DNA of 63,996 nucleotides, counting the filler, from Asterionella formosa (lineage: Eukaryota): the NCBI GenBank assembly GCA_002256025.1. It is 15 parts of 15 records of this genome, joined end to end, with 100 filler letters (N's around TTAATTAATTAA, not from the genome) between each part and the next. Parts side by side here need not be neighbours in the genome. Positions count along the whole stretch, not along the records: positions 22,479 to 44,853 come from NKIB01002769.1; positions 44,954 to 46,326 come from NKIB01002776.1; positions 46,427 to 47,799 come from NKIB01002777.1; positions 47,900 to 49,272 come from NKIB01002778.1; positions 49,373 to 50,745 come from NKIB01002779.1; positions 50,846 to 52,218 come from NKIB01002780.1; positions 52,319 to 53,691 come from NKIB01002781.1; positions 53,792 to 55,164 come from NKIB01002782.1; 7 more parts are not named here. The stretch is one strand, 5' to 3'. The notes below the pieces were generated by a model. That model did no database searches. It was not told the DNA's origin and saw nothing but the letters and a program-made list of their open reading frames with translations. Within the stretch, counting starts at the first letter, position 1, and each line of letters begins with the position of its first letter. The position numbers were made by a program, and so were the translations under genes. Positions 1 to 63,996 of the stretch are shown piece after piece.

Positions 1-2422
1 GTTCCATTCCTTGTAGCACTTGGAACGTTTGCCATTCCAGATAACATGTGATATACTTTGGCACTATCGATAGCATGCAAATGTCAAGTTCCTGTCAAAA
101 AAACGTGACTGTAACTAACAGAACAACAAGGAAGCAGAAAGGGATAATGGTCTGTCAGCTATAGGATTAGACAGTGGGCAAGTGCTGGATCGGAAGCGAT
201 GCAGCACCGACATACTCAGTAATGGACATTAGATTGGTAGCGCAAAGCTGCAGTTTCATATTACCAGCTTAGTAATAGGTACAGTTTCACTGTAGCCACG
301 TCATGTTCCGACAGGGTATTGAGACAAGGGCAAGAAGGGAATGCTGGTAGGGCAAACTACAGTTTCACAGTACCAGCGTAGTAATAGGTACAGTTTCACA
401 GTACCGGGTTTTCTAATTCCTGTTAAGTCTTGTATATTTTATCTAATCATTCATACTGGTAGGGTATTGAATGTTCCTTCGAAAAAGTTACTAGACATAC
501 AGAGATGTATGTTATACACACTTTTTGAAGAAGAGGAAATGTTGAGATATTGATAAAAAGTTCATGTCGGTAGTGCATTCTATTCCACATAACAAACTGA
601 TGAGGGAATGGTGATAGAGAGCCTTCTACCGGTATCAAACCAACCGGTGAGAAGAGGTAAGTTATATGATTGTTTTGCTTCTCAACTGTGGCTAGTACTA
701 AGGGGCTTATGATCGGTACTGTGTGAGACCGGAAGCAAACTATAAATTTGTATCGCTGTTCGTGTGCGCTGCTACCACTCAAAGTTTCTACACTTCCTCA
801 GGACGAACGATAAAAATCAACTTAATTACGAGGTAAGAAACCGCACTTAATATGTTTGTGCACAATGCTGCAGAGGGTTTGTTGTGTCTGTGTCCAATAA
901 TTTGGATTTCGACATTAAAAACATCTTTGTCTTCCATATATGCAGATGTGAGGGTTAACAACGCTACCCTGTCACCCATCAATCAACAGTGAGAGCATAG
1001 GTAAGTTACTATACTCTTATTTGATGCTAGTTATGTCTATTAGAACGACTTGAAGTTACCATAACGATTGTTTATGTCATGTGTTAGTGGCACATGTGTG
1101 GCTGGAGATGCTTTAATTGTTGCAACACTTTTCTAACATTGATATTATCTCCTCAAAATCATACAGGAACCTTGGAGAATGTGGCTTGCTACCATTCTTA
1201 ATGGAATCAACAATCAACCATGAGAGCACAGGTAAGTTATTTGCACATTGCCTGCTCATACGGAAATTGGAGTGATGGATTCTTCATGTGATCGATTCGT
1301 TGCACATATCTACTTTTAGATGGCTGCCTTGCTTACTTGATGCAACAGTTTTGCTAACATTGTTGTTATTATCTCTTACAGGAAAGTCGTACAAGAACAT
1401 AGGACGAGAATGTGACTTGCTGTCATTTGCAATGGTAGAGGGTCGAATAAAGCATCATCAATTTCGTTTACTCTCTCATTTCATTTTGAAAAGTCAATGA
1501 TATAAACATAGCTACCGGAAGTCAAAATTAAGGTATTGAAGACCACTGTGTGCTCATTCTGATAGAAGATGCACAGTGAAAAGTATGGGTGACCAGAAGT
1601 AGAATATTTGAGTATTAAATAGCAATCCATTTAATTCGATTTGTGTTCATCATTGATCGAACATGATAATTGGTTTGATCAATGAGTGAAATTGCTTAGA
1701 TAGATCAGTAGTAATGAACGTTAGATAGAAAGCTAAAAATTCTATTTGATATTAGCATTTCAAAGGTTAGACCGAATGAATAACTGATTTGATCTCACAA
1801 TTAATATCTTTAGATCGAACACCAAAACGTTAGTTGATATCAATCATTTTTTTGTAGTATGATCAATCAGAATTTCTGTATGATCAATCAGTTTTTTTGT
1901 ATGATCAATCAAGAAATAATACGTCATACTGAGAATTTTTGGGGCAGTGGGTCTTACAGCAAAACTGTTAGGCCTAACGGATTTTTGTTTACAGACGTGA
2001 TAAAGATTATTACTTGCTGACAACAACTAGAACTTACTAATACGAATAGATTTTCTGAATGACCCTTATGCCTATGAAGTATATACATGACCAGACACAA
2101 CCATTACCCCTGTCTGATAGCCTTACCAATACTATGATGAACACGCATAAGAACGTTATATTTAAATACATAGTCACAGTCATTATCACGCTTGCTTGAT
2201 GAAACAGGAGCCTACTGTTATATTTGCAAAATCATGATACAAATCACATATCACCTAGTATGGTTGGGATATATGATATGCTCAGGGTAGCCAAAGTAGC
2301 CCTCGTAGATACTTGTATATGATTATTTATATCAGATCTTGTGATTTGTCTCTCTATATTAAACACTACTACAGTGTAGTCGTTGTGAGCAGCTGGAGAA
2401 TGCTGCATCATGACATCGCAGT

Positions 2423-2640
2423 CTTGACCATGACAAAAACAACAAATATGAAAAATGAGAATGACACTTTGCTATTTTTTACATGTATTTAGCACAACAT
2501 AGATAATACAATCGTAAAAGAATTATTTTAATACCACTAACACAATGGAATTCGCCGATAGCGCATTTTTAAAATGTAATTTGAAGATGCGCAATTCAGA
2601 ACGATGGTGCTATGAAGAGATCTGACACTTTCACAGTATG
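2423..2640 (+). repeat. Dispersed repeat family, copy 1 of 3 (others near 19141-19466 and 31631-31976)
   Basis: Shared colinear blocks in all three copies: TGACCATG, TACAATCRTAAA(A)GAATWATT, TGTAATTT...ATGYSCAA. Confidence 0.65.
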
Positions 2641-2759
2641 AAACACACTAGTACACTATGGTAATCTGTAGATCGAACCAAATCTTATTTGATTCTCTTT
2701 TTAAATAATATCAAGAAATAGTTCATTGGCTGAAAATTTCAAGATGACTCTTTGTTAAT

Positions 2760-4120
2760 GATTGCTGATCCAGTTGGTGACTACATACAACTAGAACTTG
2801 CTGAAAATGACCAGAGTGTGCTGACTACGAAAATAATTTGCTGACTGTGACTAGAAGTTACTGATTGGTGAACCGTATAATCGATCTCTCTTCTACTTGC
2901 TGAATAACACCATTACCAGGAACAAAATCCGGTAATCAGCACATTGCGCGCACTTTTAACTCAAGATTCCACGTAGCGGTTTCAACCTACTTCATTAGAA
3001 GTCTGACCAGCTCACCAATCCCAAAATGATAAAATATTTCGAAAATTTTCCATGCATATATACTACCTGTATCCGTTACAAAGTTTCAAACTGAAAAGCG
3101 CTGCCATTTTTCACAGCAGAATTGCTGACTACCAACTTCAACTTGCTGACTGCTAACTTATTGTTACTGAGCGACTTCTACCAACCTACTGGGTAGGAAG
3201 AAAACAACTATACACATCATGATTACTTTTCATATCTCATGAACTTTGAATCTAGTGGAATAAAAGTTATTATTTTATTTATGGATTAAAATGTCCATGC
3301 TGGGGGATGGATCTGTTTCTAATATTTATCTTGGCCATGCACAAAAAATGCATGGCCAAGTATCCTTGTTGAGGTCACAAGTCGCTCACAGTCGATGCAA
3401 CCTTGAATTTTTCATCACGCCATCTGTATCTCGAGCATTATGATGTGATCATGTTGGCAATTTCGAAAATCTTGCTCAAACATTACCTCGGTAAGATTCC
3501 GGTTTCGAACGCAATCATCACCATCTGTACACCGTCCTCAGCCATCCATTGGTGCTATAATACTTGGAGCGGCAGTGCTTGCCACTCATCGGTGTAAATC
3601 ATTACCATAGAAATGTCATATCTTCTTGTGGTAGATACTTCTACCCGAGGCCTCCTCAAATTCTTGCTCCACCTCGTCCAGAGATCACTTTGTCATGCAT
3701 TGCATCATATCCTCTCTTGTTTGAAAACTCGGACTCAAGTTATAACTGGGGGCGCCACACAAGAAAAGAAAAAAGCTGTTTTAATCGCCGTTTCTCTTGA
3801 GAAACGATGGAAATGCATCTTTTCGTAGTGGGATGCCTACTGAAGCATTCCCTACTATTATCGGGAGTAACACAGAGGTAATAAAAATTATGAAATGGTC
3901 ATCAATCAACTTCTTCATTTTGCTAAAGGTATGTACTATCTTAAATTCTATAAATAAATTATTGCTGACTTTAACTTGCTTACTACTGACTGCGGACTCC
4001 ATTTTGCTGACTTCTGACTTTTTTCACTGAAAATTTGAAAATCGCTGACTGCTGACTTCATTTGCTGATTACTGCATGAAATTGCTGACTGCGTGCTAAC
4101 TTCAACTTGCTGACTGCTGC
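2760..4120 (+). repeat. Region with many copies of a TTGCTGACT-like motif, probably subterminal repeats of a decayed DNA transposon
   Basis: More than a dozen (T)TGCTGA(CT) copies in 2761-3170 and 3961-4118; longer direct repeat AACTTCAACTTGCTGACTGCT near 3134 and 4098. Confidence 0.5.
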
Positions 4121-4125
4121 CTTAA

Positions 4126-6359
4126 GGGTGCTGCATTTTAAACCCTAAGCAAAAATTAAAATATTGCTTAGGCTTGCCAAAATTCCCTTGAATTCGTAAT
4201 TTTATTCATTATTTTTAAATGACGTGATTCCATTTGAAATATTTAAATCAGTGGAAATTTGCGAATACATACATTGATTCCTTTTTGAAATTGCTAAACA
4301 CACATAAAAAATAATTTACATCGATGTATGTATTTGTACCCTAAAATGCGATCAACTTACATGCATGGCCAACTCTGTACTCCCATTGAAATTTGTTGGA
4401 AACGAGATTTTAGGACCAAAAATTCCGGCACACAACTACTGGGCGCTTCTGATTTAAAAAAATTTATTGTATCATGTGTATTATAACACAAATCGTTGTT
4501 CCTAAAACCCCAAAATTTGTGTTTGCGTTGACCAAATTTGGTAAACCTGGTAGGCACCCCACACAAATTGTTTTAGTCATTAATAACAGTTCATTATATA
4601 AGAAGATGTTCAGGCATGAATGAATATATAGAATTTTGGGAAAATATTTCAAGACTTGCTTGCTCATACCCATAATGGCTTGCTCTCACCAAAAAAGATG
4701 TGGGTATACATATACACATCAATCATCCTAAAGGTATCATCAATCATCTGCTTCCAGTTTTGTTTTGATCATGTCTTCTTGCTCACAATCCACCTGCAAT
4801 AAAACCTTAGTGGTCGCAGCCACTATCAATTCTTGTGCAATGTCTGCACTGATTGATGACTATAGGGCGAAATGAAGAAACTGAGCACATTATATCATTC
4901 TATACAGTTTTTTGTTAGCTTTAATGTCAACACATCGTCAACACTGCCATAAACTAAAATATATTTGCTTTGCTTGTAAATGAAGATATTGTGTTCACTA
5001 CAGAACTTTGTTACTATAGCATCTTATTTTCCAGAGAAAACACAGTCCACTGAATTTTTCCGCTGGTACCTCAGCATCTCCATCTAGAAGCTGCAATACA
5101 TTTGGATTTTCTGCAAATTTCTCTTGCAGCTGTTGAAATTGATTTTCAATGTCATCAAGACTGGATTGATTTCGCCTCCGTCCCCATGGGAATTGATACG
5201 ATCTTGTCGTTGAAAGTCGGGAATAAGTTGGGTGTGCTGTCAATCGCTCTCGCCTTTGATGAAATTGATTTTTAATTTCATCGAAAACTTGATTGATTTT
5301 ACCTCCATCCCTATGGGAATTGATAAGAACTTGTCGTGGAAATTCGGGAATAGGTTGGGCTTGTCAATAGCATGGGCAAACAAACGATGCAAGTTTTTCT
5401 GACTGCCTTCGTTTAGGGGTGAAAAGTCGCTCTTGGAGAGCATCACTTCGTTGTGAAAGTTCTGTTGGCCTGATTTGACAAACAAAAGCTTGCTTCTTGA
5501 GAAAAGCTGAAATTTCTATGTCTCTGTCTCATGTTCTTAGTTCACTCATGGCATCAGCCCATCCTTGTCATCAGAAGATGAGATGTAAGCCGACATGCTG
5601 GTCAGTGACTGACACTGGTGAAATTGTGGAACTCATATGGACAATGAACAAGAGGCTGCATAACATGCAAGAGGATGCATGGCTATGAAACCATAGCTGC
5701 TATAAATTAAAGTTAAAATTATATAAAATGTCAGATGACTTATCTAAAATATCTTGATTATCAGAGCGCAACGACGTTATTATGTATCAAATCGCCAAAA
5801 TAATTTGTGTTATAATACACACATGATATAATAATTTTTAATTTCAGAGCACGCCCACTATTCCTCCAATAATGATCTTTTGGCTCATAGTAAATTTGAT
5901 TTCAATATATTGGTGACTGTAGAAAAGGCCAATTTTCTCGAATTTTTGGACAATGATAGCTCAACATTTGCTGGGATTTAGATACATAGTTAACTTTCAA
6001 ATAGCATCAGTATATAATTTCTGGTGAAAAACTGCAGAAGGGAACATCTGTTTTTTACATATGATACCAACAAAACAGATTTCCCCCTGATTTTCGAGTC
6101 TTTCTAGCCTAAATTAAAAAACCGAAGTTCATTTCTGCAGTCTCTAGCCAGATCCTATACATATTGATGATATATAGAGTTGACTAACATCCCTACTTTG
6201 TCCAAAGACTGTATGGAAGCTATTGAAAGGGTTTCTAATGGTGAAAGCTCCGTTGAGCGTTATACATATTTATTTTTCTTCTGAAAACTACGAGTTTGAT
6301 AAGTCTGACCCAATATTTTTTTAAACCTACCTCGAGCTAGGGGTTCAAATGCAGCAACC
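4126..6359. mobile_element. Non-autonomous DNA transposon with TTAA target duplication and GG...CC termini (Kolobok-like)
   Basis: Left end TTAA|GGGTGCTGCATTTTAAACCCTA (TTAA 4122-4125). Right end TAGGGGTTCAAATGCAGCAACC|TTAA (TTAA 6360-6363). Imperfect TIR of about 22 bp; no intact ORF inside. Confidence 0.7.
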
Positions 6360-6794
6360 TTAAAGTTTAGCTTGACGATATAATTACCTACATCATATTA
6401 TTTAAACAAAAAGGGAGTGTTGCAAAATTGCTTTACATAGGAGTCCGACAATTTTTGGGGGTGCACCCCTTTTTTCGCATGATGTGACTCTACATATTCA
6501 TATCGGTATGTAGCCAGAAAACGAGTAACCTGCGCGCTATGTGCGCTATTACCGGACCTTCCAGCAGAAGTAAATACGTATTGTAGGTGAACACAATTTC
6601 GATGATCAGAACACGACTTGGATTTAATGAATGATGTTGCAACATCAAAGAAAGTTGGGATGGAAAGCCAGCCTATCTCGTATACCAGTACTGTAGTAGT
6701 CATGGGACGAATGATTGGGAGTGAGTCGAAACTGAAAAGGTGCACATGAGCAAAACGTGCGCCACCGTGCCTGCTAGGAGGAGTAGGATGTACA

Positions 6795-7050
6795 AGGTAC
6801 ATACCAGGAACCAGGTGCCCCTGGTACCTGGTACTGTGGCGGCGAGGTTAAAAAATGGAGTGCGGTACCAGGTACTGAAGACGAAAGCAAGACGGCAAGG
6901 AAAGCAACGAAAAACCAACGGCTCGATCCTTCTTTATGTAGCAGCGGCCATGCAACAACTGCCGGTCGTATGTTCCTACTGCGAATAATTCATGGTGTGT
7001 AGTGTGTAATACAAAGATTTGAGTACCTGCCTGGTAATAGCTACCGGTAA
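6795..7050. promoter_or_regulatory. GGTACC/CCWGG motif cluster upstream of the gene at 7139
   Basis: CCTGGTACCTGGTAC, GGTACCAGGTAC and TACCGGTA occur 90-340 bp upstream of the ATG; function is inferred from position only. Confidence 0.4.
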
Positions 7051-7138
7051 TGGACAAAAAATAAAAACTTTCACCTCATAGCATTGCCAAACAATTAGTG
7101 TCCCCATTTCCTCTTGTGTTTTTTTGGTGAACATCAAT

Positions 7139-8589
7139 ATGTCTGACAAGTCCGCCCGTGAGGCAGAGCTTGAAGCTCTTAGAAACGCAAAGGCGGCGAC
7201 AAATCAGGTGCAAAAACTTGGTAAGACGAAGTATCTGGCTTCATGTCGAACAGTTCAAGCCTTCCGATTCGTGTGTATTCTCGACTTGAGTATGGGGACT
7301 CCGCCTGTCTCGTGCTAACCCTGTGTGTGCTTTCTACTGAATGCGCAGGAGAGAACGCAGTCATGCCAGTCAATATGATTGACTGGGAAGCTCAACAGAA
7401 GGCTAGAAAGGAAGAGGAAAGGATGAAGAAAGCAGAAGCGGCATTGTCGTTGCACACCTTTCGTGGTACTGGTTCGTCCGAGATTGAAAGCAATCTCGCT
7501 AATTTGAAAAAGGAGGATCGACAAAAGTATCTAGACGCAGAAAATACTCGCCATAACTACCGTGCCAATATGGATATTGTCGGAAAGGGGATGAAGAAGT
7601 CGGCAATCCCTAAGGCGGATCAACTAACCGAGCCCGCCCAACTTGGCGCCGAGGAGAATATTACTGATGCATTAGTGTCAGAACTAGCAGATGGATTTAG
7701 CAAGACTAGAAAAGATGATGAAATCATTGCTGGAACTGCGCCTAATATGAATTTCAAGAGGGTTGACGACACTAATCTTAAACCAGAATCCTCAGCATGG
7801 TCAATGAACGTGAGTTCTCAAGACGCGGAAGTCGTTTCTGGAACTGCACTGTACATGAATGCCGAAGGCACGGAAGAATGCAGTCGGGACACTGGAAATT
7901 CACTCGCAGTTTCGGATCCATTCTCCGAACTAATGGAGTCAAATGTCATCGTTGAACCAGTTGCCTCCAAACAAGATGTTTCAAGTCCTGATGATGGGGT
8001 GTTTGTTGAAAATCCAGGTGAAAACATGATTGATGCACTAGAAGAATCCATGGAAGACGCGGAACCAGCACTGACAGATGATTGGGTTGATGTAGAACCC
8101 CCCTGGGTTTCGCAACCAGCGCCACCAGGCGGTGAAGACGAATGGAGCACCATGACCACAAAACATAGCAACACACTGACGGGCAATATTGCGGCCCCAG
8201 TTCGTCCTGTTCGTTTGGATGTAGATTTCTACTTTGTCTTGTTGACGAAATCACCTAGCCCTGAAGTGCTTCGATACATGGTTGGTATCACTCGTGTGGT
8301 TGGAGCGCTGCTACAAAACGGAATGACGATGGGTACATCTGGCATTGTTTCGCTACAGCGTCCTTTCGCCCCTTATGTCAGAAATGTTGAAATCGACGAA
8401 GCGTATGTTGATTCGCAAGGAAAACAAGATGTGCACAAGCTTGTTATTCATGCATCGCTACCTGTCTTTCTTGCCCATTCGACTGGTGGAGGTGCTGACG
8501 CTCGACATGGTGTTTTGCAGTTGCTGCGACAGGTCATTAAGAACGGATCATTGCTAGCAGCTGCAACGACCGACAGTTCCCCGGTATAG
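7139..8589 (+). CDS. Hypothetical protein, 2 exons: join(7139..7220,7349..8589)
   Basis: ATG at 7139 (MSDKSAREAELE...). GTAAG donor at 7221 and CAG acceptor at 7348 join in phase 1 into the long ORF. Coiled-coil-like N-terminus, acidic middle. Confidence 0.75.
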
Positions 8590-8697
8590 TATGTTTTGGG
8601 GCTTCAGGTGTACTAAGACATTTCATAGTAGATAACGAAAAGACTTAAACATCGACGTTTCTGAACTATTATTTCGATCGTTTGCACTCTAGCCACA

Positions 8698-9960
8698 TCA
8701 CGCCGACGCGATCCCAACAAGTTTTTCACTGAGGGCCCATAGTCGCTTGGCCTTTTCATCATCTCTTGCTTCAATGCTGGGAGTTACTATATTGAACTGG
8801 TACCCGAAGGCAGCATTCCCATACTTGGAAGATCCTGGAGGCGATGAGTAGTAAAGTCCCAATGAGTCCACGGTCGTCATATAAGCAAGACAATCCCCGC
8901 CCCATTGAGGTGTTTCGCCAACCTTAAACACGTCGCTTGCAGCAACATCAAATAGCTTTGTAAAGAGTGGGTTCTGGTCTCGGAACAAGCCAGTGCTTAC
9001 AATAAGCCCTGGATTAAAGCAGTTGACTGCAATGCCCTTGGTATCAGCAGAGGAACTCAGTCTCTTCTGTAATTCCCGAGCGAAAATGACATTACAGAGC
9101 TTGCTGTCCTTGTATGCCTTATCAGCGTTGAATGGTTGTCCGTCAACCATTTCAAAGTTCGCTCCATCGCGTTCCAATCCCTCCAAGTTTCCGAGAGTGG
9201 CGGTCTTTCCTTGGGCCCCACCTGGACTGTCGGGGTCGTGCACACCACTAGCTGTAACCACTATCCGACCAAAAGGCTGCATCATGGGAAGCAACTGATG
9301 GTGCAAGAAAAAGTGCCCCAAGTGGTTCGTACCGACTGTAAGTTCGAACCCGTCTTTTGTTCTCACGATTTCCTTTGCCCCAGCATCTCTAGCTAGGCCA
9401 GCATTAAGGCAAACGGTATCTAGTTTTGTCCCACTGCCAATCAAAGATGGAAGGGCCTTGGTGAACGCTGCAATCGACGCAAGGTCAGCGAGGTTGCACT
9501 CTGCAGGAATCAATTTGGCGTCAGCAACTAGGGATTCCAAGCTCTTGACGGCAGAAATGGATTTTTCCAAAGTTCTACATGGAATCACCAAGGTGTGACC
9601 TTCCTTGGCAAGCCTCAGGGCCGCTTGAAAGCCGATTCCTGAATTGCCTCCTGTCAAAAGGATCGTCTTGCTTGGCATTTTCGCATCAGCAGGGAGTATC
9701 GTTCCCAGAATTGCCGCAGTGAGAGCTTTTCCAGAGAATTCAAAAATTTCCCTTCGCGACACTGTTGGCTCGTCTGACTCATTCGCTGACTCTGAGCCCT
9801 TGATCAGGATGGGTCTTGTCCGGATATGAGTTCTGCGACGAGGCCTCGATCCTGAAAACGCCTCCGTATAACCCCAAACAAGGGCTGATAGGGCGATCAG
9901 TGCAAAGCATTTTCCAATCAATTGGAATCGCGGAGGGTGAGAACTCTTTGTATAGTACAT
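8698..9960 (-). CDS. Protochlorophyllide reductase (LPOR)-like short-chain dehydrogenase/reductase, plastid-targeted
   Basis: TGGNSGIG nucleotide-binding motif, DGFELTVGTNHLGHF, catalytic YKDSK and TGLFR. N-terminal signal peptide ending TEA-F. Confidence 0.85.
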   Translation of the reverse strand: MYYTKSSHPPRFQLIGKCFALIALSALVWGYTEAFSGSRPRRRTHIRTRPILIKGSESANESDEPTVSRREIFEFSGKALTAAILGTILPADAKMPSKTILLTGGNSGIGFQAALRLAKEGHTLVIPCRTLEKSISAVKSLESLVADAKLIPAECNLADLASIAAFTKALPSLIGSGTKLDTVCLNAGLARDAGAKEIVRTKDGFELTVGTNHLGHFFLHHQLLPMMQPFGRIVVTASGVHDPDSPGGAQGKTATLGNLEGLERDGANFEMVDGQPFNADKAYKDSKLCNVIFARELQKRLSSSADTKGIAVNCFNPGLIVSTGLFRDQNPLFTKLFDVAASDVFKVGETPQWGGDCLAYMTTVDSLGLYYSSPPGSSKYGNAAFGYQFNIVTPSIEARDDEKAKRLWALSEKLVGIASA

Positions 9961-11399
9961 ACGGATGATGATGCCGAGAGTTGGGTGGATCTTTACTTTT
10001 GGCTCGCGAGCATTTTATGAAAACAAGACAAAAAGCATCCTCAATTCTTTACCGGAATGAACGAAAGTACTACAAAAGGCAGTAATAATCAATGGGCGCG
10101 CTCTTAAAATAAAAATATATCAAATCATCATGTGTGATGTACAATTACGGGTACGGGTACGGGTACGGGTATTACAGTACCGGTATAGTAACTCAAATTA
10201 TTTTGATGATTTGCTTGATACTCCGGAGTACGTAATATCGTCGTGGCGCTCTGATGATTTGAAATATTTTAGATTACTTACCATGACATCAAATATATTT
10301 TAAACTGTAATTTATAACAGTTTAATCGTCATAGCGGTGCATCCTGTAGTGTGAAATGACTCTTCTTGTTCATTTTTTTATATATAATTACCATTGATGT
10401 GACACTCTGTATAATTTTTCCTTCCAAATTCACACATCATTATTATTTTCTCTTTGACTTCAGACATGACAATTCACCTAGAAAGGCTTCATTTTGAATA
10501 AAATGGGTAACAGAATGCACCTCAACAGTATTTCTAGGCAGACATTATTCAAACGTTGTACCTTGATGCATGTCCATGCACCAGCTTTTTGACTTACCGG
10601 TAAAGTCAATATTTTGCATACCTTCTTTGGCAAGAGCAAGCCATTTTGGGTTTGAGACGGCAAGTCTTAAAATTTCCAGGAATTTCTATGTTATCTTTCA
10701 TGACAGAACATATTTTTATACTTTTCACTGTTATTTATAACTGTAAAAAATTTGGTCAACACAAAGTACATGGCTTTCCACGGTTCAACCGGTATCCATA
10801 GTGCTCCATGCACGAACATGTAACTTAAGGTTGCAGCCCTGCAGTTACATATTGCAAGGTCTGTATTTCGCCGCAATATTAATACGATGTACCTCAATCA
10901 ACAAATTACATACTACTACTAAATAAAATAGTTAAAGGTAAAATTAGCTTTCACCAACAAGACAACTTTGCATAAACTTAGATACAGTCGTCATCGCTCG
11001 ACTTAAGGGTAGTTTCTATATTCAGATATGGTAAGGACCTCATTTCTGGAGAGAAAATACAGTTTTGTATAGTAGATACGTAACTTTGATCCCAAAAATA
11101 GTCAAAAAAGGGACTATAGCTGGGTGCATCAGCAAAGTACATCGAGTAGCCGCCTGTACATTGTAGTTTTTTAGAAATTTTGGTGTCACCAAATATTGGT
11201 TTTGCATACATAAAAGAAAAGTCATCATATTAGATGGTGTTTATGTTTTCATTAGAATATTTACTGCTTCATCATAAAATGTTGCTATTTAATCATCGTC
11301 GTCGATGCTTATTACAAACATAAAATTGAAGTCCGTTGCGCAACGATGAATTCTGAACTTGCTAGTCAACTTTTGAACTGCAGCAGGTCCATGTGTGTC

Positions 11400-11880
11400 G
11401 CTTTGTGGCTGAGTGTATTGTGTTGACTTGACTACCATCAATTTCATGGTAAGCAATCAAATATTGTTGCGCTCGTTTTGCAAATTTTCTTATTCGCATC
11501 AATGTTATCACATCGACCAACAAATTTTTTAAACTGCTTCTGTAAATTTGTCTTTCCCTTTTTTCTTACGGGGATATAATTCGATAGTGGTTATTGGAGG
11601 AGCATTGTTCCCACATGCACTCTACTTCTTCGCCTGCAAGTTCTGCATGGTATTTTTGAGTTAGAATAACTTCCACTCCAACCTTTCGTCCAATGCATTC
11701 CATCATACCTTGCTCAAGAAGGAAGTCAGAGCACCTGGTCATCATGTGTCTTGTACTTGTAGAATTGTCAAGGATTCCGAAGTCGTCATTCTTTCCAGTA
11801 AGTTTGTATTTTTTAATGCTCGTTTCATCAATGAATCCTCTCTCCCATAACACCTGTAACACACCCTTCGATTAACCCAC
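11400..11880 (-). pseudogene. Degraded DDE transposase fragment (IS630/Tc1-mariner-like)
   Basis: QVLWERGFID and ILTQKYHAELAGEEVECMW resemble the PK(F/Y)H.EL...E..W catalytic region; the frame is broken on both sides. Confidence 0.6.
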
Positions 11881-13641
11881 CCGACCTTCTTCATTTCTTT
11901 CAATTAATTTTTTTTGTGTCAATGGCATTGAATGTAAATAGTTCGACTAACTCTCTTGTGTTTTTCCTTTGTGTTCACTCCTATGCTTAGCAGGTCCATT
12001 GTCAATGACAACCCATTTCAGTCGACATTTTTTGGTCCCCATAATTCGATTTGCATCAAATATTTCAATTTTCAATAAAAATTTTGATTTGCTAGTTTAT
12101 TCGATCATCATGAAAAAGGCCAACTATTCGAACAGAAAGCAGAAGTCGCTCAGTTTGAGTCCACTGTCGGTTCAACTCGAAAACTATGATGATTTGTATC
12201 GACTTGTATGAACCGGGACCGGCACTGCATTGTGTTTTGAGTTATTGGATAAAATCTATCATAATGACCAAGAAGAAAGCATATGGAAGCAAAGCGAAAT
12301 TGATTTGGGGTTTGCTGAAAGATTCTGTAAAACATCAATTCTATGGAGCTGTGAGTCGAGATTTTTTCGAAGAAGTGTTGTCACATAATGAAAAATAATA
12401 ATTCAAACAATGAAAGAATTTCGATTTGGATCCACTGAGCATTCAAGAACTGAAAACAAACTGTTCCGTCAGGTTTGTGTTGACTAATTCAAAAAAGGCA
12501 TATGCACCACTTGTTTTTGGGGAATAATCTATCATTAGTATATGATGATGAATGGAAAGCGAAAATTGATTTGGGTTCGCTCAGATTTGAACGAAAAACT
12601 CAATTCGATTTGCATCTACTAGATCGAAAACTGCTTTGAAGTGTTGGATAATCTAGTAAGTTGATAGGATGAAGGCCAATGATTCATATTGAAAATGAGA
12701 CTTTGATGTCAGTTTGCTGAGAGTTCAACTCAATCAAACAATTCTTTTTATATCAAATCATTCAAAAAAGTAAAAATATACTGTTTCAATTAATAGTCGC
12801 CAAGAGGATGATTAAAGGGAGCAGCCATCAAGTCATGCAGCAATGAAATAATGGAACAATGACATGACAATGCGTACCAGTAAGTGTGTTGATCGTGATG
12901 CATGTTTCAACATTCTTTCAAACGCGCTTGAAACTCACGAAAAATTTATCCTTGTACGCAACACAGGATTCCATAAATTAATTTAGATCTAGTACCAGGG
13001 GCCGGGAGAATGCCGTGAAGGTGATCTAGNNNNNNNNNNNNNNNNNNNNNNNNNNNNNNNNNNNNNNNNNNNNNNNNNNNNNNNNNNNNNNNNNNNNNNN
13101 NNNNNNNNNNNNNNNNNNNNNNNNNNNNNNNNNNNNNNNNNNNNNNNNNNNNNNNNNNNNNNNNNNNNNNNNNNNNNNNNNNNNNNNNNNNNNNNNNNNN
13201 NNNNNNNNNNNNNNNNNNNNNNNNNNNNNNNNNNNNNNNNNNNNNNNNNNNNNNNNNNNNNNNNNNNNNNNNNNNNNNNNNNNNNNNNNNNNNNNNNNNN
13301 NNNNNNNNNNNNNNNNNNNNNNNNNNNNNNNNNNNNNNNNNNNNNNNNNNNNNNNNNNNNNNNNNNNNNNNNNNNNNNNNNNNNNTTTTATCGTTTGTCA
13401 GATTCGTTCATTGGGGCATCAGCAGCAAAACACGCGACCTAGAAGTTTCCGAGTCCAACCACAAACGAAGCATTGACAACTGAGATTGCTGAGAGCAATT
13501 AAGGATAAAGCTGCTCTCGTCGACTTGGGGATTCAAAACGTTCAAAGATTCACGGACCGGAAGTGTGGGCTGCTATAAGCAAACAAAAGAAGGATCGTTT
13601 GCACTTCGGAACGTGGGTCCTCGCAGAATCTCACTATCACG

Positions 13642-15660
13642 ATGGTTCGGCAAGGCAAGAACCATTCCGTGCCCTCTGAGATGCTTAACTTTCGATTTTC
13701 GACGTCTCCGCCAACCCAGCAGTCCCATTTGAACGAGAGAAGGAGAAACGATCGGCACCCAAAACCGAATCACAGCAGGCGCAACGACGAGGATCGAGCG
13801 TCAGCACGAAAAAAGCCACTGACATCTATGTTCTTCTTGCATTCTTCTGCTGCACACGCCTTTGTTCTTACACGGAAGGCCAAGCAAGGTTATTCTTTCT
13901 CCGGGCCGGATTCAACTGTATCTTGGGAATCTGTCAAGGTCGTAAAATATCTTGTGGCTTCTACTCTCCTTTCGGACTCTGCGGAAGAAACTTGTCCAGT
14001 TTGTTTGGACAGTTTTTCTTGTGCTCGAATTACCAAATGTGGACATTGTTTTTGTCTTCCCTGTCTGTTGCGACATGTTCACACCGCTACAGCGACAAAC
14101 CCCTATCAGTTGGTCAAATGTCCATGCTGTGCGCTTCCTGTTCACGTTGACGATGCTAGACCAGTGGTGGTGGAATCGATTCAATCACCAAGACTACACT
14201 CTCGAATTAAATTTGCTAAGCTTCACCGCGCTAAGGACTGTTCTTCACCCTTTATTCCGCAGATAGGGGCGATGAAGCATTCCTCGCCCCATTTCTGTCC
14301 TGTTCAAACAGACTGCGATGCGGCCTTTTCACGATTCAACTACGTCGAAAATGCTGTTTATCATTTGCAGCTATCAGCCAACCAACTTGAACTGGAAGAA
14401 AAAGAAAAGGAACTTCATCCTACTGACATGGAAATACTGTTTGTACAAATGGCTTTGGAACGTGTGAAAAATGACATACAAAAGGCGCTCGAAGAAACAG
14501 AAGAAGAGCAACAACTGATGGAACGTTTTCAGCAGCCCCAGACTGGCATGTATCAGCCCATCTCTCGTCATCTATTGGCAAGAGACGAACGTAATTCTAT
14601 TGAAGAAAATTATATAGAACATGCCACAACATCAGACGCAGCCGAGCTTTGCAGCGTACGAGGCAATTCAATGGGCTCGGAAAGCGACAGGCTAGGTCTG
14701 CCTAAACATGGCTACTCTATGGATTCGTCGGACAGCCACGAGCTCCATTATCCGCGGAAATCTCTCCGGCAGCTTCCTCGCGTCCTAGGGTCAATGTATC
14801 TTGACGAGGGATCAACTCAATTCTACCAAGCCGTAGACGGTCAACTTTGCTTTCTATCGAAATTCAACATGCAATGTCTATCGGTAGAATTTTCGGTGAA
14901 GCCACCAGAGGAGCCAATTGGCGAAAACCTTACAGCACTACAGCTTCGAAATCTACAGCCGTTACCTGATGAAGTCGAAGGTAGCATCCTCGAGATACAA
15001 CATGTTCACTTGACTCATGAGGTTCGGAAGCGTATGCCATTTCTCGCGCATCTCCCACTGTACATAGATGTTACATTTGTTGAACTCGATTTGAATCGGA
15101 TTCTCAGCGAGGCAACAAAGCAGAAATTCAAGGGAGAGTTTGAGAAAAGACGAAAGCGACGAAAAGACAAGAAAAATGTCGAGAAACGCGAAGACAGGGT
15201 TGCACAACAAAAGGAACAAGAAAGGATCAACACTCTCAAATCGCGTGTGCCGAGAATTGACCCAAACGACGAATTCTTTATTTTCCCAGAGCCTGAGTCG
15301 CTAACTGACATGGATTTTCCCTCTGTAAGTGGTGACCAAGCAATGCCAAATTCACCTGCAACCCGTCCCCTAGCTATGACTGGAATCAGTTTCAGTGCCA
15401 TCGTCAATGCCCCATCGGCAGCGGCAATGACACAAGACGCATTTCCCATGTTAGGAGCTAATTCAATTACTTCGTCTACGCCTTCACAACAGCCCAAGTG
15501 GGGACGAGGATGGCATGCTACCAATTCAATCCCAAAGTCATTTGAAGATGAACTACCCACATCACCAGCTCAAGGTAGCAACTCTGACGTTGGAAAAGGA
15601 AAGAAATCAAAGGGAAAAAAGATTCATTTGTTTTCAACCGGTGGCCAACGTGGTTATTAA
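13642..15660 (+). CDS. C3HC4 RING finger E3 ligase, RNF10/Mag2-like
   Basis: RING motif CPVC...CGHCFCLPCL...CPCC, N-terminal MLNFRF, FYQAVDGQLCFL, RKRMPFLAHLP, C-terminal KKSKGKKIHLFSTGGQR. Confidence 0.85.
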   Translation: MVRQGKNHSVPSEMLNFRFSTSPPTQQSHLNERRRNDRHPKPNHSRRNDEDRASARKKPLTSMFFLHSSAAHAFVLTRKAKQGYSFSGPDSTVSWESVKVVKYLVASTLLSDSAEETCPVCLDSFSCARITKCGHCFCLPCLLRHVHTATATNPYQLVKCPCCALPVHVDDARPVVVESIQSPRLHSRIKFAKLHRAKDCSSPFIPQIGAMKHSSPHFCPVQTDCDAAFSRFNYVENAVYHLQLSANQLELEEKEKELHPTDMEILFVQMALERVKNDIQKALEETEEEQQLMERFQQPQTGMYQPISRHLLARDERNSIEENYIEHATTSDAAELCSVRGNSMGSESDRLGLPKHGYSMDSSDSHELHYPRKSLRQLPRVLGSMYLDEGSTQFYQAVDGQLCFLSKFNMQCLSVEFSVKPPEEPIGENLTALQLRNLQPLPDEVEGSILEIQHVHLTHEVRKRMPFLAHLPLYIDVTFVELDLNRILSEATKQKFKGEFEKRRKRRKDKKNVEKREDRVAQQKEQERINTLKSRVPRIDPNDEFFIFPEPESLTDMDFPSVSGDQAMPNSPATRPLAMTGISFSAIVNAPSAAAMTQDAFPMLGANSITSSTPSQQPKWGRGWHATNSIPKSFEDELPTSPAQGSNSDVGKGKKSKGKKIHLFSTGGQRGY

Positions 15661-15706
15661 AACGTTTGGCAGCTATAGATTACTAATATTACTATTGATT
15701 TTATTT

Positions 15707-18143
15707 TCATGGGACGCCATTCGCAACCTTTCCTACTTGGTTGTCAGGCTCGGTGCCAAGCGATTGAAACCCTGAAACGAAATTAGTCAAAAACTTGCCT
15801 TTCTTTGCACTCTCGACATGAAACCAGGCTACCTCTGTATCCGCCTTATCTGCCCCTGACTTGACACGTTCCCTCATTTCCCTTTTGGTGATGGCACCAG
15901 CCTTAAAAAGTCGCTCAGTTGCTCCCTCCCAAGTGAATTTATAGAGATCTTCTTCTGTGAGAGGTGTTGGCTTGTTTTCCAGCGCCCAGGAAAGCCGTTC
16001 AACACATTCATCCATCGTTTCGTAAGCGAGACAGTTTGGAAACTGCAGAAAAAATGTATTTGAAGCTGTACGAGGGGTAGGGACCGGCAGTTAGCAACCA
16101 ATAACCATGAAAAGCACAACAAATCATATATTACTTACGGTGTTTTGGAATGATTGCAAACTTTCCCATTGCAAGGGCTTCAGCTGTTGTCGTGCACAAT
16201 ACCTCAGTAGTTGACATGTTGAGGAAAATTTTATGCGCGGGGATATCACGAATGACGGCATGGTCTTTCACACCAAGAAATCGGGCAGGAATAGGATTAC
16301 TACGGAACTCATATTTCGACCGTGGTGGATCGAAATACAAACTTTTGAATTTACTCTTTGTGCCCTCCTCACCCTGTGTCCCCGTTCGAGCTGCCTCGTC
16401 ATTCTCGATAGGACGAGTACTAAATGTCATCTTTAATCCGGCCTGGAGAATCGAATCGGCCAGTCGATAAACCGCCTTCGAGGTGGATACACCTGCCTCA
16501 GCAGATTTAAGCGAAATTTGTTCCACAATGGCCACGAATGGATGTGTATCATCCTCCATTTCTACTACCTTAAAATGCTTCCCACTAGGGGAACGAGTGA
16601 CTTCAATTGCCTTGTGCTCGGATTCGTCTATCTCGGAATGTTCTTCGAGGACCTTCTTGATGGATTCGTCGTGACCAAAAATCCGGGCAGCCTTTGCATC
16701 ATCAGCGCATTGCTTTTCACTCAAAGCAAGTCCTACCTCTTTGGATTGATCTTGTAGCTTTTGCACTCTGCGACCCAGAAAGGCCCTTGAAATGGCCTTT
16801 TCATCTGATCCTCCTCCGTACACATCCATTTTGAAGTATCCTCCTGTCTTTTGCTTGAATATTTCCTGCATCTCCAAAAGTTTATCGAATCCTTTTGCCC
16901 ATATTAGCTTTCCGATGAAGTAGACGCTAGCTAATTCTTCGTCAGAACCCCCTTCGTTACACTGTGGCGGATCCAAAAATTCAGAACGAACGCCATGAAC
17001 GTTGCAAGTCACCTCCTTATTGGGAGCAAGCGAAGGAAGGACATCACTGAGACGAATAACCTTATGACAATACGCTCGCACCACAATAGAGCTCATTATA
17101 GTAATAGCAGGTGCCGCAATGACGCTGGTTCCAATCGAATATTGGGTCATGTAAGCTCCATAATTGGTGTGTAAGATTCCGACTACATGGCGAAATTTGT
17201 AAGCCCAACCAAGTTGCTCCTTGTCACCGTGCAGTTCATTCGCAGTAGCGTTACTTCTAGAGCTGTGCTCCGTATCATCATTCACACTGTTCAATTCCGC
17301 CTTGACTTTTTCCATCGTGCTGGGACGCTTCACAACATGGGGTATACGGAACCAGTTTAAATGCTCGGGTTCTTCCAGAATGCAAATGTCGGCTTCTTCG
17401 GTAGGGATCAATCCACAAATATCCACGGAAGGGAAGATAGACCCAAATGCGTCATGGTACGCTGATTCATAAAACTCTATCTTCAGGTTAGCTTCTTCTT
17501 CAGCACAATGAGCCCTGGAGCGGCAATAGTCGCGAATCCATTCTTCTTGCTCTTGTCGAGACGAGAAGTTGCACTCTTTGCCGTATAACTTGACTCTTGA
17601 CTTCTCATTGTTAAGCCAAGGAATGACAAGTGTCACGTGATGTTTCGAACGACCACGTGTCAAATATAGTGCTCGCAAGAGAGGGTTGACTGCAGTTCCA
17701 GTTCTCCATGGGAGGGCAGCCGTTGTAACAATGCAGATTCGGCGATTGGGATCACGTAAGTTGGAGTCGTCGGTGATTTCGTCCAGTTCAGCTTCATCGA
17801 ATTCTTCAGCGCCATCGAGTAAAGAAATCTTTGGGGGGCAATCGTCCTGGCGATCCACAAGTTCATCCGGAAAGTATGATAGCACGTCATTCGGACAGAG
17901 AACTCGTTGGATTGGAGATCCAACCCTGCAGTTCATCAAAGATCTGATATTTGAGGAATTATCGACAGTATCGTCTGCTCCGATCACCATGCTGTGGTTT
18001 TTCACGTTCATTTCCAAAGCCCCGGCAGAAGAATTGTTAACATCCGAGGAAGGCGAGACGTCAATTTGGGGGGCATCAATGCTGCCTTCACGTTCGCCTA
18101 CCGCTTTGATGTACTCGGCTGTCGGCATCACTTTGTCGATCAT
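15707..18143 (-). CDS. DGD: Digalactosyldiacylglycerol synthase (GT4), 2 exons: complement join(15707..16065,16139..18143)
   Basis: Motifs IVTTAALPWRTGTAVNPLLRA, LEEPEHLNW, NVHGV, YFIGKLIWAKG, EVLCTTTAEALAMGK. Removing a 73-bp GT-AG intron restores the conserved HPSN.FF motif. Confidence 0.92.
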
Positions 18144-18648
18144 GGTCTTTCTTAAGATGATCTTTTTCTTCAGTGATTACTAATTAACTAGGACCAAGGC
18201 TATGGAGTATATGACGAATGATGGTAGATGTAGCGACAATGAGAAACACAATCATTTTGTCTGAATCACAAGAAATTGCAAAATCGTCACTGGTCTTGCC
18301 TGTGATATGTTATACACGTGTCGTACGGTTACTATTTGAAAATATATGTATTCAAGTATTAACAATTTTCAATGGAGACAACGGAAGGATGGTGGGGGCT
18401 TGTGCATCTAACGGTGCATTGTACCGGCATTCGTACTCTGGTTAACGGGTAACAGGTAGTAAACACAAGGTTCTGGAATACTCGGAGTACCAACAAGTTG
18501 CTTTCGGTAATTTTGGTTGACTTGCCACATGACAACTGTCAGTAGTGCATACAGTACTGCAAAATTACATGCGTGAACATGTAAAATACCGGTACCTAGC
18601 CTTCAAACTTTAACGCTTTCGAGTTGGCACGCCTTCACTTTTGCTATG

Positions 18649-18828
18649 AATATGATCACTTTGGCAGATATAGCAAAATGTTCTGATTTGGCAGATAAAG
18701 TAAACTTTTCTCGAATCGAGCACTGACCCAATGACTCAAATAAACTTTACAAGGTACTCGATTCGACCAAAGTTTACTTTATCTGCCAAATCAAAACATT
18801 TTGCTATATCTGCCAAAATGATCATATT
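18649..18828. mobile_element. MITE-like fold-back element with about 75-bp inverted repeats
   Basis: 18649-18723 is the near-perfect reverse complement of 18754-18828; spacer about 30 bp. Confidence 0.8.
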
Positions 18829-19140
18829 TAGACCTTAAAAACCTTATTTGAAATGATGCCACGAATATTGGTATGTAGCGGCAGGGAAGAAGCAAGGAGC
18901 AAAGAACCCATCACTTTGGGTGCAACCCGGATGCTTCACATCGGGTATGACTCGATTCAAGCTCAGAATGCAGTAGGTACCACTGTACGTTCGAGCTGGT
19001 ATATAATTATTTAGCTTAGATAATGCGATTTGTTAGATACTAATGCGATTTGTTTAGATGTAGAAAAGGGAAAACACTATCGTAGAGTACACCAGTAATC
19101 GCGGTGAGTGGCTTGAGAATCCTTGTTCATGTTGTCTCAG

Positions 19141-19466
19141 CCTTGACCATGACGAAAATAGCGATTATCTCCATCAACATTAAGAGGGACGCTTTCTGAT
19201 TTCACACATCTATCAAGCAAGACATAGAGAGTACAATCATAAAGAATTATTCTAATAGCGCTAATATTGACAACGAAAATTGAAGTCGCCAATGGCACAT
19301 TTTTCCTGTAATTTAGAAATGCGCAAGTTTTTAAACAATGATTGTTTGAGCAGATTTGACACTATACAGTGCATGCACAACAGACAATTCAATGACTAAT
19401 ACAATAACATGATTAATTGAAGCAAAAGATGTGAAATTAGTTATTCATTAACTGACATTTGATTGA
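19141..19466 (+). repeat. Dispersed repeat family, copy 2
   Basis: Colinear with 31631-31976 (e.g. GAAGCAAAAGATGTGAAATWAGTTATT) and with 2423-2640. Confidence 0.7.
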
Positions 19467-20448
19467 TCATATCAACATCGGCAATTTTTGTAGTCGTAGA
19501 TGCAGGTATCGGTGCTGACAAATGTGAATGTGTGGCAGCCCCTTCAAGGAGAAGTTCCTTCTCATCCGGACAATTACAATGCTATAACCAGGCCTTGAAG
19601 GGGCTGAGCACAACAACAACAAGTGAAAGCAACAACATGTGAGCACCATGGTGATTGGGGATTTTGCTAGCAATATTAGGCGTGAAAAAACAATATTGAG
19701 GGCATAGTTTATTGAAATACCAGGCCAACATATCCAGTGTTTCTGGAATTTGCATCAGCCATACTAGCTACAACATAAAATTACCCGAACTTGCAGGTAC
19801 CGGGAGTGTACTAGATCTCGACTACAGTACCTGGTAACACCTATTGAATACTTTGCTTAGTTATGTAGTGTCAACCTGGTTTCAACCTAGGAGAACGAGT
19901 TGCACNNNNNNNNNNNNNNNNNNNNNNNNNNNNNNNNNNNNNNNNNNNNNNNNNNNNNNNNNNNNNNNNNNNNNNNNNNNNNNNNNNNNNNNNNNNNNNN
20001 NNNNNNNNNNNNNNNNNNNNNNNNNNNNNNNNNNNNNNNNNNNNNNNNNNNNNNNNNNNNNNNNNNNNNNNNNNNNNNNNNNNNNNNNNNNNNNNNNNNN
20101 NNNNNNNNNNNNNNNNNNNNNNNNNNNNNNNNNNNNNNNNNNNNNNNNNNNNNNNNNNNNNATAGATATATATATATTATTTCTGTTGAAAAAGGGAATT
20201 GTTCTCCTGCTATGTTTGTATCCCACCCAGTTACCGGTAGTTTGTGTCGTACGACCGGGACTCCGAGTATCTACATACAGATGAATCTGATCACAAGTAC
20301 CGGTACAGAAGCATTATTCTCCAATCCTCAGCTGGGGTTTTGGATTGAGGCTTGAAATTTCAAACTCACAGGGTTTATCGCTATAACAGCCTACCTCCTT
20401 CTGTTTGGAAGACACACGACTTTCGATCAAGCCTGGTAAGGAAGCAGC

Positions 20449-21780
20449 ATGATCGCTTTGAGAATTGTTGTCAAACTGACCGAGTCAGTTCAGGACGCAC
20501 GCCGACGTCGAAGACGTCGCCAATTGTCTGCAAGTGACACCACGACATCAGAACCAACAATTACTGTCACCGATAATCGCCGCCCGTCAACTTGTCGGAT
20601 TCGAGAGCCATCGTCCATTTCGGCAATTCCACTACTGTACGCACTTTGCAAACAATGGGCCTGGCCTGCCATAACCTTTCGATGCGAAACGCATCCCCAT
20701 GAAGCTAGTGCACAGTTTACAGATGAGCGAGGAGATACGGCCCTCCACTGGGTAGTCTTTGGGAAGCCCCCCGTGGCTGTGATTCACGCACTCGTGAAGG
20801 CCTGCCCTGCGTTGGCGTTCACTTCAAACCGTGGAGGTCAGCTTCCCATTCATGTGGCAGCTTCCTATCGCGCATCTGGTGCAGTCATACGAGCGTTGGT
20901 TCACTCCTACCCGAATGGAGCAGGAGCACCCGTTCCGGGAAAGGGGTCTTGCCCATTGCACCTCATGTGTGACTATGGCTCGTCCTTGGATAGCATACGG
21001 GCTATTCTGGAATCAAAAGCAGGAGTATCAAGTTTGCGAGTAAACGATCGAATATTTGATAGAACACCACTGAGAATATTGAATCTGAGAAAAAATATGT
21101 ATGCATTTCACTTGGTGGTCTCGGATTTGCGAAATATCCGACGAACGCAAAAAGAATTGAAAGAAGCCATGTTGTTGGAAGGTGCTTATGACCAGAGTCA
21201 ACTGGACGCACTAGAAAATCAGGTTGAGCCCTTTCGAGAATACGAGTTTTGGAAAACAGCATCTCTGCTGATCCATACCGAATACACCAACACAATCGTC
21301 AACGAGGACGCTGGCAGCATCAATACAATCATTGATGAGGGCACACACTACCAAAGGTTTATACTAAACGCATGTACAACATTGTGTGATCATTGTCCAC
21401 CTTCCTTGACAGAATTAGCTTTGTTGCTTCACCCAGAACAGCTCTTGCATGGCGACGAACAAGGACGACTTCCTCTTCACAATGCAGCACAACGACCTGA
21501 TTCGACAGTTTTGTTGGACTTGTTGTATGCGTGCCCACAAGCAACCAAGATTCGAGATGCGAATGGATTTCTCCCTTTGCAATTGGCCATTCAGAGTGGA
21601 AGGGGGTGGAACGACGGGGTTGAACAGATGATCATTCTTAACCCAGCATCGATCGAGGCACTAGATTTGGACGATAGGCTTTACCCAAGAGTATGGTACA
21701 AGCTCCTACAGCAAGAAAGTGCAGATGCGATTTTTCAGTCCATTCGAGCGAAACCAAACCTTTTTGTGCTGGCACGGTGA
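20449..21780 (+). CDS. Ankyrin-repeat protein
   Basis: Repeated ankyrin-like motifs GDTALHW, GQLPIHVAA, SCPLHLMC, GRLPLHNAA, GFLPLQLAI; 443-aa ORF. Confidence 0.85.
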   Translation: MIALRIVVKLTESVQDARRRRRRRQLSASDTTTSEPTITVTDNRRPSTCRIREPSSISAIPLLYALCKQWAWPAITFRCETHPHEASAQFTDERGDTALHWVVFGKPPVAVIHALVKACPALAFTSNRGGQLPIHVAASYRASGAVIRALVHSYPNGAGAPVPGKGSCPLHLMCDYGSSLDSIRAILESKAGVSSLRVNDRIFDRTPLRILNLRKNMYAFHLVVSDLRNIRRTQKELKEAMLLEGAYDQSQLDALENQVEPFREYEFWKTASLLIHTEYTNTIVNEDAGSINTIIDEGTHYQRFILNACTTLCDHCPPSLTELALLLHPEQLLHGDEQGRLPLHNAAQRPDSTVLLDLLYACPQATKIRDANGFLPLQLAIQSGRGWNDGVEQMIILNPASIEALDLDDRLYPRVWYKLLQQESADAIFQSIRAKPNLFVLAR

Positions 21781-21843
21781 CTTGATTTGCTACTAACTAA
21801 GTGATTAAAAGTTGGAGTGTTATTGTTCCATTGTTCAGTCCCC

Positions 21844-22279
21844 TTACATACTGTCATCAATCGATTTCCCCTCCATTTCATACTCACAGCTCATAGCATT
21901 CGTTTTTAACCAGATTGTGTCCATCATTTCTTTGGCGATGAGATCTTGAGTATCAAAGATTTCGTCTGAGCCATCAATGAATGTAAACACCACACTCGGT
22001 GGTCGGGGTGATAGATTCAAGTTCTTCTCAATCACAATTTTTGGATTCGCCAATAGAAACCGAGTCGCAGATACCTGACGCATTACTTCTTTTGCAGATG
22101 TCGACCTAACATCGAGGGCTGTGTGGCAACAGAACAGGTTAATCAACAAGTGTAAAGTCATGCTTTCCTGCGAAATTGAGCGCCCGTCGTTTTTCAAACT
22201 TACGATTGAATGATATTGATACTTTTCGCACGAACTTGAACAACTTTGTGGTTACCGCGGGTTTGAACTTGATCGGCAT
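21844..22279 (-). CDS. MRPL53: Mitochondrial large-subunit ribosomal protein mL53-like, 2 exons: complement join(21844..22118,22204..22279)
   Basis: Spliced product MPIKFKPAVTTKLFKFVRKVSISFNPLDVRSTSAKE...PPSVVFTFIDG; the V.I.FNP and P.V..TF.DG pattern fits mL53. 85-bp GTAAG...CAG intron. Confidence 0.7.
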
Positions 22280-22378
22280 CGTTGTTAACTTTCGATGTTT
22301 TCGCGAAGAGCTGTGAAGAGGCAGCAGCGGGGTGGGAGCGATTGGATGTATGGGTACCTGGTACCAGTCAAAAACTGC

Positions 22379-22478
22379 NNNNNNNNNNNNNNNNNNNNNN
22401 NNNNNNNNNNNNNNNNNNNNNNTTAATTAATTAANNNNNNNNNNNNNNNNNNNNNNNNNNNNNNNNNNNNNNNNNNNN
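22379..22478. other. Artificial scaffold linker N44-TTAATTAATTAA-N44, also used at every later contig junction
   Basis: Identical 100-bp spacer with six-frame stops at 14 junctions. The flanking pieces are roughly size-sorted (22378, 22375, then about 1370-1379 bp). Confidence 0.97.
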
Positions 22479-23482
22479 TTTTTTTTCAGAACACACCATT
22501 TTGTCTGAAGAAGACCAAATGCCATTTCTATTCTTATCCTTAGCTGTGAAAGGAAAAAGTTAAATGTATCCTGTGTTGGATCATCACGTTGTGAGCCAAC
22601 AAAGGGAACAAGCATTACATCAGACAATGTGTAAGCTGCATCGCCGACCAGATAAAAACCTGTGTTGAATGCTGCAACTTGATCGAAAATGGAAGTTTTT
22701 TCAAAAGCTACTTGGTCACTGCATTTTCCCGGTGCAATTACACCAAAATAAATAAATCTTGAGTCAGCATCACAAACAGCCTGGACATTGATTCCATAAG
22801 TCATGTAGTGACCGGAAAAAAATGAACCAGGGTTGTTGCCACTTTCAACTATAGTCGGGCGGTTGATGGTGGCAAGGAAGCCGTCAATAGCACCAACACA
22901 TCCTCTCATCACGCCCTCTGAGCTTTTGCATTCAAAGCTGGAAGCCAATTTGATAAATTCTTCTTTTTCTTTTGGAAAAATAATTTCGAGTTCTTCACAG
23001 TTTAGTACAGCATCAATGAACAAATCACGACATCGATAAAGTGAAGCAATGCTACAACCGTAGGCATGACGAATGTCGATGTAACTGCCACCAGCCAGCC
23101 ATCGCAAACCAATGGCTACCACAATTTCGGGAATTATGGGCTCAGAAGTGCCACATTTGGAATAATTCCCTGCAATCTGAATTTCCAGCATGGAGGTGAG
23201 TTTTTTGAATGCTCTGTGTGACATTCTGTATGTCTTCTCGAAAGCAATCTCGTGATTGAGTTTCTCGACATGTGATTGCCAGGAGATTCTTTCGTGGTGC
23301 CACTTGTGCCTTCGTTGTCGTCGTCGTTCAGATGACTGAAGCTGCCGTTTACAGCGTCGCCTTTGTCGTTTGGATGAGTGTTCTTTTTCCTCTGCTTCCT
23401 TAGTTAAATGACAGAGGAAGAAGAAATCAAGATCACTACTGTCATCGTCATTATCATCAAGTAAATCAAATGGCGACGACAT
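22479..23482 (-). mobile_element. PIF/Harbinger transposase (HARBI1-like DDE), 3' end cut by the scaffold edge
   Basis: Motifs LRWLAGGSY, GCVGAIDG, INVQAVCD, YLVGDAAY, FNFFLSQLRIRIEMAFGLL; the ORF is open up to the gap. Confidence 0.92.
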
Positions 23483-23935
23483 GATTCATGCAAATGTGTG
23501 TTTTTAATATTATATTTAGTTTCCCGGTAATTATATTTTGTTGTTGCTTGATATCAAGACCATCATTATATTCTGGAGGGATATACACATGATCTTCGCC
23601 AGCCTGTTGCCGTTGAAGATTCATTTTACTCCATGATACAATGTGATCACAAATTAGTGATACAGTGACACTTTTGGAATGAATGAAATTCAGTTCAAAT
23701 CGAGTTACCGTTGCTGATACATTTTCAAAAAAATTCAAATTCCGTGATACACGAAAAAAAATGATAAGAACGACCCTAATGTGGTTTTTTATATTTTTTC
23801 TTTCATAATTGTAAAACATCGAATAAAATCTGAAATAGGCACCTTGCCGTCATCAGGACTGCATTGCACATCATTGGAGTCAACAAACTACCGGGACTGT
23901 ATATATAAGCTCTATCCTTCCTACTGGAAGAGAAG

Positions 23936-24991
23936 ATGTCTAGGCTTTGCATTCTTGGATTGGCCATGGGACTAGGTTTCTCCATTGTCAAAATCATTTT
24001 GTGGCCCTTTCTTGCATCAACGAGCTTGAAATCTTTCGTTGCCGAGACGCATGCTGTAAATAGAGTTTTCGCGAATAATTTGATCGAGAATGATACCGAT
24101 CCCCGACCCTCCGGTCTCCGATTGGTCCTCATGGGGGATTCCCTATCTCGATATCAGTATTTGAGTTTAGCATACTTCTTGAAGTTTGGAACTTGGTTCA
24201 TCCCTCAAGACAGGAGTTGCCAAAATTGCACTGATCTCGTCATGCAAAAAAGTTTCGGGTCCTGGTCTAATTTTTTCACTGTAACCTCCAATATGTATCT
24301 TGCCCCGTACGAACGATGTGATTGCTTCCGATTAGAAAGTTTCAATGAAGCAATTATATGGTACGCGACAGAGAATCGATACTTTTACGATGCCGAGCGA
24401 GACAATATGCTCGTCTTCTTGCTCAGCTTTGGACATTACGTTACCACACGGGGACGTTGGAATGTATCAGAGGTACTGCAATTGATGAGAAACGATTTTG
24501 CGCCACTAGTCCTCACAAAACCAAAGGCAATGGCTTGGGAATTCTCGGATTGGGCACGTGTCATTGCGGAATATGTCAAACCGCTGGGAGCTACACATGT
24601 TCAGTTCAATGCAGGCTACTGGCAGAATGAATTTGGGATTGATGGTGTGGGACAGAATTTTACCTTGGCACTTGAAGCATCCAATATTACTGGTATTTGG
24701 AGGACTACTAGCTTCCGAAACACTCGACAAATGGGCGGTAACTACATAGATTCCGAAAGGATCAGCAAAGTCATGTGTAACATGTCTAATCATTGCATTG
24801 ATATAGCATGGACTCAAAAACTTCATTTGAGTCTCTTCCTGGACGATGGCGATCACTTTCAGGAACCTGTGTATCGAGTTATGAACGAAGAACTACTGGA
24901 ACGGGTTGGTCATCACTTTCATGCAAATTATGTCAAACAAGAAAAGGTGGAACTATTCCGAGAATACTACACTAACCCTCCTACAAAATAG
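23936..24991 (+). CDS. Membrane-anchored SGNH/PC-esterase (TBL-like) O-acyltransferase/esterase family protein
   Basis: N-terminal hydrophobic anchor, LVLMGDSLSRYQY (GDS motif), FNAGYW, and a C-terminal DGDH (DxxH). Confidence 0.65.
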   Translation: MSRLCILGLAMGLGFSIVKIILWPFLASTSLKSFVAETHAVNRVFANNLIENDTDPRPSGLRLVLMGDSLSRYQYLSLAYFLKFGTWFIPQDRSCQNCTDLVMQKSFGSWSNFFTVTSNMYLAPYERCDCFRLESFNEAIIWYATENRYFYDAERDNMLVFLLSFGHYVTTRGRWNVSEVLQLMRNDFAPLVLTKPKAMAWEFSDWARVIAEYVKPLGATHVQFNAGYWQNEFGIDGVGQNFTLALEASNITGIWRTTSFRNTRQMGGNYIDSERISKVMCNMSNHCIDIAWTQKLHLSLFLDDGDHFQEPVYRVMNEELLERVGHHFHANYVKQEKVELFREYYTNPPTK

Positions 24992-25447
24992 GCAATCTTG
25001 CAAGCAACTTGTCAAATGTGTCTTGGTGGCACGAAAACTCTGTACATGTAATCAACGACCTTTTACATTCAAAGTTGCTGAACGCATGGACCTAGATGTC
25101 TCGAGTAGTGGTGTTCCACGTGACCTGGAGTGCAACGGAACGAACTTCATGCCAGGAGCAGCTATTTAGACCGGAATTACTGTCGATAATCTAAATCAAC
25201 ACATCGTGATGGCCAGTCTCTACAATGACTTGGACGAATAGCAAACAGCAGGAAGTCCTTTGAGCAATGCAACTTCCTCTGACCACATGATGACGAATAC
25301 AACATTTCACAAAATATAACTACAGATGTAACACCTATCAAACCATTCAAACATTTGTCAGGTAACCGCATCCAACTTTGCACAGAATGTGGCTTCAAAC
25401 GACATTTTTTCAAAAATAAATAGTAAACCATATTCTTACACAAAAGC

Positions 25448-27984
25448 TTAATCTTCCTCGTCTCTAAGAACGAATCCCTTCTTCAGTTCTTCCTCAACAT
25501 TTGAAGGGACAAAGTCATAGTTGGCAAGCTTCATCGAATAGCTAGCACGTCCCTTACTCATGGAACGTAACGTGGAGACATATTGGAACATGTTGGCTAG
25601 AGGAACCTGGGCGGAGATTGTTTTCACATTTCCACGATCTCCAAGTTCACCAACCATACCACGACGAGCGTTGATATCTCCGAGAATATCACCCATGTAC
25701 TCCTCTGGGGTACTGACATCGACTTGCATGAGAGGTTCCATGAGACGGGGCTTAGCCTTTCGGAGTCCCTCACGAGTGGCAGCACGTCCAGCAATCTCGA
25801 ATGCCATGACGGAAGAGTCGACGTCGTGGTAGGCACCATCAATAAGGGTGGCCTTCATACCGAGAACAGGGTAACCAGCAATAACACCTTGCCCAAGCAC
25901 GGATTCGACACCCTTCTGCACACCAGGAATATATTCCTTAGGGACCGATCCTCCCTTAATGTCGGAAACGAACTCAAAGTCCATCGATCCATCTTCGTCG
26001 GAGAATGTCTTGGGCTCGAATCGGATCTTAATACGTGCGTACTGTCCAGATCCTCCCGATTGCTTCTTGTGGACGTAATCGATCTCAGCTGCTTGGGTGA
26101 TGGCCTCACGATAGGACACTTGAGGTGCCCCAACGTTTGCCTCAACGTTGTACTCACGCTTCATGCGATCAACAATGATCTCAAGATGAAGTTCTCCCAT
26201 ACCCTCAATGACAGTCTGACCAGTCTCCTCGTCGCGAGAGAAACGGAACGAAGGATCTTCAGATGCGAGACGGACAAGGGCCTCGGACATTTTCTGTTGA
26301 TCAGCCTTCGTCTTGGGTTCGACGGCGACCTTAATGACGGGCTCAGGGAAGTCCATCTTCTCAAGAATAACAATAGATTTTTTGTCACAGAGAGTTTCTC
26401 CGGTTGTAGTATCCTTGAGTCCAACAAGAGCAACAATATCACCAGCAACAGCTGACTTGATCTCGGTACGTTCGTTAGCGTGCATTTGAAGCATTCTTCC
26501 GATGCGTTCGGTCTTGCCCTTAACGGAGTTGTAGACACTGGTTCCAGTCTCCATCACTCCTGAGTAGATACGAGTAAAAGTCAAGGTACCAACAAAAGGA
26601 TCAGTGGCGATCTTGAAGGCAAGGGCAGACAATGGCTCCACATCGGAGGAGGGACGAGAAGTAGGATTGCCATCCTCATCAATTCCGGCAATGGCATCAA
26701 CCTCAAGAGGAGAAGGCATGTAATCAACAACAGCATCCAAAAGTGGCTGAACACCCTTGTTTTTGAAAGCAGTTCCAGTGACGACAGGAACAAACGAAAG
26801 GCTGAGAGTTCCTTTACGGATAAGTTTCTTAAGAGTTGGAACATCAGGCATCTCTCCCTCAAGGTAACTCATGAGGATATCTTCGTCCTGTTCGACAGCA
26901 AGCTCAACAAGCTTCTCGTGGTACTCAGCCGCCCGAGCCTTCAATGCGTCATCTACAAGTGGAATATCGTTGCACTCAGCAAGAGGGATGACGTCGAAGG
27001 TAGCTCCAAGATCTTCCCCGCGCCAGACAAGCGCCTCCATAGTGACCAAATCGATAACACCCAAGAATTCGCTTTCTGTACCAATAGGGAGCTGAAGGAC
27101 AGCTGGAGTGGCGCCGAGCAGATTGATGATAGTATCGACGCAATAGTAAAAGTTTGCCCCGGTACGGTCCATCTTGTTTAAGAAACACATACGAGGGACC
27201 TTATACTTGTCAGCCTGACGCCAAACTGTCTCGGTCTGGGGTTCAACTCCGGCCACACCGTCGAAGACAGCAACAGCACCATCGAGAACACGAAGGGAAC
27301 GCTCGACTTCCAAAGTGAAATCGACATGGCCTGGGGTATCAATAATGTTGATTCGGTGGTCTTTCCATGTGCAGGTAGTAGCAGCAGAAGTGATGGTAAT
27401 ACCACGCTCCTGTTCTTGCACCATCCAGTCCATGGTAGCGCCACCCTCATGGACCTCCCCGATCTTATAGGACTTGCCAGTGTAGAACAGAATACGCTCG
27501 GTGGTGGTAGTCTTACCGGCATCAATGTGAGCCATGATACCAATGTTACGGTAAAATTCGAGGTCTACCTCACGGAGAGCAGAAGAAGAAGCTGTCTTCT
27601 TGTCCACGGTCTGGACCATGTTTAAGGCACTCAGGGTCTGCCGATGATAAAGAACAAATAGAAGACAGGAGCGATTCAATTAGTCACAGATACATACGTA
27701 CGAGATCCAGTACCAACCTGCTTCAGCGTTTCTGATTCATAAATAACATCAACCAAGTCGGTAACTGAATGAACAGTCTCCAGCAAGGCTGTGGCTTGTT
27801 CACAGCCAGACCAACGTACCTTGTCACTGATAACGACAGATCCCTCCATGTTGACGATGCGGTCGATTCCATAGGAAGAAGGATTCATCGGGGAGCGAAC
27901 AAACGCGGATCCGGGGGCGAATGCACCGACAGATGCAAGCGCCATGGCAAGGGCAGCAGCGCCCGCGAAACCTCGAGCGACCAT
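25448..27984 (-). CDS. fusA: Plastid translation elongation factor G, nucleus-encoded: complement join(25448..27637,27820..27984)
   Basis: [27 protein letters not shown] and domains II-V. Exon 1 encodes a signal peptide ending VGA-FAP (ASAFAP motif). Phase-0 GT-AG intron at 27638-27819. Confidence 0.95.
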
Positions 27985-28207
27985 CTTTCTATTGAGTGGA
28001 ACAAGGAGAAAATGAATTGCTACCGGTGTTGATTCCAAGGGGTTCAACAAACGCGAGCAGAAATATCTTGTGTGGTAGCGCGCTGAGCTGTTGCCTATTG
28101 GGAGGGTGGATCGCTTGTGCGTGATCACATGTGCTGGAATGATGGGTTGATGGCTGTTCGAACACTGACCTCTCTGACGCACCTACTACATAGTTTTGCT
28201 ATTCACG

Positions 28208-28680
28208 TGGTACCTGGTACCCTGGTACCGTAATACCTGTAAAAAAGTACGGGTACATCCCGTAGACGAAACGATGCGTGCATATTTCAGCCCACCCGGG
28301 CAAAAATGAGTGGTTACACTGTACAGGTACTACATGCAACGATACCTATCCCCTGTTGCTTGTTTGTTGCCGTTCTTTGGTGTGAGCGATGCTAGTGACA
28401 GTGGTTTTGCATACTGGTATGTAGGCACCTACCCCTACCAGACGATCGAACCGGTACCTGGTAAATAGACTACCCCTGGTACCGTATGTACCGGATACTT
28501 GCACCAGGTACCTGGTACCTGGTACCCTGATACCGGTACCCTGGTACCAGGGGTCCCATCAGTGTTTTTAATACACTAAGATTTTGTGCGCCACTACCAG
28601 GTACCTGGTACTGGTACCAGGCACCAGTATCCTGGTGTACCAGGTATGCATGCACTATTATAGGTACCTGGTAACCAAGT
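28208..28680. promoter_or_regulatory. Dense GGTACC(W) motif cluster upstream of EF-G
   Basis: About ten GGTACC copies, including CCAGGTACCTGGTACCTGGTACC at 28504-28526. Confidence 0.5.
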
Positions 28681-29573
28681 ACGCCAAGAAAAAGATTCCC
28701 TCATTTTCTACCTTCGAATCCAACCCTCTTTCTTCACCCACCAAGTATCCGTAAAATACGAAGTTGGAGTACGGTACCGGTAGCGCATCCGACACGTTTT
28801 TCTAAAAGCTCGACTACAGGAAGGAACTGCTTTAGCCAAGTCGCACGTCCTGAAGGTAAACCGTACATCCCTGGTTCCCTCCCTCCGTCCATGTACCAGT
28901 TACTCTAGCATCTAAGTAGTCTAGTTGCATCAGCAGAGTACCGGTAGTAGGTCTACCATAGTCTAGGGTCGCCCTCTACGATGTGGAGGGCAGAGTAGCC
29001 TACTTAGTTGTCGTCTACCAGTAGCTAATTTTTCAAGCTCTATGTGGCCGTTAATGTTGAATAGGGTAGGCAAGGAGTAGATGAGTCTAGTAGTAGCAGT
29101 ACCGGTAATACCTGGCACATACCAATACCTTGGTCAAACTAAACTTAGATACCCTAGAAAATCTTCCACCGCTACTGTGAACTCAATGGACAGGGGATGG
29201 ACGCTCAAACGGCAGTCGCTATGCATCAAGTCTTGGTGCAACGATAAGTAGAAGCATTCTACAGGTATTGAACACTCTAGGCATTCCAAACTTACTGCTG
29301 ACGCGGCATTTTAATATACTGTACATCGAGTTCTGCGTTTTGCGCTATTCTACAAGGAATGAAATCCGATGGAGTCAACTGCTACAAGATACCTGATAAC
29401 AGACACTTCCCGTTTGGGTCGGTCTTCTCCAAATTAGATGTGATTATTTGAGTGCAGGACGTACAGTCCACGAATCATGCATGTCTTTGACGATCCTTTG
29501 TTGATAATTTACTTGGAGTTATATCAATTCACCATGTTGGCTGCTGTGGCCCTGGCTTCCTTGTTTCACTGTG

Positions 29574-31005
29574 TTATTTCCTCCCTACCCTCTTTGTTTT
29601 CCGCTGAGTACGGAGAGACGTTTCTATTTGTGGATGCTGCGTCCCTTCTTCGTGGTTGCGATAATATAAACTAGATGAATGGATTTTGAAGCCATAGGCG
29701 CGAGGAACATAACTTTGTGTTGGTTTGGCAGGGACCATGTCCTGTGTTGATAAAGAAACGAGCCCGACTGAATTAGAAAACAATTTGAAAAATACAGTTG
29801 TAACGAATGACATTGAACAAACAAAATTCAAACGTACCGGATGAGTCATAAGATACAAGTGAGGAAAAGTGCTCCCAAAGTAAGCTCCATCAATATTTGC
29901 CTGCCGAGTACTCTTTGGGAAGAAAAGTCCGTGACACCTCGGACAAAAGACGTTCACGGTATAATTTCTTGGCAAATCACTCAAGCCAACTGGCAGGACA
30001 GGCTGACCTTGACAAAAGACTTGAGGACATCGTCCAAAGGAGGCGGTTCTGTATTTTTCGTACATGGAGTGCATCCCTCTGTTTGTCACGATATAACGCG
30101 CATGAATCAAACCGTACAACATTTCGGCAGCCGACTCGACAATTTCTTGTTGCTCCTGCGGATAGAAAAGGCATGGAATGGGGATTAGTATTTCGCCAAA
30201 AAATGTCCCAGACAACTGAGTTCCAAGTGCGCAAAACGAAGAAAGGCACGAGAACAATCTCGGCTAAGTAGACGCATGTGAATGTGTACATTTCCAAACG
30301 TACCTCTGTCAACGAATCCTCCATGGGCATTTCCACGTCCAGGACCATGTCAAGGGCATAATCGTAGTACGGAACCAGCAGATTCAACCCAGTCAAGTTA
30401 AAATCATCCTGAATGTAATCTTCGTCGACCTCGCAAAAGAATTCGTTGCCACGTAAACTGCAAAACCAGGTAATCCACGAGCCATCCTCATCAGACGCCG
30501 AGATTTCCGATGATTCTTCTTCGTCGTCTTCGTCTTCCTCCACTAATTCGTCATCTTGAACAGACTCTGATCTTGAAAAGCGCGACTGTTTGGTGGTTGT
30601 GGTTGCAGTTGCTGCTGTTTGAAGTGCAGAAAGGGCCACACTAGCTTCTACTGTCGGTTCTCCCTGACCATGACGAGTAGGTGGTGTAACTTTCTGGTTT
30701 GGATCGTCGTTTCGGGGATTCGGTGACTGAGGCTCTAGAGAATTGGCTGTTGATGCGGACGCATGAGCTGATAGCGTATTGTCCGCTGCATCCCCTCGTT
30801 CAGCTGTCGGAGCCGACGCGCCATTTTCGGAAAGGGTCAATCTGGCAATGATGTCACCCGGATTTGTTGGGGCATCGAGCTCGGTTGCCTTTCTATTTGC
30901 GGATGAATTCATTGGACGATCAATGGAGGCCACTTCGTCATCGTCTTCTTGTAGAGAAAGCTTCTTTGTTTCGGCTGGATCTGCCGTTGCTGCTGGAGTT
31001 GTCAT
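29574..31005 (-). CDS. CKB: Casein kinase II regulatory subunit beta, 3 exons: complement join(29574..29741,29838..30155,30304..31005)
   Basis: [42 protein letters not shown], zinc ribbon CPQVFC...CPRC, IDGAYFG. Two phase-0 GT-AG introns. Confidence 0.95.
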
Positions 31006-31155
31006 TCTATGGAGAGCAGAGTCCTATGATACAGCGCGTCAAGACTCGGCCGTACCAAAGTACCAGGTAGGTGACCTTGTACACAAACAACTGTCCGTAC
31101 TGTGCAAAGGAGCAAAGAAGGCGTATGCAGCTAGATTCCGATACCCGCACACGCA

Positions 31156-31190
31156 GGTACCTGGTACCTGGTACCTGGTACCAGGTACCA
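31156..31190. repeat. (GGTACCW)5 heptamer array upstream of CK2-beta
   Basis: GGTACC starts at 31156, 31163, 31170, 31177 and 31184; 31169-31190 is a perfect 22-bp palindrome. Confidence 0.9.
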
Positions 31191-31630
31191 CTACCACCTC
31201 CGATGTACAATCTAGTATATTCTCAACGCAACCCAACTACCGGTATTTAGTTTACTTGTACTTTGATATTTTCCACAGAGCCAAGTCGATTGTGCGCGCA
31301 CCTTGCTTTTTGCATCTGCCGTCCTCGAGCCGGCATGTTTGTCGTCCATGATGATACCGATATCACTTTACGCGCTACTCGGAGAAATTTAGTAACTACA
31401 TAAGGTATAAAAGTATTTAGCTGAAACGCTGAAATGCAATTCTTTTGTACATAGAAAACACACCAGTAGACTACCGGAATGTACACTTAGCTAAGGCCGT
31501 CAATTGTGACTGAGTGGTGGAGAACAATCCTCTATCATGTCGTCACAGCCATGATTGGAAATAAAAATATATAGTACCTGGTACTTGTGCCCCGAGGGAA
31601 CAGCAAAAAGGGAAGAGAGCATTTTGCAGC

Positions 31631-31976
31631 CATGACCATGCATGATGAAAATAGCAATATCTCCACAAAATCTGAGAATGATGCTTTCCTATTTGTTTCA
31701 TATATCAAGCAAAACAATGGCAGTACAATCATAAAAGAATAATTCTTGTAGCACTAATATTGACAAGCAAGGAAAATCGAAATTGCTTAGGGCACTTTTT
31801 TGTGTAATTTAGAGATGTCCAATTTTTAAAATGACAGGCAGGCAGTGCTATTACTGACAAGCAAATTATACACTTTTACATAAGCTGCACAACAAATAAA
31901 ACTAGGACCAAAACAATAACATGAAAAATCGAAGCAAAAGATGTGAAATAAGTTATTTATCTACTGAGAATTGATT
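31631..31976 (+). repeat. Dispersed repeat family, copy 3
   Basis: Colinear similarity to 19141-19466. Confidence 0.7.
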
Positions 31977-33282
31977 GGTTGCAAATTGTCAATGTGTATA
32001 GTGATGGAAGCTGACAGGTGATGTGAGTGGCAGTAAGTCAAAACTACCAGTAATGCCCTTAGAATTTGTAACAGCCCCTTCATGCGTATATACTTATAGA
32101 AACCGGTCTACAGAGCCATGTGCCAACAAAAGAGTGTACAAACCTTGCCAATAGTTCATTGAATACACCCCCAGTATGATATACTATATATGCACGTGGT
32201 ACTAGTAGTGAACTGGTATAAGTTGATATAGTACTATGTAATTCGAACTGGTAGACTGTTTCCAGTAGCTCAATTTTCTCATGTAGTGACTTAGGCAGCT
32301 ACTGGGTATGTACATAGCTAGGAATTAAGGTTGACTGAAATTTCCTGTCACTTTTCACTGAAAATGGTTACTTACTGCATTGGAAACTTGAGTTTTCCGG
32401 GTTTTCCGAAAATCTTGTGTTTTAGATAATCAGATAAATGTGTCGGAAAGTACCAATCGGCCAAAAAGCGGCAAAAACAATATTATATGACCTTTGAGAC
32501 AACATCTCCTGGAAAAACACATATTCATTTATATTTAGTTGCGTTTAACCGCCATGGACCATGTACTATGGCAAGAAATGAATCACTCTTAGTAAATCAA
32601 TGCAATATTCCTCGAAGTCCAAAATGTCGAGTCGTATTTTTATGTCAGAGACCGCAATTCACATCAGAAATTGCTTCCAACACACCACAAAATGAAGCAA
32701 ATTGCAGTCATCTCATTAATAACGTCTGCAAATAGAAAACATCTAATTCGTGTAGTGCATCTTACAATGGCGATCATATGATCATATAAATTCGATTTAT
32801 CATCTAATATGAATAATATTTATCGTCATAGAGAATATTGTATGTATATATATATTGATACATGTATTTTTGCATGTATACCATCACTGGCTGCAAACAT
32901 GATCAACAACCGGTCAATCTGAATTTGAATCATTAGTGTTGCATGAGTAGGACAGTTGTACATGGGTATATGCATGGACATATCTGCTGTAGCAATCTAT
33001 AGTTTAGAAGACATGATAGATATGCATGTGCGAGTCTACTGTTGTGTGAGTACTTGTACCAGGTACTACTGTCTATTTTTTATATTTGAATTTAAATCAT
33101 GTCCATCACAGTGATACCTATATACCGGTATGTTGCACAGATATCTGTATGTAAATGTACTATGTGTACGATTGATTTGAATTCGAATCATGCCCATGAT
33201 AGGGATAGCATTAGGTAGTGACTTTGGTATGATAGTATCTAAAGGTGAGTGAGGGTACGCAATATCACGTAGTCTTACAACA

Positions 33283-33828
33283 ATGTGGCATTGGTATCTG
33301 TTGGTGATGAAGGGGACGCAGTAACACTTTCTCGTAAAAACAAGGTGACATTGGTATCTATTGTCACCTCGTACTCAGGCTACAACACGTTCTTGTACAG
33401 ACAAGGTGACGACATTTGTATCTATTGGTGATGGAGGGGACGCAATAACACGTTGTTCTCGTACAAACAAGGTGTCATTGATATCTATTTTCACCTCGTA
33501 CTGAGGTTAAAAGTAAGATCAAACGAGCTAAAAGTTGTTATGTGTGATCATATTTAATGGCAATCATATCTAACAAGAAAGTATGATCTGTAATTTATTA
33601 TTAGTAAGATATATTCATGTTAAACCTTAGATCAAAAAAGCCAAAGATTGTTATCTGTGATCTTATTTATTGGCAATCGTATCTAGCCAAAGTATGATCT
33701 GTAATTTTTTAGTAGTAAGATATATTCATGTTAAAAGTAAGATCAAAAAAGCAAAAAATTATTATCTGTGATCTTATTATTGGCAATCGTTTCTAACCAA
33801 AGTATGATCTGTAATTCTTTAGTAGTAA
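33283..33828 (+). repeat. Degenerate tandem repeats (about 60/125-bp units, then about 3 copies of a 112-bp unit)
   Basis: CAAGGTGACATTGGTATCTATT-like units at 33283-33505; GTTAAAAGTAAGATCAAA...AGTATGATCTGTAATT units at 33506-33828. Confidence 0.85.
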
Positions 33829-34099
33829 TTTGGTGGAACGGTTTATTGATTTGTACTTATGTGATCATTGACTGACACATTATTTTACAGAATTATGCGA
33901 AAAGTTCATCGATTTCTGGTAAGTGGAGCATGCTAAAATGGGACTGTAGTGTTAAGATAAAAACAAAACATGGCTAACGAGCGAGTAATTCCTTCTCGTT
34001 GTTGTTATGGTTAGGAAATCAAAATGGATAAAACAGAATCGGATCAAAAGGAAATGGGATTTGCAGCAAGTACTAGTCAGATCAGTTTCATAATCAGAG

Positions 34100-34320
34100 T
34101 GGAAGGGAGGCGGGAGGTAGTATGCATCAAGAGAATTGAAGGCAGGAGGCAATGCATCCTCAAGAGCATTGTTGAAGGGAAGCGGGGGAGACGCAGGCAT
34201 CCTCAAGAGCATTGAAGGGAAGCGGGAGGCATGTATCAAGAACATTGAAGGGAGGCGGGGGAGGCATGCATCCTCATGAGCACTGAAGAGAGGCGGGAGG
34301 CATGCATCAAGATCATTGAG
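34100..34320 (+). repeat. Minisatellite of about 35 bp, roughly 6 copies
   Basis: Variants of GAAGGGAGGCGGGAGGCATGCATCCTCAAGAGCATT. Confidence 0.85.
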
Positions 34321-34669
34321 ACAATAGAAAGGGGAACATTGGCTGTTTAACCACACAAAATGTAGAAACATAAAAACGATTTCATGATATAACAGTAAAA
34401 TTAAAACACAATCCATTTCAACCTATTTTTAACAGCTATTTCGATTAGAGTTACCATAATGTAAGGCAGGATAGGTATATGATAAAAGAATATACATCAT
34501 AGGATAATGTTTTGATAATTATATGGTGGTTTGATTATTACGAGTAAGCTTAGCCTGTTCACTTTCATAGTATGCATTTATCATACATATAACGAAATAT
34601 GTATCATGCACAGAAAAAATCTGTGCCAGTTATCGTATGATACCCCTGATCTTATAAGTACGATATTTT

Positions 34670-35270
34670 TATTTGCAGACAAACGTTGAAACCTACAGAA
34701 AGAAAACAGTCTCAACCATTCAAAAAGCACAAGGTGATACCTAATTCTTTGAATAATACTCCATTGTCACTTACTTTAAACATTTAGATATGGAATTAGA
34801 AACTTGAAAGACAAATAACAATGGCAAACTAGCATATGGTGCAATATCGAATATTGTTGCATCTATGGTGGCTACACCGGCTTGGCTAATAAAAATTATG
34901 GTCCAGCACCTTTTGCAGATGCTAAATTAGGTGGGAAAGGCAACTAATTCTCTGGTGCAATTATTTGCAGTCATCTCATTAACAACGATGAAACCTATAG
35001 CAAGAAAACAACATCAACCATCCAAAAAGTACATGGTGATACCTCATTCTTTGGATGAGACTGTGGTGTCACTTATTTTAAGTAATATAGTTATGGAATT
35101 AGAAAGTTGAAAGGCAAATGACAATGGCAAACTAGAAAATTGTGCAATATCGAATAGTGTTGCATCTAAGGCGGCTACACTGGCTTCACTAACAAAATCT
35201 GTGGTCCAGTACCATTTACAGAAGCTAAATCAGGCGGGAATGGCAACTTATTCACTACTACAATTACATG
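34670..35270 (+). pseudogene. Two diverged copies of about 300 bp of a decayed transposase-like N-terminus
   Basis: ATGGAATTAGAAA...ACAATGGCAAACTAG...TGCAATATCGAATA occurs twice. It translates as NNGKLAYGAISNIVASM...WLIKIMVQH, which resembles WLTKDMVKY in the 44173 ORF. Confidence 0.45.
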
Positions 35271-36020
35271 CTATTATGACACTAAATGATTTGCAGTCGT
35301 TGGCAGGACATACCTCATCAATTTCTAACCTGACTAAAATTGTTTTTATCCGACTCACAAAATGCAAGAGAGGCTTACTCGCACAAAAAGAAAGGCGCTG
35401 TGCTACATTCTCTGTTTAAAAGGATGACATTGTTGATCTGGCTGGTGTCAAAACAAGCTAGGGATGAATCCTTTGCCCATATCGCTACAAACCAAAAAGC
35501 TGTTGCTGAACAAGGTTGCGGTCCATCGAACTACAACTTGTCGCTCCATCCGGAAATTCAACTGACAAGTACCTCGAATCTGCAAATAGAAGCAAACAAT
35601 AATCAACCCATTCCATCCCCCATCCGGATGACTAAACTTGAGCCAAGGCATCATTGGAACCCTTGTTGATCAGGTAGTACAGCATTTCAATCATGAGGAT
35701 GCTAGAAACGCAATAAACTTGGACAAATTGCAACTGTAATGGCGCCACTTCCTCACCCTTTGGTAATTCTTACTACACGACAAGATATGATGGGAGGACC
35801 ACCAGTCTAAGAACAAGCGACTACTGCGAAAAAATGCGAGGTGTCTTTGATGGAACCGACAAGATAAAATGGTAACACCACCAGTATAAGAACGATGCAA
35901 CCACTGCGAAAAAACATGCAAATGATGTTATGTTTTCTAACCATCACCTAGTATAAAAATAACTACATTTATGTTAAAATTTTAATCAATGGCTTTGAGC
36001 CACTTCGACAGGGATCGATT

Positions 36021-36500
36021 TTAGCATATTTCTTGAATTACTAGTCGTAAAACGATAGAATAACAATGTGCTAACAGTCCATATCCTCGATTACTCATGC
36101 ACCGCGTTGCTAAGCCTGAATCAGAGGAATTGTGTAGTAGCTTAAAAACCGTAGCATTCCGGCCAACATGAGTGAGAGTCTTATCTCTGTTTCCTGAGAT
36201 ATACCTTGAGAGGTATCCCACAACACATATTGTACCTGGAGCTTTCTCGCTTTCCATCTTGCCATGAATAGCCCGTTCTTTTTCACCAGTGACCTTGTTG
36301 TCAATGTACTAGATAGATACAAACAGGACCTTACTACCAGCAGTAACAGCACTTCCACAGCATGTATAGTGGAACTTGCATGTCCTCCCATTGTTGCATG
36401 TCCCTAGCCCAAGAATCTCTCCATCCGGCTCCCTCCCAACAACTACATCATCAGCAGCAGCAACAATGTTGTTTGGCTGATTGTTGCGTCGAGTCATCAT
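36021..36500 (-). pseudogene. Interrupted ORF with Cys/His motif (DGEILGL...NGRTCKFHYTCCG...ICVVGYLSR), probably transposon-associated
   Basis: ORFs 36309-36500 and 36021-36257 are in the same frame, separated by one stop codon. Family not assignable without a search. Confidence 0.4.
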
Positions 36501-36712
36501 CGATTTTTAACTGTTGCTTGTCATTTGTATATGAATTTATACTCATATTCTATTGTATATTTATATGTTAAACTGGTTCCGAATAATTTATTTACATGAT
36601 GATGATTTAATTACAGAAACAGAGTATATGTTCACTTCTATGTAACCAATAACAAACGCATTCTTTCGAGTAAGCCAATCCTCACGTGGAAAGATGATCT
36701 TGGCTACGTAAT

Positions 36713-36786
36713 CCTTCATATGCGAACAGTAAAGACACTAGTAGTGCTGCCTTCATATGCGAACAGTAAAGACACTAGTAGTGCTG
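36713..36786 (+). repeat. Perfect 37-bp tandem duplication
   Basis: CCTTCATATGCGAACAGTAAAGACACTAGTAGTGCTG occurs twice. Confidence 0.95.
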
Positions 36787-37371
36787 GCGATTAACGCAAT
36801 TATTTTCAACCAGCCAGAGGGAGTACCAGTATCGTACCCTCTCCAGCAGGAAGTGGATATTGTAATTTGTCAAGAATTTTAGCCCGAGTCATAAGGATTG
36901 TGGACTCGATTGTAATCGAACGAGTCGAATATTGCATTGCCATGTCAGTCAGCTGTCTAATGAGATCAAAGATTGAAGATTTCTATGGAAACGTAAGTGG
37001 AAACTCGAAGAGAGTCTTAGAACGACTTCGCAGGAACCAAAGATGCATGGAAAGGAAAATTTTAGTTAAGCTTATAATTTAATTTGAGTTTAGATTATCA
37101 ACCAAGGAAACAGTGTGTCAATTGACAGGAAGGTCAATTAGTCTATCTAGCAGGAAGGCTAGAAGCAGAGACAAGAGAGAAAGTAAGTGGTACTAGGTAG
37201 TACTATGAGCACGTATGAGTCTACGTGAAGAGAGACCCAGCCCGCGGGAAGGAGTATGGACCATTTAAAGATGAATTTAGGTGTGTCGTCTTGGCTGACC
37301 TCTAAAAATTCAAGCATGAAGAGCGAAGGAAGAAGGTGGGGAATTTTAGGTTAAATTAATTGCCCCTGAGG

Positions 37372-37524
37372 GTCATTTTAGGTTATTCCGCACCTAAAAT
37401 TCAGGAAACAATGATTTAGAATATTTTCTCGGCCTACAGACAAATGTTGGTACAAGGCTACAGACAAAGTTAAACTTCCTTTTCAGTTCTCGGAATTTTA
37501 GGTGCGGGAAAACCTAATAATGAC
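37372..37524. mobile_element. Small MITE-like element with about 31-bp imperfect inverted repeats
   Basis: GTCATTTTAGGTTATTCCGCACCTAAAATTC (37372-37402) pairs with GAATTTTAGGTGCGGGAAAACCTAATAATGAC (37493-37524). Confidence 0.65.
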
Positions 37525-37626
37525 TTGCTGTATTCAATACTTTTGTACAGTGTAAAACGGATGACGGATTCTGATGGTTCATACTGTACTTAGCTTGAGG
37601 TCGGTACGTGATGCATTGGATGTACT

Positions 37627-37778
37627 GGTACCAGGTACCAGGTACCAGGTACGTGATACCAGACATGGAGCATTGATGTACCGGTAGGTAAATAGAGAAT
37701 TATACTGGACGGTAGTTATAACTTACTATGACATTATGGAGTACTAATACCGGTACAAGGTACCAGGTACCTGGTACT
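37627..37778. repeat. (GGTACCW)n arrays
   Basis: GGTACCAGGTACCAGGTACCAGGTAC at 37627-37652 and GGTACCAGGTACCTGGTAC at 37759-37777. Confidence 0.85.
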
Positions 37779-39286
37779 GATGGATTCGCATACATACATG
37801 TCAGTACTTACCGGTGTGTTGTAGAATCTTGTCGGCATGAACTTTTCTTTGTCCTTGTCATTGAATATTGCGAAACCATATGATCGGACTACAGTTTGCC
37901 ATGGCTCACCTTTGTCATAGCTAGTTATGGATGTGCTCATTTGTATGAAGCGACAATCGATTATCGCAGCAATCAACCGAAGTCCATGCTGTCTCGTCAA
38001 TCTCTGAAATACTAGCTAGTAGTATGTAGCAAAATTGCAGGTTGTAGTAGTATCTTGTGATAGTTGCATGTTGGTAATGCGACCACAATTTTTACAGCTC
38101 GTTGCATGTGTGGATGTGATTTTAAAATAGAATGTTGATGACTAGATATCATGAAAGCCATGAAAATGTGCGTTTGATTATGTAGCCGTCTGATTTATTC
38201 TGTTTACCATCCATGCCTACAGTAGTATAGAGTCATACTTCTTCGTTTTCGTTGCCAATTCAAGCCCAATTGATTGCCAACTATCATCGATTTACCACCC
38301 AGTTCGTATTGCTAGAACATAGCCTTCGAATGTGTTCGTCTATTAATTACCGACTTCAAGTTTTTAAACTCTGGCGCATTATTGATTGGTGAATTGAATC
38401 AAGAAGCTTTCTGGATTCTCTATCACTATGTCATGCAAATTTGTCACTGAGGGTCCACCATTTGTTGCAAGCTGATAAAGCAGGTCGGGTAGTTAAAATT
38501 CACACAAATAGCATGATTCTTTGATGGATTTAAGAGATGATTGGACTCGCTCCATAGACTAAGCCTATCATTGAGGCTTCATGAGCGATGCAAGGAGTGC
38601 ATGAAGCTAAACTCACAATGTGCAGCCAACAAGATCATTCAAACTGGCTAGCAGTATGGATAAATCTACTACTAAAGACTACAATGTTAACATCGAAACT
38701 CTGATTTTGAAATTATGATGCTTATGAATTGCTACTAGTAGTTATTGAAATGAACAAAGGAATAAGTTTGGTTCAAGCAGTCAACCAAAGAATCAGGCCA
38801 TGCATTGTTGAATGTTGTCAACAAATTTCAACAGAACAAGTAGTACTGACACTACTTATAGCTAGCTATTTATTTCATCTACATTCTATCATTTGGTTGA
38901 GGTTGAAATGAAGTGATAGTGAGTCGTAATTAACATATTTTGTGTATACTATAGTTAAAATATTTTTTGTCATCTGCTCCGCCCTGCAACGTATTATCAG
39001 TACTTTCTGTATTAGGTATGGATGGGTGTGGTCCGCCCGAGGTAGAAGTCGTTCTCGTGTGTACATTTTGTACCGACCATTTTTTAGGTGTCGGTTTGAC
39101 CTAAAATTCAGGTTGTGAATAAGAAGTCTAAACCAAATACCGGTACCGGTGCTCCGGAGGACCAGGTAACCCGGCGACACCAGTTGGCAGGTACCTGCCC
39201 TATTGTTGCCAGCGGGAAGGAAACCATTAACAGCTCGGCCATGTATTAGCCTCACCCCAAACCTTTTGCTCAAACAAACTGCGACT

Positions 39287-39784
39287 ATGACTGATTCTAC
39301 ATCTCGAGGCATTGACCTCGACTCAATGTCACTCGATCAACTCAATCAGGTCAAGCAGCAAGAGGAAAACCGACTGGCCGCTCTCACTTCGAGGTATTCG
39401 CAGCTTCGTCAAGCTGCAGTTCGTCTCCAAGCCTCCAATGCAGCGGTCGTTGAGCTTAATGATTATCTTGATGGTAAACACGTCATGGTGCCACTGACAG
39501 AAAGCTTGTATGTTCCAGGAAAGATTGTCGATCCAACGTCGTTACTGGTAGAGATTGGGACCGGATTTTATGTGGAAAAATCCGTTAAGGACACGAGTGA
39601 CTTTCTCCAGCGAAAATTGAATATTGTCGATGCCAACTCGGAAAACATTACTACGGTGATTCAAGGGACGAAGCAAAATATTTCTAGTGTCAACATGGCA
39701 ATGCAAGGTAAAATGCTAGAAATTCGAGCCAGGCAAGAAGGAAGACTGCACCAGCAAAATGAGGCAGCAGCTGCTGCACTGTAA
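39287..39784 (+). CDS. PFDN5: Prefoldin subunit 5 (alpha type)
   Basis: IDLDSMSLDQL, VMVPLTESLYVPGKI, LLVEIGTGFYVEK; first suitable ATG at 39287. Confidence 0.93.
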   Translation: MTDSTSRGIDLDSMSLDQLNQVKQQEENRLAALTSRYSQLRQAAVRLQASNAAVVELNDYLDGKHVMVPLTESLYVPGKIVDPTSLLVEIGTGFYVEKSVKDTSDFLQRKLNIVDANSENITTVIQGTKQNISSVNMAMQGKMLEIRARQEGRLHQQNEAAAAAL

Positions 39785-40697
39785 GTATGCCTCCTTTATG
39801 GCGGAAATATCAGAGGTATTTGTGGATGCAGCTTAAGATAGAAGCAAGGATTAAAGATCTGTTTCCACTTGTGTATTGGAATAAAGGGAGTCAACTACCT
39901 AGATGGGAGTGTAAGTGAGATGCATTCTTTGTCTCATCTCTATGAGTCATACCTGAGCCACAGAAATCTTCTCACTCACCCAGCCGTGGCAGTTTACATT
40001 ATCAATAAGAGTGCGATTGGAATTATCAATACAGCATTCTCACCTGTAGAGAGGGGCTTCCGGTACTGTACTGAATTTTGAAGCAGTTATAGAATGATGG
40101 AATTGTAGACTTTGGATCGCCTGCACTCGGAGTTTAGTCACATACAAATTGTCCATAGGTCCAGCTGTACTCCTCGGTTGCTCGCTATTATCATGTAGCA
40201 GTGGTAAACTGCTATGCCAATGATTTCTTTCGAGTCGGTGTGAATATTTCAACGTAAATGCAACATTGCAAATTTGACTGAGTAGAATGCTACACAAGTT
40301 GTTTCAGCGCACAGCGTCACAACTTTGATTCGATTGCCCTCCAGAACATCTCGAACAGGCAAAGAGTCCTTGTTCTTGACTCTCAAATACAGTAAAACCA
40401 ATAAGTCATTTTAAAAGCGACAGCCTGTATTGCACATGCTTCAATGACAATCGCACGAAAAACTGGTAAGCTTTGTGAATTAAATGGTTCTAGATAACAT
40501 TTGAGTCTATTGTACTAAACCGGCAGGATATGCGCGCAACAGCCTTAAATCACCACGCATATTGAATTTTTAATGGGGATGGAAGTTCGAGATTCAGAAG
40601 ATAGAATCACAGCAGAATAGGTTTAAATACAGGGCATATAGGATGTCCAAAGGTTAAAGCAATATGAATGACAGTCACAACCAAAATGATTATGAAT

Positions 40698-41608
40698 TTA
40701 CACACGCCTAATGAACTCCGCCCGGCGATGCCCATTCACTCCTCGAAATAGGAACAAAGTCCCAGTCAAAAGGACTAGCTTCACCTTTGCGACCTCTCTA
40801 GCTTCTTTTTCGTCTTCCAACTTTCGCTTATTGAATTGAGAGTTGCTGGACTTGGACGGTGGTCTTCGCCTTTTGTTGATGTCCGATGGTCCTGGCATGG
40901 ATTGAGTCAACAAAGGACCAACAACATCACTTGGTACATCAATAATGGCTTGACGGCGAAGCGATCGCTGCTCACGATCACTTTGCTTCTTCTTTTGTTC
41001 TTCATTGATTTGTTCACTATCTTCTGAAACAACAGGCGAAGTGCCGCGAGAAAATGACACAGTCTTCTTGTTTGAATCATCGCCACTAGATGATGACTTA
41101 GTCGAGGACTCGGACTTTGCCTTCTTGACTTTTGGGGGATTTTGATTTCGAGGCCTGTTCGACAGAGATTCCTCTGCCTTGTCCTTGTCTTCTGTAAGCT
41201 TTTTCATAGAAAGCCTTCCTCCATTTGCCGACTTGATGAGCTTTCCGAATGCAGCCTCGTAGAGTTCTTCTTCCTTGTGATTTTCGTACTTGATCAGCCA
41301 CAACGGATTGGCGGCGAGTCCTTCAGTTAGCAGCGCTGTGAGACGTCCATGGAAAGGAACTCCTCCTCTAACCACCTATCGTGGGATATAAATAGAACAT
41401 AGCTTGTGAGAATCAAACATGCCTGATCATTGATTCTGCATTTAGGGTGTTGAGTGTACGAGTTCGGTCAACGAGACATTGAATCGACTGCTCGCTCGCC
41501 CATTGTTTCAACACGCACGCTTACCTCTACAACGTCACCGACCGAGTATTCTGAGGTCTTCCTCGGTGTTGCCCGGCGTGAGCGACGAAGTGCTAGTCCC
41601 ATGGTCAT
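40698..41608 (-). CDS. Hypothetical basic protein, 2 exons: complement join(40698..41375,41525..41608)
   Basis: Exon 1 (...YSVGDVVE) has a GTAAG donor at 41524 and joins in phase 0 at the TAG acceptor (41376) to VVRGG...; possible Tudor/SH3-like N-terminus; NLS-like basic stretches. Confidence 0.7.
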
Positions 41609-41726
41609 CAGTAGAACAAAAACAGGGGAGTAAAACGAAGTAAAGAGTAATGAAACTGAGAAAAAAGCAACAATTATTCCCGGTTCTTGATTCATTTAAT
41701 ACTGCGCACTTGACAGAAGTGTTACC

Positions 41727-41862
41727 CAGGTACCTGACCATGTTGACCTGGTACGGCACCTGATACAATGGTACCTGGTACCAGGTACCGTACCAGTTAC
41801 TGTACCGGTACACCAGATCAACGATTTCGCAACGACGTGCTTGGGACCGGTACTGGTACTGG
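41727..41862. promoter_or_regulatory. GGTACC(W) motif cluster upstream of the 41608 gene
   Basis: CCAGGTACCTG, TGGTACCTGGTACCAGGTACC and GTACCGGTAC lie 120-250 bp upstream of the ATG. Confidence 0.45.
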
Positions 41863-43814
41863 TATTATTTACTGGCACTAAATTTGTCTAGCAGAACCGT
41901 AAATCCCGTGCTCCTGTCCTCCCCTGTGCGCTTTGCTACTTACCTGTTCCAGCCTGCTTTCTTGAAAATGACACCGATAATCACGTCCGGCCAACTTTGT
42001 CGCTGGCCATTTAGACGACAGAGGAACTGGAATTGTATGGATCGTAGTGAAATCGGAGTTTATCATCATCAAAACCATCCTGTCATGGGCAAACACAATT
42101 CCGTTACTGTAGTATATCACTAAGGCATAAGTAATATCAGTCCGGGTTCAGTTTGCCCTCAAGTGGACGGAAAAATGTGGACGATTTTTCCCACAGATTT
42201 GAAATGCCGGGTTAATGCCAGTCTAAGTAGTCCACTAATGGTAGATCATTTACAATCTGGTAATGTACTTACCGGTATGCTGTAGATAATGCATAACACT
42301 TTTTTTTGCTGTTCAAAGGCGCCAGGAGAAAACCTTTCCAGCCGCTTTGCCCGCCTGCCCCGTCAATGTTGTGGGGTGCTTGGGGGGCATCATGGGAGGA
42401 TTCGAACTCCACACATTAGTTCACATACTCAGGAATGGTTTTGAAGCACCCTGTCATCCATTAATGACCTGGTGTCCGGTGAGGCACCCTGCCCCTTCAC
42501 CTGGCTGGTGGGCAAGGTAGTGTGAGACTTTCACTCACTAAAAACCTGTGTGCAGCCCCACTCTTGACCAGTACTTGGTCTGCCCTACCCATCGGGGGGT
42601 TGACCCATGGATAATGCATAACATACTATCAACATGCAATGCTGCCCATGTATGCGCAAGTACCATGCTTGTATGGCACCTACAATTCCATGAGGTGCGT
42701 ATACAGTACCTGGTACCTAGTACGAGGTACTATGTACTGCAATCATCATACTATGGCATTGTGTGGACTGGTACTGGTAATACTGGTAGCCTATTGTAGC
42801 ATTCACTAGATTTCAGAGCATATAGCTAGCAAACTATAGCAACAACTAAACTGGGAGGCACAAATCAAGTGATGTGGCAGTACATACATAGCAAGCATCC
42901 TTCTTCTATTAATTGAATGCATTTATTGCAGGGTACTAGCTAGCTAGCACAGCAATATGTGCAGATGTACAAGAATATGATGGTTATTCTTCGAATATAT
43001 AGATAGATAGTGAATGAACCTTTAGACTTCTTGTAAGTTTGCTGATGCTTCACCACCTTGCAAAGTCATGGCAACAAACATCATTTGATCTCTTAATCAA
43101 TGTAAGGAATATGATTGCATTACTAGAAGTTACCACAACTGGCTGTTTACAAACTTTCTCTCAGTTAGCATTTGTCTATTAGAAGCAGTGCTGTTCTACT
43201 CTTCATCCCTTTAGCAGTCAGAGGTGAAATACCAAGGCAGCCCTCACATTGCTCAAGAGCAACATGGACATTTTCTCTTGTAATTAAAGATTGCAGTAGA
43301 TCTCGATTTTTCGCTCAACCATCCAACCTTTTCATAATCTTCATCTAAATACTAGAAATCTCTTATGTATCCATCCAGCCAACAGCTCGATCTTCACTAT
43401 TTGCAGCATCAACATTTTTCCTTTTGCCATTCTCAAAACTGATGTCATGATGCCATTGTCTGCATAGAAAATTTAAAACACCAATTTTATTCCTCTCATC
43501 TCGGTCTTCCCATACTTGCTATGCCATAAACAGTAAGCAAAAGCTGCAGTGCAAAGCGGGACCCCAGCCAGTTAGGATGCAAGAACAATTAGAACATTGA
43601 TTTCTGATTGTTGGGAGTTGTCGGCCTTGATTGTTGGTCTTGATGCCTTGTTGCTGCTTCTTGTCTAGTCATACAGTCAACCCAAGGAACTTTCGGCCAA
43701 TAATTCTTTAAGTGATGGCCACTGTGTACACAACTGCTAAGTGCATTGATAATGAATTACACTTCCTGACTTTTTGTAGATTTTCGATCTGATGGCATTC
43801 ATGCTGGGTTGGTA

Positions 43815-44625
43815 CCAGTCAAAAACTGCTTAAGACCACTATAACGGGGTAATCTTACATTTTGTTCTACAAAATTTTTTCAATTTTAGCAATACGACAA
43901 TATTTACTATGAACAAGTCATTTGTTTCACGCATCTACATATAGTATGTCTTAACGCCCGATCGATGTTGTGTTCCAGTTGGTGAGATAAACGACTTCGA
44001 AAATGTTGAGTGAGGCACATCGGAAGAAAATAAAATTACCTCGTTTAGCTGGGCCGACATTTTATATTCATATACGATATCAAATAATGTTTTATACTCC
44101 AAATAGATAAGGATTTAGTAAAGCTTGTTCTAAACAACAATGTCAGAGAAGTAGACGTTAGAAAGGCTAGCGGTGGAGGAGTTGTTTTACCAAGTGGCGC
44201 TATTGCTATCTAGATTATTAGTAGCAGACAAAGTTGACACAATAACGTGGCTAACAAAAGACATGGTGAAGTACCCTTTGGAGAAATTGAATAATGACAG
44301 CAAAGATCTAGTAGTAGGGGGTTTGAATTCTATAGTGCTATTGGATTGTTCCCCAGCAGAACGAATCGAAACTAGCAGTACACTTACCTTTGGAACCAGA
44401 GCCACCACTACTGCATCGTCCACTTTGACACCAGATACATGTAATGCAGATAAACACAGCAGTGAGAGAAACAATAATCTAGCCGATAGACCGGAACAGC
44501 ATGAGACTCAACAAACACAACCTTCCGGTGAGAAGGGGGGGAACAAATACAGACGAAAAAAGTGTTCCATTGAGACCATGAAACTTGCTCCAGCACCACA
44601 AGCATGTGGTGGGCATCAATCTTGA
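43815..44625 (+). mobile_element. Probable pogo/Tc1-like transposon left end with decayed transposase start
   Basis: TA|CCAGTCAAAAACTGCTTAAGACCAC resembles pogo-type termini; the same 20 bp (TGGTACCAGTCAAAAACTGC) ends scaffold 1 at 22359-22378; a frameshifted ORF remnant follows. Confidence 0.45.
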
Positions 44626-45079
44626 TAAGATGGCTTGCCAGTTGGCGCTATTGGCGATCGCGCAAAATAAATGGTTCATGTGGTGGCTGGACGCTTTAAA
44701 CTGGGAACGGAAGCACTGGACGATAAGACTAGGAGAAAAGAAGAGCAGAGTAGAAGGAGAGTGAGAAAGCGAATAAGAAAGTTATGGATTATAAAGCAAC
44801 ATTGAACGAGGTGCAAGCGATCAGAGCACTCAACAAACGGGCACACAAATGGANNNNNNNNNNNNNNNNNNNNNNNNNNNNNNNNNNNNNNNNNNNNTTA
44901 ATTAATTAANNNNNNNNNNNNNNNNNNNNNNNNNNNNNNNNNNNNNNNNNNNNTCTGGAGAAACAAATGAATAATAAGTGCTGTCTTTGGACCTTGTACC
45001 TGATAACCTGGTACTTTTACTGTGTCCCGGTTATTTCTCCATGATGCTGGTATTGTACCTGGTCTAGCACACTACCAGG

Positions 45080-46326
45080 TGAAGTATCTAACTAGAAGTA
45101 GTAGTATTTGTTGAATATATGAGCTTATTAATTAATCCTTATGTATAACTCATTTCCTGAACTGACATCAAAGTATAGAATGGGTGTTAGTCGAGTTCTC
45201 TCATTATTGAATTCCGATATATTTGACATAACCCCAACTCTATATATATCTGTATCGATGTGCAGGATTGCTCACTCTCCCACACTTGAGGGAAAACCTT
45301 TTACCTATGAAAAGGTTTGATACGACGAATATTAATTCGTTCGGTAATATGCATAGTGCGTTGAAAAGTAACTGTACCATTGGCATGTACTTGAATAATA
45401 GTATAAGGACCTCGTCCACGATCATCCAAAGTAGTAGGATTATCCAATAATATTAAAATCTCGTCACCCACTTTGTAATCATAAGATCGACGACGGAAAT
45501 TTGCACGACGTAAACGTTCGTCAATTATCACCTGTCGACGTTGATGTATTAATTGTAAATCTGTAATCAAAGGAATATTTAATATCATATCACGTTGGAA
45601 AACCCATGCTCCTGGTGAAATACGTAATATACTATGAATAGTAGCTCGAGCTGCATATGACGCAGCTGCAAAACATGTATCCACAATATTTTGGGCTTGA
45701 AATTCATTGATTGGAGGATGAGCCTTTAACATAACTCGTAGACTATTGCTGATAGATTGATGGAAACGTTCACAGATAGCATTTGCTTGTGGATTCTTTA
45801 CTGTGGTAGTCACATCTTTGATTCCATTCAATACTAACATGTGTAAGAAAGGAGCACCAGTAAATTCACCTCCATTGTCATGTATACAACGTTCTGGACG
45901 GGGATATCTGGCTAACCAATCATTTTCAAATTTCATTGCAATATATTCTGATGTTTTATTGATGATACGTGAAATTTCTGCTAAATTGGTGACTGTGTCA
46001 ATACAAGTTAGAGCACGAAATTCAATCGTTTGAGCAGCCACTGTTATCTTCCATGGACCAATTAGATCTACTGCGACTTCTGACCATGGTAATAATAATG
46101 CATTCCTGGGTGGAAGTTCACCAAAACCAGTACCAGGTAATTTTGTACGTTGACATGCTTCACATACTCTTACAATATGTTCCACTCTTGTTTTTAATAT
46201 AGGGTGATAAAAATGTGTAGCAATTGTAGCATTTAATCTTGTCATACCCACATGAGCTAACATCTGATGATACCAATTAATAATAGGATCCAATAATGAT
46301 GTAGGAATAGCAATACGCCAAGTATC
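45080..46326 (-). mobile_element. Ty3/Gypsy LTR retrotransposon 3' end, copy 1 (integrase 45301-46293, PPT, 195-bp LTR 45080-45274)
   Basis: HHCC zinc finger, VAVDLIGPW, HDNGGEF, NAICER with D(35)E spacing, GPY motif; integrase is the last domain; PPT GGGAGAG then TGA...TCA LTR. Confidence 0.95.
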
Positions 46327-46832
46327 NNNNNNNNNNNNNNNNNNNNNNNNNNNNNNNNNNNNNNNNNNNNTTAATTAATTAANNNNNNNNNNNNNNNNNN
46401 NNNNNNNNNNNNNNNNNNNNNNNNNNACAACGGACAACAATTAATCGTGGTGTGTATCATGGTTCTTCTACTGGTATATACCTACAGGTATACTTGTTCG
46501 TTCTTGGTATACCGGTAGTTAGCACATACGATACGACCCTACGTAGCAAACTATCAATATTGACTCACAGGACGACAGCAAAGTCGTACATATCATGCAT
46601 GCATAAAAAGGCTGGCTGCATGAAAATAATAATTATAGTAGCCCACGTTGTGCTAGGACAAAATATAATCCTTATCCCTACCGTAGGACGGAATATCGCG
46701 TCAATTTGTTTGCTTCAATCAGCTCACCATGTTGCTCAATATCGCCACTGTTTCCTCTGCAAAAGTGATTCCCCAAAGGCTTTTATATTCGTTTGAATAG
46801 TCATGAGTGAAATGCTACTGGGGAATCACTTT

Positions 46833-47799
46833 TCACATGATATTCAAAAAGTTATACCAATATCGCTCCATTATGGCTGTCATCAGCCAGCAACCCTGCC
46901 ACTCATTGTCTGAAAGGTAAGATTGAACAATAACTCCAGAGTCATGAGCAGCAGCCTCAAACTTGTGTTTTGAAACTAGAGTTTCATGAGAGGTCAGAGA
47001 GACTTGATGTTCCACATGAACAAAACCGGAAGCATGGTCAACAAACAGACATCCTCCTGAGTACATTTGCTCTTGAGCCGTTTTTCCTTTTGAATCATAG
47101 TTTCGTCCCTTAGTGTGACAAACAAAGTGATCGACTGAGACTTGCTGCCCTGGTAGGAGGTCTCCTTTCTTAAGTGCACCACAGCTTGATGGAACAGGTG
47201 TAGAAACACTGCTGGAAGTTGGTCGACGTTTTGCCTTTCCAAATTGGCAGGAGGCACAGCGAGGTAGGACACAGTTGGATGCTGAACGGTGCAGATTCTT
47301 TTGCCCTTCACTTGTTGCAAGGGCTCCTGATCTCAACAGTAATTGTATTGATTCAAAGTGTAGATGGCCAAGACGAAAGTGCCAACGCAATAGTTCCTTC
47401 TGAGCTTCGGTTAGATTTTGATTGTTGGAATCGGTAACACAGAGGTTAAGCTCTTGAGCACAGCGATTGACATCCACTTCATTGTATCCATAGCTGATAG
47501 GAAGGTTGTTGTTGGTTGAGAAAGGGACAACAATGTCTGGTGCTCCACCTCCACAGATACGAATATGATCAGACTCAACTTGACCATAGGCGGGAGTTTT
47601 AGATCCAACAAAACCTTGGATATAAGATTGCCAACTGAGGAGTTGTTGGTGAGCTCCAGGAGTATAGTAAGCAGAGAGCTCAAGACAATGGAGAGTACCA
47701 TCAACTGCCGGAACCATCCACCTGACCTTGCCTTGACCTTCAATTGATAATCCTGCTGCTAGTCCTTTCAGTGTGACAGGTATGGCCAAGGGGGTTATC
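46833..47799 (-). mobile_element. Ty1/Copia (CoDi-like) pol fragment: pre-integrase region and truncated integrase
   Basis: LLRWHFRLGH, CASCQFGK, PGQQVSVDHF, LFVDHASG, YLSDN; similarity stops after SDN. Confidence 0.9.
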
Positions 47800-49498
47800 N
47801 NNNNNNNNNNNNNNNNNNNNNNNNNNNNNNNNNNNNNNNNNNNTTAATTAATTAANNNNNNNNNNNNNNNNNNNNNNNNNNNNNNNNNNNNNNNNNNNNA
47901 ATTCATTCTGATACTGATAACATCGTTGGGTACAAGGTTTACATACACATAAGGTGATCTGTGTAAAGTCATAACCTTTGCTAAAACAATAATTGATCAA
48001 AGAGCAACAGCTATTGATCAATCAAACAACGTATCAATATATCAAAACATTTGGTTAGCAGATTAGTTTTGATAATTAATATATATGACTTCTATCTATG
48101 CTTAACCTGACAGGTGTAAGAAAATAAGATGACAAACAAATTTGATTGACCACACCAACACGGTCATTGATATATCAAAATTATCATCAACATAACAAAA
48201 CATTTGATCAATATATCAACAATTTGGATTAACCGATTAGATTTGGTATACACGCATAACGTAACGTGTGTATGCTACTAACCTAACGTACAAATTTGAT
48301 TGATAATACAGACATGGCTTGTGATAGATCAAAATTATCATCAACAAGTCAAAATATTTTAATAATCAATCAGTTTTTTAACGTATGCTGAGTAAAACAT
48401 TAGATCTAATGGAAAATCTTTTCACAGACGAATATATCATGTTGGAGAAGATGTGTATGACCATTGAATTGTTTACTTGGCCGTTTCCATTTCTCTTTCA
48501 AGAATGATTCCAGGAAACCACCAAAGAAATTGATGGGTGTTCCAAAGCATTTTTAAATTGAATCATATTTCTTAAGAATATAATCACTGACTCAAAACAT
48601 CATGCTTTCGGGCAGAGCATCTCCCTGCAAGAACTTACCTAAGATTCCTTTAAATTGATTATTCAATACATTCTGACATTCTCTCAACTTTTTTATGCAC
48701 ATGACACCAAATGTTGATTGAATATAATCTAAATGTGCCTTGTTGGTACGTTCAATGGTCTGATTAATTGGAAGTAGTGCATCAGAACCATTCCGTATGA
48801 AATCGGCAAGCTCTGGGTCACTCTCCACTTCTTTGCCTAACTCCGGTTTCACTGTGTATAGCCGAGTTAGGCAACATTTGGCAAACCAATCCTGTTCATG
48901 ATTGGAAATGCCTTTCATACTACTTTGACCAGATAGGGCGGGATGCTTGATTCTCTTTTGGGACCAGGAAAAAGCACATTAGATTGATATTCTGTTTTAC
49001 AGTACTACCTGCAATTCACAAACTATAACATCAAACTTACATGTTCACAGCGAAACTTCTTGGTCTTGAAAATAAAACTCACAACCTTTGTGACAATTGA
49101 TGGTTCAATTTCAATTTTAGCTAATCGAGAACGACGTTCTGATAAGGCTGCTGAAATTGAAGAGTCTTGATAACCTTGTATGGACAAGCGAGTTTTGAAC
49201 CGAATTACGAGCTTTGTAGTGATTGAGTTCATTGATCAATTGATAATATCCTTTGGCAAGTGCAAAATGTTTNNNNNNNNNNNNNNNNNNNNNNNNNNNN
49301 NNNNNNNNNNNNNNNNTTAATTAATTAANNNNNNNNNNNNNNNNNNNNNNNNNNNNNNNNNNNNNNNNNNNNGAGGCTTGGGAGGCCCTCGCAGGTTGAC
49401 CTTCTCGCAGCGCCCGGGCGTCACTCGTTCGGTCAACCTGCAAGGGGCTAATCGAACTCAAGATTACTCGCAGGCAGTCTCTACGACCAGGTACCTGG

Positions 49499-50745
49499 TG
49501 AAGTATCTAACTAGAAGTAGTAGTATTTGTTGAATATATGAGCTTATTAATTAATCCTTATGTATAACTCATTTCCTGAACTGACATCAAAGTATAGAAT
49601 GGGTGTTAGTCGAGTTCTCTCATTATTGAATTCCGATATATTTGACATAACCCCAACTCTATATATATCTGTATCGATGTGCAGGATTGCTCACTCTCCC
49701 ACACTTGAGGGAAAACCTTTTACCTTTGAAAAGGTTTGATACGACGAATATTAATTCGTTCGGTAATATGCATAGTGCGTTGAAAAGTAACTGTACCATT
49801 GGCATGTACTTGAATAATAGTATAAGGACCTCGTCCACGATCATCCAAAGTAGTAGGATTATCCAATAATATTAAAATCTCGTCACCCACTTTGTAATCA
49901 TAAGATCGACGACGGAAATTTGCACGACGTAAACGTTCGTCAATTATCACCTGTCGACGTTGATGTATTAATTGTAAATCTGTAATCAAAGGAATATTTA
50001 ATATCATATCACGTTGAAAAACCCATGCTCCTGGTGAAATACGTAATATACTATGAAAAGTAGCTCGAGCTGCATATGACGCAGCTGCAAAACATGTATC
50101 CACAATATTTTGGGCTTGAAATTCATTGATTGGAGGATGAGCCTTTAACATAACTCGTAGACTATTGCTGATAGATTGATGGAAACGTTCACAGATAGCA
50201 TTTGCTTGTGGATTCTTTACTGTGGTAGTCACATCTTTGATTCCATTCAATACTAACATGTGTAAGAAAGGAGCACCAGTAAATTCACCTCCATTGTCAT
50301 GTATACAACGTTCTGGACGGGGATATCTGGCTAACCAATCATTTTCAAATTTCATTGCAATATATTCTGATGTTTTATTGATGATACGTGAAATTTCTGC
50401 TAAATTGGTGACTGTGTCAATACAAGTTAGAGCACGAAATTCAATCGTTTGAGCAGCCACTGTTATCTTCCATGGACCAATTAGATCTACTGCGACTTCT
50501 GACCATGGTAATAATAATGCATTCCTGGGTGGAAGTTCACCAAAACCAGTACCAGGTAATTTTGTACGTTGACATGCTTCACATACTCTTACAATATGTT
50601 CCACTCTTGTTTTTAATATAGGGTGATAAAAATGTGTAGCAATTGTAGCATTTAATCTTGTCATACCCACATGAGCTAACATCTGATGATACCAATTAAT
50701 AATAGGATCCAATAATGATGTAGGAATAGCAATACGCCAAGTATC
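49499..50745 (-). mobile_element. Ty3/Gypsy 3' end, copy 2 (integrase 49720-50712, LTR 49499-49693)
   Basis: Same as copy 1 except for a few SNPs (I>F, H>Q and one silent change seen). Confidence 0.95.
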
Positions 50746-50845
50746 NNNNNNNNNNNNNNNNNNNNNNNNNNNNNNNNNNNNNNNNNNNNTTAATTAATTA
50801 ANNNNNNNNNNNNNNNNNNNNNNNNNNNNNNNNNNNNNNNNNNNN

Positions 50846-52092
50846 GATACTTGGCGTATTGCTATTCCTACATCATTATTGGATCCTATTATTAATTGGT
50901 ATCATCAGATGTTAGCTCATGTGGGTATGACAAGATTAAATGCTACAATTGCTACACATTTTTATCACCCTATATTAAAAACAAGAGTGGAACATATTGT
51001 AAGAGTATGTGAAGCATGTCAACGTACAAAATTACCTGGTACTGGTTTTGGTGAACTTCCACCCAGGAATGCATTATTATTACCATGGTCAGAAGTCGCA
51101 GTAGATCTAATTGGTCCATGGAAGATAACAGTGGCTGCTCAAACGATTGAATTTCGTGCTCTAACTTGTATTGACACAGTCACCAATTTAGCAGAAATTT
51201 CACGTATCATCAATAAAACATCAGAATATATTGCAATGAAATTTGAAAATGATTGGTTAGCCAGATATCCCCGTCCAGAACGTTGTATACATGACAATGG
51301 AGGTGAATTTACTGGTGCTCCTTTCTTACACATGTTAGTATTGAATGGAATCAAAGATGTGACTACCACAGTAAAGAATCCACAAGCAAATGCTATCTGT
51401 GAACGTTTCCATCAATCTATCAGCAATAGTCTACGAGTTATGTTAAAGGCTCATCCTCCAATCAATGAATTTCAAGCCCAAAATATTGTGGATACATGTT
51501 TTGCAGCTGCGTCATATGCAGCTCGAGCTACTATTCATAGTATATTACGTATTTCACCAGGAGCATGGGTTTTCCAACGTGATATGATATTAAATATTCC
51601 TTTGATTACAGATTTACAATTAATACATCAACGTCGACAGGTGATAATTGACGAACGTTTACGTCGTGCAAATTTCCGTCGTCGATCTTATGATTACAAA
51701 GTGGGTGACGAGATTTTAATATTATTGGATAATCCTACTACTTTGGATGATCGTGGACGAGGTCCTTATACTATTATTCAAGTACATGCCAATGGTACAG
51801 TTACTTTTCAACGCACTATGCATATTACCGAACGAATTAATATTCGTCGTATCAAACCTTTTCATAGGTAAAAGGTTTTCCCTCAAGTGTGGGAGAGTGA
51901 GCAATCCTGCACATCGATACAGATATATATAGAGTTGGGGTTATGTCAAATATATCGGAATTCAATAATGAGAGAACTCGACTAACACCCATTCTATACT
52001 TTGATGTCAGTTCAGGAAATGAGTTATACATAAGGATTAATTAATAAGCTCATATATTCAACAAATACTACTACTTCTAGTTAGATACTTCA
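50846..52092 (+). mobile_element. Ty3/Gypsy 3' end, copy 3 (integrase 50879-51871, LTR 51898-52092)
   Basis: Integrase identical to copy 1; LTR TGAGCAATC...GATACTTCA. Confidence 0.95.
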
Positions 52093-52318
52093 CGTGGTAC
52101 TAAAAAAACCATGCATGGTCTAACCTAAACTTTAAGACTTACTTTGAACACGTTATAATATTATCTCTGTAGACTCGGTATTGTTTTTACGAGACCAGAA
52201 TGTTAAATTTGATCGTTCNNNNNNNNNNNNNNNNNNNNNNNNNNNNNNNNNNNNNNNNNNNNTTAATTAATTAANNNNNNNNNNNNNNNNNNNNNNNNNN
52301 NNNNNNNNNNNNNNNNNN

Positions 52319-53565
52319 GATACTTGGCGTATTGCTATTCCTACATCATTATTGGATCCTATTATTAATTGGTATCATCAGATGTTAGCTCATGTGGGTA
52401 TGACAAGATTAAATGCTACAATTGCTACACATTTTTATCACCCTATATTAAAAACAAGAGTGGAACATATTGTAAGAGTATGTGAAGCATGTCAACGTAC
52501 AAAATTACCTGGTACTGGTTTTGGTGAACTTCCACCCAGGAATGCATTATTATTACCATGGTCAGAAGTCGCAGTAGATCTAATTGGTCCATGGAAGATA
52601 ACAGTGGCTGCTCAAACGATTGAATTTCGTGCTCTAACTTGTATTGACACAGTCACCAATTTAGCAGAAATTTCACGTATCATCAATAAAACATCAGAAT
52701 ATATTGCAATGAAATTTGAAAATGATTGGTTAGCCAGATATCCCCGTCCAGAACGTTGTATACATGACAATGGAGGTGAATTTACTGGTGCTCCTTTCTT
52801 ACACATGTTAGTATTGAATGGAATCAAAGATGTGACTACCACAGTAAAGAATCCACAAGCAAATGCTATCTGTGAACGTTTCCATCAATCTATCAGCAAT
52901 AGTCTACGAGTTATGTTAAAGGCTCATCCTCCAATCAATGAATTTCAAGCCCAAAATATTGTGGATACATGTTTTGCAGCTGCGTCATATGCAGCTCGAG
53001 CTACTATTCATAGTATATTACGTATTTCACCAGGAGCATGGGTTTTCCAACGTGATATGATATTAAATATTCCTTTGATTACAGATTTACAATTAATACA
53101 TCAACGTCGACAGGTGATAATTGACGAACGTTTACGTCGTGCAAATTTCCGTCGTCGATCTTATGATTACAAAGTGGGTGACGAGATTTTAATATTATTG
53201 GATAATCCTACTACTTTGGATGATCGTGGACGAGGTCCTTATACTATTATTCAAGTACATGCCAATGGTACAGTTACTTTTCAACGCACTATGCATATTA
53301 CCGAACGAATTAATATTCGTCGTATCAAACCTTTTCATAGGTAAAAGGTTTTCCCTCAAGTGTGGGAGAGTGAGCAATCCTGCACATCGATACAGATATA
53401 TATAGAGTTGGGGTTATGTCAAATATATCGGAATTCAATAATGAGAGAACTCGACTAACACCCATTCTATACTTTGATGTCAGTTCAGGAAATGAGTTAT
53501 ACATTAGGATTAATTAATAAGCTCATATATTCAACAAATACTACTACTTCTAGTTAGATACTTCA
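52319..53565 (+). mobile_element. Ty3/Gypsy 3' end, copy 4 (integrase 52352-53344, LTR 53371-53565)
   Basis: Integrase identical to copy 1; one LTR SNP (ACATTAGG versus ACATAAGG). Confidence 0.95.
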
Positions 53566-53791
53566 CCAGGTACCTGGTACTGTTTTGTATCTGCCTGTTG
53601 GCAGATATGAACTTTTAAAATTGGTTGCCTCGGCCGAGCCGCCCAAATTAAGATGATCTTTCGAAACAGTTCGCTCGTTGGTCATCATTGTNNNNNNNNN
53701 NNNNNNNNNNNNNNNNNNNNNNNNNNNNNNNNNNNTTAATTAATTAANNNNNNNNNNNNNNNNNNNNNNNNNNNNNNNNNNNNNNNNNNNN

Positions 53792-55038
53792 GATACTTGG
53801 CGTATTGCTATTCCTACATCATTATTGGATCCTATTATTAATTGGTATCATCAGATGTTAGCTCATGTGGGTATGACAAGATTAAATGCTACAATTGCTA
53901 CACATTTTTATCACCCTATATTAAAAACAAGAGTGGAACATATTGTAAGAGTATGTGAAGCATGTCAACGTACAAAATTACCTGGTACTGGTTTTGGTGA
54001 ACTTCCACCCAGGAATGCATTATTATTACCATGGTCAGAAGTCGCAGTAGATCTAATTGGTCCATGGAAGATAACAGTGGCTGCTCAAACGATTGAATTT
54101 CGTGCTCTAACTTGTATTGACACAGTCACCAATTTAGCAGAAATTTCACGTATCATCAATAAAACATCAGAATATATTGCAATGAAATTTGAAAATGATT
54201 GGTTAGCCAGATATCCCCGTCCAGAACGTTGTATACATGACAATGGAGGTGAATTTACTGGTGCTCCTTTCTTACACATGTTAGTATTGAATGGAATCAA
54301 AGATGTGACTACCACAGTAAAGAATCCACAAGCAAATGCTATCTGTGAACGTTTCCATCAATCTATCAGCAATAGTCTACGAGTTATGTTAAAGGCTCAT
54401 CCTCCAATCAATGAATTTCAAGCCCAAAATATTGTGGATACATGTTTTGCAGCTGCGTCATATGCAGCTCGAGCTACTATTCATAGTATATTACGTATTT
54501 CACCAGGAGCATGGGTTTTCCAACGTGATATGATATTAAATATTCCTTTGATTACAGATTTACAATTAATACATCAACGTCGACAGGTGATAATTGACGA
54601 ACGTTTACGTCGTGCAAATTTCCGTCGTCGATCTTATGATTACAAAGTGGGTGACGAGATTTTAATATTATTGGATAATCCTACTACTTTGGATGATCGT
54701 GGACGAGGTCCTTATACTATTATTCAAGTACATGCCAATGGTACAGTTACTTTTCAACGCACTATGCATATTACCGAACGAATTAATATTCGTCGTATCA
54801 AACCTTTTCATAGGTAAAAGGTTTTCCCTCAAGTGTGGGAGAGTGAGCAATCCTGCACATCGATACAGATATATATAGAGTTGGGGTTATGTCAAATATA
54901 TCGGAATTCAATAATGAGAGAACTCGACTAACACCCATTCTATACTTTGATGTCAGTTCAGGAAATGAGTTATACATAAGGATTAATTAATAAGCTCATA
55001 TATTCAACAAATACTACTACTTCTAGTTAGATACTTCA
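53792..55038 (+). mobile_element. Ty3/Gypsy 3' end, copy 5 (integrase 53825-54817, LTR 54844-55038)
   Basis: Integrase identical to copy 1; same LTR. Confidence 0.95.
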
Positions 55039-55264
55039 CCAGGTACTTCAAGTGAGAGTCATTGTCATTTCATCTGAAGAAAACCAGGTACAACACCAAT
55101 GGGAATTTTGCGACGACGACGTCACCAGTACCGCACCGGTATTTGGTTTTCGGTGGTTGCGCTCNNNNNNNNNNNNNNNNNNNNNNNNNNNNNNNNNNNN
55201 NNNNNNNNTTAATTAATTAANNNNNNNNNNNNNNNNNNNNNNNNNNNNNNNNNNNNNNNNNNNN

Positions 55265-55668
55265 AGGCAGGGACAATGAGGTCCGGAATGGAAGTTGTTC
55301 TGGTAAGATTACTGCGCTATTTTGACGGCTATATGAGCAACGCTTTTTACACTGACTACTCACACTGATCTTCCTCTACATTCAATTGACATTGCAGCAA
55401 ACCCTTTCAATTCAGGAGCATTCGGATGAAATCCAAAAGAACTCTGCAATACAGTTGAATGGTGAGTGTGTTCTTGTTGTGTACCTAAATGCTAGTATGG
55501 CTTGTCAGCTCAAGCATTGTTGTCGACAACAGGCAGGGACAATGAGGTTTGGAATGAACGTTGTTCTGGAAAGATTACTGCGCTATTTGACGGCTATATG
55601 AGCAACGCTACTGATAACTCACACTGATCTTCCTCTACATTCAATTGACATTGCAGCAAACCCTTTCA
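55265..55668 (+). repeat. Direct repeat of about 140 bp with period 266 bp
   Basis: AGGCAGGGACAATGAGGT...GCAGCAAACCCTTTCA at 55265-55409 and 55531-55668. Confidence 0.9.
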
Positions 55669-55820
55669 GTGCAGGATCATTCGCATGCCATTCGGAATGA
55701 GCAGGCTTTATTTCATTAATGAAACTCTTTAATTTAGTTGAATGAACTCCAGAAAATTACGTAAACAAATGTTACATATTAAGTGAACTTTTTTCTAGAA
55801 TTATGTGAACGAAATTACAG

Positions 55821-56074
55821 AATTACGTGAAGTATTTCAAATAATTATGTGAAGTATTTTCAAATAATTATGTGAAGTATTTCAAATAATTATGTGAAGT
55901 ATTTCAAATAATTATGTGAAGTATTTCAAATAATTATGTAAAGTATTTCAAATAATTATGTAAAGTATTTCAAATAATTATGTGAAGTATTTCAAATAAT
56001 TATGTAAAGTATTTCAAATAATTATGTGAAGTATTTCAAATAATTATGTGAAGTATTTCAAATAATTATGTGAA
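55821..56074 (+). repeat. 22-bp minisatellite, about 11.5 copies
   Basis: Unit AATTATGTRAAGTATTTCAAAT. Confidence 0.95.
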
Positions 56075-56250
56075 GGTGATCACATAATATAGTGATGATC
56101 AGGAATGCATGCATGATACTTTGATCAAATATTTAACGTGATGTATTCAGATAATATATAGATATTTTCAACTACGTATTTTGATGTATTCAACTAATTC
56201 ATGTGATGCATTCAAAATCAACTAGTCTTATTTATGTGATGGTCAGTTCA

Positions 56251-56643
56251 CGTAATACACGGCTTTGATGTGGTCCTCAAACATGTCCTTAATACTGCAA
56301 AACAAATCAATGATTGCAAAGTTCGCCTCTGCGTGAATGGCAGTTTCCAAATCAAAGGAGTAGATTACACTGAATCTTTTGCACCAACCATCTTGGCTAT
56401 GTCTATCAAAGTTTTTCTCGCCATTGTTATATATCTGCATTATGATTTCTACCATCTTGATATTAGCAATTCATTTAAAAATACCCCAGCACCTCCCAAT
56501 GAAGCTGGCAATCGCATTTGGCTCAGAATGTTTCCTGAGTACATCCTATGGTTTTAAACTAGATTCCCTACTGAATATGCGTCAATGACTAAAACACTCC
56601 CGGATAGTAACAAATATCCATGGAAAACTCTTGGAGTCGAAAT
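56251..56643 (+). pseudogene. Ty1/Copia reverse transcriptase (RVT_2) fragment
   Basis: KVRLCVNGSFQIKGVDYTESFAPT...HLDISNSF; in-frame TAA at 56555-56557 with the frame continuing to the contig end. Confidence 0.85.
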
Positions 56644-57790
56644 NNNNNNNNNNNNNNNNNNNNNNNNNNNNNNNNNNNNNNNNNNNNTTAATTAATTAAN
56701 NNNNNNNNNNNNNNNNNNNNNNNNNNNNNNNNNNNNNNNNNNNTACCCGGTAGATTAGTCGTCAGCAATGCAATGAATGCCTGACGACGATGATGGTCTA
56801 TTACTGCCCTACTGGCATTACAGATTATATAGTATCAGCAACATGTGCATTTACAACATGCATCAATACGACAGATTGCATCATTTGCATAATAGGCCGT
56901 CGGCGTCTGTGGTATTTCCTGCGAGTTGCTATGTATCATAGTTAGGATACAAAGGCATGTGACATCATGTGCCGGCACAGATAATATTGGTACTGTGGTA
57001 TTACCAGCTACCCTTGAGTATTATTAAGACGCCCGGATGTACCATACCTGGTACCACGTTTCAAAACTAGATGGCCTCCTCGCGGCTGAAACAGACATGC
57101 TGCCGCAAGGACAATAACATTTGTTGTAGTGAGCAACTTATTTAATGAATCCTAACTGTGATATATGCAGACGCAAAGGTTTTTGGTACATATATGTGTA
57201 GAAATACTAAACAAACCGCAGCAGCTTTTTGTACAAGGGAACTACCGGTATATATTATAGTATGTACAGTGATGGATTTTAGTCATTCTGCCACAGCACA
57301 GGACACTCAGCACAGTTATATGAACAATGTGTAGCCGTGGAAGGTACTGGTACCCTGGTACCAGGAGTACAAGTTACTCCAACCTCTTACCTGGTACCCC
57401 CAGGCACCGTCCTCTGGTTGACAAATGAAGACATAACCACACTGAGACCAAAGGTCAGCAAAACCTGGCCATGCCTCTTTCTTCATAGTACCTGGTACTA
57501 GGTACTGTACATACATCGGTTTACCGCAGGGTATGTACTAATTTAGATAACTCCGCCCTACATATCACATTCAACAGTCGTTGCACTCTGACATAATATA
57601 TGGTCATATATACTCGCCTAATAGCGGACAAATAACACAATTTTTCCTCTTGTTTTCTGTTTGAGTTTTCCTGCCTCAGCTATCATCACTGGAGTGTGTG
57701 TGTGTTTGGTTGTTTGTGTTTGTATTTGATCCCAAACACTACATGATTGCAGGGTATCCTCAGTTAGTTTTAGCAGCTGCCACACGAACG

Positions 57791-58114
57791 ATGAGTGCCG
57801 GGACCAGTGCTGAAACTAGTAGGGATCCTTCGTGCTGGCGTGACAGTGCTACGACTCCAAAAGGTACCACGACTACCGGGAGGAGCTCTTGGGAACACTC
57901 AATCGCTTCCAATTCATCGCGAGACATGTTGCATGACTCCATGACCTTGTCACAAGTCTTTCGTACGTCCGGGAGCTCACGGACAGCAGGTTTCAATAGT
58001 ACCAGTTGCAGTTTGGGCGAACCATCACGAGGACAAGGGTCATTATCATCATCCACGTCTAATGTCCATGCCTATAATGCCCATGCTACTACCGCTGTCC
58101 TCAAGTCGTCAACT
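57791..58114 (+). CDS. Possible 5' part of a Ser/Thr-rich protein gene, truncated by the contig end
   Basis: ATG at 57791, frame open to the gap, coding-like GC content, preceded by a GGTACC cluster at 57343-57510. Confidence 0.4.
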
Positions 58115-58216
58115 NNNNNNNNNNNNNNNNNNNNNNNNNNNNNNNNNNNNNNNNNNNNTTAATTAATTAANNNNNNNNNNNNNNNNNNNNNNNNNNNNNN
58201 NNNNNNNNNNNNNNAC

Positions 58217-58423
58217 AATTCTTTCACTGGCACACTTCCCACAGAGATTGGACTCTTGACAAGTCTCACTGCCATTACTCTGCAGAACAATACATTCACA
58301 GGTTCAGTGCCAGCTGAGATATGGCCTGGACTTAACACAAGCGTCAATACACTAGGATTGAGTAACAATTTATTCAATGGTTCAGTTCCCCCAGATAAAG
58401 GGGACATCTCCTACTACCAATAG
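58217..58423 (+). CDS. C-terminal fragment of a plant-type leucine-rich-repeat protein (absent from the ORF track because it has no start)
   Basis: Manual translation: NSFTGTLPTEIGLLTSLTAITLQNNTFTGSVPAEIWPGLNTSVNTLGLSNNLFNGSVPPDKGDISYYQ*, matching LxxLxLxxNxLxGxIP. Confidence 0.8.
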   Translation, partial: NSFTGTLPTEIGLLTSLTAITLQNNTFTGSVPAEIWPGLNTSVNTLGLSNNLFNGSVPPDKGDISYYQ

Positions 58424-59511
58424 AGGCACATGTGTGATGAACAGAATTAAACAATTTATGTATGACATTACCATATTAGGATTCATGTTTACTTGCGTGA
58501 CTTTTCGACTATGAATATATACATAAAAACATTCATTTTATTTATAATATGGTGAGTTAAAAGCATGAACATAAATCAACAACTCATAGTTAACAAACAA
58601 ATGTACAGCTACGCCGGAGAACACTACAATACCAGTAGATGCGTACATACATACCAGTCCATATGCATTAGAATATTCGTCAACAACCACACACCAAAAC
58701 TGTTAGGGTTAGGGAAAAGGGACGTCATCCCTATAGAGCATCCAGCCCTTCTAGGGCTGGGCATGTAACTTTAGCACAGAGTATGACTAATCCTATAGAT
58801 GGAAACTGTTATGAGAATGAATGTGTTAGTACCGGTTGTTTGTCTTTTGATATCAATATGTAGAAGTGCACTGTGTTGTACTTACCAGAGTGATGGTCAT
58901 GTAAAAATGTTATACATATCTCTTAAGGTAATTCGACTACTGATAAAAAAATTCTCAACCAAGTGATGTGTATTGATATTTTCAACTGCAATTGGCTTTG
59001 GTATTTGGTCGATATGGTGGCGATGCTCTAAGGGAAATCTCTTCATTGTCCTGGGCCCCCCTAAGTAAAATCAGTCAAAATCAGTCACGGCAGTGTACAT
59101 TGGTGGGTCCAGGACAATGAAGTATACGGTATGTATACGTATGAGCAAGGTTCAAACATAAACTGCTATCATATGTCCTTATGTCTTGTACCGGTAGTAT
59201 CATGGTGGTACCAAGGTACCAGTACCACACCCTCAATCACATACCTGGTACCTGGTACCAGACGTGTCCATGGTTGCTTTGTTACGGTCGTTATTTCGTT
59301 ACTCCAGATTTGGAACGTCGCAGTTTTTCGTGCTGATGTACTGATCATGCTATGACACAGGGCGACATCCTGTGTGATACCAATACTTTGCTATCCCCTG
59401 ATACGGGCTTGAACCACCGTGACACCTCCATGCAGTAAATGTGGTCACAAAATATTGGTAAGTACGAATTTTATCTCACTTCGGTATCGGCCTTTCTCTT
59501 TTCGTTTACTC

Positions 59512-59532
59512 GTTGTTGTTGTTGTTGTTGTT

Positions 59533-59585
<53 letters not shown>
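59512..59585 (+). repeat. (GTT)n microsatellite at the contig end
   Basis: About 24 GTT units with one ATT interruption. Confidence 0.97.
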
Positions 59586-60102
59586 NNNNNNNNNNNNNNN
59601 NNNNNNNNNNNNNNNNNNNNNNNNNNNNNTTAATTAATTAANNNNNNNNNNNNNNNNNNNNNNNNNNNNNNNNNNNNNNNNNNNNGATGCTCGATGCTCG
59701 ATGCTCGATGCACGATACAATGACAAGTCTGAATCCTTCCATGAATTCTTCGATTCACTCAAATTGCTGCGCTAACTCCTCCTCCTTGTCCTGTCGACTT
59801 GACAGAAGCTGCTCTGATGCTACCGGTACCTGGTAGTATACCAAAGTCGAATACGCGAGCGTGCGGTCACCCGCGGTCACATCAGCTCTGCAAAAAAGCT
59901 TCCATGAGAGTTCTCGATATTTTGTGTCCACACAATCCACTGTCCATTGTCTGCATCAAAATGGTTCCATTATATTTCCATCATCGGGTAGCGAAGTGTC
60001 CAAGGACTGTGCCTCCTATCAACAACTGTTCAACAAATATGTAATTCAAAGTTGGAACATTGGATGATTTTTGATTTTAATTACGAGATGATTATTTCGT
60101 GA

Positions 60103-60187
60103 GATCAGATCTGATCTGATTTGATCTCATTTCATCTGATTTGATCTCATTTCATCTCATCTGATCTCATCTGATTTCATCTGATTT
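60103..60187 (+). repeat. Degenerate pentamer repeat (SATYT)n
   Basis: GATCT/GATTT/CATCT/CATTT units; complementary (AAATG)n units at 60569-60587. Confidence 0.85.
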
Positions 60188-61156
60188 CTTTTCTTTTCTA
60201 CCCGATCAAAAGCCTATTCGATACTTGTACGCCTGGTCCGGTGTGGCAAGCATGCTCGATTCATTGAACTCTGGAGATTACGTTGACATAAACAAACTCA
60301 TGTCTGGTTGGAAAAGAGCCTTCGGGGATTTTTCCCTCTTATTGAAAACATTTAATTTATACGTTGGTTCCCTGGGAGATCACGGTACGGCGGGTGAGAA
60401 ACTGTTGCCTGTTGCCTGCCACTAAGCCTGTTGGTGCCCAGTTTTTAAATCAGTTACGGTCGCTAAGGTCTTGAATCGCAACAAGTGTTGTTCACTTTAT
60501 TCGTTGTCTAAAACCCTAAAACCCAATGATGATGCTCTCGTTCAAGACTACCGATACCGATACCGATAAAATGAAATGAAATGAAATAACTCCAATCGTT
60601 CTATAGCTTCTATAAGACAAAGTTATTGTCATATCATAACCGAAAAAAAGGTTATGCCTCCTGCTATAATACAAAATAGTCATCCACGAAAAGAAAAGCT
60701 TCATAAGACTTTAGCTCTATAATAATAAATTGTTGTAATTCGCCGCCTCATTTGGTTTGTTAGAACGGTCTACCTGTTGTGAGATGAGACCAGAAGAAGA
60801 CAATTGAACTCGAGGGCGTACCTCCGTAGGGGTTACTGGGTCCCAAACCAGTTGTTACTTGAACGATCGAGTGTGTCTTCTAAGGAAACATTTCACAGCG
60901 AGCAAACCGAACTTGATAGAATTTCATGTTGTTGTTTTTGTTGTTTTGGTAATTTTGGTAGTTTTTGTTCTTCATTCAGTAGTTTTGTTCAGTTCAATTG
61001 GTGCAGACAATACATTTACAAAAACATTCACACTGATATCTTTCATACACACTTGCNNNNNNNNNNNNNNNNNNNNNNNNNNNNNNNNNNNNNNNNNNNN
61101 TTAATTAATTAANNNNNNNNNNNNNNNNNNNNNNNNNNNNNNNNNNNNNNNNNNNN

Positions 61157-61657
61157 CTGCAGACGAGCGGCGTGAGAAAGATCTTGACCGGTCATTCCAG
61201 GGCAGTACTGGAGCGCGCTAGAGTTGCGCCATATATTTCAACATGGTAGCGGGCTCGTTAGTACAAGTGGTACGAGGAAGAACATGAAAACCAGAGGTCG
61301 ACAGTTCGAGTCCATCAGCAAGAACAGAAAGAAAAAGAGAGAAGAGAAAAAAGAAAAACAGAGACGTAGAAAACGAGAAGGCACTATGAGAATTCCTGTA
61401 GGAAAGGATGTGTCGAGCATACACATTAGGATGATGTGGTATGTCGAGCATCAACAGGGGAGGGTGTCAGAGTGTGTCTGTTAGGCTGTTGATGTCGACA
61501 GGTGTCCGAAGACTAGGTAGTCTGAGGAATGTCTAAACGGAAATAGACAGGATTTATATAGCAGAAGAATCTGCAGACGAGCGGCGTGAGAAAGATCTTG
61601 ACCGGTCATTCCAGGGCAGTACTGGAGCGCGCTAGAGTTGCGCCATATATTTCAACA
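61157..61657 (+). mobile_element. TRIM-like miniature non-autonomous LTR retrotransposon
   Basis: 61157-61243 is identical to 61571-61657. The first copy is followed by PBS TGGTAGCGGG (61244). 221-bp non-coding interior, PPT AGGGGAGGG (61456-61464), complete 193-bp TG...CA 3' LTR at 61465-61657. Confidence 0.88.
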
Positions 61658-63464
61658 ACCAGGTACCTGGCACATAAAGTCGTCGCTATGTAGTGCAGTG
61701 GTAGTTAACTAGCACCTTCGACAAAGCTCAGTATATATACTGCCTTGTATAGACTGGGTAATACCATCACCTCTAATAGCTTTGTCATGAAATGAAATCC
61801 CTTGTTGTACCTCCCCAGTTTTCTAGTAATATGCATGTTAACATGCAAACCATGAAACTACTAGGAGATAAAATAGTTAATAACAATTGTGGTACTAAAC
61901 AAGCAATGTAAATACTAAAGACATTGCAAATTTCAAAATTTCAATGAAATTATCTAAACACACAGTAGTAAATGCCCACCAGTGCAACAATCTTTTATCA
62001 GATGCATGAGTATGTATGTCACTGTTTGGTCTTGGGCATATGGCTCATAAATTCGGTCTATTGCTGTGTTTGCAGGAGTAGTATCACCAGCACAAACTAG
62101 CATTGCAACTGTCTCCCACAGAATTTAGCACCAGCAGTAAATAAATTTCAGTCTACTCCTTTCAACCCTTGTAAATAGCCTTTCTGGCTTTTGCCCTCCA
62201 ATCCCAACCTCCCATTCCTGTCAAAGAACAACTAGCATCTTTGGTGTCTTAGCCACTACTATTGTACTAGACTGGATCAACAGCCATTTTACTTTCCAAA
62301 TCGTTTTACTTTGGGTTAAAGTACTGAAAGACTATTTAGGGTTAAGCAAATGATGGAATCTAATTTAATCAAGACAACGTTAAGCAATATTTTTCTTAAA
62401 CTTGGTAGACAAGCATGCACAGTCCTTAATTCATATGTAGATGACTGCATGTGTCACTACAGAAGGAAAGAGATTTACCAGCATTAGTCTACTGGTACTA
62501 TGTTAACAATATGCTGGTAATAACAGNNNNNNNNNNNNNNNNNNNNNNNNNNNNNNNNNNNNNNNNNNNNTTAATTAATTAANNNNNNNNNNNNNNNNNN
62601 NNNNNNNNNNNNNNNNNNNNNNNNNNCCGGTACATTTTTGTCATCTTAACTTTGAGAGAAGGTAAACGTTTTGTCAGCTTTGTTCCAACAGAAGTGAATA
62701 GGTCCAACGAGCGACAAGAGCACTTACGCAATTTGGTTTTGTTTTGTTTTACATTGGTGCTCCCCAACAAGCGAAACGAGCTGTTGAATCAACTGAGAAA
62801 AAAGGAAATGTGGCTGCGTTTAGTTAACAATTTGTTGTTGTCCTGCCTGCCTCCCAACGATTGTCATCCAAGTACCACATTGATGGCTTCATTACCTTAA
62901 ACATTCTCCATCCTTCGAAGGCGCAATGTTTCGAAGTCACAATGTTTTTCGTTATGTATTGCGTAAACTTTCTTTGCTTGTCATGTCCTTTACTACGACG
63001 TATCTTTTCATGAAGCAGCAAGCATTGATTGTTAACGTGACAGAACGATTTGAAAAATATATATGCCATGAATATAGTAATAAAATTTGTAAATATATAT
63101 ATATATAGCGTAATACATTTTATAAAATTCAAAGGCACTCTCGATATGGAACATCTGATATGGTTGAGATGGCCATACTTGCATATACATAATTCGAAAA
63201 TACTCAATGCACTATATGTCCATTGTTTTCCACGACTACGTGTACCGGTATTATCTCTGAAATTTGTTTGCATCGATATTTTCTACGTCCGTCGAAACTA
63301 ATTATTTAGACCGTTCAAATGCCCCTTTTTTGGGCGGGAGCTCTTCATGTGTAACGGTACATCATATGACAATAACAATGTATCATTTATACATACAGGG
63401 TACCAGTAGCAGGTAGTAAGTGATATACTGGGGGTAGTCGGAGTAGTACCGGTAAACTAGCAAC

Positions 63465-63741
63465 AGAACACCATATGTTCAGGACTGTTGCTACTGCAGT
63501 GGGACAGTAAATCATCATAGTTTTAGGATCGTATGATCGTAAAACTAAAAACCAATAGAACACGAAATGTCTATGACTACTGCTATTGCAGCGGGACAGT
63601 AAATCATCATATTTTTCGGATCGTATGATCATAAAACTAAAAACCAATAGAACACCATATATTCAGGATTGTTGCTACTACCGTTGGACAATAAATCATC
63701 ATAGTTCCAGGATTGTATGATCGTAAAACTAAAAACCAATA
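63465..63741 (+). repeat. Tandem repeat of about 92 bp, 3 copies
   Basis: Units AGAACAC...TAAATCATCATA...GTATGATCRTAAAACTAAAAACCAAT. Confidence 0.9.
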
Positions 63742-63996
63742 GTCGGAGTAATAAGCGAGCAACAGAACACCATATGTTCTGGCATACCTACCCGGTAGTT
63801 ATCATAATATTGCTTTTATGAATTTAACTGGCGCGATAATTAGCCAGGCTGACGAGTTACTACCGGTACCTGGTACCAGGTAGTACGTCTACATCTTTTA
63901 TCAGCACCTTTAAGTAGCACCTACGGTTATGGTGGTACTATGTTTTTCCCTATTATTTTCTGTCGCAGCTCCGTAGAGAGGCTGTGAAAGTCAAAG

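Follow-up and report, generated by a model that had tools for sequence, protein, structure and literature searches.

To our knowledge, precise aiming is rare among Ty3/gypsy elements, and retroviral-type integrases as a rule discriminate poorly between sequences; the exceptions known to us have 4-bp cores and belong to one insect clade. Ty3 (with TFIIIB) and Tf1, which uses Sap1 as a tether, are both of the Ty3/gypsy class and insert with near base-pair precision or towards promoters, a precision that they owe to a host protein complex rather than to a sequence word in the DNA being cut. The Drosophila errantiviruses and their two-ORF derivatives (gypsy, ZAM/Tirant, Idefix/297/17.6) use palindromic sites with the cores TATA, CGCG and ATAT, according to the available parts of PMC5408687 and PMC3276498, and the rice Ty1/copia element Tos17 has a palindromic consensus, ANGTT-TSD-AACNT, around its 5-bp duplication (available part of PMC6911290). 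Among diatoms, the Ty3/gypsy elements GyDi1 and GyDi2 have the order PR-RT-RH-IN, and the available part of their description (Maumus et al. 2009, PMC2806351) presents them without target specificity.

The DNA analysed here (the window) is a 63,996-nucleotide stretch from Asterionella formosa containing five 3′ ends of an LTR retrotransposon. The element has the class of the errantiviruses, whose insertions sit in a palindrome with the duplication at its centre; a palindromic target word was likewise found at six 3′ junctions, one 5′ junction and one unoccupied site, and the duplication would again be central. However, an errantivirus target has a core of 4 bp, or about 6 bp when flanks are counted, and a 4-bp duplication, whereas at the diatom element 7–9 of 11 positions are fixed and a duplication of 5 bp is predicted. 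Errantiviruses also have AGT/AnT ends and env, whereas the diatom element has TG/CA ends and a pol that runs to the polypurine tract (PPT), leaving no room for env. Tos17 has a palindrome flanking a 5-bp duplication, as predicted for the diatom element, but belongs to another superfamily and shows a statistical preference over many insertions, whereas the diatom element repeats the same bases at all junctions seen. With GyDi1 and GyDi2 it shares the PR-RT-RH-IN order. The diatom element is more specific than the known sequence-specific LTR elements, a comparison that rests on seven junctions. The open-access literature searched holds nothing on a diatom LTR element with a target preference. 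The preliminary description recognised no diatom LTR family of this specificity, but its claim to novelty has to be softened, as sequence specificity in LTR elements as such is already in print for errantiviruses and Tos17 (in the available parts of PMC5408687, PMC3276498 and PMC6911290).

Element copies in the window

The five element contigs are separate records placed side by side through N/TTAATTAATTAA linkers and are not genomic neighbours. Each is 1373 bp, and 1247 bp are common to all: an integrase frame that stays open, then a PPT and an LTR of 195 bp with TG..CA ends. The features are as follows.

44954..45079, minus strand: copy 1 unique 3′ flank, 126 bp, starting on the element strand with CCTGGTAG
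45080..45274, minus strand: copy 1 3′ LTR, 195 bp, TGAGC...CTTCA
45301..46326, minus strand: copy 1 integrase, C-terminal 341 codons and stop, an open frame ending at the contig edge
49373..49498, minus strand: copy 2 unique 3′ flank, 126 bp, starting with CCAGGTACCTGGTC
49499..49693, minus strand: copy 2 3′ LTR
49720..50745, minus strand: copy 2 integrase frame, open, with 3 private SNPs and 2 amino-acid changes
50846..51871, plus strand: copy 3 integrase frame, 341 aa and stop
51891..51897, plus strand: copy 3 polypurine tract GGGAGAG, abutting the LTR, read directly from the sequence
51898..52092, plus strand: copy 3 3′ LTR, 195 bp, with imperfect inverted ends TGAGCAATC / GATACTTCA
52093..52218, plus strand: copy 3 flank, 126 bp, starting with CGTGGTAC
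52319..53344, plus strand: copy 4 integrase frame, open
53371..53565, plus strand: copy 4 3′ LTR, carrying a SNP of its own 61 bp away from the junction
53566..53691, plus strand: copy 4 flank, 126 bp, starting with CCAGGTACCTGGTAC
53792..54817, plus strand: copy 5 integrase frame, open
54844..55038, plus strand: copy 5 3′ LTR
55039..55164, plus strand: copy 5 flank, 126 bp, starting with CCAGGTAC

A search for the LTR end and a five-way alignment reproduced all of the coordinates and junction strings given in the preliminary description, and the alignment confirmed its account of five near-identical ends with differing 126-bp flanks in one register. The LTR end TAGTTAGATACTTCA occurs five times in the window, at 45080(−), 49499(−), 52092(+), 53565(+) and 55038(+), and the bases that follow it on the element strand in copies 1–5 are CCTGGTAG, CCAGGTACCTGG, CGTGGTAC, CCAGGTACCTGGTAC and CCAGGTAC. 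Alignment columns 1–1247 are common to all copies, and past 1247 the only invariant positions are C1248 and GGTA (1251–1254). All five flanks open with C-(C/G)-(A/T)-G-G-T-A and each is different; beyond the motif they are unrelated, each matching itself alone in the window save for motif matches of 15–17 nt. In the shared 1247 bp, copies 1, 3 and 5 are identical, copy 4 has one difference and copy 2 has three. The copies are distinct because the first flank pentamers are of three different kinds (CCTGG, CGTGG and CCAGG) and because two copies have SNPs of their own, copy 2 in the integrase frame and copy 4 in the LTR, where the SNP ties the flank to a separate LTR copy. Copies 2 and 4 have their first 13 flank bases in common. 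The flank of copy 5 has another CCAGGTAC 45 bp downstream of the first. The window contains no further copies, 5′ LTRs, solo LTRs or RT parts beyond the five, and no partner contigs for the five flanks. The flank size of exactly 126 bp looks like a property of the assembly graph (k−1 for k=127).

The window copies hold only the integrase part of pol, with the frame open in all five. The order PR-RT-RNaseH-IN is seen in L001, a metagenome locus that matches the window copies at 98% identity over 1154 nt, in a 1194-aa frame with matches to RVP (148–240), RVT_1 (394–551), RT_RNaseH (614–735) and Integrase_H2C2 (860–915), and this pol stops 26 nt before the LTR. The copy 3 integrase has an HHCC zinc domain, a DDE core (DLIGPW / HDNGGEF / ICERFH) and a GPY/F tail; PF17921 scores on the window integrase with E = 1.9e-10, and Pfam rve gives no score at E ≤ 0.01 on a window copy. 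In comparison with 10 relatives, the D, D, E columns and the GPY motif are conserved and there is no extra integrase domain to explain specificity; unlike in chromoviruses, there is no match to a chromodomain at the C-terminus, the protein stopping 20 residues past the GPY motif. The LTR (195 bp, TGAGC...CTTCA) has GGGAGAG directly upstream, and its 5′ boundary is confirmed by a second metagenome locus, L002, while L001 and L002 both confirm the 3′ one. Directly after the 5′ LTR, where a tRNA-complementary primer binding site would be expected, comes CTTTGAATTCAAAAAGAGTC, without a TGG start, and the window has no host tRNA for comparison. The closest relatives with a name are proteins of the diatoms Mayamaea and Nitzschia inconspicua, with 52% identity over RT-IN; elements of other diatoms, N. 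inconspicua among them, are 50–62% identical. The element is a Metaviridae-type (Ty3/gypsy) LTR retrotransposon and its host a diatom of the pennate type, which bears out the earlier assignments of both element class and diatom host. A search with the host EF-G matched bacterial EF-G clusters only and did not help to place the host.

Junctions and the target site

A metagenome scan gave three loci (L001, L002 and L003), and the LTR-end pattern had no matches in a viral contig collection or a genome contig collection; a protein-based scan of the viral contig collection also gave none. L003, from another metagenome, has a diverged, 94%-similar LTR followed by CCAGGTACCAGGTA / CCAGGTACCAGGTAAC, and the fixed-register junction reported for the window thus recurs in an independent contig. 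In L002 the same LTR lies between a host flank and internal sequence. Its host DNA ends in GTACAAGG directly before TGAGC (reading ...GTACCTGGTACAAGG up to the junction and TGAGCAATCC from it), and the insertion in GTACAAGG is 7 bp past a perfect GTACCTGGTAC. Two candidate sources were rejected: L001 for flanks, as it reads degenerate IN-LTR-full element-LTR, has sequencing adapters at both contig ends and contains no host flank (the assembler probably made the join via the LTR), and the left side of L003 as a duplication partner, as its element breaks off immediately ahead of the PPT. In all there are seven informative junctions (six 3′ and one 5′) and one unoccupied site. C-N-W-G-G-T-A follows the terminal CA at six of six independent 3′ junctions (the five copies and L003), and GTA directly precedes C-N-W-G-G at the sole 5′ junction and the sole unoccupied site seen.

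The motif is not part of the LTR, as the LTR end meets the internal CTTTGAATTCAAAAAGAGTC in L001, L002 and contigs of runs X1 (at least 91), X2 (at least one) and X3 (at least one). Since the C that opens each flank also opens the internal sequence behind the 5′ LTR (CA followed by CTTTGAATTC), it is flank positions 2–3 alone that prove an origin in the target. Among the matches listed, 46 X1 contigs and two X9 contigs run from the LTR into CNNGGTAC and part company after it; in X1 the consensus goes on with CAGGTACCAGGTACC, and the X1 contigs are not independent events. Another reading, CCCCAAGGCAAAAAGAACCC, follows the LTR in two X9 contigs among the matches listed (agreement 0.73), and is read as a variant internal leader, although these could be motif-free flanks. 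Motif-free junctions could also exist beyond the matches listed. In X1 the element has a summed depth of 1.5–5 million over 56,639 short contigs, with many internal 'skip' joints at a depth of about 1000. X1 contig counts were rejected as insertion counts, since at a depth of about a million, contigs of about 100 bp at about 1000 resemble low-frequency variants.

Contigs from X2, X3 and X9 hold a 92%-similar version of the copy 3 flank without the element, preceded by ...CTACATACGTA. In one contig each from X9 and X3 the flank aligns from 52092 with the upstream bases ...CTACATACGT, giving the unoccupied site GTA-CGTGG-TAC (...ACGTA-CGTGG-TAC); in the third contig, from X2, it aligns from the same place and is counted without its preceding bases. 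These contigs differ from the copy 3 flank at 9 of 109 positions and by one gap, and that flank is high-copy in X1; on these alignments the unoccupied site may be a paralogue of the copy 3 site and not its empty allele. No contigs bridging the junction of copy 3 itself are among the matches listed, which has no bearing either way. The 5′ ends had been predicted to read GTACCWGG, and this was seen twice, in L002 and at the unoccupied site, each time one base off. Within the palindrome, C, G and A are all found at position 5, whereas the mirror position, 7, has G in seven of seven, a pattern that strictly symmetric reading would not predict.

In the host DNA CCWGGTA occurs 115 times against 9.3 expected (12-fold enrichment). 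The background for the chance figures was taken from 55,119 host bases, with the element contigs and linkers masked; there CCWGGTA has a frequency of 8.6e-4 per position and strand, and the full 11-mer palindrome occurs 24 times in 55 kb. The motif is clustered, often as tandem heptamer arrays. For the homing to a gene-upstream repeat proposed in the preliminary description, a loose check by eye puts clusters at most 1 kb upstream of three of the four Pfam-supported ORFs; TACCWGGTA seems to lie near gene starts. In open-access text the motif strings match primers and barcodes alone, and nothing relevant turned up on the motif or a palindrome in diatoms. Given the enriched background, the probability of C(C/G)WGGTA at six of six junctions is 1.2e-18 and that of exact CCWGGTA at five or more of six is 2.9e-15, both with L003 as the sixth junction and for a pattern defined after the data were seen.

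Explanations for the fixed register

Every junction, together with the unoccupied site, fits integration at the centre of GTA-CNWGG-TAC, and we consider it probable that the element integrates at a fixed central position of this palindrome, mostly GTACCWGGTAC. Strand transfers staggered by 5 bp about the centre would produce a CNWGG duplication; the 5 bp are a prediction from copies that each show at most one flank, and the stagger matches the 4–6 bp usual for this class. The motif would then cover the duplication and another 3 bp to either side, the stretch normally contacted in integrase-target complexes; palindromic target motifs reaching up to 3 bp past the duplication are the rule in the available part of PMC3276498. 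Because of this footprint, we favour an integrase complex of two-fold symmetry that reads the DNA directly over a host tether, with the two about evenly balanced. We suggest tentatively that the integrase itself may read the 11-bp palindrome, which would be a host regulatory word present about every 2 kb, so that the element and the promoter code of the host would be co-evolving.

A dimeric DNA-binding factor of the host could instead sit on the TACCWGGTA palindrome, which may be a promoter element, docking the integrase and fixing the cut positions, in the manner of TFIIIB with Ty3 or Sap1 with Tf1. Such a tether is possible but on the unlikely side: conserved bases (the duplication and 3 bp to either side) that lie exactly around the cut sites are what an integrase-target complex would leave, not a tether bound nearby, and there is no known host factor for the role. 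On the other hand, the motif is a strong host signal in its number (115 against 9.3 expected, with 24 11-mers), its clustering and its frequent position near ORF starts (by eye), the integrase is like those of its relatives with no added DNA-binding module, a degenerate site next to a perfect motif was used in L002 (GTACAAGG, 7 bp after GTACCTGGTAC), and tethering is an established route for yeast elements (available part of PMC5408687).

It is very unlikely that only one or two insertions are real and that the other flanks are chimeric reads or graph tips arising from template switching at microhomology in the motif, where the element is covered about a million-fold. The depth, contig number and skip joints of X1, the length of exactly 126 bp in all five flanks and the 13 bases shared by copies 2 and 4 would suit such an origin, but copies 1 and 3 depart from the others at the second flank base, so that the switch would have to fall exactly at the last base of the LTR, and copies 2 and 4 have private SNPs inside the element. 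Moreover, L002 and L003 come from other assemblies and have the same register, and the motif is also traversed by contigs of X9, which belongs to a different study. We give still less credence to an absence of targeting, with the motif belonging to the element end, or with random insertion and survival in motif arrays only. The invariant first flank C, also present after the 5′ LTR, is in its favour; however, the 5′ LTR is followed by CTTTGAATTC and not by the motif, flank positions 2–3 vary, and survival bias cannot yield a single-base register in six of six junctions.

If the integrase does read the palindrome itself, no retroviral-type integrase known to us would be more sequence-specific, and it would be the first such case outside insect errantiviruses. 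An integrase with canonical TG/CA ends that strikes one position of an 11-bp palindrome would offer a natural model for how an intasome gains real sequence specificity, a possible start for site-directed integration tools in diatoms, and a free in-vivo probe of TACCWGGTA, an abundant and undescribed diatom DNA word.

The insertions are probably recent and not fixed, given the open frame in five of five copies, the 0–3 differences per 1247 bp and the flanks ending at k−1; flanks that stop at k−1 bases are to be expected where the same data contain an alternative (empty) path. Recent activity is a plausible reading of the near identity of the copies, and the identity of copies 1, 3 and 5 may be due in part to a single edge of the assembly graph having been used more than once. 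The same palindrome would also suit a 3-bp CWG duplication with LTR ends of GTG..CAC, since G precedes TG and C follows CA in both flank and internal contexts. The insertions and motif arrays also break short-read assemblies of this genome.

Structure of the element and its copies

Contigs strung together with N runs around TTAATTAATTAA (44854-44953 and every later gap) make up the window, and the region 44954-55164 is no single stretch of chromosome: it holds seven successive pieces of 1373 bp each, five of which are copies of the element. The pieces in 44954-63996 are sorted roughly by size (seven of 1373 bp, one of 1379, three of 1371 and two of 1370), and the five copies stand side by side because of their equal length, not genomic neighbourhood. 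Two other features of the window are:

46833-47798, minus strand: a second mobile element, alone on a 1373-bp contig; its open frame (321 aa) includes a GAG-pre-integrase domain (PF13976, E 4.6e-08), indicative of a Ty1/copia-type fragment
25448-27679: host EF-G gene of mitochondrial type, 86-89% identity to named pennate diatom proteins (Nitzschia, Cylindrotheca, Phaeodactylum, Fistulifera, Epithemia and Pseudo-nitzschia)

In a five-way alignment the copies share 1247 bp and diverge thereafter. The integrase frame (341 codons) is open in all five and contains an HHCC zinc domain (PF17921, E 1.9e-10); alignment with ten relatives shows conserved D, D and E positions and a GPY/F tail, with nothing beyond that tail at the C-terminus. 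The shared segment also includes a purine run, GGGAGAG, and the LTR is 195 bp long (TGAGCAATC...GATACTTCA). These features bear out the Ty3/gypsy assignment of the preliminary description, and those relatives that have names are diatom proteins. Within this segment copies 1, 3 and 5 do not differ from one another; a single private difference, located 61 bp from the junction, marks copy 4, and copy 2 has three. Organism labels, which several of the runs containing the element lack, are those of freshwater, riverine, sediment or algae metagenomes, of an unspecified metagenome, and of one coded organism.

Metagenome contigs were scanned once with an internal LTR word, yielding three loci (L001-L003). 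L001 (1-6257) has the order degenerate integrase (84% identical, with stops), LTR, full element, LTR start, with sequencing-adapter sequence at both ends, and is probably two diverged copies fused via the LTR by the assembler, or else a real tandem. A TGG-type tRNA primer site is absent after the 5′ LTR (CTTTGAATTCAAAAAGAGTC; L001 minus strand ~4996-4960, L002 1105-1127). There, TTGAATTC is able to pair with GAATTCAA within the LTR. Tf1 is a self-priming element, and this pairing potential may represent a faint likeness to elements of that kind.

Insertion junctions and the target motif

The terminal CA of the LTR is followed by CCTGGTAG, CCAGGTACCTGGTC, CGTGGTAC, CCAGGTACCTGGTAC and CCAGGTAC in the five copies, with no further similarity beyond; the junction strings and coordinates reported previously are all correct. 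L003, from another metagenome, has a 94% identical LTR that ends GATAGCTCA and continues with CCAGGTACCAGGTAAC, adding a sixth 3′ junction with the register unchanged. With element contigs masked, the 55,119 host bases contain CCWGGTA at a frequency of 8.6e-4 per position and strand, and GTACCWGGTAC in full at 24 places (48 strand-counts). Against this background the fixed register is confirmed far beyond chance: P is ~1e-18 for C[C/G]WGGTA in one register at all six junctions, and ~3e-15 for at least five exact matches among the six, the pattern being chosen post hoc but the margin being very large.

The motif had been assigned to the target and not to the LTR, and L002 and the run contigs agree. 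In L002 (LTR 99% identical) host DNA precedes the LTR and CTTTGAATTCAAAAAGAGTC follows it, and CTTTGAATTCAAAAAGAGTC is the commonest loose end past the LTR among those listed (at least 91 contigs in run X1, and at least one each in X2 and X3); the LTR therefore ends ...CTTCA, and CNWGGTA represents target bases. In flank and internal contexts alike, CA is followed by C and TG is preceded by G, and the LTR ends could formally be GTG..CAC; canonical TG..CA ends are preferred, since this G is the final base of the purine tract. L002 also provides the sole 5′ junction, between ...ACTAGTACCTGGTACAAGG and TGAGCAATCC, 7 bp past a perfect palindrome. The 5′ flank was predicted to end in GTACCWGG; the L002 flank ends GTACAAGG, retaining GTA followed by a CNWGG pentamer but not the exact CCWGG.

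Logan contigs from four runs were aligned on copy 3. Contigs of X2, X3 and X9 match its flank from 52092 on, with 8-9 differences and one gap per ~109 bases, and those of X9 and X3 continue leftwards into ...GGTACCGGCAGTCATCTAGTCTACATACGT rather than LTR. What they show is thus GTA-CGTGG-TAC, either the unoccupied site or a paralogous one: the palindrome with one asymmetric base, in agreement with the unusual CGTGG of copy 3. No contig bridging copy 3's own junction is present among those listed, except possibly in the source run. Among the contigs listed, at least 46 in X1 and at least two in X9 pass from the LTR into CNNGGTAC before diverging, and the X1 consensus beyond it (CAGGTACCAGGTACC) places the insertions in heptamer arrays. 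We rejected counting the 46 as separate insertion events, as element coverage is about million-fold with many ~100-bp low-frequency variant contigs. Two listed X9 contigs continue CCCCAAGGCAAAAAGAACCC past the LTR; this shares CAAAAAGA with the known internal leader and is probably, though not certainly, the leader of a sub-family. Junctions lacking the motif may exist besides the loose ends listed.

CCWGGTA has 115 matches in the window where shuffles predict 9.3 (12-fold; none of 100 shuffles above 17). TACCWGGTA/GTACCWGGTAC is often in tandem heptamer arrays (e.g. 28455-28673, 31158-31187, 37629-37776 and 41726-41787), and two related words, TACCGGTA and GTACCGG, are likewise common. Several contigs end in motif-like sequence (e.g. 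22355-22378, 56744 and 62627), which suggests that the assembly breaks at motif arrays. Of four Pfam-supported ORFs, three (EF-G, CK2-beta and an ankyrin protein; the SDR is the exception) have motif clusters in the 1 kb upstream, as scored by eye and with no gene models. We found no printed description of the motif, or of a diatom element so targeted, in open-access full text.

Target recognition

The new independent junctions support the core of the targeting interpretation. In the proposed mechanism the LTR ends would be joined to both strands of GTA-CNWGG-TAC at points separated by 5 bp that lie symmetrically around the central W, leaving CNWGG on each side of the insertion. Every junction seen is compatible with this model, and a 5-bp stagger is normal for LTR elements of this class; we infer the duplication rather than read it, since no copy has both flanks. 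Palindrome position 5 is C, G or A and its mirror position is G in 7/7 sites, a small asymmetry at n=7. The integrase gene itself contains TTACCTGGTAC, a 10/11 match to the target word (51031-51041, and at the equivalent site in every copy), such that self-insertion would be possible; nested copies were not observed.

Junctions of this kind could also be mimicked by chimeric reads or by graph tips, and both the million-fold element coverage of one data set and the flanks of exactly 126 bp, apparently a graph property, are in keeping with this. However, copies 1 and 3 depart from the others at the second flank base already, copies 2 and 4 have private SNPs, and L002, L003 and X9 are other data. 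Survival bias cannot produce the association, as a one-base register is beyond its reach. As to how the site is recognized, the general signature described for integrases acting as symmetric multimers is a palindromic target motif that extends past the duplication by as much as 3 bp (PMC3276498); the conserved bases here span exactly that footprint. Because of this match we lean toward direct reading of the target DNA by the integrase complex. In an alternative that is just as concrete, the integrase would be positioned by a host protein that binds the abundant palindrome, and an integrase without an extra domain that resembles relatives of 50-62% identity fits either explanation.

Sequence-specific LTR integration as a kind is already known. 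Most LTR elements are described as integrating non-specifically, and Drosophila errantiviruses, with unusual AGT/AnT ends, as targeting TATA, CGCG and ATAT (PMC5408687); Tos17 has a palindromic preference, ANGTT-TSD-AACNT (PMC6911290). This element departs from such precedents in its diatom lineage, canonical TG/CA ends and word length, and in that its word is a host-wide enriched motif. GyDi1/2 are diatom Ty3/gypsy elements, and the parts of their description consulted do not mention a target word (PMC2806351).

Copy age and read depth

Near identity of the copies had been taken to indicate recent activity. The open frames and 0-3 differences per 1247 bp do suggest that the copies are young, but a single graph edge used repeatedly may account for part of the sameness of copies 1, 3 and 5. 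The flanks all stop at what are probably k-1 bases, as would be expected of a de Bruijn graph with a second incoming path to the flank, presumably because the flank is repeated or because a diploid or mixed sample also contains the empty allele. In X1, copy 3's flank is present at high copy number; summed word depth there is 0.5-5 million for the element and this flank, and the 56,639 contigs of ~100 bp that align to 50846-52218 include numerous internal 'skip' joints. In X2, X9 and X3 the depth over the final 46 bp of the LTR is 3-6 times that of the integrase part, which fits solo LTRs or sister families with a conserved LTR tip. A truncated and diverged copy in L003 retains ~30 nt before its LTR and neighbours one further feature:

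L003 468-586, minus strand: complete 5S rRNA gene (98.8 bits), 145 bp upstream of the LTR

This adjacency to a Pol III gene, which might bear on targeting, is a single instance (n=1).
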